Assembly: GCA_964036045.1 (NCBI GenBank)
Contig: OZ038379.1
Span: 13,082,001-13,146,000 of the forward strand
Source of the DNA: Eutreptiella sp. 'Long Island Sound 2002'
Taxonomy: Eukaryota > Protista > Euglenida
Length of the DNA stretch: 64,000 nucleotides
Direction: 5' to 3'
Shown: piece by piece, positions 1-64,000 of the stretch
Numbering within the stretch: position 1 is the first letter of the stretch
How the letters are laid out: every line of letters starts with the position of its first letter
Notes under the pieces: model-generated
Databases searched by the model: none
What the model was told of the DNA's origin: nothing
The model's input: only the letters and a program-made list of their open reading frames with translations
Made by a program: the position numbers and the translations under genes

Positions 1-3000
1 CAGTCCAACAGGGAACATAAGTAAAATCAATGGCACGTCATAGAGCTGGGTAAAATGTCATCCTCCCATCGAACATAAATTTGCAACACCGGAACTAGAA
101 ATATGCAAAAAAGAAAAGGGGATGCACACTTAAATCGTCAAGATCAATCCACTAATCTCCATATCCACTGCACCACTGTTGTTGTTCTGTTCACATTGTC
201 TCTCAAATGAACACAATGCCCTGTGAATCTCACGCTCAATGGGTCTACCAAAGTGAGTCACTCACGTTGGTAACATTACTGTTAGATAGACATGTCATCA
301 CAGCTCAGCTACCTCAGCTACCGAGGCCTTGCGGATCACAGCAGCGTAAAGCCATGGCATGATATCCACGTTGCTTATTGGGTAGATAGATTTACTAGTG
401 TTGCATTTGTTCTTCAACCTGGATATGTCCATCACCACCCACATTCTATCTGCACATCTACCATATTGTATCATTGAAATATAATCGCAGCCACCAGCTG
501 TGCAGATACTTTAGCCAACCCTTTCACAGCCACATGCAGATCCATCTTCCATTCGCCTTTCAGTCCAACAGGGAACACAATTGAAATCATAGTTGGTCAT
601 CGAGCTGGGTAAGGTCTCATCATGGCACTTACATAACACAAACACCTGCATCTGAACACAAAAAGTGTCACCAACAGCAAAGGCGTATCAGATTGAGGAC
701 TGGAAGAATGGGTCACATCATTGCTCAGCAACACTACTCATCATTCGCCACCAAGAAATAGCACCTGCAACATCCCAAACATCGATCTTTCGGAACATGC
801 CTCCGGGAGGGCACACCCACACCTTGTGGCTCAATGAAAGAGTGTAACACAGCCAACACCAGTTCTACGCAATGCCACAAATCCCAATCTCCAATGAGGT
901 GATTCAGCAGTGGTTGAGGACATGTGGAACATCAGCAATCAGCAAATACACAAACTCATCACAACCTCAGTACGTGTAATGGCCATTGATGAAATGCTTA
1001 GGCAGTGGTTCAGGATTGTCTTGACATCATGAACACAAATAGCATAAGTCCCCCTGACAGAAAGCTCACAGGCAGAGACTCTGTGTTGGCAAATACAAAA
1101 CATAAATGCACTGTACAAATCAGACTGACATATGAAGCAACAACACATTCTAACCTCACATGTACAAACATGAAAAAATGCAAACACTGGACAAACCAAA
1201 AGAGCTGGCTAACCTAAATGGCACACGGAGTCAATTGTACGTCTTCTACGCAACATAGCTAAGATTTGATTGTACCAACCTTTCACAAGAGAGAAACAAA
1301 CTCCTAGACAGCTACCATGCATTGTGCATCTGAAAGCCTTCACCACTCTTGGATGTTTTTTGTTTTGTCAGTGTGCCAGTCTGCTCTGTTAAAGCGAGAT
1401 GTATCAATGATGAAAACCAAAACAGACACAGTGTCACCCATGCAGCAGTGGTGCATGGCTGTGCACCTACACCATCAGATTAGTCTGTCCTGCTTGGCTG
1501 GACCCTAGCACAGCAAACGTACCTTACATTGCAACCATTGTGTGCATGTGCACAATGCAACAACACTATCTGCAATATACACAGACAACATTGCATCCCA
1601 TCAGTCAATATTCGTTTAAGCATGTATCGATCAGACAAATGCCTCAAAGCATCACATTTTCTTGGAACCCTTGGCCCACTGGTTTTTCTACACCCTACAG
1701 TGCACACTCAAAATCATCATCTATCTTCTACAGCAACACATACCCCCATCTGATGACACCCAAACAACGACAACAAAGCAACGCATGGCCATGATGCAGG
1801 AATTGTGGCAGGAATGGTTTAACATCAAGCTTCAGCTACAAATTAAAATCCCCATTGCACAATATTACATCCAAATGTACAAATCAACAACCAAGTGTGA
1901 CTCCTAACATCATACCCTAAAAATACAAGCAAGAAAGACACTTGGATACCCTGTTTTTGGATAAGGAGGTGCGATGTCTCAGTCCAACAGGGAACATAAG
2001 TAAAATCAATGGCACGTCATAGAGCTGGGTAAAATGTCATCCTCCCATCGAACATAAATTTGCAACACCGGAACTAGAAATATGCAAAAAAGAAAAGGGG
2101 ATGCACACTTAAATCGTCAAGATCAATCCACTAATCTCCATATCCACTGCACCACTGTTGTTGTTCTGTTCACATTGTCTCTCAAATGAACACAATGCCC
2201 TGTGAATCTCACGCTCAATGGGTCTACCAAAGTGAGTCACTCACGTTGGTAACATTACTGTTAGATAGACATGTCATCATAGCTCAGCTACCTCAGCTAC
2301 CGAGGCCTTGCGGATCACAGCAGCGTAAAGCCATGGCATGATATCCACGTTGCTTATTGGGTAGATAGATTTACTAGTGTTGCATTTGTTCTTCAACCTG
2401 GATATGTCCATCACCACCCACATTCTATCTGCACATCTACCATATTGTATAATTGAAATATAATCGCAGCCACCAGCTGTGCAGATACTTTAGCCAACCC
2501 TTTCACAGCCACATGCAGATCCATCTTCCATTCGCCTTTCAGTCCAACAGGGAACACAATTGAAATCATAATTGGTCATCGAGCTGGGTAAGGTCTCATC
2601 ATGGCGCTTACATAACACAAACAACTGCATCTGAACACAAAAAGTGTCACCAACAGCAAAGACGTATCAGATTGAGGACTGGAAGAATGGGTCACATCAT
2701 TGCTCAGCAACACTACTCATCATTCGCCACCAAGAAATAGCACCTGCAACATCCCAAACATCGATCTTTCGGAACATGCCTCCGGGAGGGCACACCCACA
2801 CCTTGTGGCTCAATGAAAGAGTGTAACACAGCCAACACCAGTTCTACGCAATGCCACAAATCCCAATCTACAATGAGGTGATTCAGCAGTGGTTGAGGAC
2901 GTGTGGAACATCAGCAATCAGCAAATACACAAACTCATCACAACCTCAGTACGTGTAATGGCCATTGATGAAATGCTTAGGCAGTGGTTGAGGATTGTCT

Positions 3001-6000
3001 TGACATCATGAACACAAATAGCATAAGTCCCCCTGACAGAAAGCTCACAGGCAGAGACTCTGTGTTGGCAAATACAAAACATAAATGCACTGTACAAATC
3101 AGACTGACGTATGAAGCAACAACACATTCTAACCTCACATGTACAAACATGAACAAATGCAAACACTGGACAAACCAAAAGAGCTGGCTAACCTAAATGG
3201 CACACGGAGTCAATTGTACGTCTTTTACGCAACATAGCTAAGATTTGATTGTACCAACCTTTCACAAGAGAGAAACAAACTCCTAGCCAGCTACCATGCA
3301 TTGTGCATCTGAAAGCCTTCACCACTCTTGGATGTTTTTTGTTTTGTCAGTGTGCCAGTCTGCTCTGTTAAAGCGAGATGTATCAATGATGAAAACCAAA
3401 ACAGACACAGTGTCACCTATGCAGCAGTGGTGCATGGCTGTGCACCTACACCATCAGATTAGTCTGTCCTGCTTGGCTGGACCCTAGCACAGCAAACGTA
3501 CCTTACATTGCAACCATTGTGTGCATGTGCACAATGCAACAACACTATCTGCAATATACACAGACAACATTGCATCCCATCAGTCAATATTCGTTTAAGC
3601 ATGTATCGATCAGACAAATGCCTCAAAGCATCACATTTTCTTGGAACCCTTGGCCCACTGGTTTTTCTACACTCTACAGTGCACACTCAAAATCATCATC
3701 TATCTTCTACAGCAACACATACCCCCATCTGATGACACCCAAACAACGACAACAAAGCAACGCATGGCCATGATGCAGGAATTGTGGCAGGAATGGTTTA
3801 ACATCAAGCTTCAGCCACAAATTAAAATCCCCATTGCACAATATTACATCCAAATGTACAAATCAACAACCAAGTGTGACTCCTAACATCATGCCCCAAA
3901 AATACAAGCAAGAAAGACACTTGGATACCCTGTTTCTGGATAAGGAGGTGCGATGTCTCAGTCCAACAGGGAACATAAGTAAAATCAATGGCACGTCATA
4001 GAGCTGGGTAAAATGTCATCTTCCCATCGAACATAAATTTGCAACACCGGAACTAGAAATATGCAAAAAAGAAAAGGGGATGCACACTTAAATCGTCAAG
4101 ATCAATCCACTAATCTCCATATCCACTGCACCACTGTTGTTGTTCTGTTCACATTGTCTCTCAAATGAACACAATGCCCTGTGAATCTCACGCTCAATGG
4201 GTCTACCAAAGTGAGTCACTCACGTTGGTAACATTACTGTTAGATAGACATGTCATCACAGCTCAGCTACCTCAGCTACCGAGGCCTTGCGGATCACAGC
4301 AGCGTAAAGCCATGGCATGATATCCACGTTGCTTATTGGGTAGATAGATTTACTAGTGTTGCATTTGTTCTTCAACCTGGATATGTCCATCACCACCCAC
4401 ATTCTATCTGCACATCTACCATATTGTATAATTGAAATATAATCGCAGCCACCAGCTGTGCAGATACTTTAGCCAACCCTTTCACAGCCACATGCAGATC
4501 CATCTTCCATTCGCCTTTCAGTCCAACAGGGAACACAATTGAAATCATAGTTGGTCATCGAGCTGGGTAAGGTCTCATCATGGCACTTACATAACAGAAA
4601 CACCTGCATCTGAACACAAAAAGTGTCACCAACAGCAAAGGCGTATCAGATTGAGGACTGGAAGAATGGGTCACATCATTGCTCAGCAACACTACTCATC
4701 ATTCGCCACCAAGAAATAGCACCTGCAACATCCCAAACATCGATCTTTCGGAACATGCCTCCGGGAGGGCACACCCACACCTTGTGGCTCAATGAAAGAG
4801 TGTAACACAGCCAACACCAGTTCTACGCAATGCCACAAATCCCAATCTCCAATGAGGTGATTCAGCAGTGGTTGAGGACATGTGGAACATCAGCAATCAG
4901 CAAATACACAAACTCATCACAACCTCAGTACGTGTAATGGCCATTGATGAAATGCTTAGGCAGTGGTTGAGGATTGTCTTGACATCATGAACACAAATAG
5001 CATAAGTCCCCCTGACAGAAAGCTCACAGGCAGAGACTCTGTGTTGGCAAATACAAAACATAAATGCACTGTACAAATCAGACTGACGTATGAAGCAACA
5101 ACACATTCTAACCTCACATGTACAAACATGAAAAAATGCAAACACTGGACAAACCAAAAGAGCTGGCTAACCTAAATGGCACACGGAGTCAATTGTACGT
5201 CTTTTACGCAACATAGCTAAGATTTGATTGTACCAACCTTTCACAAGAGAGAAACAAACTCCTAGCCAGCTACCATGCATTGTGCATCTGAAAGCCTTCA
5301 CCACTCTTGGATGTTTTTTGTTTTGTCAGTGTGCCAGTCTGCTCTGTTAAAGCGAGATGTATCAATGATGAAAACCAAAACAGACACAGTGTCACCCATG
5401 CAGCAGTGGTGCATGGCTGTGCACCTACACCATCAGATTAGTCTGTCCTGCTTGGCTGGACCCTAGCACAGCAAACGTACCTTACATTGCAACCATTGTG
5501 TGCATGTGCACAATGCAACAACACTATCTGCAATATACATAGACAACATTGCATCCCATCAGTCAATATTCGTTTAAGCATGTATCGATCAGACAAATGC
5601 CTCAAAGCATCACATTTTCTTGGAACCCTTGGCCCACTGGTTTTTCTACACCCTACAGTGCACACTCAAAATCATCATCTATCTTCTACAGCAACACATA
5701 CCCCCATCTGATGACACCCAAACAACGACAACAAAGCAACGCATGGCCATGATGCAGGAATTGTGGCAGGAATGGTTTAACATCAAGCTTCAGCTACAAA
5801 TTAAAATCCCCATTGCACAATATTACATCCAAATGTACAAATCAACAACCAAGTGTGACTCCTAACATCATACCCTAAAATTACAAGCAAGAAAGACACT
5901 TGGATACCCTGTTTCTGGATAAGGAGGTGCGATGTCTCAGTCCAACAGGGAACATAAGTAAAATCAATGGCACGTCATAGAGCTGGGTAAAATGTCATCC

Positions 6001-9000
6001 TCCCATCGAACATAAATTTGCAACACCGGAACTAGAAATATGCAAAAAAGAAAAGGGGATGCACACTTAAATCGTCAAGATCAATCCACTAATCTCCATA
6101 TCCACTGCACCACTGTTGTTGTTCTGTTCACATTGTCTCTCAAATGAACACAATGCCCTGTGAATCTCACGCTCAATGGGTCTACCAAAGTGAGTCACTC
6201 ACGTTGGTAACATTACTGTTAGATAGACATGTCATCACAGCTCAGCTACCTCAGCTACCGAGGCCTTGCGGATCACAGCAGCGTAAAGCCATGGCATGAT
6301 ATCCACGTTGCTTATTGGGTAGATAGATTTACTAGTGTTGCATTTGTTCTTCAACCTGGATATGTCCATCACCACCCACATTCTATCTGCACATCTACCA
6401 TATTGTATAATTGAAATATAATCGCAGCCACCAGCTGTGCAGATACTTTAGCCAACCCTTTCACAGCCACATGCAGATCCATCTTCCATTCGCCTTTCAG
6501 TCCAACAGGGAACACAATTGAAATCATAGTTGGTCATCGAGCTGGGTAAGGTCTCATCATGGCGCTTACATAACACAAACACCTGCATCTGAACACAAAA
6601 AGTGTCACCAACAGCAAAGGCGTATCAGATTGAGGACTGGAAGAATGGGTCACATCATTGCTCAGCAACACTACTCATCATTCGCCACCAAGAAATAGCA
6701 CCTGCAACATCCCAAACATCGATCTTTCGGAACATGCCTCCGGGAGGGCACACCCACACCTTGTGGCTCAATGAAAGAGTGTAACACAGCCAACACCAGT
6801 TCTACGCAATGCCACAAATCCCAATCTCCAATGAGGTGATTCAGCAGTGGTTGAGGACATGTGGAACATCAGCAATCAGCAAATACACAAACTCATCACA
6901 ACCTCAGTACGTGTAATGGCCATTGATGAAATGCTTAGGCAGTGGTTGAGGATTGTCTTGACATCATGAACACAAATAGCATAAGTCCCCCTGACAGAAA
7001 GCTCACAGGCAGAGACTCTGTGTTGGCAAATACAAAACATAAATGCACTGTACAAATCAGACTGACGTATGAAGCAACAACACATTCTAACCTCACATGT
7101 ACAAACATGAAAAAATGCAAACACTGGACAAACCAAAAGAGCTGGCTAACCTAAATGGCACACGGAGTCAATTGTACGTCTTTTACGCAACATAGCTAAG
7201 ATTTGATTGTACCAACCTTTCACAAGAGAGAAACAAACTCCTAGCCAGCTACCATGCATTGTGCATCTGAAAGCCTTCACCACTCTTGGATGTTTTTTGT
7301 TTTGTCAGTGTGCCAGTCTGCTCTGTTAAAGCGAGATGTATCAATGATGAAAACCAAAACAGACACAGTGTCACCCATGCAGCAGTGGTGCATGGCTGTG
7401 CACCTACACCATCAGATTAGTCTGTCCTGCTTGGCTGGACCCTAGCACAGCAAACGTACCTTACATTGCAACCATTGTGTGCATGTGCACAATGCAACAA
7501 CACTATCTGCAATATACATAGACAACATTGCATCCCATCAGTCAATATTCGTTTAAGCATGTATCGATCAGACAAATGCCTCAAAGCATCACATTTTCTT
7601 GGAACCCTTGGCCCACTGGTTTTTCTACACCCTACAGTGCACACTCAAAATCATCATCTATCTTCTACAGCAACACATACCCCCATCTGATGACACCCAA
7701 ACAACGACAACAAAGCAACGCATGGCCATGATGCAGGAATTGTGGCAGGAATGGTTTAACATCAAGCTTCAGCTACAAATTAAAATCCCCATTGCACAAT
7801 ATTACATCCAAATGTACAAATCAACAACCAAGTGTGACTCCTAACATCATACCCTAAAATTACAAGCAAGAAAGACACTTGGATACCCTGTTTCTGGATA
7901 AGGAGGTGCGATGTCTCAGTCCAACAGGGAACATAAGTAAAATCAATGGCACGTCATAGAGCTGGGTAAAATGTCATCCTCCCATCGAACATAAATTTGC
8001 AACACCGGAACTAGAAATATGCAAAAAAGAAAAGGGGATGCACACTTAAATCGTCAAGATCAATCCACTAATCTCCATATCCACTGCACCACTGTTGTTG
8101 TTCTGTTCACATTGTCTCTCAAATGAACACAATGCCCTGTGAATCTCACGCTCAATGGGTCTACCAAAGTGAGTCACTCACGTTGGTAACATTACTGTTA
8201 GATAGACATGTCATCACAGCTCAGCTACCTCAGCTACCGAGGCCTTGCGGATCACAGCAGCGTAAAGCCATGGCATGATATCCACGTTGCTTATTGGGTA
8301 GATAGATTTACTAGTGTTGCATTTGTTCTTCAACCTGGATATGTCCATCACCACCCACATTCTATCTGCACATCTACCATATTGTATAATTGAAATATAA
8401 TCGCAGCCACCAGCTGTGCAGATACTTTAGCCAACCCTTTCACAGCCACATGCAGATCCATCTTCCATTCGCCTTTCAGTCCAACAGGGAACACAATTGA
8501 AATCATAGTTGGTCATCGAGCTGGGTAAGGTCTCATCATGGCGCTTACATAACACAAACACCTGCATCTGAACACAAAAAGTGTCACCAACAGCAAAGGC
8601 GTATCAGATTGAGGACTGGAAGAATGGGTCACATCATTGCTCAGCAACACTACTCATCATTCGCCACCAAGAAATAGCACCTGCAACATCCCAAACATCG
8701 ATCTTTCGGAACATGCCTCCGGGAGGGCACACCCACACCTTGTGGCTCAATGAAAGAGTGTAACACAGCCAACACCAGTTCTACGCAATGCCACAAATCC
8801 CAATCTCCAATGAGGTGATTCAGCAGTGGTTGAGGACGTGTGGAACATCAGCAATCAGCAAATACACAAACTCATCACAACCTCAGTACGTGTAATGGCC
8901 ATTGATGAAATGCTTAGGCAGTGGTTCAGGATTGTCTTGACATCATGAACACAAATAGCATAAGTCCCCCTGACAGAAAGCTCACAGGCAGAGACTCTGT

Positions 9001-10132
9001 GTTGGCAAATACAAAACATAAATGCACTGTACAAATCAGACTGACGTATGAAGCAACAACACATTCTAACCTCACATGCACAAACATGAAAAAATGCAAA
9101 CACTGGACAAACCAAAAGAGCTGGCTAACCTAAATGGCACACGGAGTCAATTGTACGTCTTCTACGCAAGATAGCTAAGATTTGATTGTACCAACCTTTC
9201 ACAAGAGAGAAACAAACTCCTAGACAGCTACCATGCATTGTGCATCTTAAAGCCTTCACCACTCTTGGATGTTTTTTGTTTTGTCAGTGTGCCAGTCTGC
9301 TCTGTTAAAGCGAGATGTATCAATGATGAAAACCAAAACAGACACAGTGTCACCTATGCAGCAGTGGTGCATGGCTGTGCACCTACACCATCAGATTAGT
9401 CTGTCCTGCTTGGCTGGACCCTAGCACAGCAAACGTACCTTACATTGCAACCATTGTGTGCATGTGCACAATGCAACAACACTATCTGCAATATACACAG
9501 ACAACATTGCATCCCATCAGTCAATATTCGTTTAAGCATGTATCGATCAGACAAATGCCTCAAAGCATCACATTTTCTTGGAACCCTTGGCCCACTGGTT
9601 TTTCTACACCCTACAGTGCACACTCAAAATCATCATCTATCTTCTACAGCAACACATATCCCCATCGGATGACACCCAAACAACGACAACAAAGCAACGC
9701 ATGGCCATGATGCAGGAATTGTGGCAGGAATGGTTTAACATCAAGCTTCAGCTACAAATTAAAATCCCCATTGCACAATATTACATCCAAATGTACAAAT
9801 CAACAACCAAGTGTGACTCCTAACATCATGCCCTAAAAATACAAGCAAGAAAGACACTTGGATACCCTGTTTTTGGATAAGGAGGTGCGATGTCTCAGTC
9901 CAACAGGGAACATAAGTAAAATCAATGGCACGTCATAGAGCTGGGTAAAATGTCATCCTCCCATCGAACATAAATTTGCAACACCGGAACTAGAAATATG
10001 CAAAAAAGAAAAGGGGATGCACACTTAAATCGTCAAGATCAATACACTAATCTCCATATCCACTGTACCATTGTTCTGGTCACATTGTCTCTCACATGAA
10101 CACAATGCCCTGTGAATCTCACGCTCAATGGG
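1..10132 (+). repeat. 1979-bp tandem macrosatellite, type A block (5 full units plus a 237-bp partial unit; open at the left window edge)
   Basis: The anchor cagtccaacagggaacataag recurs at 1, 1980, 3959, 5938, 7917 and 9896 (period 1979). The ORF track repeats with the same period and only scattered substitutions. Homology ends at ...ctcaatggg (10132). Confidence 0.98.
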
Positions 10133-10149
10133 ACACGAGAAAAAACCCC

Positions 10150-10485
10150 TCCCTTCTCGGGGTCAGATCTGGCTGGAATTGCTATGTACCCCTTGTTTTC
10201 CTGGGGGTCCCCAACAAAGGTGACAAAATCAGAAACGGGTACACAACCCGTGCCTCGTCGGGACCCCAAAATTGGGCAGAATTGCTACGTACCCCCTACG
10301 GTCTTGGGATCCCCAGAAAAGGGGACAAAATAAGAAGTGGATGCATAACCCCTGCCCTCTCGGGGGCGAAAACTGGGCAGAATTGCGACGTACACCTTTT
10401 AGGGGCTCCCCAGAGAGGGGTACAAAATCAGAACTGCTCCATAACTCCAGCCTTTTCGGGGGCCCAGAAGTGGGCGAACTTGGGA
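10150..10485 (+). repeat. Degenerate tandem repeat of about 105-110 bp (caaaatcagaa / cccctgcc-tctcgggg / aagtgggc family)
   Basis: Three diverged copies of gaattgc-acgtac...ggggtcccca...caaaatcagaa...; shares motifs with the reverse complement of the 85-bp repeat at 55010-55222. Confidence 0.7.
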
Positions 10486-10840
10486 GGGAGGTAAGGAGGC
10501 AGTGGGGTAGTTTATCAGGGGAGGGGGGGGGGGGGTCATTTGGCAGCCGTCCGTGGTGAGCGGTCCGCCCCAGGGTAGCAATGGCTACAGACACTGTAAT
10601 CCACACACACCGCTCAACTCGTACCGTACTGCTGCACATGATGGTCCACATTGCTTCCGCTCCATTCACCAATCTGCGACCCTTGCAGTTGACAGTTGTG
10701 GGTGGGAGGTGAGGGAGGCGGGGGGGGGGGGGGGGAGGGGGTGCACAGGAAGCAGGAAAGAGGCACAAAGGGCAGACACCCGAAACCAGACCGGCAGCGG
10801 GGGAGCCCAGGGCTGAAGGCTGTCAAGGTCCCATAGGAGC

Positions 10841-11230
10841 GTGGCGGCTCTGCCTGAGCGGACCCAGTGGTCACCCGGCTGTCGAAGCACCCACCAGATG
10901 ACGCCGCAGTTGAGGACGAAGACCCACCGCAGCCGGGCCGGCCATAGGGCGCTGGCGACATTGTTCCGGCCGCGGTGGAAGGCGCGGACGAGGCTACGGA
11001 GCAGAAAGCGCATGTGGGGCACATAGAAGACGAAGCCATCCTCTGTCATGGCCATTTGGAGGGTTCGCTGCGACGTGTCCACGCAGTAGGTGTGCAGCCC
11101 GAGGGCGGGCACGGGGGCGACAGCTTGGCGGGCCTCAGCCATGGTGCGGGAGCAGCAGCAACCAGCAGAGCTCTAGGCACGCGGCAAAAGACCTGCAAGA
11201 CGGGGGCGATGAGAGCATTGGACAATCCCT
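10841..11230 (+). pseudogene. Possible decayed C-terminal fragment of a LINE ORF2
   Basis: One frame with several stops reads ...LRSRKRMWGT*KTKPSSVMAIWRVRCDV..., resembling WAMWSARSAH(W)RYRCE at the end of the zinc-finger region of the 41.8-kb ORF2. Confidence 0.3.
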
Positions 11231-12324
11231 GGTGCCCCTGCGTGTACCTGACTGTCTGTGTGCAGTTAGCATATGGGATCCACTGTCAATCGGCGTTGGT
11301 AAGGCACACGAAACCAACTCGGGCGGGCCCTGCAGGGCTACAGGGGCTGGGAAAATACAGCCCAGTAATCTCGCCACACTTGATATACCCAAAGCCCCAA
11401 GAGCCATACGCCTGAATGCCTCCCAAAAAAAACAGAAAAAGGGTGCAGAAAAAGGAGGCTCCAGAATTTGCAACCCATTGCCACACCATTGGCAGAAAAC
11501 TCTGTTTTTGAGGAGGACAATGTTGATGCAAAAATCCCATCAGGGACCCCACACAAATGCAGAAGTGCATGTGACAGCCTTATGCACAGGCACACATACA
11601 CCCTTGCGCAACCACCAGCAATGCTGCACCGCTTGACCAGCAGGTGGCCATTTTGGACGCTGAACTTTTGACCAGCGGGTGTCCAATGGCCATGGATCCA
11701 ACAGCAGTGTCATAAAATGTGCCCTTTGAACAGGGTGTAGCTGCTCCCCACCCGCACAAAAGACTTTTCCTAACACTGCTGCCCCATCTTGTCCAAACCA
11801 TGCACTGTCTCAGCCACACTCCGCCACACTCCCCAGTGGAACCATTACTATTTTTTGTGCCCCAATTTAATTCGGTAGCATGTCACAGTTCCCCTTGTCA
11901 GTTTTCTTTTTCTTTTTCGTGTGCTGCAATTCTGACAATTTTCTGTTTGGAGGCAAGTTTTTGAATTGTTTGCAATACTCAAATATTTGTGGTTTGCATA
12001 CACCATTTTCATATGCTGAGATACTTGAGATACTTGTGGCTGATATCCCCCCCTTGGCGGAGGTCCTAGGGGGAATCTTTGCACTGCGCGTGCACTGCAC
12101 GCGCACTGCGCGCTACTTTTAGACTATGTTCCCCCTGAAGAGCCCCCAAGCAAACCCCTTGGAAACGCCCTTAGAACTAGGTGACCCAAGCTGCCCCAGC
12201 TCAAGAAACTTGCAAACTCCCTTCCCTTCACATAACACACATCATGCACAACTGGAAAAGCCATGAACAGCGCATTGGTCGCCACCCTCAAGAACACACA
12301 ACTGTCTTTCTGTTCCATTGTCAA

Positions 12325-12555
12325 CTAAGTACACATGGACTCCATCTTGCATTGGCGATTCACCACCCGTAGTGCATCTTGGTAGTACTCCAAGTGGATG
12401 AGCCCATCTCCCGCCATCCCAACCACCGTGGCAGGAACTCGCACGCCATTGGAGCGGGTGTAGAACACCCTATCGCCAAGACTCAAATCCATGAAGAAAG
12501 TGTGTCTAAGAAAGGAGGAGGGGGGTGTGAAGTCCTTTAGCATATGTGCAAGCAC
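12325..12555 (-). other. Short ORF with a Tudor/SH3-like beta pattern, probably part of a repeat
   Basis: MDLSLGDRVFYTRSNGVRVPATVVGMAGDGLIHLEYYQD; fold assignment is by pattern only. Confidence 0.3.
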
Positions 12556-12855
12556 GATAGATCAATGTGTGCACACGAGCACTGCGCCTTGCCATGCCTT
12601 GACACAAACGTGCTACGCCTTGCAAAACCTCCGCTAGGGGTCACCATGATGCCCCTAGGGGCCCCTAGCATCTCAAATCGTATGTGTGCAGGCTGATGTG
12701 CATCGTTCACGTGCTCTCATGCTGGGTTGCTCTAAGCGGGCGCAGAAATACAAGGTACCTGGGCACTGAAAAAGCATTAGTCTCCCCTGCGACGCGCTCA
12801 CAATGCGCAAGTCAATGGGCGCTGACGTTGTAGGCGTGCTCTGCGCCGGGAGCCA

Positions 12856-13700
12856 CTAACATCTGTGGACTTGTGGACTGGATTGAAATCCAGAGTCAAG
12901 TTTGGACCCCGGCGTGAGATGTGGTGGGGTGGGCATGGAGACCAAACCAAGTGCTGTGTGTGGGGAGGGAGGGGTCAGTGGGGGGCTTTCGTCTGCTGTG
13001 TGTAACATGGGGTGTTTGCAAATGTCCTGTGCTGAGGTGCTTGAGGTGGATTGTGGGCTCCTTAGGCGACAGTGTCTGCGCGTTGAAGTGACATCTGTGG
13101 AAAACGAGAATGTCATGCCTGGTGGGGTGAATGTGGTGTCTGGTGTGTGTGGGCTAAGGTCATCATCTTCTGGGCTCGCGAGGACAAAACCATCGCCTTC
13201 TCCGTGTGATGAAGGGGTGGAAGCAACGGACAGAGTCTCGTGACTGGACCCTGGGGCGTGAGCCGCGCTCAAATGTGAGCCACTGTTTGAATCCGACGAG
13301 TGGGGGTCCACGAGTGGGGGAGAAGAGTAATTGCCTGCTGACCGGGTCGGTGGCATCCAGCGGCTTCAAAGGGCTATCGGGTTCACTGGGGGGGCTGCAA
13401 AAAAATGAGGGGGGGGGGGGGGGTTCATCATGGTACAGCACATTCGGCCAGTTCTGCAAGGTCATTTGCTTCCTCATTTCCTGGTATGCCTTGATGCAAG
13501 GGACGCGAAGCCATTCCAGCACTGCTACGTGAGAGTCTAAAAGTGTGCTCCAAAGGTTTGCAAGTGCCAATGGCCTTGTGGTTGTGCACCATCTGCGGGC
13601 ACGCCATTTACAGGCACGGAGCTGTAATGTGGACATGGGGGAGGGGATCTGCTTGATTTTGCAACAGGGTTGCCACCAGTGGGCAGGCCGCACCTAAGGG
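12856..13700 (-). pseudogene. Decayed 3' fragment of an RNase H-bearing LINE (RNase H C-terminal half plus Ser-rich tail)
   Basis: Across frameshifts it reads KWRARRWCTTT...LWSTLL...VLEWLRVP / GIPGNEEANDLAE. The tail contains TFSFSTDVTSTRR, matching TLSFSTDVSDTRR at about 40.66 kb. Confidence 0.75.
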
Positions 13701-14399
13701 GACAAGGATACATGGCTTCTTGAAATGTGCACACCACAGCCTCTCTGTTGCTTACTTCAGGGCCCCTTAGATATTACTTTATTGTCACCAGTCAGCTGAA
13801 CCACTCAACAACTTCGAAGTGCATCTGCGCCCTGGTTTGCCCCTCCGTGTATGACAAATTGTGTGCTCGAAGCTATGGAGGTCTCACACAGCATCTTCCT
13901 ATGCAACACAGTTTCAGTGAATGCTGATTGCATCAATCCAACTTTAGTATCAGCAGCTGAGGAGTGGGAATGCACACTCAGTAAGCAGATGTAGTGTGAC
14001 AGGGCAGGGGATCTGGGCCTGCAATCCCCTGTTTCGGTGTGCTCTCCTGTTCAAAACATGTGTGTGTCTCTTAAACCAGCAGTGCGAAGACCAATTGGTG
14101 CTAAACACCCATCCAATAGAATGCTGGTTTTGGAAAATGGAACTTGGAAAATAGGATGCAAACATGAGCAAATTTTTTGGAGGTGGGAAAGAAAAGGGGG
14201 CGTGGGGTGAATCTAATTTAGATGATAATTGAGAATGAAACAGAAAACCAAATAGCAAATTTAGCAAAAGGAAGCAAATGAGGGAGGGGAGCTGCGCCTG
14301 CCTGCCTGCCACCCAGCGAAACCTTTGTTTGCCCAGTGGGGGGGGGGGGGGGCACTTGCATTGCCCACACTGCATGCACCATGAAAGCTATTTCAACGC

Positions 14400-14769
14400 A
14401 AACAGCCCTATGGGGACTTTGCAAGTGGCGGGTGGCAGGAGAAGGCCTCAGAATCAGTTTGAGAACACAGTGTGCACTCTGCCTCATGATGGAGCACGAG
14501 AGCTGGTACTGCTGTACAACACAGTGTGGGACTCAACTGCCACTGGGCGACGCCCATTCCACAGAGACATGGTCCCATGGGTCGATCCTGCACTGGGTCA
14601 GAAGGCCATCAATGCAGCCAAGAGGGACAGAGGTATCGGTCTCATCGAAGATGAGAGGCAAACTTTGGTTGTTGCGTCCAGACCGCCAACCTCTGATTGT
14701 GTGCACTCTGACGCTTGCGTTTCCGAAAAGCATGTGAAGATGGCCATGGGTGCGGACCCCATGAGGTAG
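14400..14769 (+). other. Protein-like open frame of unknown origin (exon or TE fragment)
   Basis: ORF 14278-14769; the part after the G-run has natural composition (LLYNTVWDSTATGRRPFHRDMVPWVDPALGQKAINAAKRDRG). No motif recognised. Confidence 0.2.
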
Positions 14770-14873
14770 GGGGGCAACATGACATTGGTGGGCAACAAAC
14801 GGGGGAAGGGGGCAATCAGAGGGGAAAAGAAAGCAATAGGCAGTGGGACGAGACGACAGATGGCTGCATGGCG

Positions 14874-17800
14874 CATGTACTAACACGAAAAAATGCAAAC
14901 ACTGGACAAACCAAAAGAGCTGGCTAACCTAAATGGCACACGGAGTCAATTGTACGTCTTTTACGCAACATAGCTAAGATTTGATTGTACCAACCTTTCA
15001 CAAGAGAGAAACAAACTCCTAGCCAGCTACCATGCATTGTGCATCTGAAAGCCTGCACCACTCTTGGATGTTTTGTGTTTTGTCAGTGTGCCAGTCTGCT
15101 CTGTTAAAGCGAGATGTATCAATGATGAAAACCAAAACAGACACAGTGTCACCTATGCAGCAGTGGTACATGGCTGTGCACCTACATCATCAGGTTAGTC
15201 TGTCCTGCTTGGCTGGACCCTAGCACAGCAAACGCACTGAACCACAGTGAATGGGGGTTTGGACCAAGTTGTTGCACTGCGTGCGCACTGCGCGTGCACT
15301 GTGTGGGCACTGTGTGCGCACTGCGTGCATACTGCGCACGCAGAGGCCGGGATACTCACCCAAGAATACCTGTCACCTGACTGGTTGCACAGCGAAGCAC
15401 CAAAGCCCACATGAGAACGACGAAACTGCCTTCAACTTGGTACTCCACTGTCCCTGTGAACAAACCACTCCGCCTTGTAAAGTCCGCTTGCTTCGAGTGT
15501 TTCGGTGCCCGTGGCTTCGCTCTTGGAGGCGGCGATGAGGTGTCCCTTGACTCGGAGCGTGGGGAATGCGTTGTCCGTGGTGTCTTGGGTGATGGGGACC
15601 GCGAATAGGGTGAATAGGAGGGCGGTGGTGATTCTGAGTGTGGTCGCAACACACTTATTGATGGCGAGCGAGGTGAGTGATGTGGTGGGGATGAAGGCCG
15701 TACCACAAACTCCTCAAGGTCCGCGGGCTATGTATGGCTACATCACCCGTGCCTTCTCGGGGTCCCCATAGTGGGGAGAGTTCAATATGGGGGGCAAAAA
15801 ATGGGTAAAAATGGTTGACATTGGGCAACAAAGGGTGACAATTCAAATGTGCCACATCCCAAATGCATAGGAAGCTGAAAAAGACCTCAGTATGGAACCA
15901 AAAACTTGTCAAAAGGGGCCAAAAGTGGGATCGGAGTATTGGCTGAAAATCAAAACTTCGTACTGCGTGTGCACTGCGTGCATGGCATTCCCTTGGAAGT
16001 ATTCCCCTAACCAAACCCAGCGACTCTATGGGGTATTTGTGAGTTACATTGCAACCATTGTGTGCATGTACACAATGCAACAACACTATCTGCAATATAC
16101 GCAGACAACATTGCATCCCATCAGTCAATATTCGTTTAAGCATGTATCGATCAGACAAATGCCTCAAAGCATCACATTTTCTTGGAACCCTTGGCCCACT
16201 GGTTTTTCTACACTCTACAGTGCACACTCAAAATCATCATCTATCTTCTACAGCAACACATACCCCCATCTGATGACACCCAAACAACGACAACAAAGCA
16301 ACGCATGGCCATGATGCAGGAATTGTGGCAGGAATGGTTTAACATCAAGCTTCAGCCACAAATTAAAATCCCCATTGCACAATAGTAGATCCAAATGTAC
16401 AAATCAACAACCAAGTGTAACTCCTAACATCATGCCCCAAAAATACAAGCAAGAAAGACACTTGGATACCCTGTTTCTGGATAAGGAGGTGCGATGTCTC
16501 AGTCCAACAGGGAACATAAGTAAAATCAATGGCACGTCATAGAGCTGGGTAAAATGTCATCTTCCCATCGAACATAAATTTGCAACACCGGAACTAGAAA
16601 TATGCAAAAAAGAAAAGGGGATGCACACTTAAATCGTCAAGATCAATCCACTAATCTCCATATCCACTGTACCACTGTTGTTGTTCTGTTCACATTGTCT
16701 CTCAAATGAACACAATGCCCTGTGAATCTCATGCTCAATGGGTCTACCAAAGTGAGTCACTCACGTTGGTAACATTATTGTTAGATAGACATGTAATCAC
16801 AGCTCAGCTACCTCAGCTACCGAGGCCTTGCGGATCACAGCAGCGTAAAGCCATGGCATGATATCCACGTTGCTTATTGGGTAGATAGATTTACTAGTGT
16901 TGCATTTGTTCTTCAACCTGGATATGTCCATCACCACCCACATTCTATCTGCACATCTACCATATTGTATAATTGAAATATAATCGCAGCCACCAGCTGT
17001 GCAGATACTTTAGCCAACCCTTTCACAGCCACATGCAGATCCATCTTCCATTCGCCTTTCAGTCCAACAGGGAACACAATTGAAATCTTAGTTGGTCATC
17101 GAGCTGGGTAAGGTCTCATCATGGCGCTTACATAACACAAACACCTGCATCTGAACACAAAAAGTGTCACCAACAGCAAAGGCGTATCAGATTGAGGACT
17201 GGAAGAATGGGTCACATCATTGCTCAGCAACACTACTCATCATTCGCCACCAAGAAATAGCACCTGCAACATCCCAAACATTGATCTTTCGGAACATGCC
17301 TCCGGGAGGGCACACCCACACCTTGTGGCTCAATGAAAGAGTGTAACACAGCCAACACCAGTTCTACGCAATGCCACAAATCCCAATCTACAATGAGGTG
17401 ATTCAGCAGTGGTTGAGGACGTGTGGAACATCAGCAATCAGCAAATACACAAACTCATCACAACCTCAGTACGTGTAATGGCCATTGATGAAATGCTTAG
17501 GCAGTGGTTCAGGATTGTCTTGACATCATCAACATAAACTGTACAAATGAAACAGACGTATGAAGCAACAACACATTCTAACCTCACATGTACAAACATG
17601 AAAAAATGCAAACACTGGACAAACCAAAAGAGCTGGGTAGCCTAAATGGCACACGGAGTCAATTGTACGTCTTTTACACAACATAGCTAAGATTTGATTG
17701 TACCAACCTTTCACAAGAGAGAAACAAACTCCTAGCCAGCTACCATGCATTGTGCACCTGAAAGCCTGCACCACTCTTGGATGTTTTGTGTTTTGTCAGT

Positions 17801-20800
17801 GTGCCAGTCTGCTCTGTTAAAGCGAGATGTATCAATGATGAAAACCAAAACACACACAGTGTCACCCGTGCAGCAGTGGTACATGGCTGTCCAACTACAT
17901 CATCAGGTTAGTCTGTCCTGCTTGGCTGGACCCTAGCACAGCAAACGTACTGAACCACAGTGAATTGGGGCTTGGTGGCATTCCCCTCACCAAACCAAGC
18001 GACTCTATGGGGTATTTGTGAGTTACATTGCAACCATTGTGTGCATGTGCACAATGCAACAACACTATCTGCAATATACACAGACAACATTGCATCCTAT
18101 CAGTCAATATTCGTTTAAGCATGTATCGATCAGACAAATGCCTCAAAGCATCACATTTTCTTGGAACCTTTGGCCCACTGGGTTTTCTACACCCTACAGT
18201 GCACACTCAAAATCATCATCTATCTTCTACAGCAACACATACCCCCATCTGATGACACCCAAACAACGACAACAAAGCAACGCATGGCCATGATGCAGGA
18301 ATTGTGGCAGGAATGGTTTAACATCAAGCTTCAGCCACAAATTAAAATCCCCATTGCACAATATTAGATCCAAATGTACAAATCAACAACCAAGTGTAAC
18401 TCCTAACATCATGCCCTAAAAATACAAGCAAGAAAGACACTTGGATACCCTGTTTCTGGATAAGGAGGTGCGATGTCTCAGTCCAACAGGGAACATAAGT
18501 AAAATCAATGGCACGTCATAGAGCTGGGTAAAATGTCATCTTCCCATCGAACATAAATTTGCAACACCGGAACTAGAAATATGCAAAAAAGAAAAGGGGA
18601 TGCACACTTAAATCGTCAAGATCAATCCACTAATCTCCATATCCACTGTACCACTGTTGTTGTTCTGTTCACATTGTCTCTCAAATGAACACAATGCCCT
18701 GTGAATCTCACGCTCAATGGGTCTACCAAAGTGAGTCACTCACGTTGGTAACATTATTGTTAGATAGATATGTAATCACAGCTCAGCTACCTCAGCTACC
18801 GAGGCCTTGCGGATCACAGCAGCGTAAAGCCATGGCATGATATCCACGTTGCTTATTGGGTAGATAGATTTACTAGCGTTGCATTTGTTCTTCAACCTGG
18901 ATATGTCCATCACCACCCACATTCTATCTGCACATCTACCATATTGTATAATTGAAATATAATCGCAGCCACCAGCTGTGCAGATACTTTAGCCAACCCT
19001 TTCACAGCCACATGCAGATCCATCTTCCATTCGCCTTTCAGTCCAACAGGGAACACAATTGAAATCATAGTTGGTCATCGAGCTGGGTAAGGTCTCATCA
19101 TGGCGCTTACATAACACAAACACCTGCATCTGAACACAAAAAGTGTCACCAACAGCAAAGACGTATCAGATTGAGGACTGGAAGAATGGGTCACATCATT
19201 GCTCAGCAACACTACTCATCATTCGCCACCAAGAAATAGCACCTGCAACATCCCAAACATTGATCTTTCGGAACATGCCTCCGGGAGGGCACATCCACAC
19301 CTTGTGGCTCAATGAAAGAGTGTAACACAGCCAACACCAGTTCTACGCAATGCCACAAATCCCAATCTACAATGAGGTGATTCAGCAGTGGTTGAGGACG
19401 TGTGGAACATCAGCAATCAGCAAATACACAAACTCATCACAACCTCAGTACGTGTAATGGCCATTGATGAAATGCTTAGGCAGTGGTTCAGGATTGTCTT
19501 GACATCATCAACATAAACTGTACAAATGAAACAGACGTATGAAGCAACAACACATTCTAACCTCACATGTACAAACAGGAACAAATGCAAACACTGGACA
19601 AACCAAAAGAGCTGGCTAGCCTAAATGGCACACGGAGTCAATTGTACGTCTTTTACACAACATAGCTAAGATTTGATTGTACCAACCTTTCACAAGAGAG
19701 AAACAAACTCCTAGCCAGCTAACATGCATTGTGCACCTGAAAGCCTGCACCACTCTTGGATGTCTTTTGTTTTGTCAGTGTGCCAGTCTGCTCTGTTAAA
19801 GCGAGATGTATCAATGATGAAAACCAAAACACACACAGTGTCACCCGTGCAGCAGTGGTACATGGCTGTCCAACTACATCATCAGGTTAGTCTGTCCTGC
19901 TTGGCTGGACCCTAGCACAGCAAACGTACTGAACCACAGTGAATTGGGGCTTGGTGGCATTCCCCTCACCAAACCAAGCGACTCTATGGGGTATTTGTGA
20001 GTTACATTGCAACCATTGTGTGCATGTGCACAATGCAACAACACTATCTGCAATATACACAGACAACATTGCATCCTATCAGTCAATATTCGTTTAAGCA
20101 TGTATCGATCAGACAAATGCCTCAAAGCATCACATTTTCTTGGAACCTTTGGCCCACTGGGTTTTCTACACTCTACAGTGCACACTCAAAATCATCATCT
20201 ATCTTCTACAGCAACACATACCCCCATCGGATGACACCCAAACAACGACAACAAAGCAACGCATGGCCATGATGCAGGAATTGTGGCAGGAATGGTTTAA
20301 CATCAAGCTTCAGCCACAAATTGAAATCCCCATTGCACAATATTACATCCAAATGTACAAATCAACAACCAAGTGTAACTCCTAACATCATGCCCCAAAA
20401 ATACAAGCAAGAAAGACACTTGGATACCCTGTTTCTGGATAAGGAGGTGCGATGTCTCAGTCCAACAGGGAACATAAGTAAAATCAATGGCACGTCATAG
20501 AGCTGGGTAAAATGTCATCCTCCCATCGAACATAAATTTGCAACACCGGAACTAGAAATATGCAAAAAAGAAAAGGGGATGCACACTTAAATCGTCAAGA
20601 TCAATCCACTAATCTCCATATCCACTGTACCACTGTTGTTGTTCTGTTCACATTGTCTCTCAAATGAACACAATGCCCTGTGAATCTCACGCTCAATGGG
20701 TCTACCAAAGTGAGTCACTCACGTTGGTAACATTATTGTTAGATAGACATGTCATCACAGCTCAGCTACCTCAGCTACCGAGGCCTTGCGGATCACAGCA

Positions 20801-23800
20801 GCGTAAAGCCATGGCATGATATCCACGTTGCTTATTGGGCAGATAGATTTACTAGCGTTGCATTTGTTCTTCAACCTGGATATGTCCATCACCACCCACA
20901 TTCTATCTGCACATCTACCATATTGTATCATTGAAATCTTATCGCAGCCACCAGCTGTGCAGATACTTTAGCCAACCCTTTCACAGCCACATGCAGATCC
21001 ATCTTCCATTCGCCTTTCAGTCCAACAGGGAACACAATTGAAATCTTAGTTGGTCATCGAGCTGGGTAAGGTCTCATCATGGCGCTTACATAACACAAAC
21101 ACCTGCATCTGAACACAAAAAATGTCACCAACAGCAAAGGCGTATCAGATTGAGGACTGGAAGAATGGGTCACATCATTGCTCAGCAACACTACTCATCA
21201 TTCGCCACCAAGAAATAGCACCTGCAACATCCCAAACATTGATCTTTCAGAACATGCCTCCGGGAGGGCACACCCACACCTTGTGGCTCAATGAAAGAGT
21301 GTAACACAGCCAACACCAGTTCTACGCAATGCCACAAATCCCAATCTACAATGAGGTGATTCAGCAGTGGTTGAGGACGTGTGGAACATCAGCAATCAGC
21401 AAATACACAAACTCATCACAACCTCAGTACGTGTAATGGCCATTGATGAAATGCTTAGGCAGTGGTTCAGGATTGTCTTGACATCATCAACATAAACTGT
21501 ACAAATGAAACAGACGTATGAAGCAACAACACATTCTAACCTCACATGTACAAACAGGAACAAATGCAAACACTGGACAAACCAAAAGAGCTGGCTAGCC
21601 TAAATGGCACACGGAGTCAATTGTACGTCTTTTACACAACATAGCTAAGATTTGATTGTACCAACCTTTCACAAGAGAGAAACAAACTCCTAGCCAGCTA
21701 CCATGCATTGTGCATCTGAAAGCCTGCACCACTCTTGGATGTTTTGTGTTTTGTCAGTGTGCCAGTCTGCTCTGTTAAAGCGAGATGTATCAATGATGAA
21801 AACCAAAACACACACAGTGTCACCCGTGCAGCAGTGGTACACGGCTGTCCAACTACATCATCAGGTTAGTCTGTCCTGCTTGGCTGGACCCTAGCACAGC
21901 AAACGTACTGAACCACAGTGAATTGGGGCTTGGAAGCATTCCCCTCACCAAACCAAGCGACTCTATGGGGTATTTTTGAGTTACATTGCAACCATTGTGT
22001 GCATGTGCACAATGCAACAACACTATCTGCAATATACACAGACAACATTGCATCCTATCAGTCAATATTCGTTTAAGCATGTATCGATCAGACAAATGCC
22101 TCAAAGCATCACATTTTCTTGGAACCCTTGGCCCACTGGGTTTTCTACACTCTACAGTGCACACTCAAAATCATCATCTATCTTCTACAGCAACACATAC
22201 CCCCATCTGATGACACCCAAAAAATGACAACAAAGCAACGCATGGCCATGATGCAGGAATTGTGGCAGGAATGGTTTAACATCAAGCTTCAGCCACAAAT
22301 TAAAATCCCCATTGCACAATATTAGATCCAAATGTACAAATCAACAACCAAGTGTAACTCCTAACATCATGCCCCAAAAATACAAGCAAGAAAGACACTT
22401 GGATACCCTGTTTCTGGATAAGGAGGTGCGATGTCTCAGTCCAACAGGGAACATAAGTAAAATCAATGGCACGTCATAGAGCTGGGTAAAATGTCATCCT
22501 CCCATCGAACATAAATTTGCAACACCGGAACTAGAAATATGCAAAAAAGAAAAGGGGATGCACACTTAAATCGTCAAGATCAATCCACTAATCTCCATAT
22601 CCACTGTGCCACTGTTGTTGTTCTGTTCACATTGTCTCTCAAATGAACACAATGCCCTGTGAATCTCACGCTCAATGGGTCTACCAAAGTGAGTCACTCA
22701 CGTTGGTAACATTATTGTTAGATAGACATGTCATCACAGCTCAGCTACCGAGGCCTTGCGGATCACAGCAGCGTAAAGCCATGGCATGATATCCACGTTG
22801 CTTATTGGGTAGATAGATTTACTAGTGTTGCATTTGTTCTTCAACCTGGATATGTCCATCACCACCCACATTCTATCTGCACATCTACCATATTGTATCA
22901 TTGAAATATAATCGCAGCCACCAGCTGTGCAGATACTTTAGCCAACCCTTTCACAGCCACATGCAGATCCATCTTCCATTCGCCTTTCAGTCCAACAGGG
23001 AACACAATTGAAATCATAGTTGGTCATCGAGCTGGGTAAGGTCTCATCATGGCGCTTACATAACACAAACACCTGCATCTGAACACAAAAAGTGTCACCA
23101 ACAGCAAAGGCGTATCAGATTGAGGACTGGAAGAATGGGTCACATCATTGCTCAGCAACACTACTCATCATTCGCCACCAAGAAATAGCACCTGCAACAT
23201 CCCAAACATTGATCTTTCGGAACATGCCTCCGGGAGGGCACACCCACACCTTGTGGCTCAATGAAAGAGTGTAACACAGCCAACACCAGTTCTACGCAAT
23301 GCCACAAATCCCAATCTACAATGAGGTGATTCAGCAGTGGTTGAGGACGTGTGGAACATCAGCAATCAGCAAATACACAAACTCATCACAACCTCAGTAC
23401 GTGTAATGGCCATTGATGAAATGCTTAGGCAGTGGTTCAGGATTGTCTTGACATCATCAACATAAACTGTACAAATGAAACAGACGTATGAAGCAACAAC
23501 ACATTCTAACCTCACATGTACAAACAGGAACAAATGCAAACACTGGACAAACCAAAAGAGCTGGCTAGCCTAAATGGCACACGGAGTCAATTGTACGTCT
23601 TTTACACAACATAGCTAAGATTTGATTGTACCAACCTTTCACAAGAGAGAAACAAACTCCTAGCCAGCTAACATGCATTGTGCACCTGAAAGCCTGCACC
23701 ACTCTTGGATGTCTTTTGTTTTGTCAGTGTGCCAGTCTGCTCTGTTAAAGCGAGATGTATCAATGATGAAAACCAAAACACACACAGTGTCACCCGTGCA

Positions 23801-26800
23801 GCAGTGGTACATGGCTGTCCAACTACATCATCAGGTTAGTCTGTCCTGCTTGGCTGGACCCTAGCACAGCAAACGTACTGAACCACAGTGAATTGGGGCT
23901 TGGTGGCATTCCCCTCACCAAACCAAGCGACTCTATGGGGTATTTGTGAGTTACATTGCAACCATTGTGTGCATGTGCACAATGCAACAACACTATCTGC
24001 AATATACACAGACAACATTGCATCCTATCAGTCAATATTCGTTTAAGCATGTATCGATCAGACAAATGCCTCAAAGCATCACATTTTCTTGGAACCTTTG
24101 GCCCACTGGGTTTTCTACACTCTACAGTGCACACTCAAAATCATCATCTATCTTCTACAGCAACACATACCCCCATCGGATGACACCCAAACAACGACAA
24201 CAAAGCAACGCATGGCCATGATGCAGGAATTGTGGCAGGAATGGTTTAACATCAAGCTTCAGCCACAAATTAAAATCCCCATTGCACAATATTACATCCA
24301 AATGTACAAATCAACAACCAAGTGTAACTCCTAACATCATGCCCCAAAAATACAAGCAAGAAAGACACTTGGATACCCTGTTTCTGGATAAGGAGGTGCG
24401 ATGTCTCAGTCCAACAGGGAACATAAGTAAAATCAATGGCACGTCATAGAGCTGGGTAAAATGTCATCCTCCCATCGAACATAAATTTGCAACACCGGAA
24501 CTAGAAATATGCAAAAAAGAAAAGGGGATGCACACTTAAATCGTCAAGATCAATCCACTAATCTCCATATCCACTGTACCACTGTTGTTGTTCTGTTCAC
24601 ATTGTCTCTCAAATGAACACAATGCCCTGTGAATCTCACGCTCAATGGGTCTACCAAAGTGAGTCACTCACGTTGGTAACATTATTGTTAGATAGACATG
24701 TCATCACAGCTCAGCTACCTCAGGTACCGAGGCCTTGCGGATCACAGCAGCGTAAAGCCATGGCATGATATCCACGTTGCTTATTGGGCAGATAGATTTA
24801 CTAGCGTTGCATTTGTTCTTCAACCTGGATATGTCCATCACCACCCACATTCTATCTGCACATCTACCATATTGTATCATTGAAATCTTATCGCAGCCAC
24901 CAGCTGTGCAGATACTTTAGCCAACCCTTTCACAGCCACATGCAGATCCATCTTCCATTCGCCTTTCAGTCCAACAGGGAACACAATTGAAATCTTAGTT
25001 GGTCATCGAGCTGGGTAAGGTCTCATCATGGCGCTTACATAACACAAACACCTGCATCTGAACACAAAAAATGTCACCAACAGCAAAGGCGTATCAGATT
25101 GAGGACTGGAAGAATGGGTCACATCATTGCTCAGCAACACTACTCATCATTCGCCACCAAGAAATAGCACCTGCAACATCCCAAACATTGATCTTTCAGA
25201 ACATGCCTCCGGGAGGGCACACCCACACCTTGTGGCTCAATGAAAGAGTGTAACACAGCCAACACCAGTTCTACGCAATGCCACAAATCCCAATCTACAA
25301 TGAGGTGATTCAGCAGTGGTTGAGGACGTGTGGAACATCAGCAATCAGCAAATACACAAACTCATCACAACCTCAGTACGTGTAATGGCCATTGATGAAA
25401 TGCTTAGGCAGTGGTTCAGGATTGTCTTGACATCATCAACATAAACTGTACAAATGAAACAGACGTATGAAGCAACAACACATTCTAACCTCACATGTAC
25501 AAACAGGAACAAATGCAAACACTGGACAAACCAAAAGAGCTGGCTAGCCTAAATGGCACACGGAGTCAATTGTACGTCTTTTACACAACATAGCTAAGAT
25601 TTGATTGTACCAACCTTTCACAAGAGAGAAACAAACTCCTAGCCAGCTACCATGCATTGTGCATCTGAAAGCCTGCACCACTCTTGGATGTTTTGTGTTT
25701 TGTCAGTGTGCCAGTCTGCTCTGTTAAAGCGAGATGTATCAATGATGAAAACCAAAACACACACAGTGTCACCCGTGCAGCAGTGGTACACGGCTGTCCA
25801 ACTACATCATCAGGTTAGTCTGTCCTGCTTGGCTGGACCCTAGCACAGCAAACGTACTGAACCACAGTGAATTGGGGCTTGGAAGCATTCCCCTCACCAA
25901 ACCAAGCGACTCTATGGGGTATTTTTGAGTTACATTGCAACCATTGTGTGCATGTGCACAATGCAACAACACTATCTGCAATATACACAGACAACATTGC
26001 ATCCTATCAGTCAATATTCGTTTAAGCATGTATCGATCAGACAAATGCCTCAAAGCATCACATTTTCTTGGAACCCTTGGCCCACTGGGTTTTCTACACT
26101 CTACAGTGCACACTCAAAATCATCATCTATCTTCTACAGCAACACATACCCCCATCTGATGACACCCAAAAAATGACAACAAAGCAACGCATGGCCATGA
26201 TGCAGGAATTGTGGCAGGAATGGTTTAACATCAAGCTTCAGCCACAAATTAAAATCCCCATTGCACAATATTAGATCCAAATGTACAAATCAACAACCAA
26301 GTGTAACTCCTAACATCATGCCCCAAAAATACAAGCAAGAAAGACACTTGGATACCCTGTTTCTGGATAAGGAGGTGCGATGTCTCAGTCCAACAGGGAA
26401 CATAAGTAAAATCAATGGCACGTCATAGAGCTGGGTAAAATGTCATCCTCCCATCGAACATAAATTTGCAACACCGGAACTAGAAATATGCAAAAAAGAA
26501 AAGGGGATGCACACTTAAATCGTCAAGATCAATCCACTAATCTCCATATCCACTGTGCCACTGTTGTTGTTCTGTTCACATTGTCTCTCAAATGAACACA
26601 ATGCCCTGTGAATCTCACGCTCAATGGGTCTACCAAAGTGAGTCACTCACGTTGGTAACATTATTGTTAGATAGATATGTCATCACAGCTCAGCTACCGA
26701 GGCCTTGCGGATCACAGCAGCGTAAAGCCATGGCATGATATCCACGTTGCTTATTGGGCAGATAGATTTACTAGCGTTGCATTTGTTCTTCAACCTGGAT

Positions 26801-29800
26801 ATGTCCATCACCACCCACATTCTATCTGCACATCTACCATATTGTATCATTGAAATCTTATCGCAGCCACCAGCTGTGCAGATACTTTAGCCAACCCTTT
26901 CACAGCCACATGCAGATCCATCTTCCATTCGCCTTTCAGTCCAACAGGGAACACAATTGAAATCATAGTTGGTCATCGAGCTGGGTAAGGTCTCATCATG
27001 GCGCTTACATAACACAAACACCTGCATCTGAACACAAAAAGTGTCACCAACAGCAAAGGCGTATCAGATTGAGGACTGGAAGAATGGGTCACATCATTGC
27101 TCAGCAACACTACTCATCATTCGCCACCAAGAAATAGCACCTGCAACATCCCAAACATTGATCTTTCGGAACATGCCTCCGGGAGGGCACACCCACACCT
27201 TGTGGCTCAATGAAAGAGTGTAACACAGCCAACACCAGTTCTAAGCAATGCCACAAATCCCAATCTACAATGAGGTGATTCAGCAGTGGTTGAGGACGTG
27301 TGGAACATCAGCAATCAGCAAATACACAAACTCATCACAACCTCAGTACGTGTAATGGCCATTGATGAAATGCTTAGGCAGTGGTTCAGGATTGTCTTGA
27401 CATCATCAACATAAACTGTACAAATGAAACAGACGTATGAAGCAACAACACATTCTAACCTCACATGTACAAACAGGAACAAATGCAAACACTGGACAAA
27501 CCAAAAGAGCTGGGTAGCCTAAATGGCACACGGAGTCAATTGTACGTCTTTTACACAACATAGCTAAGATTTGATTGTACCAACCTTTCACAAGAGAGAA
27601 ACAAACTCCTAGCCAGCTACCATGCATTGTGCACCTGAAAGCCTGCACCACTCTTGGATGTCTTTTGTTTTGTCAGTGTGCCAGTCTGCTCTGTTAAAGC
27701 GAGATGTATCAATGATGAAAACCAAAACAGACATGGTGTCACCCGTGCAGCAGTGGTACATGGCTGTCCAACTACATCATCAGGTTAGTCTGTCCTGCTT
27801 GGCTGGACCCTAGCACAGCAAACGTACTGAACCACAGTGAATTGGGGCTTGGAAGCATTCCCCTCACCAAACCAAGCGACTCTATGGGGTATTTGTGAGT
27901 TACATTGCAACCATTGTGTGCATGTGCACAATGCAACAACACTATCTGCAATATACACAGACAACATTGCATCCTATCAGTCAATATTCGTTTAAGCATG
28001 TATCGATCAGACAAATGCCTCAAAGCATCACATTTTCTTGGAACCCTTGGCCCACTGGGTTTTCTACACCCTACAGTGCACACTCAAAATCATCATCTAT
28101 CTTCTACAGCAACACATACCCCCATCGGATGACACCCAAACAACGACAACAAAGCAACGCATGGCCATGATGCAGGAATTGTGGCAGGAATGCTTTAACA
28201 TCAAGCTTCAGCCACAAATTAAAATCCCCATTGCACAATATTACATCCAAATGTACAAATCAACAACCAAGTGTAACTCCTAACATCATGCCCCAAAAAT
28301 ACAAGCAAGAAAGACACTTGGATACCCTGTTTCTGGATAAGGAGGTGCGATGTCTCAGTCCAACAGGGAACATAAGTAAAATCAATGGCACGTCATAGAG
28401 CTGGGTAAAATGTCATCCTCCCATCGAACATAAATTTGCAACACCGGAACTAGAAATATGCAAAAAAGAAAAGGGGATGCACACTTAAATCGTCAAGATC
28501 AATCCACTGATCTCCATATCCACTGTACCACTGTTGTTGTTCTGTTCACATTGTCTCTCAAATGAACACAATGCCCTGTGAATCTCACGCTCAATGGGTC
28601 TACCAAAGTGAGTCACTCACGTTGGTAACATTATTGTTAGATAGACATGTCATCACAGCTCAGCTACCTCAGCTACCGAGGCCTTGCGGATCACAGCAGC
28701 GTAAAGCCATGGCATGATATCCACGTTGCTTATTGGGCAGATAGATTTACTAGCGTTGCATTTGTTCTTCAACCTGGATATGTCCATCACCACCCACATT
28801 CTATCTGCACATCTACCATATTGTATCATTGAAATCTTATCGCAGCCACCAGCTGTGCAGATACTTTAGCCAACCCTTTCACAGCCACATGCAGATCCAT
28901 CTTCCATTCGCCTTTCAGTCCAACAGGGAACACAATTGAAATCATAGTTGGTCATCGAGCTGGGTAAGGTCTCATCATGGCGCTTACATAACACAAACAC
29001 CTGCATCTGAACACAAAAAATGTCACCAACAGCAAAGGCGTATCAGATTGAGGACTGGAAGAATGGGTCACATCATTGCTCAGCAACACTACTCATCATT
29101 CGCCACCAAGAAATAGCACCTGCAACATCCCAAACATTGATCTTTCGGAACATGCCTCCGGGAGGGCACATCCACACCTTGTGGCTCAATGAAAGAGTGT
29201 AACACAGCCAACACCAGTTCTACGCAATGCCACAAATCCCAATCTACAATGAGGTGATTCAGCAGTGGTTGAGGACGTGTGGAACATCAGCAATCAGCAA
29301 ATACACAAACTCATCACAACCTCAGTACGTGTAATGGCCATTGATGAAATGCTTAGGCAGTGGTTCAGGATTGTCTTGACATCATCAACATAAACTGTAC
29401 AAATGAAACAGACGTATGAAGCAACAACACATTCTAACCTCACATGTACAAACAGGAACAAATGCAAACACTGGACAAACCAAAAGAGCTGGCTAGCCTA
29501 AATGGCACACGGAGTCAATTGTACGTCTTTTACACAACATAGCTAAAATTTGATTGTACCAACCTTTCACAAGAGAGAAACAAACTCCTAGCCAGCTACC
29601 ATGCATTGTGCACCTGAAAGCCTGCACCACTCTTGGATGTTTTTTGTTTTGTCAGTGTGCCAGTCTGCTCTGTTAAAGCGAGATGTATCAATGATGAAAA
29701 CCAAAACAGACATGGTGTCATCCGTGCAGCAGTGGTACATGGCTGTCCAACTACATCATCAGGTTAGTCTGTCCTGCTTGGCTGGACCCTAGCACAGCAA

Positions 29801-32648
29801 ATATACTGAACCACAGTGAATTGGGGCTCGGAAGTATTCCCCTCACCAAACCAAGCGACTCTATGGGGTACTTGTGAGTTACATCGCAACCATTGTGTGC
29901 ATGTGCACAATGCAACAACACTATCTGCAATATACACAGACAACATTGCATCCTATCAGTCAATATTCGTTTAAGCATGTATCGATCAGACAAATGCCTC
30001 AAAGCATCACATTTTCTTGGAACCCTTGGCCCACTGGGTTTTCTACACTCTACAGTGCACACTCAAAATCATCATCTATCTTCTACAGCAACACATACCC
30101 CCATCGGATGACACCCAAAAAATGACAACAAAGCAACGCATGGCCATGATGCAGGAATTGTGGCAGGAATGCTTTAACATCAAGCTTCAGCCACAAATTA
30201 AAATCCCCATTGCACAATATTACATCCAAATGTACAAATCAACAACCAAGTGTAACTCCTAACATCATGCCCCAAAAATACAAGCAAGAAAGACACTTGG
30301 ATACCCTGTTTTTGGATAAGGAGGTGCGATGTCTCAGTCCAACAAGGAACATAAGTAAAATCAATGGCACGTCATAGAGCTGGGTAAAATGTCATCCTCC
30401 CATCGAACATAAATTTGCAACACCGGAACTAGAAATATGCAAAAAAGAAAAGGGGATGCACACTTAAATCGTCAAGATCAATCCACTGATCTCCATATCC
30501 ACTGTGCCACTGTTGTTGTTCTGTTCACATTGTCTCTCAAATGAACACAATGCCCTGTGAATCTCATGCTCAATGGGTCTACCAAAGTGAGTCACTCACG
30601 TTGGTAACATTATTGTTAGATAGACATGTCATCACAGCTCAGCTACCTCAGCTACCGAGGCCTTGCGGATCACAGCAGCGTAAAGCCATGGCATGATATC
30701 CACGTTGCTTATTGGGCAGATAGATTTACTAGCGTTGCATTTGTTCTTCAACCTGGATATGTCCATCACCACCCACATTCTATCTGCACATCTACCATAT
30801 TGTATCATTGAAATCTTATCGCAGCCACCAGCTGTGCAGATACTTTAGCCAACCCTTTCACAGCCACATGCAGATCCATCTTCCATTCGCCTTTCAGTCC
30901 AACAGGGAACACAATTGAAATCATAGTTGGTCATCGAGCTGGGTAAGGTCTCATCATGGCACTTACATAACAGAAACACCTGCATCTGAACACAAAAAGT
31001 GTCACCAACAGCAAAGGCGTATCAGATTGAGGACTGGAAGAATGGGTCACATCATTGCTCAGCAACACTACTCATCATTCGCCACCAAGAAATAGCACCT
31101 GCAACATCCCAAACATTGATCTTTCGGAACATGCCTCCGGGAGGGCACACCCACACCTTGTGGCTCAATGAAAGAGTGTAACACAGCCAACACCAGTTCT
31201 ACGCAATGCCACAAATCCCAATCTACAATGAGGTGATTCAGCAGTGGTTGAGGACGTGTGGAACATCAGCAATCAGCAAATACACAAACTCATCACAACC
31301 TCAGTACGTGTAATGGCCATTGATGAAATGCTTAGGCAGTGGTTCAGGATTGTCTTGACATCATGAACACAAACTGTCGATATCAGAGTGACGTATGAAG
31401 CAACAACACATTCTAACCTCACATGTACAAACAGGAACAAATGCAAACACTGGACAAACCAAAAGAGCTGGCTAACCTAAATGGCACACGGAGTCAATTG
31501 TACGTCTTTTACACAACATAGCTAAGATTTGATTGCACCAACCTTTCACAAGAGAGAAACAAACTCCTAGCCAGCTACCATGCATTGTGCATCTGAAAGC
31601 CTGCACCACTCTTGGATGTCTTTTGTTTTGTCAGTGTGCCAGTCTGCTCTGTTAAAGCGAGATGTATCAATGATGAAAACCAAAACAGACACAGTGTCAC
31701 CCGTGCAGCAGTGGTACATGGCTGTCCAACTATATCATCAGGTTAGTCTGTCCTGCTTGGCTGGACCCTAGCACAGCAAATATACTGAACCACAGTGAAT
31801 TGGGGCTTGGAAGCATTCCCCTCACCAAACCAAGCGACTCTATGGGGTATTTGTGAGTTACATTGCAACCATTGTGTGCATGTGCACAATGCAACAACAC
31901 TATCTGCAATATACACAGACAACATTGCATCCTATCAGTCAATATTCGTTTAAGCGTGTATCGATCAGACAAATGCCTCAAAGCATCACATTTTCTTGGA
32001 ACCCTTGGCCCACTGGGTTTTCTACACCCTACAGTGCACACTCAAAATCATCATCTATCTTCTACAGCAACACATACCCCCATCGGATGACACCCAAGCA
32101 ACGACAACAAAGCAACGCATGGCCATGATGCAGGAATTGTGGCAGGAATGGTTTAACATCAAGCTTCAGCCACAAATTAAAATCCCCATTGCACAATATT
32201 AGATCCAAATGTACAAATCAACAACCAAGTGTAACTCCTAACATCATGCCCCAAAAATACAAGCAAGAAAGACACTTGGATACCCTGTTTTTGGATAAGG
32301 AGGTGCGATGTCTCAGTCCAACAGGGAACATAAGTAAAATCAATGGCACGTCATAGAGCTGGGTAAAATGTCATCCTCCCATCGAACATAAATTTGCAAC
32401 ACCGGAACTAGAAATATGCAAAAAAGAAAAGGGGATGCACACTTAAATCGTCAAGATCAATCCACTAATCTCCATATCCACTGCACCACTGTTGTTGTTC
32501 TGTTCACATTGTCTCTCAAATGAACACAATGCCCTGTGAATCTCACGCTCAATGGGTCTACCAAAGTGAGTCACTCACGTTGGTAACATTATTGTTAGAT
32601 AAACATGTCATCACAGCTCAGCTACCGAGGCCTTGCAGATTACAGCAG
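14874..32648 (+). repeat. 1979/1970-bp tandem macrosatellite, type B block (partial unit, 8 full units, partial unit)
   Basis: The same anchor occurs at 16500, 18479, 20458, 22437, 24407, 26386, 28356, 30335 and 32314. The 1970-bp units lack one copy of the 9-mer ctcagctac. Relative to type A, it lacks 71 bp at unit position 1040-1110 and has 71 extra bp at about 1523. Confidence 0.97.
15264..15992. mobile_element. 729-bp insertion into a satellite unit, flanked by a TTGGA direct repeat
   Basis: The unit sequence ggggcttggaagcattcccc is split. TTGGA lies at 15259-15263 and 15993-15997. Both ends of the insert carry (gcactgcgt)-type micro-repeats. Confidence 0.6.
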
Positions 32649-33357
32649 GACTCAACTATTTTGCCGCTATACCATTGTCTGTGTATGAGGGAAACTTCTT
32701 CACCGAATGCAAACTTGTGCTGGAGGTTTTCCACAAGAAGACACACAAAAGCCTAGCACGCAGCCAAAATCTGGTCATATTTGTATAAAGTGCAGAAAGC
32801 TTCATTTGTGGACTCAACTATGCTCCCGCTAAAAGTTGCAAGACATAATACACTGAGATTGGGTTTCAAAGACCCTGACATAGTCCCACTTTTCATCAAT
32901 GGTCCCTTCGTTGAATTCCGGGCAGCTAGCCTTTTGTTCAAGGATGAGAAAAGCAAAGACTTGTTCAACGGTTCCACAGGCTGAGACGGAGAAACGTCGG
33001 CCTCTGCGGCCTCCTCATCCAGTGCGGCTTGCTCCTTATATGGTTGCCTATAATGTACCTATCCGCCTTGGTGATTTTGAACTACTAACATTGTTAACAA
33101 AAGCCGGACTGCCATTGCAATCGGTGGCGCCCAGCCTATGGAACCCTGGTAAGTTCAACTGCACTGCTGGGAAATTCCATGGAGCTTTCAACGAAGATTC
33201 CCCCAGCTGAATCCTACGGGATGAAACCAAGAACATTTCTATTACATTTATCACCATGAGTGATTTTTTGAGAATGAAGAAAGAGTCTACAGCCTAACGA
33301 CAACAGACGGGGCAGCAAAAGCCCACATACAGTCAAATGGTCAGACAAGGCACCTAG
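32649..33357 (+). pseudogene. Decayed ORF1-like region of a plus-strand LINE
   Basis: Successive protein-like frames (QITAGLNYFAAIPLSVYEGNFF...; YKVQKASFVDSTMLPLK...; YNVPIRLGDFELLTLLTKAG...) end at TAG about 33355, 5 nt before the ATG of an APE ORF. Confidence 0.5.
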
Positions 33358-33362
33358 TCACC

Positions 33363-33790
33363 ATGAGTACACAAGATCAGGCTTCTCCCCCCCCTTCAGC
33401 ACCCCCTTCCCCCCCCCCGCCATACTTTGCATCAAGACTGAGAGCTTGCACCTTAAATGCTAATGGCATTAACACACCGAATGCCATTACCCAAACAGCC
33501 AGACATATAGATGTGGTTAAAATTTATCATCGTAACAATGTGGATGTGAGGGGCATCCAGTAGAATCATTTGTCCAACGACACGGAGCTAGATGAAGCTA
33601 TTGAACCTTTCAACAGCAAAGACAATTGTTTTTTCAGCAACACCAAGTTTGCTAACCGCCCAACGGCACGAGGATCAGTAGGACTGCTGCACAAGAAAAC
33701 ATGGACACTTGTTGATGCCTCGTCTATGCATCCACGTTTCTTGTTTGCAACACTGCATGATCCAGATAGGGCGCCACATCACTTTCGCAT
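33363..33790 (+). pseudogene. N-terminal APE endonuclease of LINE ORF2, truncated
   Basis: LRACTLNANG...NVDVRGIQ*NHL...RGSVGLLHKKTWTL aligns with LRVLSQNING...EVDFFAIQEPHF...RGGVALAWKTSKWTL of the 45-kb element. The catalytic Glu codon is TAG. Confidence 0.8.
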
Positions 33791-34519
33791 TTCACACTTT
33801 GATGAACATGCAGACGTTAGCTCTACTTCATCACATATTCACTGGTATTCCTGTTGTATGCTACTGAAACTTATACAGGGTGTTTTATACTAAGCTTATG
33901 TACTAGGTGCAACCCTAATATCTACTTAATCTGCTGTAAATCTTGTCTTCGTCTGCGTCTGGCTGCCAGCGTGGTGGGTCCTGGGAGTCTCTTATTAGGC
34001 TGGCCCCTTTTCGCGCCTTCTGGGGTCGCGCGGGTTCCATCCCTTGTCCATCCCGTGGTGCTGAGCTTCGGGACTCTTGCCCTACAGTTACAGTTGTGGT
34101 CGTGGTTGTGGTTTGCTTTGGTGGTGATTTCGGTGGTTGGATGGCTTGGTTGGTTGCTTTGCAATGGAAATGTGGGCACAGGGCTTTGCTACACCCCAGG
34201 GATTATTTGTGGCATGTTTGCAGTTGGTACAGCTTGCATCTGAAGGCATACTTAGGGGTCACCAAAACCTGGCCACCCCCTATGGGATGTGCATGGTGAG
34301 CACGAGTTGTCAGGTGATGTATTCTGTGTAGGGACGGGGTATATTGTGTAACCCGGGTTGCTGATGATGCACGTTTACATGTGCGTGCCAGAGGGTGCAG
34401 TAGCCGCTGACCAGAAGCTTGGGATTAGAATGTTAAGTTGGTTGGCAGCACCCGGTACCTCATATGCTGCCAATGCCATATGTGCACTGCACCATGACAT
34501 GCTGGAAAAAAAACACAAA

Positions 34520-34586
34520 CAACAGCTCTCTTTGTCCCTCTCCCTCTACTTCCTCTCTTTTGCTTTCTCTTTCTCTACCCCCCCTA

Positions 34587-34623
<37 letters not shown>

Positions 34624-34720
34624 GTTTGTGTGTTTCTGTCTTTGTGCATGTCTGCGTCTGTTTGTATTTCTGTCTGTCTGTCTATCTCCCTTGTCTCTGT
34701 CTTTCGCCCTGTTTCTGTCT
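34520..34720. repeat. CT-rich low-complexity tract including (CT)n
   Basis: A (ct)n run at about 34590-34619 within a polypyrimidine stretch. Confidence 0.9.
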
Positions 34721-37700
34721 TTGGCTTTGCATGTGTCGGTTTACAGTCAGTCTGTTCACAGCCAGTTCACACCTGTGAGAGCCCACAGTGTAGACCGTCT
34801 CTAGTTGAGCAAATATAGATCATGAAAGTGATGGTGCCCAATTTGCAGTCCGGTGGCTGTATCCTATCACAATATTGATGCTACACCCATATGTTGTACA
34901 GTTGTGGTGCATGTGACAAGACCAACATGTTGTCAGGGATATGCACCACTGCCTTGTGCAATGCACACCCCACATGGGAACGTCCCATGCAGCTAAAGCC
35001 AAAACCGACTCAGAGCCATCCACCAGTCACCGGCCAGAAGCACTCTGCTCTATACAGCCGTGGGCAGTAGTGAGGCGGTGACATTTGTGGGGGTCTCCCA
35101 ATACATTGGTGCCTTTGATGCACAAGATCCCAAGTATTGATATTGTGAGTAGTGACACACAGCAGCAGACTTCCCTGTTAGGCACCTAATTTGTGAGGGC
35201 CTGCACCTGCCACCATTGTGGCTGGTGGCCGCCCCACTTTTATGCCTTTGATTACTGGTGTCTGAAAAAAGAATGCGTTTGACAGTCTTTTCCATTTTCG
35301 GAGGCTCTGTGGGCATCCCAGTGGCTGGAGGTCGAAATTTTGCCAGAGTTCGGCAAAAAGTTATCCTTCTGCCCACGGATTCCCCGTCTTTGGGCCCCCA
35401 GTGTCCGACCTGTATACATCATTGTGGCTCCGTGTCTTCCCATGCATATCTGATCGGGAATGCCGCCTCACCCCGGATCCATGTAGTGACTCCCAGGTGA
35501 TCGCCCCGCAGTAGCTTGGGGTTTTGGTCTCTGTTTGCTTTTGTGCCCAGTCATGTGCACAGCCTGTGTGTGGCAGAGCAGCAGAGAGCTGCACGCATTG
35601 CGACGGCAAACACCCCTCAGCAACATTGTACAGAACCACAAAGATTGTGCTTTTTTGTTGTTCTTGCATTGCCATGCATTGCACTTCTGTATTGAGCCCT
35701 GCAGGCATGTGCACGGCACAGTGCAGTGCAGTTGTGTAACTGCCATCTGCTGTTTGCGGGTGCTACCACATTTGGTCCATTGTGGAAGGAGACGGGGATA
35801 AAGGGCCAGTCAGTACTAACGCAGTTGGGTTGTACGTATACAGGCGGTTGGGGAAATAGGCTGTTGAAAGGAAATGTCCGTTCCTAGAGACTCTGGGAGT
35901 GAGGGCAATGGGTAAAGGTGAAGCCCTTCAGCATTCAGTGGTCTCGGGGGCGGAGGCTGAGAGGGGAGAGGAGGGGGGAGGGGGTTTTGGCATGACGCCA
36001 TGGTGTGATGATCTCGTCTGCAGCCGGCGGCGCCTACTGGCCAATCGCCATACGCTGCCCTTCCCTTGGACCCTTTTCCTCCATAGGCGGTGGTGCCCAT
36101 CGGGGAGGGGGCGCATGGACTGGGGACTTCGGCCTCAGACCCAGGGGGGGGATATGTATCCGTAATATTTCATAACTTTCGTAATTTCTCGTAATCACAT
36201 CACAAATGTTGCTAGAACATGCCCGCCCGAGTATCGCTACTGGAAACTTTTGGCCGGTTTCTGGTTCGCCAATTTAGGGGTCCCGTTGGGTTCCATGGGT
36301 GATTTCATTGGATCTGGCAGCCTTCAAATAGGGTATCCCCAAGTTTTCAGCCGAAACCGACCCGCGGGGCCCGAGACCAAGCCGGCCGGACAAAAGGTGC
36401 CCGACAAGGGGGGGAGGGGCGTCTCCCCCCCCCCCCCCCCCGGACGGCATCTTTTGTTCAGCCGACCCAAGGCGGGGTGGGGGTCCTGAAACCCACTTTT
36501 ACAAAGTTGTTCTACATTCTGGGGGCTACCCAAAACAGCTGCAACGGCGCCCGTACGGGCCGCTGTACCCAAGTTATGACCTGCTAAAGGTGGTTGTTCC
36601 AAGGGAGACGCCTTGGGAGCCTGAACCTGTTGCCCTCGTTTCTCCAGAATATCGCAATTTTGTATGGCAAGCCTGGAGCGCACTAGGAGGCCTTGGAGGA
36701 CGTTTTGGGGTAGCATGCGGTTGTTGACCCCCTGGCCTTCCCAAGTATGTAATTACCAGTTTGGATGTCTGAAAGCCACAGTAATATGTTGTCAATCTAT
36801 CACTCGTTTTTTTATGACAGGCCCACACGGATGAACACATTGTGCCCCTGAGGGAGGTTACGCCCGACAAAGAAACAACTATGGCAGCGGGAACCAGCAA
36901 CCAGGTCTATGTGTTGTGTTGCTCTGCCCAATTTTGCAGTGCCCTTGCCCATGCACATCCATTCATCAGTACGGCCCGAGCGGTGAAGGGCACCACAAAC
37001 ATTTGATCTTTCAATTTCCCCGATGCATGCTGCCCTCCTCAACGCCCCAATTCTCCCCCTAGTATGTCCCACGTCGCCTGAAACTCCGCATGGATATGGT
37101 CCACCTATGTTGGGGACGGGAGGAAGTGTGGGAGTTGGGTTCGGGGGAATGGGGCCCTTAGGGGATTGTCAAGGGACTCGGTGTGGGGGAGAGAGGAACC
37201 GAGAAGGTATACAGAAATGTTGATGGGGATGGGTGGAGGGGTTGCACTAAGAGGAATGGTAGGGGCTTTGTTGACTGAGCAGACAGTGGCGTTCCGTGTA
37301 CGAGTAAAAAAGAGCGCATACAAAGAAAGCCGGTGAATACGAGGTTTTGTACCCCAACTCTATGATTGTATAGGGGCTGTTGTCATACGCATTTGGGGCA
37401 CGATTTGAGTACGACCGCAAGCAGGAGGGACACGGAAATCCCGTCCCGTGAACAGCGTCCAGTGGCCCGTCCCATTCTGCGGCACACCAAGACCCATGCA
37501 GCACATGCCCCCCCGCATCCTAATCCCCAAGCACAAGCAGAGAGGCAGCCGGCAGATGCCGACACCCTTCCCAACGGTGACCCATGCCACCAACGCGTCA
37601 CCCACCACGACGATCTTCTCCACAACCCAAGTGACCCAGCCGCCCCCAAGGAGCTGCAGAGCAATTGGCGGAAGATAAAGTAAGGGGCTACGTTTGTTGC

Positions 37701-37805
37701 TTGGCGCACCACATTCAGGCATATGCAAACATTACAGTACATGGACCCGGAGGGGATGATTTTCCCTGTTATTCTTATGCCCCGAGAATTGGAAAAAAAT
37801 GTTTG

Positions 37806-37823
37806 CTAACTTTTAAAAGTTAG
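37806..37823. repeat. Perfect 18-bp palindrome with imperfect flanking inverted repeat
   Basis: ctaactttt|aaaagttag, flanked by aaaatgttt and aaacatttt. Confidence 0.85.
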
Positions 37824-38116
37824 TAAAAAAACATTTTTGGTACTACGTTTTTCTTCCGTGGGTGGGTTTTCTTTCTGCTAAGGTCCAAAATTTGATGGAA
37901 GAAAACTTGTACCACATTAGAAGAGAAGAACAACATTTTTCTACTAAGTGTCGGAATGAAAAGGCTAGCCGAGCAGAACCAACGCCTGCAACGACAAGAG
38001 CATGTGGTCGAATGGACGCCGAGACCACCTTGAGGCTTAAAGCGACAGCCTGCTGTAATCCTAACTCTTCCGCCAACGTCTGCGGGGCTACCAGTGGTGG
38101 TGAAAAAACCTTCGGC

Positions 38117-38209
38117 AAGGTGGAAGAGGTGGAAGAGGTGGAAGTTTGCAAGTCCGAGGTGGAAGAGGTGGAAGTTTGCAAGTCCCAGAGGGAAGAGGTG
38201 GAAGTTTGC
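38117..38209. repeat. 30-bp minisatellite built from gaggtggaa 9-mers
   Basis: gaggtggaagaggtggaagtttgcaagtcc occurs about 3 times. Confidence 0.9.
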
Positions 38210-39469
38210 TCTCCAACTGGATTGAGGTGTCCCCCTTGATTCAGTGCATGTTCTGCATCACTCAGTGATCTTGTGGTTGGCACTAAGACCCGCGACAAAA
38301 GCTCATGGACCCAAACAGCCGATATGTCACTCATGGCAAGTTCGTCAGCCTTGGACCACCTTCTGTGCTTCGATTCCCACCTGCTGCATTGCCGTTTTGG
38401 GCCCACCCGCGCCAGTCGCCCGGGCTAGGGCGTTGCTGGCGTCAGTGAAAGGAAGCTTGATGACACACATGCAACTACGCAAGACAGACTCTTGTGATCC
38501 TATTACCCTGGAACATTGCTGCATATCCATACCAGGAGGTGCATGTGTTGACCGCCATGTCGCATTGGGGGCGTGAGACTAGCCAAGTGCCCGCCCATTG
38601 TCGTTGTTGATTGTAGTTTTCTATGGTGGTTCTTGGAGGTTGTTGAGTTGGTGAAAAGTGAAACCGTCTGTGTGTGTTTGGGAAGATTGGATCTAGTGAC
38701 TGGTGCTCCTACTAGGTCACGCAGGTTCCGCGCAGCTTCCCGTGGTGGTCGGGGCTGTGCAATAAACCTATTCAGCCATAGGCCATGAGGCAACGGAGAC
38801 TGGGCTCGCATACGCCCCCGTGTCACAGGCGCATGGTCATAACCACATTGTTCAGTGTTTTTCTCGCCGCACTGCAGCGCAGACCAGTTCTGTACCACAC
38901 CAGGTGGTTGCTGACTGTGCTTTGGCTTCGGTCCTCTGGACACTGAGGTCAGCTCACACCCACCACCCTCCCACAGTGCCGGTTAGTCTCTAACCCTTGC
39001 CCTGCAGGTCGTGCCCTTGTCATGCACTTGCTCTCTGACACGTGTGGACGTGTCGTACCCGAACCTCGGGGGCGCAAAGGCGCCTTTGGTGGCGCAAAGG
39101 CGTCTCAACATTTCAACAAAAGTTCCGGCTGCCGGTCACCTCAACAGATCATTGCTGTTTGGCGCATACCCTTTCAGTACCACACCATGCGTGCACATTC
39201 ATGCGCATGCTGTTTGCTTTTTCTTGCCCGCTGACTTCCAGCTGCCTCACGTGGGCCGCACTCTCGCAGCCCCAGTCATGCTTCGGCTGTTCAACACGTG
39301 ACGACGTGTTGAGCCTGTGGCTCAGGGGCGCTACGGCGCCCTGCTTTTTCATTTCTTGACTGTTCCGTGTTGCCGTGGCGTCCCTTTTACCCTGGTCAGC
39401 TCGAACCCACCCTGGTCAGCTCGAACCCACCACCCTCCCTTTGCGCCGGTTAGCACCGGTCTCTTGCTC

Positions 39470-39703
39470 TGTGGGTCTCTCTCCTACTCTCTCCCTCCCA
39501 TTCTCTCTTGCTCTCCCCTGCTCTATCTCTCCTGTTGCTCCTCTCTGTTCCTTTCCCGCTGTGCTCTACCCCCTCTCTCTCTCTCTCTCTCTCGCCCAAA
39601 AAAGGGGGGTTCGGGTTGTTCGGTGCATCTCAACCCCCCCCGGGGTTCGAACCATCCTCCACGGGACAGAAGAGGTGTGGTGTATCCACTGAGCCACGAC
39701 AAT
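39470..39703 (-). mobile_element. tRNA-derived SINE-like sequence with GA-rich tail
   Basis: Minus strand: A box TGGCTCAGTGG (39686-39696), B box GGTTCGAACCC (39643-39653), T6 (39598-39603), then (GA)n. The cloverleaf stems do not pair. Confidence 0.6.
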
Positions 39704-39977
39704 AGGGTATCTGCACCATGCGCTCCACTCTTCTTCTCCTTTGTGTCACCCCCTGTCATGCGTATCTTCTTTCGCATGGAGGTGTGTTCAGCAGTGTGTA
39801 GAGGAACCGCACAGCGTCCCCGGGTACCGGGTCCGCCTGCCTGAAGAGCGTTCTTTGGAACAACCGCAAGAGGTCCGCTCGGCCTGCCAGCCACACATGC
39901 ATGCAATCTCCAGTTCTGCTCACCGAGGAGGGCACCGCTCTGTGTCCTTCTGCCGTCGGACAGTGGAGGATCGCCTC

Positions 39978-40904
39978 TCACTGGAACGGGTGCCACTTGC
40001 CTGCACTTTTGGGTCGCCACTGGACCTGCATGTTCGCCAGAGCCTGGGACTTCAGGGTCCAGTTGATCTGGACCATCACCGAGTAGAGCTCTTGATTGCT
40101 CATCAGCAGTGGTTCCCCATGGTTGTCCATAATCTCACAGTGCATCCTGGTGTCATGTGGTTGGTCCAGTCGGAGCCAGATCTGCTGGTTGCGGGCCCAG
40201 GCCATTGTAGTCAGCTCTGCCTCAACTGCTTGCAGTCCTTCGTTCGCAATGGCGTCCAGCTGACTCAGTGCTTGCACTTTGAAACGCTGGCGTTCTTGCT
40301 GTGGCTTGACCTTCTTTGGGGTTGGCTGGATGTGTGTGTATGGGCCATACCGCTGCTGTTGTGATCCCTTCTCCTGCTGTGCCTTTCCAGGCGGCATAAC
40401 GCCTGGGTGCCTGTCCGCGGCAGAACGCGGCGTTCAGCTGCTTGGAGTTCTCCTTTGCGTGCTGCCGCTCACTGCGACAAAACGCAGTTCATGTGATGCA
40501 AACTCTGCGTCAGAACACAGATTTTTCAGACATGCATTGCTGTGCTTGGAACCTCTGACAGCACCATTGTGCAGAGGCTACTGGCTCTGTCCTTATCGAC
40601 CCTGTCCCGGGTTCCTGCGTTTCCTGAGCCTCCGCTTCTTGCGCTGCCGCCTGGTGTCACTCACATCAGTGCTGAAGGACAGTGTGTCCGCTGCTGACAG
40701 TGCACTTGACAGCACTCCCTGGTGTGTGTGTCCTGTCCTCATTTCCTCACTGTTTGTACTGCCTGAGGAGTACGGTCCCATTTCACGTGGCGCTGGCTCC
40801 CCGGATGCTTCCCCTGTCAGTTCATCACTGTCCATGGGTACCATACCCAAGGATGACCAAAGTGCCCTGGTGCCCTCTGACTCTGATCCCGAGTCTCCCC
40901 TCAA
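39978..40904 (-). pseudogene. Putative further C-terminal extension of ORF2 (Ser-rich and basic linker plus about 140 aa of unknown domain)
   Basis: ORFs 40593-40904 and 39978-40397 share one frame, broken by TAA, TAG and TGA. One added base at about 40910 would join them to the RNase H frame. Confidence 0.5.
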
Positions 40905-40906
40905 AC

Positions 40907-41788
40907 CTACCTAGACTCTGACCCTGAAGATGAATTTGGTGCAACATGCTGTGACCATAGTGGGCTTGAACACATGCCTTCCATGGCCAATCCATTCGCC
41001 ACCTCATTTCCCTGTACGTTGACATGTGCTGGGACATGTTCCCACCTGACTTCTCTTCCCGGCGTCACCATTTCCTGGAGCAGCATTTCCCAGACTGGGA
41101 CATGGACTTGCAGTTTTCCACATGTGGTTGTCCATCCCTTTGACTTCCAATGTTGGGCCCTGCCAGTCGCTCCCAGCTGCAGGTACTGCGAGTCGGTGAG
41201 GATTGCCAGTTTTGGCACCCTGAATCCCTGTAAGGCTTCCACGGCTGCCCAAAGCTCTGCTCCGTTATTTGTTTGCCTGTGACGTGTTGGTACGTAGCCA
41301 CAGAAGCGCACCTCTGGTCCTTGGTCATCTTCCGCCGCGAACACGCCAAATCCCCCGGCCCTGCGCATGTACTTGTGGCTCAGTCGCTTCGACGATCCGT
41401 CAGTGTACACTATCCTGTAGCCCTTCTCCACCAGTTCTGCAATCAGATCTTGCACTCCTTGTAGCACTCCCGGGCCTGCCTGCCTCGGGCGCTTCGGACG
41501 TGATTCCGTTGCCCTTTGCCAACTATGGTTGTCGGCTGATTTCTCTTGGGCGAAGCACTCCGTGTGTGTTTGCCACCATGCATTCAGTCCCCCATGTACT
41601 TGCACTTCCCCTTGTCGCGGCTGCACTCCGGTGTCTCGAAGTTGTTCCAGTGATTTTTGAAAGCCTTTCCATTGTTCCCTGCGCTCCCCTGTGTAAAATC
41701 CCACCCACTCACATAGCTCCCTTAGCCATGTTGTTAGGTATGACGTGAACACTGGCGACGCTCCTGCCTTGCCTTCGCATCGATACCG
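40907..41788 (-). pseudogene. RNase H1-like domain, in frame with ORF2 beyond a single TAG
   Basis: YTDGS...QTNNGAELWAA...ILTDSQY...WEHVPAHVNVQGNEVANGLA. Same frame as 41789-45325 (41788 minus 41752 = 36 nt). Confidence 0.92.
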
Positions 41789-44700
41789 CTAGTGGGCACT
41801 TCGTGCTGACCACATCGCCCAGCCTTGGTTCGTTTTCAGTAACCATTCTTGGTCGTCAGACTCCATCATATCTCGGACTGTGGATGTCCCGTTATCAGTT
41901 GTCACCTGACCATAGTAGTGCTGTACAACCGCCGCCGCCGCTTTGAACATGGGGCATTCGACCATCGCGTGTTTAACCGTCTCCTTTTGTGAGCACACCG
42001 GGCACTTGTCAGTGCCTGACCTCTTGTAGACTCTTGCATGTACGGTCAGTTTGTGCCACAGCGCCTTTCGCGCAAAGGCTTGAGCCCTCGGTGGTAGCTG
42101 TGCCTGTGCCAACTGTTCCCATACCTCCTGTGTTTGCGGGTCGCGGACCCCTGGCTGAGAGGCGTAGAACTGGAGCAGCCATGCCCTGGTCCAGTTTTGG
42201 GTATGGACTGCGGGGGTATCAAACCCCCCTTGTGACGGGACTTTGTTGAGGAGTCGTCCGCCATGATTGTAGACCCCTTTCCATGTCCGAGGCAGTGCAT
42301 TGAACAATCTTGCATCCTCCAAGGTTTGGAATTGACCCCACGTCAGCACCCCCTGCCGGATCAATTTCGTGTTGTAGTAGGAGCAGCGGAACTCATTTCG
42401 GAAATACACAGAGTGCCACAACGGCAGGCGGTCCCGGTTTGCCGGGGGGGCCACCTGCGGGGCCACTCGCTGAATGTTGGAGTGTGCCTTCGCCGACCAT
42501 CCCAGAAATGTGAGATCTGCCGTTCGGACCATGCCCAGTTGAATATATGGAAGGTTGTCCTTGGATGGTGTGAACCCTATGGCTGTTGCCCATGCATAGA
42601 AGGTCTCCACTGCCTTGTCCGGGAATTTGTGAGGCTCTCCCAACAGGCTGACGAATGGAGCCGCTGCCTGGTGCATAAGAAACAGTTCTGGTTCTGGCAG
42701 TGCCAGTCCCCCTTGCGCTCTTGGTCGTGAGAGGATTGGTAGGGTGATTCCCCAGCTGTTGGTACCCATAGTCACGTGGTACACCAACTTCAGTTGTCTG
42801 ATCACCGAGACTGGGGCGTAGTACGCCTTGGATACCCATGCCACGACCGGCAGAATCCATGATGTCAGCATGAATGCACGCTCGTTCATGGACAGTTGCA
42901 GCGTGGATACCACCCTAGCGCGACGGAAGGCCTCTTGCAGTGCTGGTGCGAAGGCCTGCTCTATCGTCAGCCCCCATCCTTGGTCGTCTTGTTGGTGCCG
43001 AATATTCCCCAAGCGTACACCCAGATACTTGACGAAGATTTTGACATCCACTCCAATGTCCCGAAAGCACCTCGCCCACTCCATTCCCCCACAGTTGCGA
43101 ACTATCGCTGCCGTTTTGTTCAGGTTGACCTTCAACCCCGAAAACTGTCCAAAACGTGAAACCACTTCCCATACCCTCTTCAACAGCTGTGGGCTGGCTC
43201 TTCCATCAAAGAAAATGATGAGGTCGTCTGCATACATCATGACAGTCAGTACTGGACCCGGGTCTTGTAGTGGGAAAATCACGAAGGATGCCACCAGGGA
43301 GAACAGTGCCGGGGAGAGTGGATCCCCCTGGCGTGTGCCTGCCCTCGGGGGGTGGTAAACACCTGGGACGTATCCTTTTCCAACGGAGTATGGATACGGT
43401 GCTCTCAAAAGGTGCAGAATCAGACGGATATACAAGAATGGTATGCACATCAGACCCAGCGCTGCCGACACCATCTCGTGAGACATCGTGGGGAAAGCAT
43501 TTCTGAAGTCTACTGATAACGCCGATCCCTCACTTAAGCCATCCCAGAGTGCCCGTGACCCATAGACATGCTGGAGTATGCTTCTGTGTGGAAGGAAACC
43601 TGTTTGCTGTGACGGAATGCAGTGGAGGAGTACATCCTCTAGCTGGATCAGGAGGATGTTGGTGAGCCACTTCTGCCTTGTAGTTTGCAGTGCAATTGGT
43701 CGGAGCGAATCTGGTGTCTGCATCGCCTTCGTCTTGGGGATCATTGTCACCACTCCCGAGGTCCATGTCTCCGGCATTTTGCCCACTTCGAGGAAGCGTT
43801 TCATTGATTCATACATTTGCGGTTCGAAGATGCCCGAGAACCTCTTGAAGAATTTTGCCGAGAAACCATCCAATCCAGGGGAACTGTTGCTGTTTAGCCT
43901 CTTAAGGCCTTCATGAACTATGTCCAGGGATAGTTGCTTGAAAAGGAGTCGACCTGCCTTGCGCAGCCGCTGTTCCACTCCTAACGACTTCAGATAGGCC
44001 ACACATTCGTCTTCACTGGATCCTGTCGGGGTGGACACTTTGTCCCAATGGCCCACCAGCTCTTTTGCCACCGCCTTTGCCCCCCGTATCGCTGAGCCTG
44101 TCCTGGATACCAGCTGTTGAAGTTTCTTTCGCTCCTGCAACTCCCGCATTAACCGATACAATTCGTTCCTTTGCGTTCTCGGATCTCCTGAAATTTCCCC
44201 GGTTGTGATCACCCCCTTGAGCTTGGACAGTGTTTCCATGCCCGTTCTGTCACGCTGAGCTTTTTCATACACCCCCACCAGGAGGGTGTAGGCTGCTGCC
44301 GCATCTGTTGCTGCAATCCCCAGTGATGATAGAAATTGGTAGACCGCTGGTGAGATAGAGTCTCTCGTGGAGCCACGCACGAACCGTAGGGCTTGTAGCT
44401 CTACGGACTGTTTTTTGTTTTTATGTTCCCTTTGGTGGCTGATCGCCTTCTTTTGGATGCAGTTCAGTGCTTCTTCCCACCATTGATCCCCTGTTGACTT
44501 GATAGACTTGAGAGAGGTCTCCAGATCTTCCGTTGCCTCCAGGTCTTGAAGGATGGTCTCTGGGCAGTAGAATCTGGGGATTGTGTCCTCTGTGTCGAAA
44601 GACTGGGGTGTGAATTCAGCCAGGATCGCTTTGTGGTCTGAGTTGGCAGCAAACATGGGGTACACGCTAGTCGCCAGGCTCAGCAATTCGGATGTTGTGT

Positions 44701-45437
44701 GGATGCGGTCAATACGGCGTAGCCTCTGCGGGTCAAGTCGCTCTCCTTCTCGGGGGTAGCCGTATGTGAAGCCTGTCGGACACGATGCTTCCTTGTCCTT
44801 GATGTCCGTCAGGGTTGGACAGTGAATATCCACCCAAACATCCTGCAGACCCGCTTTCGCCAAGGTCGTCACCTCCTGGTCTCTGGCACGTAAGGACGTG
44901 TCATGCTCAAACTCTGGGGGTGCGAAGGCGTCCCTGTGTTTTACAACTAAACTATTGTGATCAGCACATAAAATCAGGTTTGGTCCATGTAACTCCTTGG
45001 CGATGTCTTTCCATTGCGACTGTCGACGCGTGTGCTTGTGGTGGAAGTGGACCACAACTATGGTGATCTCCAGTGGACCACTCGACAGTGAGGCTTTCGG
45101 CGCCCTGGGAGACAAGAACTTCATTGATTGCAGTGTCCACTTGGATGTTTTCCACGCCAGTGCCACTCCTCCCCTTCCTTCTTCATGAAGTGGTCCGTCC
45201 AGGCCATACCCGTACTTTGACAAGCACTGCATGCCCGCTTGACGATCCTCCACCGTGACGAAGTGAGGCTCTTGGATGGCGAAGAAGTCCACCTCCAGGG
45301 ACCGCAGCAGTGACCCTAAGGCCACTATGCGCTTTTTGATTACGCTTTCTCATGGTTATTTTTGTTTGAAACCCATTGATATTTTGGGACAATACTCTGA
45401 GCGTGCTGCTCAGAGGGACACTGGATGCTGACGTCAT
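41789..45437 (-). pseudogene. LINE ORF2: APE endonuclease, reverse transcriptase and CCHC finger (one frameshift near 45350)
   Basis: APE motifs SQNING, AIQE, ADHN, RIDRI, SDH. RT motifs LRPIAL, VDFRNAF, RQGDPLSP, YADD (43223-43234), YLG. Finger CPVC...ETVKHAMVEC. Confidence 0.95.
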
Positions 45438-47032
45438 CGTGCTGCCCCATTGGACGACGAAGCCTCATCTTCCTTCAAGTCCCGCTTGCGTTTGAGGGAG
45501 CTGATGACCTTGTCGACTTGGTCATCCAACTCCATGGCCTTGGCCATTTCTCCCGCCGTGATTAGGCCTTGCCTGCGTGTCTTCGAGTCGTCTGTGTTTC
45601 TGGGCCGATCTGTGATTCGCCTTTTCCGCGCCTCGTAATCCGCCTCGGAAATCACAAACATCGGAGGCATCCCAGAATCTGACACGTAGACCTTTCCAAT
45701 CAGCTGTGTCACACTTTCCCCGGTCAACCGCCATGTGGCAGTGCGCATCTCCCCAACACTCCATCTGACGCGGTCCGCGATGTACCGGCAGTGCACTGAA
45801 GGAGCAAGGGCCTCAGTCAGGTCCGAGAGGTACCACCATGGTGCCACATCCAGAATGTACACTGTGCCCACAAGGTCCTTCTTCCATGTCGAGGGAACTG
45901 TGGGCTTGGAGATGATATCCCTATCGAGGAACTGTCCTGTCCTCAGGTCCTTAAAGACGGCCCCGATGGCACCCACCAGTTCACGGTACCTTGTCTTCAA
46001 CAGTGAGTGCCCAGTTTCTGTGAGACCCAGCAGCAGTTTGCTGGGCCCCAGCACGTGGATTTTCACTGGCGATTGAGCCTGCAGAACGCCCGGGATTGTC
46101 CAAAACATCGCGAGGACTGAGGCATACAGCATGGGGGACCATGTTTCCTTGTGCGTCTTCTTGATCCACACCTCATAGACAACAGCCATGTTGGTCAGGT
46201 TGGCACCACGATACCATTCCACTGGCTGGATCTGGAACCTTGGCTTGGATCCGAACTGTGATACCACAGTATTCACCTGTTCCTCATTCAACTCCGTGAA
46301 GAACAGCTTTGAGTTCCGTGGGTCTGCCCCCGGGAGGAGATGGACTTCATCAGAGTTCAGGCCAATAGACCCCAACAGCCCGTTGATTGGGTCATTGTGA
46401 ACCTGCACAGCGTATTGGTTATCCCGCACGTCTGGCTCGTGGAACACCACCTTGTCAACTTCTGCCCCAAGCGTCATAAGCCGCAGAAGCTTATACGTTG
46501 GGGACGGAGATAGGCTTCTGGAATCCCTTGTGCTGCTTGCAATCCAGACATCTAATCGATCATGTGTGCGCATGTGCATGAGGGACCTGTCCGCCATTTG
46601 CAGCTTTTCGCAACCGAAAGGCAAGTTCGAGTTGAGGGCGAGTGCCCGATTGAGGAATGATGGCCTGCCATCATCATCACTGACAGGTTCAAGCAGGATT
46701 GCAACAAGGCGGCCCAGCATGGGCAAATCAGCAAGCAGTCTCTTAATTGCATGTTGGACTTTGTCATATTCAGTCATTTCCCCAACGAGCACAACATTGG
46801 GGCGACTGCCGTAAAGGACGGCAGCGAGTTTTTCAGACGAGTCGCAGTCCTTGAAGAGGTCGTACGACAGGGAGGCAGCCTCTGGAACTCCACTCTTCAG
46901 CACCACTTCGTCCTGAATGATATAGTCGGCGTCATCGATGGCTGCCAAACACGCCAATTGACCGGCGTCGGCAGGAACGATGAGCTCGTCGCCTGGCGTG
47001 GCCAGACGGGCCTGGGTGTCCCGGACACTCAT
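45434..47032 (-). CDS. LINE ORF1 protein (about 530 aa); possible RRM-like region near the C-terminus, no CCHC knuckle seen
   Basis: A long open frame directly upstream of ORF2. An in-frame upstream ATG at 47098 is separated from it by one TGA. The stop overlaps the ORF2 start (ATGA). Confidence 0.85.
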   Translation of the reverse strand: MSVRDTQARLATPGDELIVPADAGQLACLAAIDDADYIIQDEVVLKSGVPEAASLSYDLFKDCDSSEKLAAVLYGSRPNVVLVGEMTEYDKVQHAIKRLLADLPMLGRLVAILLEPVSDDDGRPSFLNRALALNSNLPFGCEKLQMADRSLMHMRTHDRLDVWIASSTRDSRSLSPSPTYKLLRLMTLGAEVDKVVFHEPDVRDNQYAVQVHNDPINGLLGSIGLNSDEVHLLPGADPRNSKLFFTELNEEQVNTVVSQFGSKPRFQIQPVEWYRGANLTNMAVVYEVWIKKTHKETWSPMLYASVLAMFWTIPGVLQAQSPVKIHVLGPSKLLLGLTETGHSLLKTRYRELVGAIGAVFKDLRTGQFLDRDIISKPTVPSTWKKDLVGTVYILDVAPWWYLSDLTEALAPSVHCRYIADRVRWSVGEMRTATWRLTGESVTQLIGKVYVSDSGMPPMFVISEADYEARKRRITDRPRNTDDSKTRRQGLITAGEMAKAMELDDQVDKVISSLKRKRDLKEDEASSSNGAAR

Positions 47033-47112
47033 GCGGTCAGGGGACAAGGAGGTGGCGTCGGCGACAGTTTGTCAAGGCCCAGCGGCCCGGGCAAGCATGG
47101 ACAAAAAGACAC

Positions 47113-47139
47113 CGAGAAAAAAATAGACACTCAGAAAGC
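47113..47139 (-). other. Genomic copy of the euglenid spliced-leader exon
   Basis: Minus strand GCTTTCTGAGTGTCTATTTTTTTCTCG versus the Euglena SL exon as I recall it, ACTTTCTGAGTGTCTATTTTTTTTCG. It lies 14 nt upstream of the ATG at 47098. Confidence 0.9.
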
Positions 47140-47954
47140 ATAGGGGGGGCGGGGGTTACTGTGGTGTGGGGTCGGCTAGCTTCTCTCTCAAGGCTTGAAC
47201 GGCCTGGATTATCCGAAACTGGAAGAGGCCCAACTCAGCCCGTAGTTTGTGTCTTTATACATCGGAATCGAACGGGCAAATGGTCGGCCAGAACGCCCGA
47301 ATGCCCCTCTTGGGGTCATTTTGAGCCCCAAACAAAAACCCATGTTGTGCCCAAATCCGCGTTTTTTGCCACTTGGCACCCACAGGGGGTCTCAAGGCGG
47401 TAAAAGGCACGATCTGCTATGTGCACCACGCGTAGCGCATTAGAATTTTTTTAATTTTTCGTAACTGTCTTATAATGTAGGCCAAGTGCAAGGGGTTGTG
47501 GTGCCCTGCATGTGAAAATTTTGGGCAATAGCACTGTCGACAAAAGGGGCCTCAATGCAGTACTAACAGCAGAAGATTGTGTACCATACAATGGTTCCCT
47601 CTTCGGGAGGCAGGGGGGCGGGCTTGGCTAGACCTCATCATGCATCCATGTGTCTCGGTGTGTTGTGCAATTTCTACTCTGCCTTTTGTGCTCCTAGGAT
47701 AGCCCAAGGTGCCTTGGTGGCACAATGTGTGATGTTGCACTGACTAGCTGGGACACAGTTTGCTGAATTGAGCCTCCATCCTGGCCGTCGGGTGTTTTTA
47801 TACCCCATGTGTGATAAAATGTTCTGCGATTGATTTCTCTCTCGGTTGCTGTGCAGAAACCACCAATTTAGCCTCAATGCGCAACCACGGCAATAATAGC
47901 ACCCAAGAGAACACTCCCCTCGTGCTCTCGTCTCATCTCTCCTCCCTCTTCGAG

Positions 47955-48186
47955 ATGCCTTGTTGAAGGCAATAGAATCTGGTCCTCTTCAAATAGACTG
48001 TTCTGGCAAATGTCTCCATGGCATCGTCTAAGACTCCAGTCCCCAGGTATGACCGATGATGCAGCCCGAGCCATTGGGTACAAGTCTGAAATCCCATACC
48101 AACGACTCAGCATGATCTACAAAGATGATGACGGGTGGTATATGGTGCAAGTGGACCCCACTGAAGTGGACAAGTTCAGAGCCGAG
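47955..48186 (+). CDS. Probable isolated coding exon, unknown product
   Basis: A pyrimidine tract and AG precede it; the open frame reads ...GMTDDAARAIGYKSEIPYQRLSMIYKDDDGWYMVQVDPTEVDKFRAE; it ends at GAG|GTGTGT. Confidence 0.35.
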
Positions 48187-49269
48187 GTGTGTGTTCCCTG
48201 TTTTTGCTTGCTCACAAGTCCACGTGCCACGCAACAGGGATGCTTAGCATATCGCACCGCGGCATCATATTGTGATAGAATACCACCGCATTGGTGCACA
48301 CGGCACCGCAGGATTGTGTCCATTCTGTATGGGCTGGCGCAGTATGTTGTTTCCTTCTATCCCTGGGAGGCGGCTCTTTGTAATTCGATCTAGTGAGGCA
48401 TTCCGGAGCGAGGTAGCAAAATGAGATGCACTATTTCATAGTGGTAAGTTTTATCCACTATGGCGTGGTGTCTGATTGGGCCCGTATTCACCCCACGTTA
48501 CAAGCCGCAAAATTCAAGCCAACATAACAACTGCCTGATTGCAGTGCTGCACTAGCTGAATCCACTAAGGAGAAAATTGCTGCTCGCAATCATCTTTTTA
48601 GGCGTCAACCAGAAGGCAAGAGATGACTTTTCCAAATTGCCTCATCATGCTCATTCCAAAATCCCATTTTAATTTTTTCTCTGAATTTGGGGTCCAGGTT
48701 AGCTCTAGGCCATCTCGGTATGACTTTTGGGTCCAGCCGGTTGAGGCCCAAACTGTCCCCCCTCCCCACCCTGGAGTTAAACGGCCGCCCCTCCCCTGCT
48801 ACCTCCCAAGGACCAACATTGGTCAGCTCATCTGTAAGAATGATGCCCCTCCACATGGAGTGTCAGTTCCGCTGACTTGCTGCGGTTAGGAAGGCTGGGG
48901 ATCGGAACCAAAAGAGGGGAGGGGAGCCTTCAGGGGGCACCACAACATAAACCAATTGGCATATATGAAGAGCAGGGAGTGTGGCATCGTTACGTGTGTT
49001 GTGGCAAATGCTAGTTTGTGTGGATCAGGGCGCAGAAAAGCGGCACTCCTTCGGCCAAACCTTGAATGCTGTGGGTTGTGCAACGTGTATGTGTTTGTCA
49101 CTTATTGCCCTAATCAAGACTGAATATTGGGACCGAGCTGGTGGGGGAGGGAACATCAGCTATGACTGGTGAGGGACATCAAGAATGATTCACACATTGA
49201 TGGCTCTTGACAAAATGATTTCAGCTTGCACGTGAACCCCATCACCACAAGGCCCACTTTCAAGGCTTT

Positions 49270-50270
49270 TCGGAGTTGTGAGGGACCAAAATGCCCCCAA
49301 ATTGGGCTCAAAATGGGCCCATTTTACCTGTTTGTGCACCCCAAATGGTCTAGGATGAGATTTGGAAAAATGCGTTTTTGACCCATTTTTGACCCAATTT
49401 TAGACCCAAAACAGCCCATTTTCAAGGCATTTTGGCATTTTTGGAGGACCAAAATGAGCCACCACAACCTCAAAACAGTCCAAAAACACTTGTTTTAGCG
49501 TCGCACATGGTCTAGAATCATTTTTGAGAAAAGTCATCTTTTTGCCCCTATTGGACCCTGTTGACCCATTTGGGCACCCACCTGTTTGGGCTTGAGCTTG
49601 CAGCTAGCCGCAGCCTAGTGGGCCTAGGTATTGGGGTCTAGGTGTCCGTTTGGGCAAGTCTGAGGGGTGGAAACCACAAAAAGTGGGGGGTTGCATGTGG
49701 AGTAGGTGCCCTCGGAATCGCATTTTGAGCCATGTAGCCAAAGATATGGCCTATTCTTGGTTTGTGGCTTTCGGCATTTGGAGCTTCTGAGGGCCTTTTT
49801 GGGCCGTTTCCGGGACATATCATGGAGTTAGAGGGCCGCAAAGAGCTCGTTGACACGGGGAAGTCAAGCCGCACATGGAGTGTACCCATCGTTTCCCTTC
49901 GTTTGGCCGTTTTGAATGTGTTCCAGGGCTTTTTTTGGCCCAAAACTGGCTGTTTTTGGCCCTAAACTGTAGTTTTTGAAACTGCGGTCCGCCATTTGCG
50001 AATCCCCGTTCCCGGCCGCCACCGTTGAGTTTCTTGCTCCAACTTTGTGTGATTGTACTTCACACCCATAGGTATCATCCACCAAAATTTCAGCCGAATA
50101 TGAAGCACCACGACGGAGTTCTGATTTTTGCCCATTTCGCGCGTGCTGCTTGCTTGCTTGCTGCTTGCTTGCTGCTTGCTTGCTTGCTGCTAAACCTGGT
50201 AGGTCCACCCTAGACACTAAAAAGGGTTACAAAACCAAGACACGTTCCACCAGCTCGGTGACCCTAACCC
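49270..50270. repeat. Composite non-coding interspersed-repeat-like region ending in (GCTT)n and ccctaaccctaggg
   Basis: Reiterated tttttgaccca/ggaccaaaatg motifs, (cttg)n at about 50145-50190. There is no second copy in the window, so family status is inferred. Confidence 0.4.
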
Positions 50271-50448
50271 TAGGGCAAGAAAAAAATATGATCGCACAAT
50301 ATGATAGTAGCAGCAGCAATTCGAACCGCCGCAGATGTGTGAATCATTGTTGTGCCCCCACCCAAGGACAGTCTCGGGTAACGTGAAACCACATAGGTAC
50401 TGTGGGTGGTGGGATGGATAAGTGCAGGGCTCTCAAAAGCCGGAGTCA

Positions 50449-50715
50449 GAACGAAACGGAACAGAACAGAACAGAACAAACAGAACAGAACAGACAAGAA
50501 CAGAACAGAAAAGAAACAGAACAGAACAGAACACAACTAAACACAATAGAAAAGAACTCAACAGAACGAAACAAAAATAAACAGAACAGAACAGAACAGA
50601 ACAGAACAGAACTGATCAGATAAGAACAAAACCGAAACAAACCAGACCAAACCGAACCGAACAGAATAGAATAGAACAGAACTTAACAAAACAAAACAGA
50701 ACAGAACACAACAGA
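50449..50715. repeat. Degenerate (AGAAC)n microsatellite
   Basis: Pentanucleotide reiteration seen directly. Confidence 0.95.
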
Positions 50716-51196
50716 GGTCCATTTTTATGGACCACCTACCCCAAATGTGTCGCTTGGAGGTTGTTATGTTTCACATTGATCAACAATTTGCTGCAGCACA
50801 TGGCAACAGACAAGATGCACCACTCTTGCGAAAGCCAAAGTGAAGGAGGCGGTTGTTACCCAGGTTCGCATTGAAGATTGGACATATCATAACGGCCATG
50901 TGTGAATGTGCAACGATTTAATTTTGGTTCTGGAGTGCAGCTGACGACTGGGGGCAGCATGCATGTTGTCACGTTGTTGCTTCCTACGAAATACCATTTT
51001 TAGTTGTGATGTGTGGGGATTGCATGACGTACTAGGCATCCTCTTGAAGAGTGCACTTCCCAAACATTTGCACACTTGCCGTCAAGAATTGTACCCACTC
51101 AACTTAAACATGCCCTGGGAGCTGGGTCGGGCTTGGGATTGATTTGCGCGTTAAACAAGGTTAGTCTTGTGCTGGCTCCATTCACTCTTATTCAGG

Positions 51197-51660
51197 TTAA
51201 CAAGCAGCCTGATGCGAAAACGGCCGATTATCCTTGTCCACAATGTGGCGAACATGTCCGGAGCCGCTACTTGATATTTGTCCTTTATACTTAATGAAGC
51301 AGACCTTTGCAAGAACATTCTCAACTGGGTCAACTCTTGCCACCTTGCCCTTTGGAGGGTCGTCGAAATCCACCTCCAGCCCTACCACAGTCATTGTGTC
51401 GGACTTCGCCATCACTACCAAATGATTTGGTGCTTGTGCCCCCCAGTGCTCCAAATCGTTACGGTCGAACGGCTTCATAGGTGAGGAGAACATAAAGCTT
51501 GCGGTTCTACGCTGCAATGAAGTGATGCAACGAAATGGCCTTGTTTCAATTGCTGAAAAGCGAGCAATGCCTGATTGCGACGAGACAATACTTTCGGGGA
51601 TTTGGCATCATCCTCCTGATCATCTTCTTTGCGTTCGCGCTTCCTTGTTTGTGTTGGTTG
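51197..51660 (-). pseudogene. Frameshifted protein-like fragment, unassigned
   Basis: RKRERKEDDQEDDAKSPKVLSRRNQALLAFQQLKQG... shifts frame into ...DLEHWGAQAPNHLVVMAKSDTMTVVGLEVDFDDPPKGKVARVDPVENVLAKVCFIKY. Confidence 0.3.
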
Positions 51661-51699
51661 TGGCGCATGCTGCCAACAATGCACCTCATTTTTCACCCA

Positions 51700-51948
51700 A
51701 CAGGAGCTAGAAAAGCGATGGGCGCATTTGCTGCTTCTGATAATGCCGAGCAATTCAAAGTTGCAATCAAAGTGGCATTTCCTGAGGTTGGTCCCTTTGT
51801 CGATGCCTTCTGGGAGACAGAGCAGCATGAGAGTACCGACAATTGGTCAATTACGTTTCGGACAGCGCTTGCGCAAGAGACCCTAAAAAAGTCTTGGACA
51901 GGCCCAGTCCGAGCATATGACACCAATCGACAAATAGAAGTCTGGTAA
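51700..51948 (+). other. Protein-like fragment with an RRM-like alternation of helices and strands
   Basis: AEQFKVAIKVAFPEVGPFVDAFWETEQHESTDNWSITFRTALAQETLKKSW; pattern only. Confidence 0.25.
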
Positions 51949-54069
51949 CTTGTTATCTTTTGTTAGATGTTGTTGTGTGCCAGCCTTGTGATGCATGCCC
52001 ACTGAATTTAGTTTGACTGCAGCAACCACCAAGAGCTCTAGGCTGCAGTATCGCCTCTAGAAGCAGTGCACGGTAGCTCTCAGTAATGCTATACCGCTGT
52101 CGCTGCCGCCAATACACAATATGGCTGGGGTGCACTGTATGCAGAAGTTTGGTGCAACCTGCAAACAGGAGGCACCTTGGGCTCAGCATTTTTGATTTTG
52201 ATGCATGCACAACACCTGTTTGACATGGTGACCCGGCCGGTTGCCATATATCAAAGTTTCACTCGCTGTTTGCACTCTATCTGGCCCACAAGTCGGAAAA
52301 AGGGGGTGTTTGAGATGACCGGTGAATAGCTGCACACATTAGGACTACATAGATTACATGTGACCAAATGGTTCCAATGGACATCTCTTTGGGTGACGAC
52401 ATCATGTTTTGCCGCCACTGGTTCTAAGGTATTAGCTTTATCTGTCATATTGGCACACAAGAATTGGGTGGGCTCCCTTTTTTGTGCTATGGACTTGTGG
52501 TACAGTTTGCAGCGAATCGGTAATCATATGGAGTGTTCTCAACGGGTAAATCATGAACCGGGCCTATTATTTACTATCCCCCAAAATAAGTTTCTGCCTC
52601 TCCCAGGTGGGGCAGGAGGGAGAGGGGGGGTTGACTTGGTAGGGGTTTACGGTCCAGGCTTCGGGGTAGTTGTCTAGGGTTATCATGGGGCTATCATCGT
52701 CTTTCAAAGAGAAAATGCACATAGCATGGAAAGAACCCCATAGGTCACTGCATACGTTGCACCACAAGATATGACCAAGAAGATAAGGATTTGCATCCAT
52801 CGGACTCTGTGTGGTGTCATGCGCCTTGTGTCACGTGATCCATTAATTTGTTCCCTGTTTTGTTTCCCTATTGGCATGCGGTGTTGTGCCTACCATGCGG
52901 AAAGTCGCTATGCTTGGCTGCTAGGCAGCTCCTGGATATTCGTTGTGCGTGCGTGCCAAACCTGCTTTGTGCGCCCAGTGCTGTGCACAGCCCTCCAACG
53001 GCAGCTTTTACATCCTTGCAGGGGAGTTGATGTCGCATGTGTCTGTGAAGATGCAAAGGTGCCGCAGTTCATTGTGCAGGGCAAGGTCTTCGGCTTGGAC
53101 CCGACCATTCTGTCGGCTGAAGGGGAGTCGTACCTGTCCTCCCTCACCAACTTTGCACATCAATCCATGGTTCAATTGGATTCACAAGCCCATCCCATTG
53201 TGCATTGCACGCCTGCCATATTTGGCATTGTATTCATTGCGTTGAACCATGCACATGTGCAACAGGTGTGCACATCAGCAGCAGCTGTGCTTGATGATTG
53301 CCGCCCTTCCTTTCATATGCCCGAGTCCTTCACCGGTTGACTATGCCACTGCTCAAGTACCACGTCCCTTGCTGAGGTACACGTGTGTGGTGTTGCACCA
53401 ATGGATGTATCTTTGGCGGGGAAAGCAAGCCTTTGGCTGTTTTAGAATGCACTTTGGGGCTGATTTGGGCAAAGAAAAAAAAACAACGCCTGATTTGGGC
53501 CCCAAATTGCGCAGATTTGGGATGGCACCTCCCTACTTGGTGCCTACACCCCGGGCCGCCACTGGTGAGTTTTGGGCTCAACCTTTGGTTCCGGGCAGGC
53601 CATGTTTCAATGTAGAAGATGGCTAGAGTACAATAGAGCGTGATGTGTGGGGATGGAGTAATGGCCAAAATAGAACGGAGAAGTGTTGCTTGTTGCTTGC
53701 TTGTTGTTGCTTGTTGTTAGCTAGGTTTAAGGGGAGAGGGGTGTCGCAATATTACTAGCAAGCAACGGCGTTTCCATTCGGTTTTGGTCACTATTCCTTC
53801 CTAGCGCTTCATGGTATAATTTACTCTAGCCATACTAGAGCCGAGCCGGTGGCCTTGCCCAATCCAAGTTTTGAGCCAAAAAATCCCCGATGCTGGCCTG
53901 AGGCATAGGCACCAAGTGGTGCACTCCTAATTCTTCATCTCCTTATTGGACCAAAAACAGCCAGCTTTTTTCCTTGCCCAAAACATGTTTGCAACCTATT
54001 CGAAATTGACACACGTGGTTGGTATGCTCTACATGCAGCTTGACTTCCTGTGTGAAAGAGCCGTGCGGC

Positions 54070-54930
54070 CCATGGGCCGCCTTCCTTGTGCCGGTGGGCT
54101 GCTGGCTGTGGCTGGTGGCGCCTTACTGCATCATGAAGATTGGCTGCTTGGCTAGGCTGGTTGCGCTGGGTGAGCCTTGCCTTCAGCTGCGGCAGCAGCC
54201 GCGGGAGCAGAAGGAGAAGCAGGAGGAGCCGGAGCGGCTGCGGAAAGAGGTGAAGCAACAAAAAGAGGAGCTATGATAGACTCTGCATTGATCTGGTTGT
54301 GTGAGGTGACCGATGATACTGGCCTAAAAATTGTCCCGTACAGTCTGCATGGAGCTAGTAGTGTCATGGGCGTTGGGCGGCGTGTGGCTTCAATGGTCCA
54401 AGACATACGGGGTTTCCAAGTGACGCCGCCTAGTGGGGCTCGGCTGGTTGAGTGCGGCCTTCGGGCCGCCGCACCTCTGTTGCTGGCGCCCTACTGCAAC
54501 ACAAAGGTTGGCGGCACGGCCAGGCTAATTGCGCTATGTGAGCCTTGCCCTGGGTTGCGGCAGCAGCCACCGAGATTGAAGGAGAGACGAGAGGAGCGGG
54601 AGCGGTTGTGGAAAGAAGGCAAGGAACAACAAGAGGAGCTAAGACAGACTAGGTACTCATCTGTTGGATGAGGTGACTGATGACATTGGCCTGAAGATAG
54701 TCCTGTACAGTCTGCATGGAGCTCGTAGTGTCATGGGCGTTGGGCACTGTGTGGTTTCGAAGGTCCAAAACACACGGCCGTTCCCAGTGGCGCCGCCTAG
54801 TGTGGCTGAGCTGGCTGAGTGCGGCTTGTGGGCCGCCTTCCTCGTTTTGCTGGCGTGCTGGTGGTGGCTGGTGGCGCCGTACTGCAACACGAGGGTTGGC
54901 GCTCCACTAGGCTGGTCGCGAGGTCTGCGA
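54070..54930 (+). repeat. Degenerate tandem repeat of about 360-370 bp (about 2.5 copies)
   Basis: gaggtgac-gatga...cagtctgcatggagct-gtagtgtcatgggcgttggg occurs at about 54303 and 54669; gcgcc-tactgca and gagccttgcc...gcggcagcagcc...aagaggagcta also recur. Confidence 0.85.
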
Positions 54931-55009
54931 GGTCTCAGCCCAGACCAGAGACCCATGGCAAATCCCGTCCGGTGAACAGCGTCCAGTGGCCCGTCCCATT
55001 CTGCGAGGT

Positions 55010-55222
55010 GGCCATTTCGCCCACTTGTGGGCCACTTCTGATTTTGCCCCCCGCTCTGAAGCGGTGGGGCTCCCCGATACGGCAGGGGTGAGGTAGCCAC
55101 TTTGCCCACTTGTGGGCCACTTCTGATTTTGCCCCCCGCTCTGAAGCCGTGGGGCTCCCCGATACGGCAGGGGTGAGGTAGCCACTTTGCCCACTTGTGG
55201 GCCACTTCTGATTTTGCCCCCC
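55010..55222. repeat. 85-bp tandem repeat (2.5 copies)
   Basis: cccacttgtgggccacttctgattttgcccccc occurs at 55020, 55105 and 55190. Confidence 0.95.
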
Positions 55223-55324
55223 AGCGCAACTACAGCAGCGGGTCGGCCTTCCAACGACTACGTGCTTTCATCGTCGGACAAGGTCGCCAGCGAACAAGGA
55301 ACCGTGTGTTGAGAGCACGGAAGG

Positions 55325-56833
55325 TTGCAATTGTGCTGGATGCTGGCGCTCGAAGGGGGGCCAAGAGTGAGCCACTTGCAATTTTTGTGCGCACTCCAAA
55401 GGAAGAAATTTTTGTCGGCCTTGCTGTCATGGTGCGACCCCAAGGGAGGGAGGGGGGGGAAGGGAGTGAAACCGCCGATGATGACCTTGATGCGGAGGGA
55501 GAAGGCCCAGGGCTTGTTCGATGCACTTTCACACCCCCTCTTCAAGTTGACGGCGCCCTTTTTTTGCGATGTTTTTGCTGTGGTTTGTGCCACAAGCAAG
55601 AAAGTTCAAGCGACCAAGGGGGCACGGGTCGCCGCCGTCCACGGTTTGATGAACATGATGTGCACACAGCTGTTGCACACCATGCGTCATGTCATTCCAG
55701 GCGGGTGGGAGGAATCGTTGGGTGTTGACGTAGGGAGTAGCGTCATCAAGGGTAGCCGGATGAAGTTTCTTCGCAGTTTGATTGAGGACGTGCAGACACG
55801 ATTCCAGCGAGCTGAGTGGGATGGTAGTGCTAACCTAGAGGATTGGGTTGAGGCAAGCTCGTGTTCGTGTGAGAGAGTTTTTAGCTACGTGACGGCTACG
55901 GACTTTGGCCAAACCACGGAGCGCATGTGTGAGACGCTGTGGGTAAGGTGCAATGGGGAGGCACCAAAGGATTGGGGGCCCTTTGAGGTTTTTGAGGACC
56001 TTCGCAAGACCCCTTTCCGCCCGCGCAAACGGAAGCAAGGGCATGCGGTTGAGGAGGAAGATGGTGGTTTGCTTGGGTTTGCGGCTTTCAAGGATTTGGC
56101 AGTTTCTTTGGAAGAGGATGGTCAGGCAGAGGCTCCTTTGGACATTCGAGATTTGTGGATTGTCCCCAAGAGGGCGACACGTGACGCCGACATTGGCGAT
56201 GTGTATGGGGTTGAGTTGGAGGGTGAGGACGAAGACAGTGAGGACAAGGATATGGAGCAGGCAAGTGCAGTTGTCAATAGCTCCTCTTCTGACCTTCGTA
56301 ACCCCTCAGCTGTCCCCTCCACCTCTTCTAACCGTGCCGCGCAGTTGGTGTTTCGGTATGATGTGGATGAGGCGTTGTTGAAGGCAATGGAGAGGTAAAG
56401 GTAAAGGTAAGTTGCTCGGGCGATCTCCGAACTCCAGCGTATCAGTGATCCCTACCTGTCCCTCGCAGCATCCCTTCCGGCTCGCGGGGTCACCGACACC
56501 CTAGCGCCTAGGACACTGCGTTCCGCCCCCACCGGGGTTCGAACCGACGCTGCATCCCTTCCGGCTCGCGGGGTCACCGACACCCTAGCGCCTAGGATAT
56601 TGCGTTTGGCCTCCACCGGGATTCGAACCGAGCACCTTTAGTTCAGGCGTCACGTGCATGACCGCTGAACTACGAGACCTTCGTTGAAGGCAATGGAGAG
56701 GGGGAGGTTGCATGAGTGGACTAAGGTTGAGTTTAAGGCCATTTGTAGGAAGCATGGTTTGAGTGTGGGCGGGGGGAAGGGTGAGCTTATGGAGCGTGTC
56801 AGGGTGCACTTCCAGAGGTTGTACCAGCAGTAG
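55325..56833 (+). pseudogene. ORF of about 400 aa with a C-terminal SAP domain, interrupted by a SINE
   Basis: Removing 56396-56701 restores LLKAMERGRLHEWTKVEFKAICRKHGLSVGGGKGELMERVRVHF, which fits the SAP pattern. Confidence 0.75.
56396..56682 (-). mobile_element. tRNA-derived SINE with 19-bp TSD, internal 84-bp duplication and (CCTTTA)n tail
   Basis: TSD gttgaaggcaatggagagg at 56377-56395 and 56683-56701. The head at 56607-56679 has A box TAGTTCAGCGG and B box GGTTCGAATCC. Confidence 0.92.
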
Positions 56834-57349
56834 GGAGTTTGTTTTTAGCTGTGCCACCGGCGATGGAACATTCGGGTGGTCAAACGCTGCATCACTGTAT
56901 TTGATCAGAAAAAGTATTGCTCTTGTTCATGTTGAATTGTGCAGGGTGTGGGGTAGGGTTCTGATTCTATCATGCAACACGTGTGGGGCTAGGATCATAT
57001 GGCTGTGTGCTGAGACCAATTTGGGGCTAGGGACTCATGGTTGAACAGTTGGGAACACCGGGGTGAAGACATGTACTGTCCGCGGGCTCTTTTGAAATTA
57101 CCTGGTTCTGGACGGACTTTTTTTTTTGCGTTAAGGACAGCCCTGGTCCAGGGCCCCGTAAAGAAACAACAATGAGACGGAATGTGACACAGGGGGGAGG
57201 CAGACGGAATGTCACAGGGGGGGGTGGGGGGGCTCTAAAGATCCCTTATTGGTTGTACGGAACGTATGCTTGCTAGAGGCAAACATGGGTTTCATGTCAT
57301 GCATACTTTATTCCCTACTCAGATTTGTTTTTAATATTCTCCCAAGGGC

Positions 57350-58330
57350 CGTTTGGTTGGCAGTTTTCAACTCTGGTTTGTCAATATGTGTTGGGATTTA
57401 TTCTTGAGTCTATCAAATTGGACTCCGTTATAGTTTTGCCATATATAGATGATCTTTTTGGTGGTTGGTTGTGGCAAGAATCGTGTGTGTAAGGCCGCCG
57501 CGACTTTGTGTATCGCTGTGCGTGAGGCAGGCACTGGTATAAGTATCAAGAGTATACTGGAGCCAGTACCAGAAATTCTATGGCTTGGTAAACTCCTGGT
57601 GTTCTCGGGCCCTAATGCTGGAGATTTTCCGAAAGGTCAGGGTTGGACTTCCTTGGTCGGCCCCTGGATCCAGGCAGCAGCTTTGCCCCTCACAAAAAAG
57701 CATGCGAGGCGTATCCTCGGGAGGTATGTTTGGGCCCTGTGACCTTCTGCGGGATACACTCCTTTTCTGTTGGGGTGGTGGGCCCATTGCCAGTGGGGCG
57801 AGAACTAGTTATAGAGCTACCCCCTCTCGCTCCTTACTAGCTTGTTACCCTGCCTCATTTTGTCTCTCATAGGTTGGTCTCCGCAACCCCTGATACCTTT
57901 GTCTATGTACATGTGTGGCGGGGGAATTTTATTCGCTGATTCTACTCACGACGTGAACCGATTTAAGGTAGGGTTTTGGGGCACAATTTTGGGCAGGAGA
58001 GTGTTTCATTGTTCCCCCTTCGTGAAGAAACAACAAGAGGCTGAGTTGGAGGCTATAGTGAGAGGGGTGCGCCCGTGCATCAACGTGGGCCGGCTTGTTT
58101 GGCGCCTCATTGGAGATAATCACTCTGCGCTCAGCCAGGTGGCGGCCATGAGGGCGGGGGAAGGTCTCAAACGCCAAAACAGGCACTTCCGTAGACTTTT
58201 TTTACCTCGTGCAGCACCTTGAGGCCTCTATTTATAAGGAATTTGTCCTCAACCCCGCAGATTGTCTGTCCCGAGTTGACTCAGATTGGCATAGATTTTT
58301 TGCCTTTGCTTCCCAATGGGCATAGGTGCG
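57350..58330 (+). pseudogene. DIRS-like (tyrosine-recombinase retrotransposon type) RT/RNase H remnant
   Basis: PFGWQFS...LPYIDD, WLGK, then RNase H motifs LFADS, QQEAELEAI, LIGDNHSAL and NPADCLSR, across stops and frameshifts. No recombinase ORF was seen. Confidence 0.75.
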
Positions 58331-60491
58331 GTATAAAGCCCTGGAGGCTTATCCTGATTTGCCTTCCCTGGTTTGGGTGCTAGGGTTTCCCAAAGGATGG
58401 CGCGGTGCAGCGGCCAATCTTTGGGTTTCTTCACTGGGCTTAGCGGAACAATCACACCCGGTGCTTCATACTGACTGATTTGCAGTGCGCGGGCCCCGAG
58501 TCAGGCCCTTATTCTTGTCTTTTAGACAGCGAATACTTTGTGTGCCTGGTGGGACATACCCGATTGGGCGGAGAGCAAGAAAAACAGTGTCGGTGATCGT
58601 AATATGCCTAAATGCTCTTATTTTGCTTTGTGATTGAAACAATGTGTTTTGTGGTTGCCGGAGGCGCCGGAGATTTTATTTTTGGCATACGGCAGGGGGC
58701 AATTTTTTTGCTTGACCCTATGTGTCTATACTCGAAATACTCAGATTTTTGTGGAGAATTCAAAAATGGACGAAAAACATCAAAAAGGATTTTGACCCGA
58801 CCCAACCTCCGGGTTGGACCTTGGCTGATGGGAGCCTAAGTTGATGAGCAAATTTTCTTGAAAAAAAATTTTACCCCAGTTGTGTGTATTCAAAATGATT
58901 AGCACGTCATGGGGATCATTTTCAGGTATGTATGTTGGGGTACCCACCGGGAGCCCGGCGGCTAACCGCCCGACCCGCCAACCCCCTAGGTTTTGGGTCA
59001 ACCAAGGGGGTGGGGGTCCTGTCCCCTCCTACAACCCCCCAAACGGTTGCACACCCCTCGGGGTCACACATTGGCTGGCGGCAGCCCCCGTGCACTCACC
59101 ATGGTATATATCCAGGTATCTGGAGATTCGCATTGTGCGGTGTGCATGAATGAACAACACCCAACTGCTACTAGGATCACAGGCGTTTCAGTCAGTGCAG
59201 TCACAACCCCTATAGTCGATTGGCTGGGAGCCAAGGCTGCGTCTGTGTCGCATCAAAGACCAGTTCTCTACCTCCGGCACACTGCACACCGCACTTTCCC
59301 GCGCTTCACACCACTAGGCACATTGCTTCCTTAGGGGGAATGTTTGTTGGGCGTGCTACCTTTGTATTAAGTATCTTATCTCTAGCCCCAAGTTTATCCT
59401 CACCTTGGGAAGTCCCCCAAGTAGACCGCACTAGACCGCAAACCTTCCCCGCAAGGCACCTTGCATAAGCCAAAATATGAGGATTCAACAACACCAAATG
59501 TCACTCACGCCACTTCCAACCACCACCCCATCGCGATCGTCATAAACTGGGTGCAAGGGATGGGCCAAATTCTTGGACACGGCGAGAAGGTACTCCAAAT
59601 TGTTTGGTGAGGTGGGGGCAAAAACAGGCACGGGTGGGGAATGGTAAAAAAAAGATGCCTAGTGCGTGCCCGGCGCGCTAATGCACCCCTTGTAGGCTCA
59701 ATGGTGGGTTTTGATGGACTGAATTTACCTGCCATAGACATTGTCATCAATTCGTTCTCACGGGGCAAGGGAATCGCATGTGTCCCCCCGACCAGATTTT
59801 TCAAACATCCCCCATTTCCGGCAATTGGGTTACTGTTCTTGGTGGTCAACAAAGAGGGAAAATGGGAGGAATCCGCACTGTGTGTTACGCTCGCTACCAC
59901 AGTGTCCTGTCGGACAATCGTAGCAGTGGACAGATCTGAAGTTTGATTCCCAGAGTTGCATATAGGGGTGCACACAGCGGGAAGGAGGCAATTTGGCGAC
60001 ATAACCCCTACCATATCCGGGACGAGCAGATGTTATGAGACCATTTCCTTGTTCTACCTTTTGACTCTCCCAGGCATGCCCCAACTTGTACCCGAGCATC
60101 TAGGGGTGCATCAGTTCCCTTGCGTCGGAATATTGAAGTATCATCTCTGTGCTGGCGACAGGTGCAACATGCACCCAGAATGCAGCAAATCCAATCACAT
60201 GTGTTTTGCAAACTTTCGTGCAGCGGCAACCACTGCCCTAGCCTCATGCCTTTTGTGCAGTCGGAACCACAGCCCCAACCAAACCCCTTTTGTACAGCGA
60301 CAACTGTGTTCCTCAGCACCTCCTTTTGTGCAACTACAGCCGTAGCAGGGTTTGATGATGGCCCGGTTGGTGTGGATGCAGTGATATGGCCATAGAATGC
60401 ACTGCCATATATTTCTGAATGCAACCGTGTGTTCGCATGGAGTTTTGCGTGGGGCCCTCAAATCTGGCATAACTCATTGCCATGGAATCAG

Positions 60492-60617
60492 GTCTTTGTC
60501 CCTTGCTCTCTTAATATGGCAGACACGAGTGCTCCTCACGCGGTTGTTGATAATGTTGTTGCTGATGGACCTGACACCATGCATCTTCTAGCCATGAATG
60601 CGGGTTACCAGGCTCAA
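60492..60617 (+). CDS. Possible host exon
   Basis: The open frame ...MADTSAPHAVVDNVVADGPDTMHLLAMNAGYQAQ ends at CAA|GTATGT; the acceptor is weak. Confidence 0.3.
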
Positions 60618-62416
60618 GTATGTTTCATTTTGCTTGGTTTGCATGCCCCTTGCCCACTTTTGGGCACATTCTGGCTTTCAGCTTCCAGCTCTACATTCAG
60701 CCCAAGTTTGAATTTTGCCCCAAATTTGATTGTGAGCCCTAGAATTCTGATTTTAGCCCTCAACATACCAACGCTTTGAAATCCTGAACAACCCTAAACA
60801 GCCGTGAATAGCCCTCCTCAAACCCGATGGACGTCCAAATACTACTCCACAAGCCTCAACAATACTAAATAAGCCTCCACAACCCTCAGCGATTAGACCA
60901 GCACCGATCTTCTGCCCAGATACCACCTTCGTTCGCTGAGATACAACCAAGATGGATCCAACCAAGGTGATAAGGATCCGCGGGCCCAACGTGTGCAATA
61001 TTTCAAGTCCAAGTCTCGTGGATCAGCCAGCAAGTGGGCGAGGCCCGCTCCCGTTCCCAAGCCCAATCTCAGTCCCATTGCCAGTCCAAGTCTCGTCGAG
61101 GCCTAACAAACAAAAGCATTTGGGGCATGCTTACGGCGGCAAAAGTGCTTCCCATAACCTTGAGAGGTGAACGTACGCTCAAGGTCCACACAACGCAAAC
61201 AGCCGCCGATGCCAAGAGACAGGTTGGCAACCGAGCGCCGCTCGACCACATGTGTAATGAACAGGCTTGGGGGCTGTTGCCGTTCTTGTCATGCTGGAGC
61301 TATCTCTTCTGCACAGGTTTGCTCCCTTTGCCATGCCAAGGCATGGTGTTTGTGAATATTGATTTTGCATGTGTGAGGCATCATGTAGGGCAAAAATTTG
61401 TGATAATGATTTTGACGGGAGAAAACTACATGACACAATTTGTAGTGTAACGAGCCCCCCCCCCCCCCCCCTGCAAGTGAGAATCCTGGATGGATAGCGG
61501 GGCTGTTGCATGTTTGATGAGGGGAAAACGTTCACAAGGGACTGTGGCACGCTGAATCCCCTCTGTGCCAAATGTGGTTGGCTTTGTCCAGAACCTTGTC
61601 TTGTTTTGTTGTGCCAACGAGGTTCAGGTGGATTGGCATTGTAGGGGGGCGAAGTAGAAAGTGCAAGTTACGAAGCACAACAGGACTCAGAAACCGAAAT
61701 GGAGCACTGCTACGTAAGAGTCCTCATGCCACCGGATGCCCTCAGTCCCCACTCCCTTCACTTTCCAGGGCACTAAATTTTCCCTTGTCTTTATTCACCC
61801 ACAACATACCATGTTTGCATATGGCCCTTTTTCAGGCCTTGCTACTCCAAATAGTAGCCCAAAGCTCGTGCCAACAGCCCCACCAGATGTCCGAATTTAC
61901 ACTCCCTTCCACACCTGCATCTCGGTCCTCCCTCCCTCACACGGCACGCTGCTCAGAAGGTTGATGTCAAGAGGCATTCTATACAGCAAGGAGAGCGTGG
62001 ATGGCGGGAAGGACTCAAGAGGGGAGCGATGGGGAGTTTTATGAGGCTCCATGAGGTACCAGAAGGACACCGCAGTGGGCATACGGGTCTGGCAAAGCAT
62101 GTCCAGACACGGATTGGCGGACCTGCATTGGGATTGGCAGTAGGCCGGGACATGCATGGACATGCACTGGCATACACGATTTTTACTCTTGACATGCCTG
62201 GAAAAAATGGATTTGTGAGCACATGGTTGTCACTCTTGGATAGCTTGATGCTGACCCATAATTGTTCACTTGCGTGTGCCTTAGGGTGATCTAGCAGTGG
62301 CATTGTGTCTAGTAAGTCAGTTCTAAGCATGTCTCCCAAGTAGGGTGCTGGAGAAACTCCCTGCTTGAACAGAGCCCTGTTGAGCACTTTGAAAGCTCTT
62401 GTCATGATGTGCTCAG

Positions 62417-62524
62417 ATGCAATACAAAGATGCTCAGATGCAAAGCATGCAAGTGAAGATCAATGGGTTGGAAAAGCAGATTACCGAGTTGAAGCGAAAA
62501 TCAGCAAAATCATCAGATTCCGAG
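62417..62524 (+). CDS. Probable host exon encoding a coiled coil
   Basis: CTCAG|...MQSMQVKINGLEKQITELKRKSAKSSDSE|GTATGT; 108 nt, phase 0. Confidence 0.55.
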
Positions 62525-63356
62525 GTATGTACTAGAAGGACAAATCTTTGGGTTGCTGGAATGTGCACTGCATGGTGGGTGTGGACAACCGTAAGGAAAA
62601 GGAGGAAGAGCAACAGAGAAGTTTACACAGCTCCATGAGGTACCAGAACGACACCAAAGTGTGTATGGGGGGCGGTGTCTGCCTGGGCCTTTGGATAATG
62701 AAATGACGATTATGAAATTCCTTTTTGTCTCTTTTGATAAGGGGCAAATTCGAGTGCCACATGCGAGCGCCAAAGGGGTACAAAATGTCCAAAAATGCAG
62801 TCAATTTTTTCCTCAAAAGCCTCCGTTGCTTACTTTCCCACTCCCTCTCCCCGCCCCCTGCCGCTGGTCCACTCTCTCTTTGCCGTGCTAGATGCCTCTC
62901 GACTTTGAAATGCGTTAGGACCAACAAAAATTTTGACCCCAACCATATACATCTCCTTGTTTGTTGTATTCTGGTGCTTGATTTGGCGGGTCTCTTGGCG
63001 GGGAGTAGTTTGTAAGGAATGGGCTATGCAGAGTCCTGTGAAAGCGCTTGTGGGAAAGACGCCCTGTCAATGCATGCTAGGGCGCCATCTTATGTTGAGG
63101 GCATCCATTCGACCATTTTGGTTGTTATGAAATCAAATCAAATCAAATCAAAAAATCTTGCATCTCATCTTTCGAAATGTTGACACTTCTTGACAGACTT
63201 TAAAATCAGGTTACCTCAAATTATTGCACTTCCTCAGCTCCTTGCACGGTTTCCGGATGGGATTGAGTTGTCATTGGGGAACGAGGATTCTTTGCCATGA
63301 TATCCCTTGCAACCTAATTTGCCAACCTAATTTGCACTCTGTGTTTTCTGTCTCAG

Positions 63357-63914
63357 GTTCCTTCGCAACGGCAAAAAGCTCGTAAGACACCGGAGGGTTT
63401 CAGATGGACATGTGTGTTGGTGCCTAAGGATTTTGACAACACTCAAGGCAATAATGGAGAAAATAGTAGCGAGGGTTGTAGCGGTGGCACTAGTGCTGGC
63501 AGTGGCAGTGGCAGTGGCAGTGGGGGTGCAGACAATAGTGCTAGTTGTGGCACCGGCGTCAGTGATAGTGGCCGTGCAAACAACAGTAGCAATACTGGGG
63601 GTAATCGCCAAGACAACAACAGTGGCTGTGATATTGGCAACAACATTGGCAATGCGGATCGTCACAATGTTCCCCACGCCCATGATGTATGGGCACCGAG
63701 TATTGATATTAACAGTTTGTATTCTCTCCCCGAGGCATCTAGTGAACCCCAGGTTGGTAAAACGATGCCAAGGAGTTACACGGCACCAAGAATGGAGCCA
63801 TTTTCCCGTCATCAGCCGGCATTTTTCAATGAGTCAACACCGGTTTACATGGACACAGATAGGTGGGATCCAAATGCATCTTCGTGCAAGCAGCCGGCAT
63901 TTTTCTTCAGCAGC
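63357..63914 (+). CDS. Probable host exon with Gly/Ser/Asn-rich low complexity
   Basis: A pyrimidine tract, CTAA motifs and TCTCAG| precede it. It is open in phase 0, compatible with the 62417-62524 exon. A candidate donor AGC|GTAGGT is at 63915. Confidence 0.5.
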
Positions 63915-64000
63915 GTAGGTAGCTACCAACCGCGCATGTAGTGGTTGTGCTAGTCCTAATCCAGCATAGCAGGTGTTTGAGTTTCCAAGCTTTGACGACA

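What the first reader, a model, noticed from the sequence alone, without database searches (positions are those of the whole stretch)
1031..18022. Two satellite variants with exactly compensating 71-bp indels keep a 1979-bp period
Seen: type A has 71 bp (1040-1110) absent from B. Type B has 71 extra bp (17951-18022 versus a single base at 1523) absent from A. The sites are about 410 bp apart and both units are 1979 bp. ORF landmarks confirm it (665/665, 1317/1246, 1529/1529). Inference: either a 2050-bp ancestor lost equal lengths twice, or unit length is constrained (1979 is about 11 x 180, compatible with nucleosome phasing or in-register exchange). The 1970-bp variants show any constraint is not absolute.
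Basis: partly seen in the sequence, partly recalled or inferred. Interest (0 to 1): 0.75.

Follow-up and report, generated by a model that had tools for sequence, protein, structure and literature searches.

The report
Equal-length satellite variants, by coincidence
Two versions of a 2-kb tandem repeat in a Euglena-type genome do differ by a 71-letter gain at one site and a 71-letter loss at another, but a third, longer version makes up a third of the same array, so the equal length looks like chance rather than a rule.

Summary
Type A units (window 1-10132) carry 71 bp (1040-1110) that type B lacks. Type B units (15992-32648) carry 72 bp (17951-18022) where A has one base (C1523). The sites lie 413 bp apart and both units are 1979 bp.

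The constraint reading does not hold.
- The same 86-kb array, just upstream of the window, has 13 contiguous type C units of 2086-2097 bp.
- Other units are 1970, 1980 and 1981 bp.
- The 1979-bp lattice is broken by 667 bp at the A|B spacer.
- The unit has no 180-bp sub-period.
- The family has about 70 units in two loci, and one locus is a 99% segmental duplicate of the other.

A's 71 bp is what remains (22 + 49 bp) of a 185-bp foreign block. That block is intact in C and in one relic unit, and it has three dispersed homologues elsewhere. The 72 bp is native to the unit and was lost once in the A/C lineage. One relic unit carries both segments and would measure 2164 bp, not 2050.

Best reading: three independent indels (+185, -71, -114 or -107) happen to sum to zero, at roughly 0.4% a priori, and local homogenisation then spread each type. 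This is an ordinary macrosatellite. The contig is euglenid, not human.

The parts
1..10132 (+). Type A sub-array: five full 1979-bp units (1-9895) plus a degenerate 237-bp stub that ends at unit position 243. It continues upstream of the window for 10 more A units, then 13 type C units.
1040..1110 (+). The 71 bp present in A and absent in B. It recurs at the same unit position in every A unit of the window (four more copies, 1979 bp apart). It equals bases 1-22 plus 137-185 of a 185-bp block that is intact in type C and in the relic 'long' unit.
1523..1523 (+). Single C in A (and C) units where B units have 72 bp. This is the deletion scar at site 2.
10133..14873 (.). 4.7 kb of non-satellite DNA (GC about 0.53 against 0.43) that joins A unit position 243 to B unit position 1088. 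It acts as a barrier between the two sub-arrays and breaks the 1979-bp lattice by 667 bp.
14874..15262 (+). Left part of the first, truncated B unit (unit positions 1088-1476). It ends inside the 72-bp segment.
15263..15991 (+). 729-bp copy of an abundant dispersed element inserted into the 72-bp segment. Unit positions 1472-1476 are repeated on both sides, which is a putative 5-bp target-site duplication.
15992..32648 (+). Type B sub-array: the rest of the first unit, eight full units (1979 x6, 1970 x2) and a 335-bp end piece that stops at unit position about 344.
17538..17539 (+). Empty site 1 in the first full B unit (no 185-bp block and no 71-bp remnant). The boundaries are the same as in the dispersed and relic copies L004 and L001:2414-3043.
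17951..18022 (+). The 72 bp present in B and absent in A. It recurs in every B unit. It is also present in the relic units and in dispersed copies 84-91% identical, so it is ancestral to the unit.

Best explanation
This is an ordinary macrosatellite whose sub-arrays were each homogenised locally by unequal exchange or duplication of neighbouring units. Three independent length changes happen to cancel.

Shown:
- The native unit carried the 72-bp segment and had an empty site 1. That is the B layout, at 1979 bp.
- A 185-bp block occupies site 1 in one relic unit that still has the 72 bp (2164-bp equivalent).
- The A/C lineage has a 72-to-1-bp replacement at site 2, giving type C (2086-2097 bp, 13 units).
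- Type A is type C minus an internal 107 bp of the block (114 bp measured on the 185-bp relic version). This leaves 22 + 49 = 71 bp and brings the unit back to 1979 bp.
- A and B now sit on opposite sides of a 4.7-kb foreign spacer.

Inferred:
- The order of events: block insertion, then loss of the 72 bp, then the internal deletion.
- The block is foreign DNA.
- The equality of the two lengths is coincidence, not selection or mechanism.
For: - Unit census of both arrays: 1979 x41, 2097 x6, 2086 x5, 1970 x4, 2093 x2, 1981 x2, 1980 x1. Types are strictly contiguous: A x3, C x13, A x15, spacer, B x9.
- Genome-wide junction counts: A deletion junction 35, intact-block junction 14 (13 C + 1 relic), 72-bp-absent junction 49, 72-bp-present junction 20. 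All are in the two C2 loci, the nearby relics, or one dispersed fragment that is present twice through a duplication.
- The relic unit has both segments.
- The block has three dispersed homologues (77-88% identity) with unrelated flanks, which span the point where A is deleted.
- The 72 bp is present in every independent copy that covers site 2, including one only 84-90% identical.
- In the tree the first split separates 72-bp-bearing units (B + relic) from 72-bp-less units (A + C), and neighbouring units cluster together.
- Small indels (+11, -10, -9, -7, -4, +2) change unit length freely.
- A random internal deletion of a 185-bp block leaves exactly 71 bp with probability about 0.4%. That is small, but unremarkable for a feature picked out of a scan of very many windows.
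Against: - An exact return to the ancestral length after +185, -71 and -114 is a priori unlikely (about 1 in 240).
- The length-restoring type A is the most amplified type (35 of about 69 units).
- One A unit also shows a near-compensating +11/-10 pair.
- Site 1 is homoplastic on the tree: the block is present in the relic and in A/C but absent in B. At least one exchange, or a precise loss of the block, must be assumed.
- All counts come from one assembly. No reads were examined.
Confidence: 0.8

Rival explanations
1. Unit length is under constraint. A period of 1979 bp (about 11 nucleosome repeats, or a length needed for in-register exchange or array function) is favoured, so the internal deletion that restored 1979 bp in type A was selected or preferentially amplified.
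For: A and B have exactly equal lengths despite three large indels. Type A is the most abundant type. One unit has a +11/-10 near-compensation.
Against: - 13 contiguous units of 2086-2097 bp persisted, amplified and changed length further (2086, 2093, 2097). Units of 1970, 1980 and 1981 bp also exist.
- The start-to-start distance across the A|B spacer is 6604 = 3 x 1979 + 667, so no common lattice exists.
- The unit has no 180-bp or multiple periodicity.
- There are only about 70 units in two loci, one a duplicate of the other. That is not the scale of a centromeric satellite.
Confidence: 0.07
2. The literal first-reader model: a 2050-bp ancestor carrying both 71-bp segments lost 71 bp twice, once in each lineage.
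For: A copy with material at both sites exists.
Against: - No 2050-bp unit exists. The copy with both has 185 bp at site 1 (2164-bp equivalent).
- The 71 bp of A is a deletion remnant of that block.
- B lacks the whole block, with the same boundaries as the dispersed copies.
- The intact-block junction occurs 14 times genome-wide, but only once together with the 72 bp.
Confidence: 0.05
3. Type B descends from a block-bearing, 72-bp-bearing unit like the relic. It lost the block in one step by gene conversion from a diverged block-less copy, which restored the ancestral 1979 bp at that site. This is a variant of the main explanation.
For: - B groups with the relic on the tree and shares its states at ref 171, 301, 383, 399, 783, 1011 and at 1439-1523.
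- B has 10-12 private substitutions clustered between ref 1031 and 1425, around site 1.
Against: The 1110-1522 segment is richer in private changes in every lineage (relic 7, L004 7). My own estimate is that B's excess is only borderline: 10 of 14 private changes fall there, against an expected fraction of about 0.47. No donor copy was found.
Confidence: 0.25
4. Assembly artefact: collapsed or mis-polished repeats produce spurious uniform unit lengths or a spurious second array.
For: The two arrays are 99.1% identical over at least 68 kb on one 193-Mb contig. Long tandem arrays are hard to assemble.
Against: Units carry many private substitutions and form a spatially ordered tree. The junctions are exact in 35, 14, 49 and 20 copies. 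The two arrays differ in unit number and in private variants.
Confidence: 0.03

Closest known systems
Macrosatellite arrays of kilobase units with array-specific variants (for example human D4Z4 and DXZ4; named from general knowledge, not compared here)
   Same: Head-to-tail units of about 2 kb, tens of copies, few loci, a duplicated locus elsewhere on the chromosome, variants grouped in contiguous blocks, transposon insertions inside the array.
   Different: Different organism (euglenid) and no sequence relation. No long open reading frame in the unit (longest 86 codons). No function known.
Concerted evolution of tandem repeats by unequal crossing-over and gene conversion (Smith 1976; Dover's molecular drive; satellite subfamily or 'library' models; general knowledge)
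   Same: Each sub-array is internally homogeneous (98-99.5%). Diagnostic indels are fixed within a block. Neighbouring units are the most similar. A foreign spacer separates two blocks that diverged. A 3949-bp dimer pattern (1979 + 1970) appears in the B block.
   Different: Nothing that departs from the model was found. The equal length of A and B is not predicted by it, and it does not need to be.
Length-conserved, nucleosome-sized centromeric satellites (about 171-bp alpha satellite, about 180-bp plant satellites; general knowledge)
   Same: Only the arithmetic: 1979 is about 11 x 180.
   Different: No sub-repeat of that size, low copy number, a broad set of unit lengths, and a broken lattice.

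Membership tests
Tandem macrosatellite evolving by local homogenisation | Head-to-tail units of 1 kb or more with one dominant period | tested here: met
   1979-bp spacing for 15,638 20-mers. 61 full units were extracted from two arrays.
Tandem macrosatellite evolving by local homogenisation | Variants occupy contiguous blocks and are not interspersed | tested here: met
   The order is A x3, C x13, A x15, spacer, B x9. No unit has a mixed or 'neither' state.
Tandem macrosatellite evolving by local homogenisation | Neighbouring units are more alike than distant ones, with mosaic units at block borders | tested here: met
   The tree groups units by position. The left A units nest among C units and share C's 11-bp insertion.
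Length-constrained (nucleosome-phased or centromeric) satellite | Narrow unit-length distribution across the array | tested here: not met
   Units of 1970, 1979, 1980, 1981, 2086, 2093 and 2097 bp. 13 of 39 units in array 1 exceed 2080 bp.
Length-constrained (nucleosome-phased or centromeric) satellite | Internal periodicity at the nucleosome repeat | tested here: not met
   Autocorrelation at 180, 360, 540, 720 and 900 bp lies within about 1 sd of expectation. The only internal repeat is one 53-bp pair.
Length-constrained (nucleosome-phased or centromeric) satellite | High copy number at chromosome-scale loci | tested here: not met
   About 70 units (about 140 kb) in a 2.28-Gb assembly, all on one contig in two loci that are duplicates of each other.
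Length-constrained (nucleosome-phased or centromeric) satellite | Phased nucleosomes or centromeric histone occupancy | not testable with these tools
   Needs MNase-seq or ChIP data.
Transposon-derived satellite (amplified LINE fragment, as another first-stage note proposes) | Recognisable similarity of the unit to LINE proteins or DNA | tested here: inconclusive
   tblastn of the window's LINE ORF1, ORF2 and RNase H tail against A, B and relic units gave nothing better than E = 4.9. blastn gave nothing. Only the right flank of the array has a weak ORF1 match (E = 0.017). Other LINE families were not tried.

The most novel reading that the evidence does not exclude
The 1979-bp period is favoured in this array, for chromatin phasing or for efficient in-register exchange. 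Under this reading the internal deletion that brought type A back to exactly the ancestral length is why A out-amplified the longer type C.
Probability: 0.06. Interest if true: 0.6.

Novelty: new member of a known kind. Interest (0 to 1): 0.15.

Why it matters
If the equal length reflected a constraint, it would be rare direct evidence that the length of a kilobase-scale repeat unit is selected. The evidence points the other way. The same array tolerates and amplifies units 107-118 bp longer, so the case mainly illustrates how independent indels plus local homogenisation can mimic compensation. What remains useful is a fully resolved history of a small euglenid macrosatellite: foreign block capture, two deletions, a transposon barrier and a segmental duplication. 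It could serve as a clean example of concerted evolution in a little-studied genome.

Tried and rejected
- A 71-bp piece that simply moved 413 bp. Rejected: the two segments do not align on either strand.
- The 72-bp segment as a hairpin-prone or RNA-like element. Its fold is no better than shuffles (z = +1.1).
- The 185-bp block as a known RNA family. No Rfam match at E <= 1 for its dispersed homologue, and none at gathering score anywhere in the window.
- The 72 bp as a degenerate copy of the 185-bp block. They share one 15-of-16 match (score 25 against a shuffle maximum of 23), but the dispersed homologues match a different spot. This is too weak to use.
- The higher A-B divergence of the 413-bp middle segment (4.4% against 1.0-1.7%) as proof of a block swap. 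The segment is more variable in every lineage, so this stays only a possibility.
- LINE origin of the unit. No protein or DNA similarity to the window's LINE.
- First MAFFT run timed out and was repeated with faster settings.
Reading 47110-47140 on the minus strand shows a leader-like TTTCTGAGTGTCTATTTTTTTCTCG.
Full report
**What the genome is.** The window is C2:13,082,001-13,146,000 of a 2.28-Gb assembly of 2,317 contigs. I take the contig for a euglenid and not for human. The longest chromosome of the published E. gracilis assembly is 121 Mb (PMC11252322), shorter than this 193-Mb contig. The window therefore comes from another assembly or species, and I leave the species open.

**Checking the observation.** Spacing of 20-mers peaks at 1979 bp (15,638) and 1970 bp (3,221). 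BLAST of the first unit against the window shows the following:
- Five gapless 1979-bp A units lie at 1-9895, followed by a 237-bp stub.
- Every unit from 16500 to 32313 aligns as ref 1-1039, then 1110-1522, then 1524-1979.
- B therefore lacks 71 bp (ref 1040-1110) and carries 72 bp in place of base C1523 (17951-18022 in the first full unit).
- The net change is zero and both units are 1979 bp.

The reverse search with a B unit agrees. The two segments are unrelated on either strand.

**Layout in the window.** A and B do not alternate. The A units end at unit position 243 (10132). Then come 4.7 kb of GC-richer foreign DNA (10133-14873). The array resumes at B unit position 1088 (14874). The 72-bp segment of that first B unit is split by a 729-bp insert (15263-15991), with unit positions 1472-1476 repeated on both sides. 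That insert is a full copy of a dispersed element with at least 3,600 first-look candidates at 93-95% identity. The start-to-start distance across the spacer is 6604 = 3 x 1979 + 667, so A and B do not share one lattice.

**The whole array.** I fetched 194 kb around the window and 80 kb of a second locus. Array 1 runs from about C2:13,028,356 to 13,114,648. Its unit order is:
- A x3;
- 13 units of a third type, C (2086 x5, 2097 x6, 2093 x2);
- A x15;
- the spacer;
- B x9.

Type C has a 178-bp block at site 1 and lacks the 72 bp.

Array 2 (C2:122,252,536-122,305,497) has A x17, the same spacer with the same 729-bp insert, and B x7. It is part of a duplicate of at least 68 kb that is 99.1% identical to array 1 and its right flank. 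The A/B pair is therefore a single historical instance.

The 61 full units measure 1979 x41, 2097 x6, 2086 x5, 1970 x4, 2093 x2, 1981 x2 and 1980 x1.

Genome-wide junction counts:

| Junction | Count | Where |
|---|---|---|
| A internal-deletion junction | 35 | 18 in array 1, 17 in array 2 |
| Intact-block junction | 14 | 13 type C, 1 relic |
| 72-bp-absent junction | 49 | both arrays |
| 72-bp-present junction | 20 | arrays, relics, one duplicated dispersed fragment |

No unit lacks both segments. Exactly one unit has both.

**What the two segments are.** A relic unit 75 kb downstream (L001:5399-7495) has 185 bp at site 1 and also the 72 bp at site 2. A's 71 bp equals bases 1-22 plus 137-185 of that block. 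The internal 114 bp (107 bp in the 178-bp type C version) is missing, and the junction can be slid by only 1 bp, next to an AGCT/AAGCT repeat.

The block has three dispersed homologues (C18 twice, C20; 77-88% identity). Their homology covers only the block, spans A's deletion point, and has unrelated flanks. The block is also GC-richer than the unit. I infer that it is foreign DNA captured at site 1, and that the empty site is the older state. The empty site has identical boundaries in B, in a second relic (L001:2414-3043) and in a dispersed fragment (L004, which equals L005).

The 72 bp has no copies outside satellite-derived sequence. It is present in every independent copy that covers site 2, including L003, which is 84-90% identical. 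It is therefore native to the unit and was lost once, in the ancestor of A and C.

**Order of events.** A tree on 1,885 shared columns first splits 72-bp-bearing units (B plus the relic) from 72-bp-less units (A plus C). Within each side, units cluster by position. The left A units nest among C units and share C's 11-bp insertion.

The simplest history is:
1. the native unit (empty site 1, 72 bp present, 1979 bp);
2. +185 bp, giving the relic type (2164 bp);
3. -71 bp net at site 2, giving type C, which then changed by -7, +11 and -4 bp;
4. -107 or -114 bp inside the block, giving type A (1979 bp).

B either kept the empty site or regained it by exchange with a block-less copy. The second option is hinted at by 10-12 private B substitutions between ref 1031 and 1425. 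That stretch is more variable in all lineages, so the hint is weak.

**Constraint or coincidence.** These points weigh against a constraint:
- A third of array 1 is 107-118 bp longer, was itself amplified, and kept changing length.
- Small indels are tolerated.
- The lattice is broken at the spacer.
- There is no autocorrelation at 180 bp or its multiples.
- The family is tiny and confined to two duplicated loci.

These points favour a constraint:
- The exact return to 1979 bp has a probability of about 0.4% if the internal deletion is placed at random in the block.
- A is the most amplified type.
- One unit has a +11/-10 pair.

The feature was picked out of a very large scan, and there is only one independent instance. 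I therefore rate coincidence at about 0.8 and a real length preference at about 0.06.

**Comparison with known kinds.** The array behaves as a textbook macrosatellite under concerted evolution: contiguous variant blocks, positional clustering, mosaic border units, a transposon barrier and a segmental duplicate. It fails every testable criterion of a length-constrained, nucleosome-sized centromeric satellite. I found no link between the unit and the window's LINE, so the other first-stage note on a LINE origin (s1-206664) is not supported by this limited test. I did not examine reads, other strains or chromatin data. Those are the decisive steps.

Noticed in passing
window 15263-15991: A complete 729-bp copy of a very abundant dispersed element (at least 3,600 first-look candidates, 93-95% identical, discrete ends) sits inside the 72-bp segment of the first B unit, with a 5-bp duplication of unit positions 1472-1476. 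It has an 11-bp GCACTGCGTGC-type tandem motif near its 5' end and looks like a short non-autonomous transposon.
   Followed up: partly
window 1-47000 and upstream (C2:13,061,286-13,129,076) versus C2:122,256,126-122,320,000: A segmental duplication of at least 68 kb at 99.1% identity on the same 193-Mb contig, 109 Mb apart. It carries the A array, the spacer, the B array and the right flank. Its left breakpoint lies inside an A unit (unit position 1429). It could be a true duplication or a misplaced haplotype.
   Followed up: partly
L004 (C2:122,549,001-122,558,000) and L005 (C2:9,780,001-9,789,000): Two 8.5-kb stretches 98-99% identical to each other, each holding the same 1.1-kb B-like fragment of the satellite unit (positions 739-1884) on the minus strand. 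This is another large duplicate pair.
   Followed up: no
L001:6369-6553; L018:4653-4828; L019:4447-4640; L020:3976-4115: A low-copy element of about 185-210 bp (77-88% identity between copies) that supplied the block at site 1. It has no Rfam match and its nature is unknown. In L018 it abuts another very abundant repeat (L018:4830-5128, more than 3,200 candidates).
   Followed up: partly
unit positions 1110-1522 (e.g. window 1110-1522, 17539-17950): The 413 bp between the two indel sites carries two to five times more lineage-private substitutions than the rest of the unit in every lineage, most strongly in B (ref 1121-1425). It may be a hypervariable stretch, or one shielded from homogenisation by the flanking heterologies.
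   Followed up: partly
L011:278-420 (unit starting C2:13,031,054): One A unit of 1980 bp carries the 11-bp insertion typical of the 2097-bp C units plus a private 10-bp deletion 60 bp downstream. This is a second near-compensation and a mosaic of A and C features.
   Followed up: yes
window 20458-28355: In the B block the unit lengths run 1979, 1970, 1979, 1970, with a 3949-bp k-mer spacing. A two-unit higher-order repeat was duplicated.
   Followed up: no
C2:13,028,356-13,029,388 (L010:6356-7388): The left end of array 1 is degenerate. Unit positions 16-79 (97%) and 95-265 (84%) are separated by about 700 bp of other DNA, before regular units begin at position 316.
   Followed up: no
window 50447-50715; 55005-55222; 54116-54837: Other tandem repeats outside the satellite: (CAGAA) x54, an 85-bp unit x2.6 (96% matches), and a 367-bp unit x2.
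   Followed up: no

Follow-up and report, generated by a model that had tools for sequence, protein, structure and literature searches.

How does a LINE come to begin with the spliced leader (SL) of its host, and how is that leader passed on from one generation of copies to the next? The question is raised by an element on the minus strand of a 64,000-nt stretch of the Eutreptiella genome (hereafter the window), which runs from 47138 to 38781, measures 8,358 nt and starts with a copy of the SL exon. As a LINE it is of the APE type and has an ORF1 and an ORF2, but this copy is dead; its homology to other copies of the family ends exactly at 47138 and 38781. No further fragments of this LINE family were found in the window outside these limits. 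The element and its immediate borders are made up as follows, in window coordinates:

47143–47155, minus strand: poly-C tract C5GC7, directly upstream of the 5′ target-site duplication (TSD); part of the target site, outside the element, and present in the empty-site contig
47139–47142, minus strand: 5′ TSD copy, TATG (possibly CCTATG), from junction mapping and the empty site
47113–47138, minus strand: SL exon copy, SL positions 2–26 plus one inserted C at 47116, sequence CTTTCTGAGTGTCTATTTTTTTCTCG
47099–47112, minus strand: first 14 nt of the element-specific leader, GTGTCTTTTTGTCC, resembling SL positions 10–26
47072–47098, minus strand: uORF of 8 codons, ATG to TGA, in the ORF1 frame and closed by its stop
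45434–47032, minus strand: ORF1, 532 aa from the ATG at 47032, without a Pfam family
40596–45437, minus strand: ORF2, 1614 aa in intact copies, broken here, from profile searches
45391–44600, minus strand: APE domain of ORF2 (approximate)
43741–43010, minus strand: RT domain of ORF2 (approximate)
42136–41942, minus strand: zf-RVT domain of ORF2 (approximate)
41413–40976, minus strand: RNase H domain of ORF2 (approximate)
38781–40595, minus strand: 3′ UTR of ~1.8 kb, ending ...CCGTTGCCTCATGGCC, without a poly(A) tail, from end mapping
38777–38780, minus strand: 3′ TSD copy, TATG, from junction mapping and the empty site

Read along the minus strand from 47155, the 5′ boundary is thus an uninterrupted series of C5GC7, TATG, CTTTCTGAGTGTCTATTTTTTTCTCG, GTGTCTTTTTGTCC and the ATG at 47098.

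What kind of LINE is this? In the window copy, which is dead, ORF2 is interrupted by one TAG (41791–41789) and by two frameshifts, one near 45350 and the other near 40910. The description of the element as an APE–RNase H LINE, made from the window alone in an earlier note on this DNA, was confirmed on an intact relative, P0001, which matches the Pfam families Exo_endo_phos (4e-5), RVT_1 (1.4e-22), zf-RVT (5.6e-8) and RNase_H (3.6e-22). The Exo_endo_phos match scores 23.9 bits, slightly below the 24.5 cut-off; P0001 carries the APE-like motifs QNINGF, IQEPH, CADHN, RIDRI and SDH, and comparison of its residues 1–290 with PDB sequences gave no match. The RT is of the LINE type (RVT_1 at 9.7e-24 in one search and at 1.4e-22 for P0001), and its best match among solved structures is human L1 ORF2p (E 1.7e-18), with R2 next. 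The domains of ORF2 follow one another in the order APE, RT, zf-RVT and RNase H, which is not the arrangement of an element with a C-terminal restriction-like endonuclease. For ORF1 (532 aa), neither a Pfam family nor an informative Atlas neighbour was found. At the other end, the element terminates in ...CCTCATGGCC without poly(A): a poly(A) or simple-repeat tail is absent throughout, and every copy whose end was mapped stops at ...CCTCATGG, after which come C's. Such a 3′ tail is not obligatory in LINEs.

Is the 5′ end of the element truly the euglenid SL? The SL 21-mer TTTCTGAGTGTCTATTTTTTT matches the window once, as compared with 0 matches in 100 shuffles, and the exon of genuine SL RNA genes in the same genome reads identically; together, these two results bear out the proposal that the element starts with the SL. 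The extra C at 47116 is missing from DNA-run contigs of other copies, which carry the canonical T8CG instead. We recognised SL RNA genes by their common intron (GTATATACTCGCTCC...) and by a linked 5S rRNA gene ~530 nt upstream on the same strand; the units that contain them are >99% identical over 3 kb. Those at L031–L039 and L041 (G000 C1) are spaced about 25–35 kb apart, and in 2/10 SL RNA genes the exon ends in CA, not CG. Variant SL RNA genes are found at L119, L122–L127 and L134–L138; some of them combine an A16T exon with the usual intron, and others have quite different introns yet share CCACTTTGTGG ~45 nt into the intron. An Rfam search of the window returned nothing at gathering score.

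The SL is by no means confined to its own genes and to this LINE. The 21-mer has 5,085 genomic occurrences, and a sample of 30 SL sites comprised 10 SL RNA genes, 3 copies of this LINE and, for the rest, other SL-led sequences. Some of the latter occur at two loci with different flanks, as does a C-type lectin ORF that begins 16 nt past the SL; an OTU protease ORF behind an SL was found at a single locus (L040). Other SL-led loci besides L040 are L042 and L051, L052/L055 and L056/L060, and two related SL-led families (24% identity) encode an unknown protein.

The junction between SL and LINE proved to be a property of the whole family. We searched 2.28 Gb of genome, in which all counts are lower bounds, and found at least 394 occurrences of the 27-mer with which the element-specific leader opens and at least 301 of a 27-mer across the SL junction (1 mismatch allowed in each case); the reversed-pattern controls for both 27-mers gave 0 matches. 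Among copies that failed the exact junction pattern, 19/20 sampled had a variant or 5′-truncated SL (altered in a homopolymer, by a point change or by the loss of a few 5′ bases) and 1/20 had no SL. When copies were selected by BLAST, independently of the SL, 26 out of 30 started with it and the remaining 4 were 5′-truncated at the boundary or just inside. Well over 90% of the copies that reach the first base of the element run on into the SL. Their upstream flanks are mutually unrelated, bar two pairs of duplicated loci. Copies of the family also cluster: the copy at L015 has the 3′ end of another copy 320 nt upstream and a 5′-truncated copy 63 nt downstream, and L118 contains three copies of the family inside 15 kb.

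We mapped both ends in 16 copies. On the 5′ side, the order is flank, C run (7–16 in 14/16 copies), a short sequence X, occasional extra bases and the SL; on the 3′ side, it is ...CATGG, C run (2–13), the same X and the flank. X is duplicated over at least 4 nt in 11/16 copies (69%), as compared with 4% of mismatched control pairs. These TSDs bracket the SL together with the element, and the TSD of the window copy is TATG. The corresponding empty site was found in a contig of run X6, which joins 38780 to 47139 with a single TATG and a pre-existing C tract. Because the TSD lies outside the SL, the SL belongs to the inserted cDNA and the poly-C to the target. The family thus has the dispersed copies, TSDs and 5′ truncations of a LINE, and it inserts beside poly-C tracts. 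Since poly-C is absent from the other SL-led families in this genome, the preference for it is a trait of this LINE. Two further arrangements were seen at SL-led loci. At L043 (G000 C1:1042700-1042780), the 3′ end of this LINE plus C5 directly adjoins an SL, a second full SL and the relic SL of another retrocopy, which looks like a nested insertion at a C run. In the related SL-led retrocopies L046 and L059, the SL is immediately preceded by a (TG)n microsatellite, which may reflect the target choice of some other retroelement.

Taken together, hundreds of copies, unrelated flanks, an exon-precise junction and TSDs outside the SL bear out what the earlier note had suggested, namely that the element takes the SL with it when it is copied back into the genome. 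A complete SL exon that sits within the TSD and meets the transcript body at its exon end marks these copies as SL-tagged retrocopies. We are highly confident that the transposition intermediate is an SL-headed RNA and that the SL does not stem from targeting of SL genes. Target-primed reverse transcription proceeds to the very end of this RNA, and so the SL comes to lie inside the TSD of each full-length insertion. From the geometry of the junctions, the first nick would fall in the G run of the bottom strand, able to pair with the terminal ...GGCC of the RNA, and the second 3–12 nt downstream. The SL itself was probably gained by trans-splicing in an ancestor, because the junction lies exactly at the end of the SL exon, the start of the leader is relic-like and two copies carry an SL plus a relic. 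A round of capture and re-splicing in that ancestor is plausible.

Could the SL have reached the boundary in another way? It might be target DNA, with the LINE inserting into SL RNA genes as SLACS, CZAR, CRE and NeSL do, and the presence of an SL at the boundary is the one observation that fits this idea. However, the flanks do not match the SL RNA gene repeat, a comparison that had been set beforehand, and the window flanks in particular resemble no part of the SL RNA/5S unit. The SL intron GTATATAC is missing, the SL being followed by GTGTC in the LINE copies, the TSD lies outside the SL, upstream flanks differ among copies and the endonuclease is APE-like. Site-specific insertion into SL RNA genes is refuted by these features, and we give it practically no credence. 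Alternatively, the RT could switch template from an SL-less element RNA onto SL RNA or an SL-capped mRNA and so add the SL. The untidy joining of 5′ ends would suit this mechanism, since some junctions contain filler or extra nucleotides (38 nt in L023), but switching is expected onto the 3′ ends of RNAs and should yield variable junctions, whereas the SL is joined at its exact exon end to one fixed element position in >300 copies. We thus consider template switching very improbable. Chance similarity, an assembly artefact or cDNA contamination would make the junction spurious; given 0 matches in shuffles and reversed controls, and given that the junction is also seen in independent runs and in another assembly (L117), we see next to no prospect of this.

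The SL-headed RNA has a short leader. The absence of a long 5′ UTR holds, with 80 nt between the SL and the start of ORF1, and longer 5′ UTRs in other copies, which it had been decided beforehand to look for, were absent. The ATG at 47098–47096 is indeed in the ORF1 frame and separated from the SL by 14 nt, as first described, but an in-frame TGA (47074–47072) closes it into the 8-codon uORF, and ORF1 probably starts at the ATG at 47032. The uORF stretch was found in 30/30 sampled copies (≤4 mismatches). Because of its resemblance to SL positions 10–26, the 14-nt sequence that follows the SL could be a decayed relic SL; a more distant family has the same SL|GTGTCTTTTGGCCCATG leader. From the internal AG of the SL to just beyond the ORF1 ATG (window 47129–47033, minus strand), the sequence is A-poor and free of AG over 102 nt. 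No other AG-free stretch of the element is as long, but P is only 0.08 by shuffling of the segment itself, and we give the stretch no weight in the argument.

Relic SLs are found elsewhere in the genome. We counted 198 sites with an SL and a relic SL in tandem (for example G000 C1:55396082-55396119), some arrays having two relics. Most of the relics are cut directly after the internal AG of the SL. Two types of relic junction occur, CG|TGTCTA (after the internal AG) and CG|AGTGTCTA (2 nt earlier, not after AG), and relic SLs genome-wide begin at SL position 11 or 9. In this LINE family, the order SL, relic SL and element is present in 2 copies, L109 and L112.

How is the SL renewed now? The earlier note had supposed that the element may rely on host trans-splicing instead of an internal promoter. 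The evidence does not support this, in that SL-bearing copies lack an AG acceptor at the junction, only 2 of ~400 copies are re-spliced and the junction is stable across diverged lineages. SL-bearing copies read ...TTTTCG before GTGTC, that is, CG and not AG, and no young copy with AG|GTGTC was found in the assembly when we searched it with the patterns DGGTGTC... and HGTGTC... and with the exact 16-nt AGGTGTCTTTTTGTCC. Apart from SL variants in which CG has become TG or CA, the two patterns picked up nothing but truncations and two copies that have neither an SL nor an AG. Two matches to AGGTGTCTTTTTGTCC were considered as acceptor sources and rejected: the sequence downstream of L114 is unrelated, making it a chance match, and L115 is an older copy in satellite with a private 13-nt deletion. 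An acceptor-bearing source could lie in unassembled DNA or differ within the 16 nt searched.

The progeny tell a similar story. If SL-bearing copies were transcribed from outside and re-spliced at the AG of the encoded SL, relic-bearing progeny would be expected, and only 2 of about 400 copies are of this kind; forms with a 5′-transduced flank were not found among the copies. A single SL with this same junction heads the young family, an 88% identical subfamily (L139, L141, L045) and the 84% identical copy L117, a full-length copy from the other assembly whose SL and next 47 nt are identical to the canonical form of the window copy. These subfamilies and lineages have diverged by 12–16%, and the more distant family has the same junction; the first ~300 nt are the best conserved part between subfamilies. 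Since new sources are themselves retrocopies and the junction is stable across lineages, inheritance of the SL through DNA is the easiest explanation. We therefore lean towards the view that SL|GTGTC has by now become a hard-wired, DNA-encoded junction and is not freshly trans-spliced in each round. The conserved 5′ region of source copies would then drive transcription from the encoded SL or its immediate neighbourhood, much as Pr77 does (see below), and fresh trans-splicing would be a rare side route only. More tentatively, and with somewhat less than even confidence, we propose that the encoded SL and the conserved leader together mimic the beginning of an SL RNA gene and so serve as a promoter or initiator that the element carries with it. 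If so, the RNA of the LINE would be born with its SL and would need neither trans-splicing nor an upstream promoter, in parallel to Pr77, to which transcription factors of SL genes are recruited.

The main rival to a hard-wired junction is that each round acquires a fresh SL: a precursor from one or a few source loci would be trans-spliced just before GTGTC, and the SL-bearing daughters would be dead ends. Such a process would account for the exon-precise junction and for a canonical SL in subfamilies 16% apart, and L109 and L112 show that read-through followed by trans-splicing happens. A tree built from 1.5–2 kb per copy, with very short internal branches, is comb- or star-like, as is typical of few sources, a shape that also fits few long-lived source loci. 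SL variants do not track this body tree (L023/L026, L015/L001, L140/L009): close sister copies differ in their SL variant (L140 vs L009, L144 vs L023), and the A16T+G26A form of the SL is shared by two lineages of the body tree. As variant SL RNA genes exist, A16T included, the scattered variants could be fresh SLs drawn from a variant SL RNA pool, but hypermutability explains them too. The variable sites (A16T, T17A, the CTCG form, CG to TG/CA) are CpG or adjoin the T8 homopolymer, and the DNA of E. gracilis is heavily CpG-methylated (preprint 10.64898/2026.05.21.726589); such hot spots weaken the argument from shared variants. Fresh trans-splicing also has to contend with the lack of any young AG|GTGTC copy, the sole element copy with AG|GTGTC being the older L115, and with the junction shared by diverged lineages, since sources that are SL-bearing retrocopies should give relic progeny, of which there are 2 in ~400. 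On balance, we judge a fresh SL in every round to be unlikely, if still a serious contender. The small share of probability left over goes in part to template switching, SL-gene targeting and artefact, which together take up a minor portion of it, and otherwise to routes that we have not thought of.

Relatives of the element are also present outside the assembled genome. Estuary metatranscriptome contigs (runs X1 and X2; window 46300–47400) contain sequences 90–95% alike, the SL junction included, and thus related elements exist in wild euglenids. Some of these contigs extend into upstream flank or poly-C, so that DNA or read-through transcripts may be their source; as contigs, they cannot show transcript starts.

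What does an SL-headed LINE mean for its host and for LINEs in general? LINEs must rebuild their own 5′ end in every generation, and use of the host SL as that 5′ end is a route that we did not find described in the literature searched. Our full-text searches returned SL-tagged retrogenes in dinoflagellates, with Paulinella as a possible case; for euglenids they yielded neither LINEs headed by an SL nor retrocopies with one. The element combines a LINE with SL-tagged retroposition, both of known kinds, in a combination that we did not find reported for euglenids. Whether the leader is spliced on or transcribed from DNA bears on transcription start in Euglena, where promoters are almost unknown. 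In practice, the SL tag and the poly-C signature are simple markers for annotating retrocopies and for dating LINE activity in this 2.3-Gb genome.

Among the closest known systems are SLACS, CZAR and CRE1/2 of trypanosomatids and NeSL-1 of nematodes, which insert into SL RNA genes and use a restriction-like endonuclease. Like them, the window element is a LINE that adjoins SL sequence in an organism with trans-splicing. Unlike them, it has an APE-like endonuclease, its targets are dispersed and adjacent to poly-C, and its SL lies inside the TSD. In its general plan, it resembles the L1-like LINEs, among which its best matches would place it, with an ORF1, an ORF2 composed of an N-terminal APE, an RT and a C-terminal zinc knuckle, TSDs and 5′ truncation. 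It differs from L1 in having an RNase H followed by a 130-aa tail, no poly(A) and a specific 3′ end, and also in its poly-C target, its unrelated ORF1 and its SL 5′ end.

L1Tc/ingi elements, which are likewise euglenozoan APE/RT/RNase H LINEs with a conserved short 5′ end, carry Pr77, an internal promoter that is bound by TBP and SNAP50 and whose transcripts are unspliced (PMC1874656, PMC8190864). Pr77 is a possible model for how a 5′ end may be regenerated without an upstream promoter. The two cases differ in that Pr77 transcripts carry no SL, whereas here the 5′ end is the SL itself.

A parallel for the SL tag comes from dinoflagellates, in which SL-tagged retrogenes and relic SLs were reportedly described by Slamovits and Keeling in 2008. 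Retrogenes of this kind and relic spliced leaders are the marks of mRNA recycling (PMC5585692, PMC12014239). As in dinoflagellates, retrocopies in Eutreptiella are headed by a DNA-encoded SL, and tandem relics are cut after the AG of the SL, with 198 genome-wide and 2 in this LINE family. The present case differs in its euglenid host, in that the RNA bearing the tag comes from an autonomous LINE with about 400 copies and no poly(A) tail, and in that relics hardly build up in the family. It extends mRNA recycling to euglenids and, beyond passenger genes, to an element that is itself autonomous.
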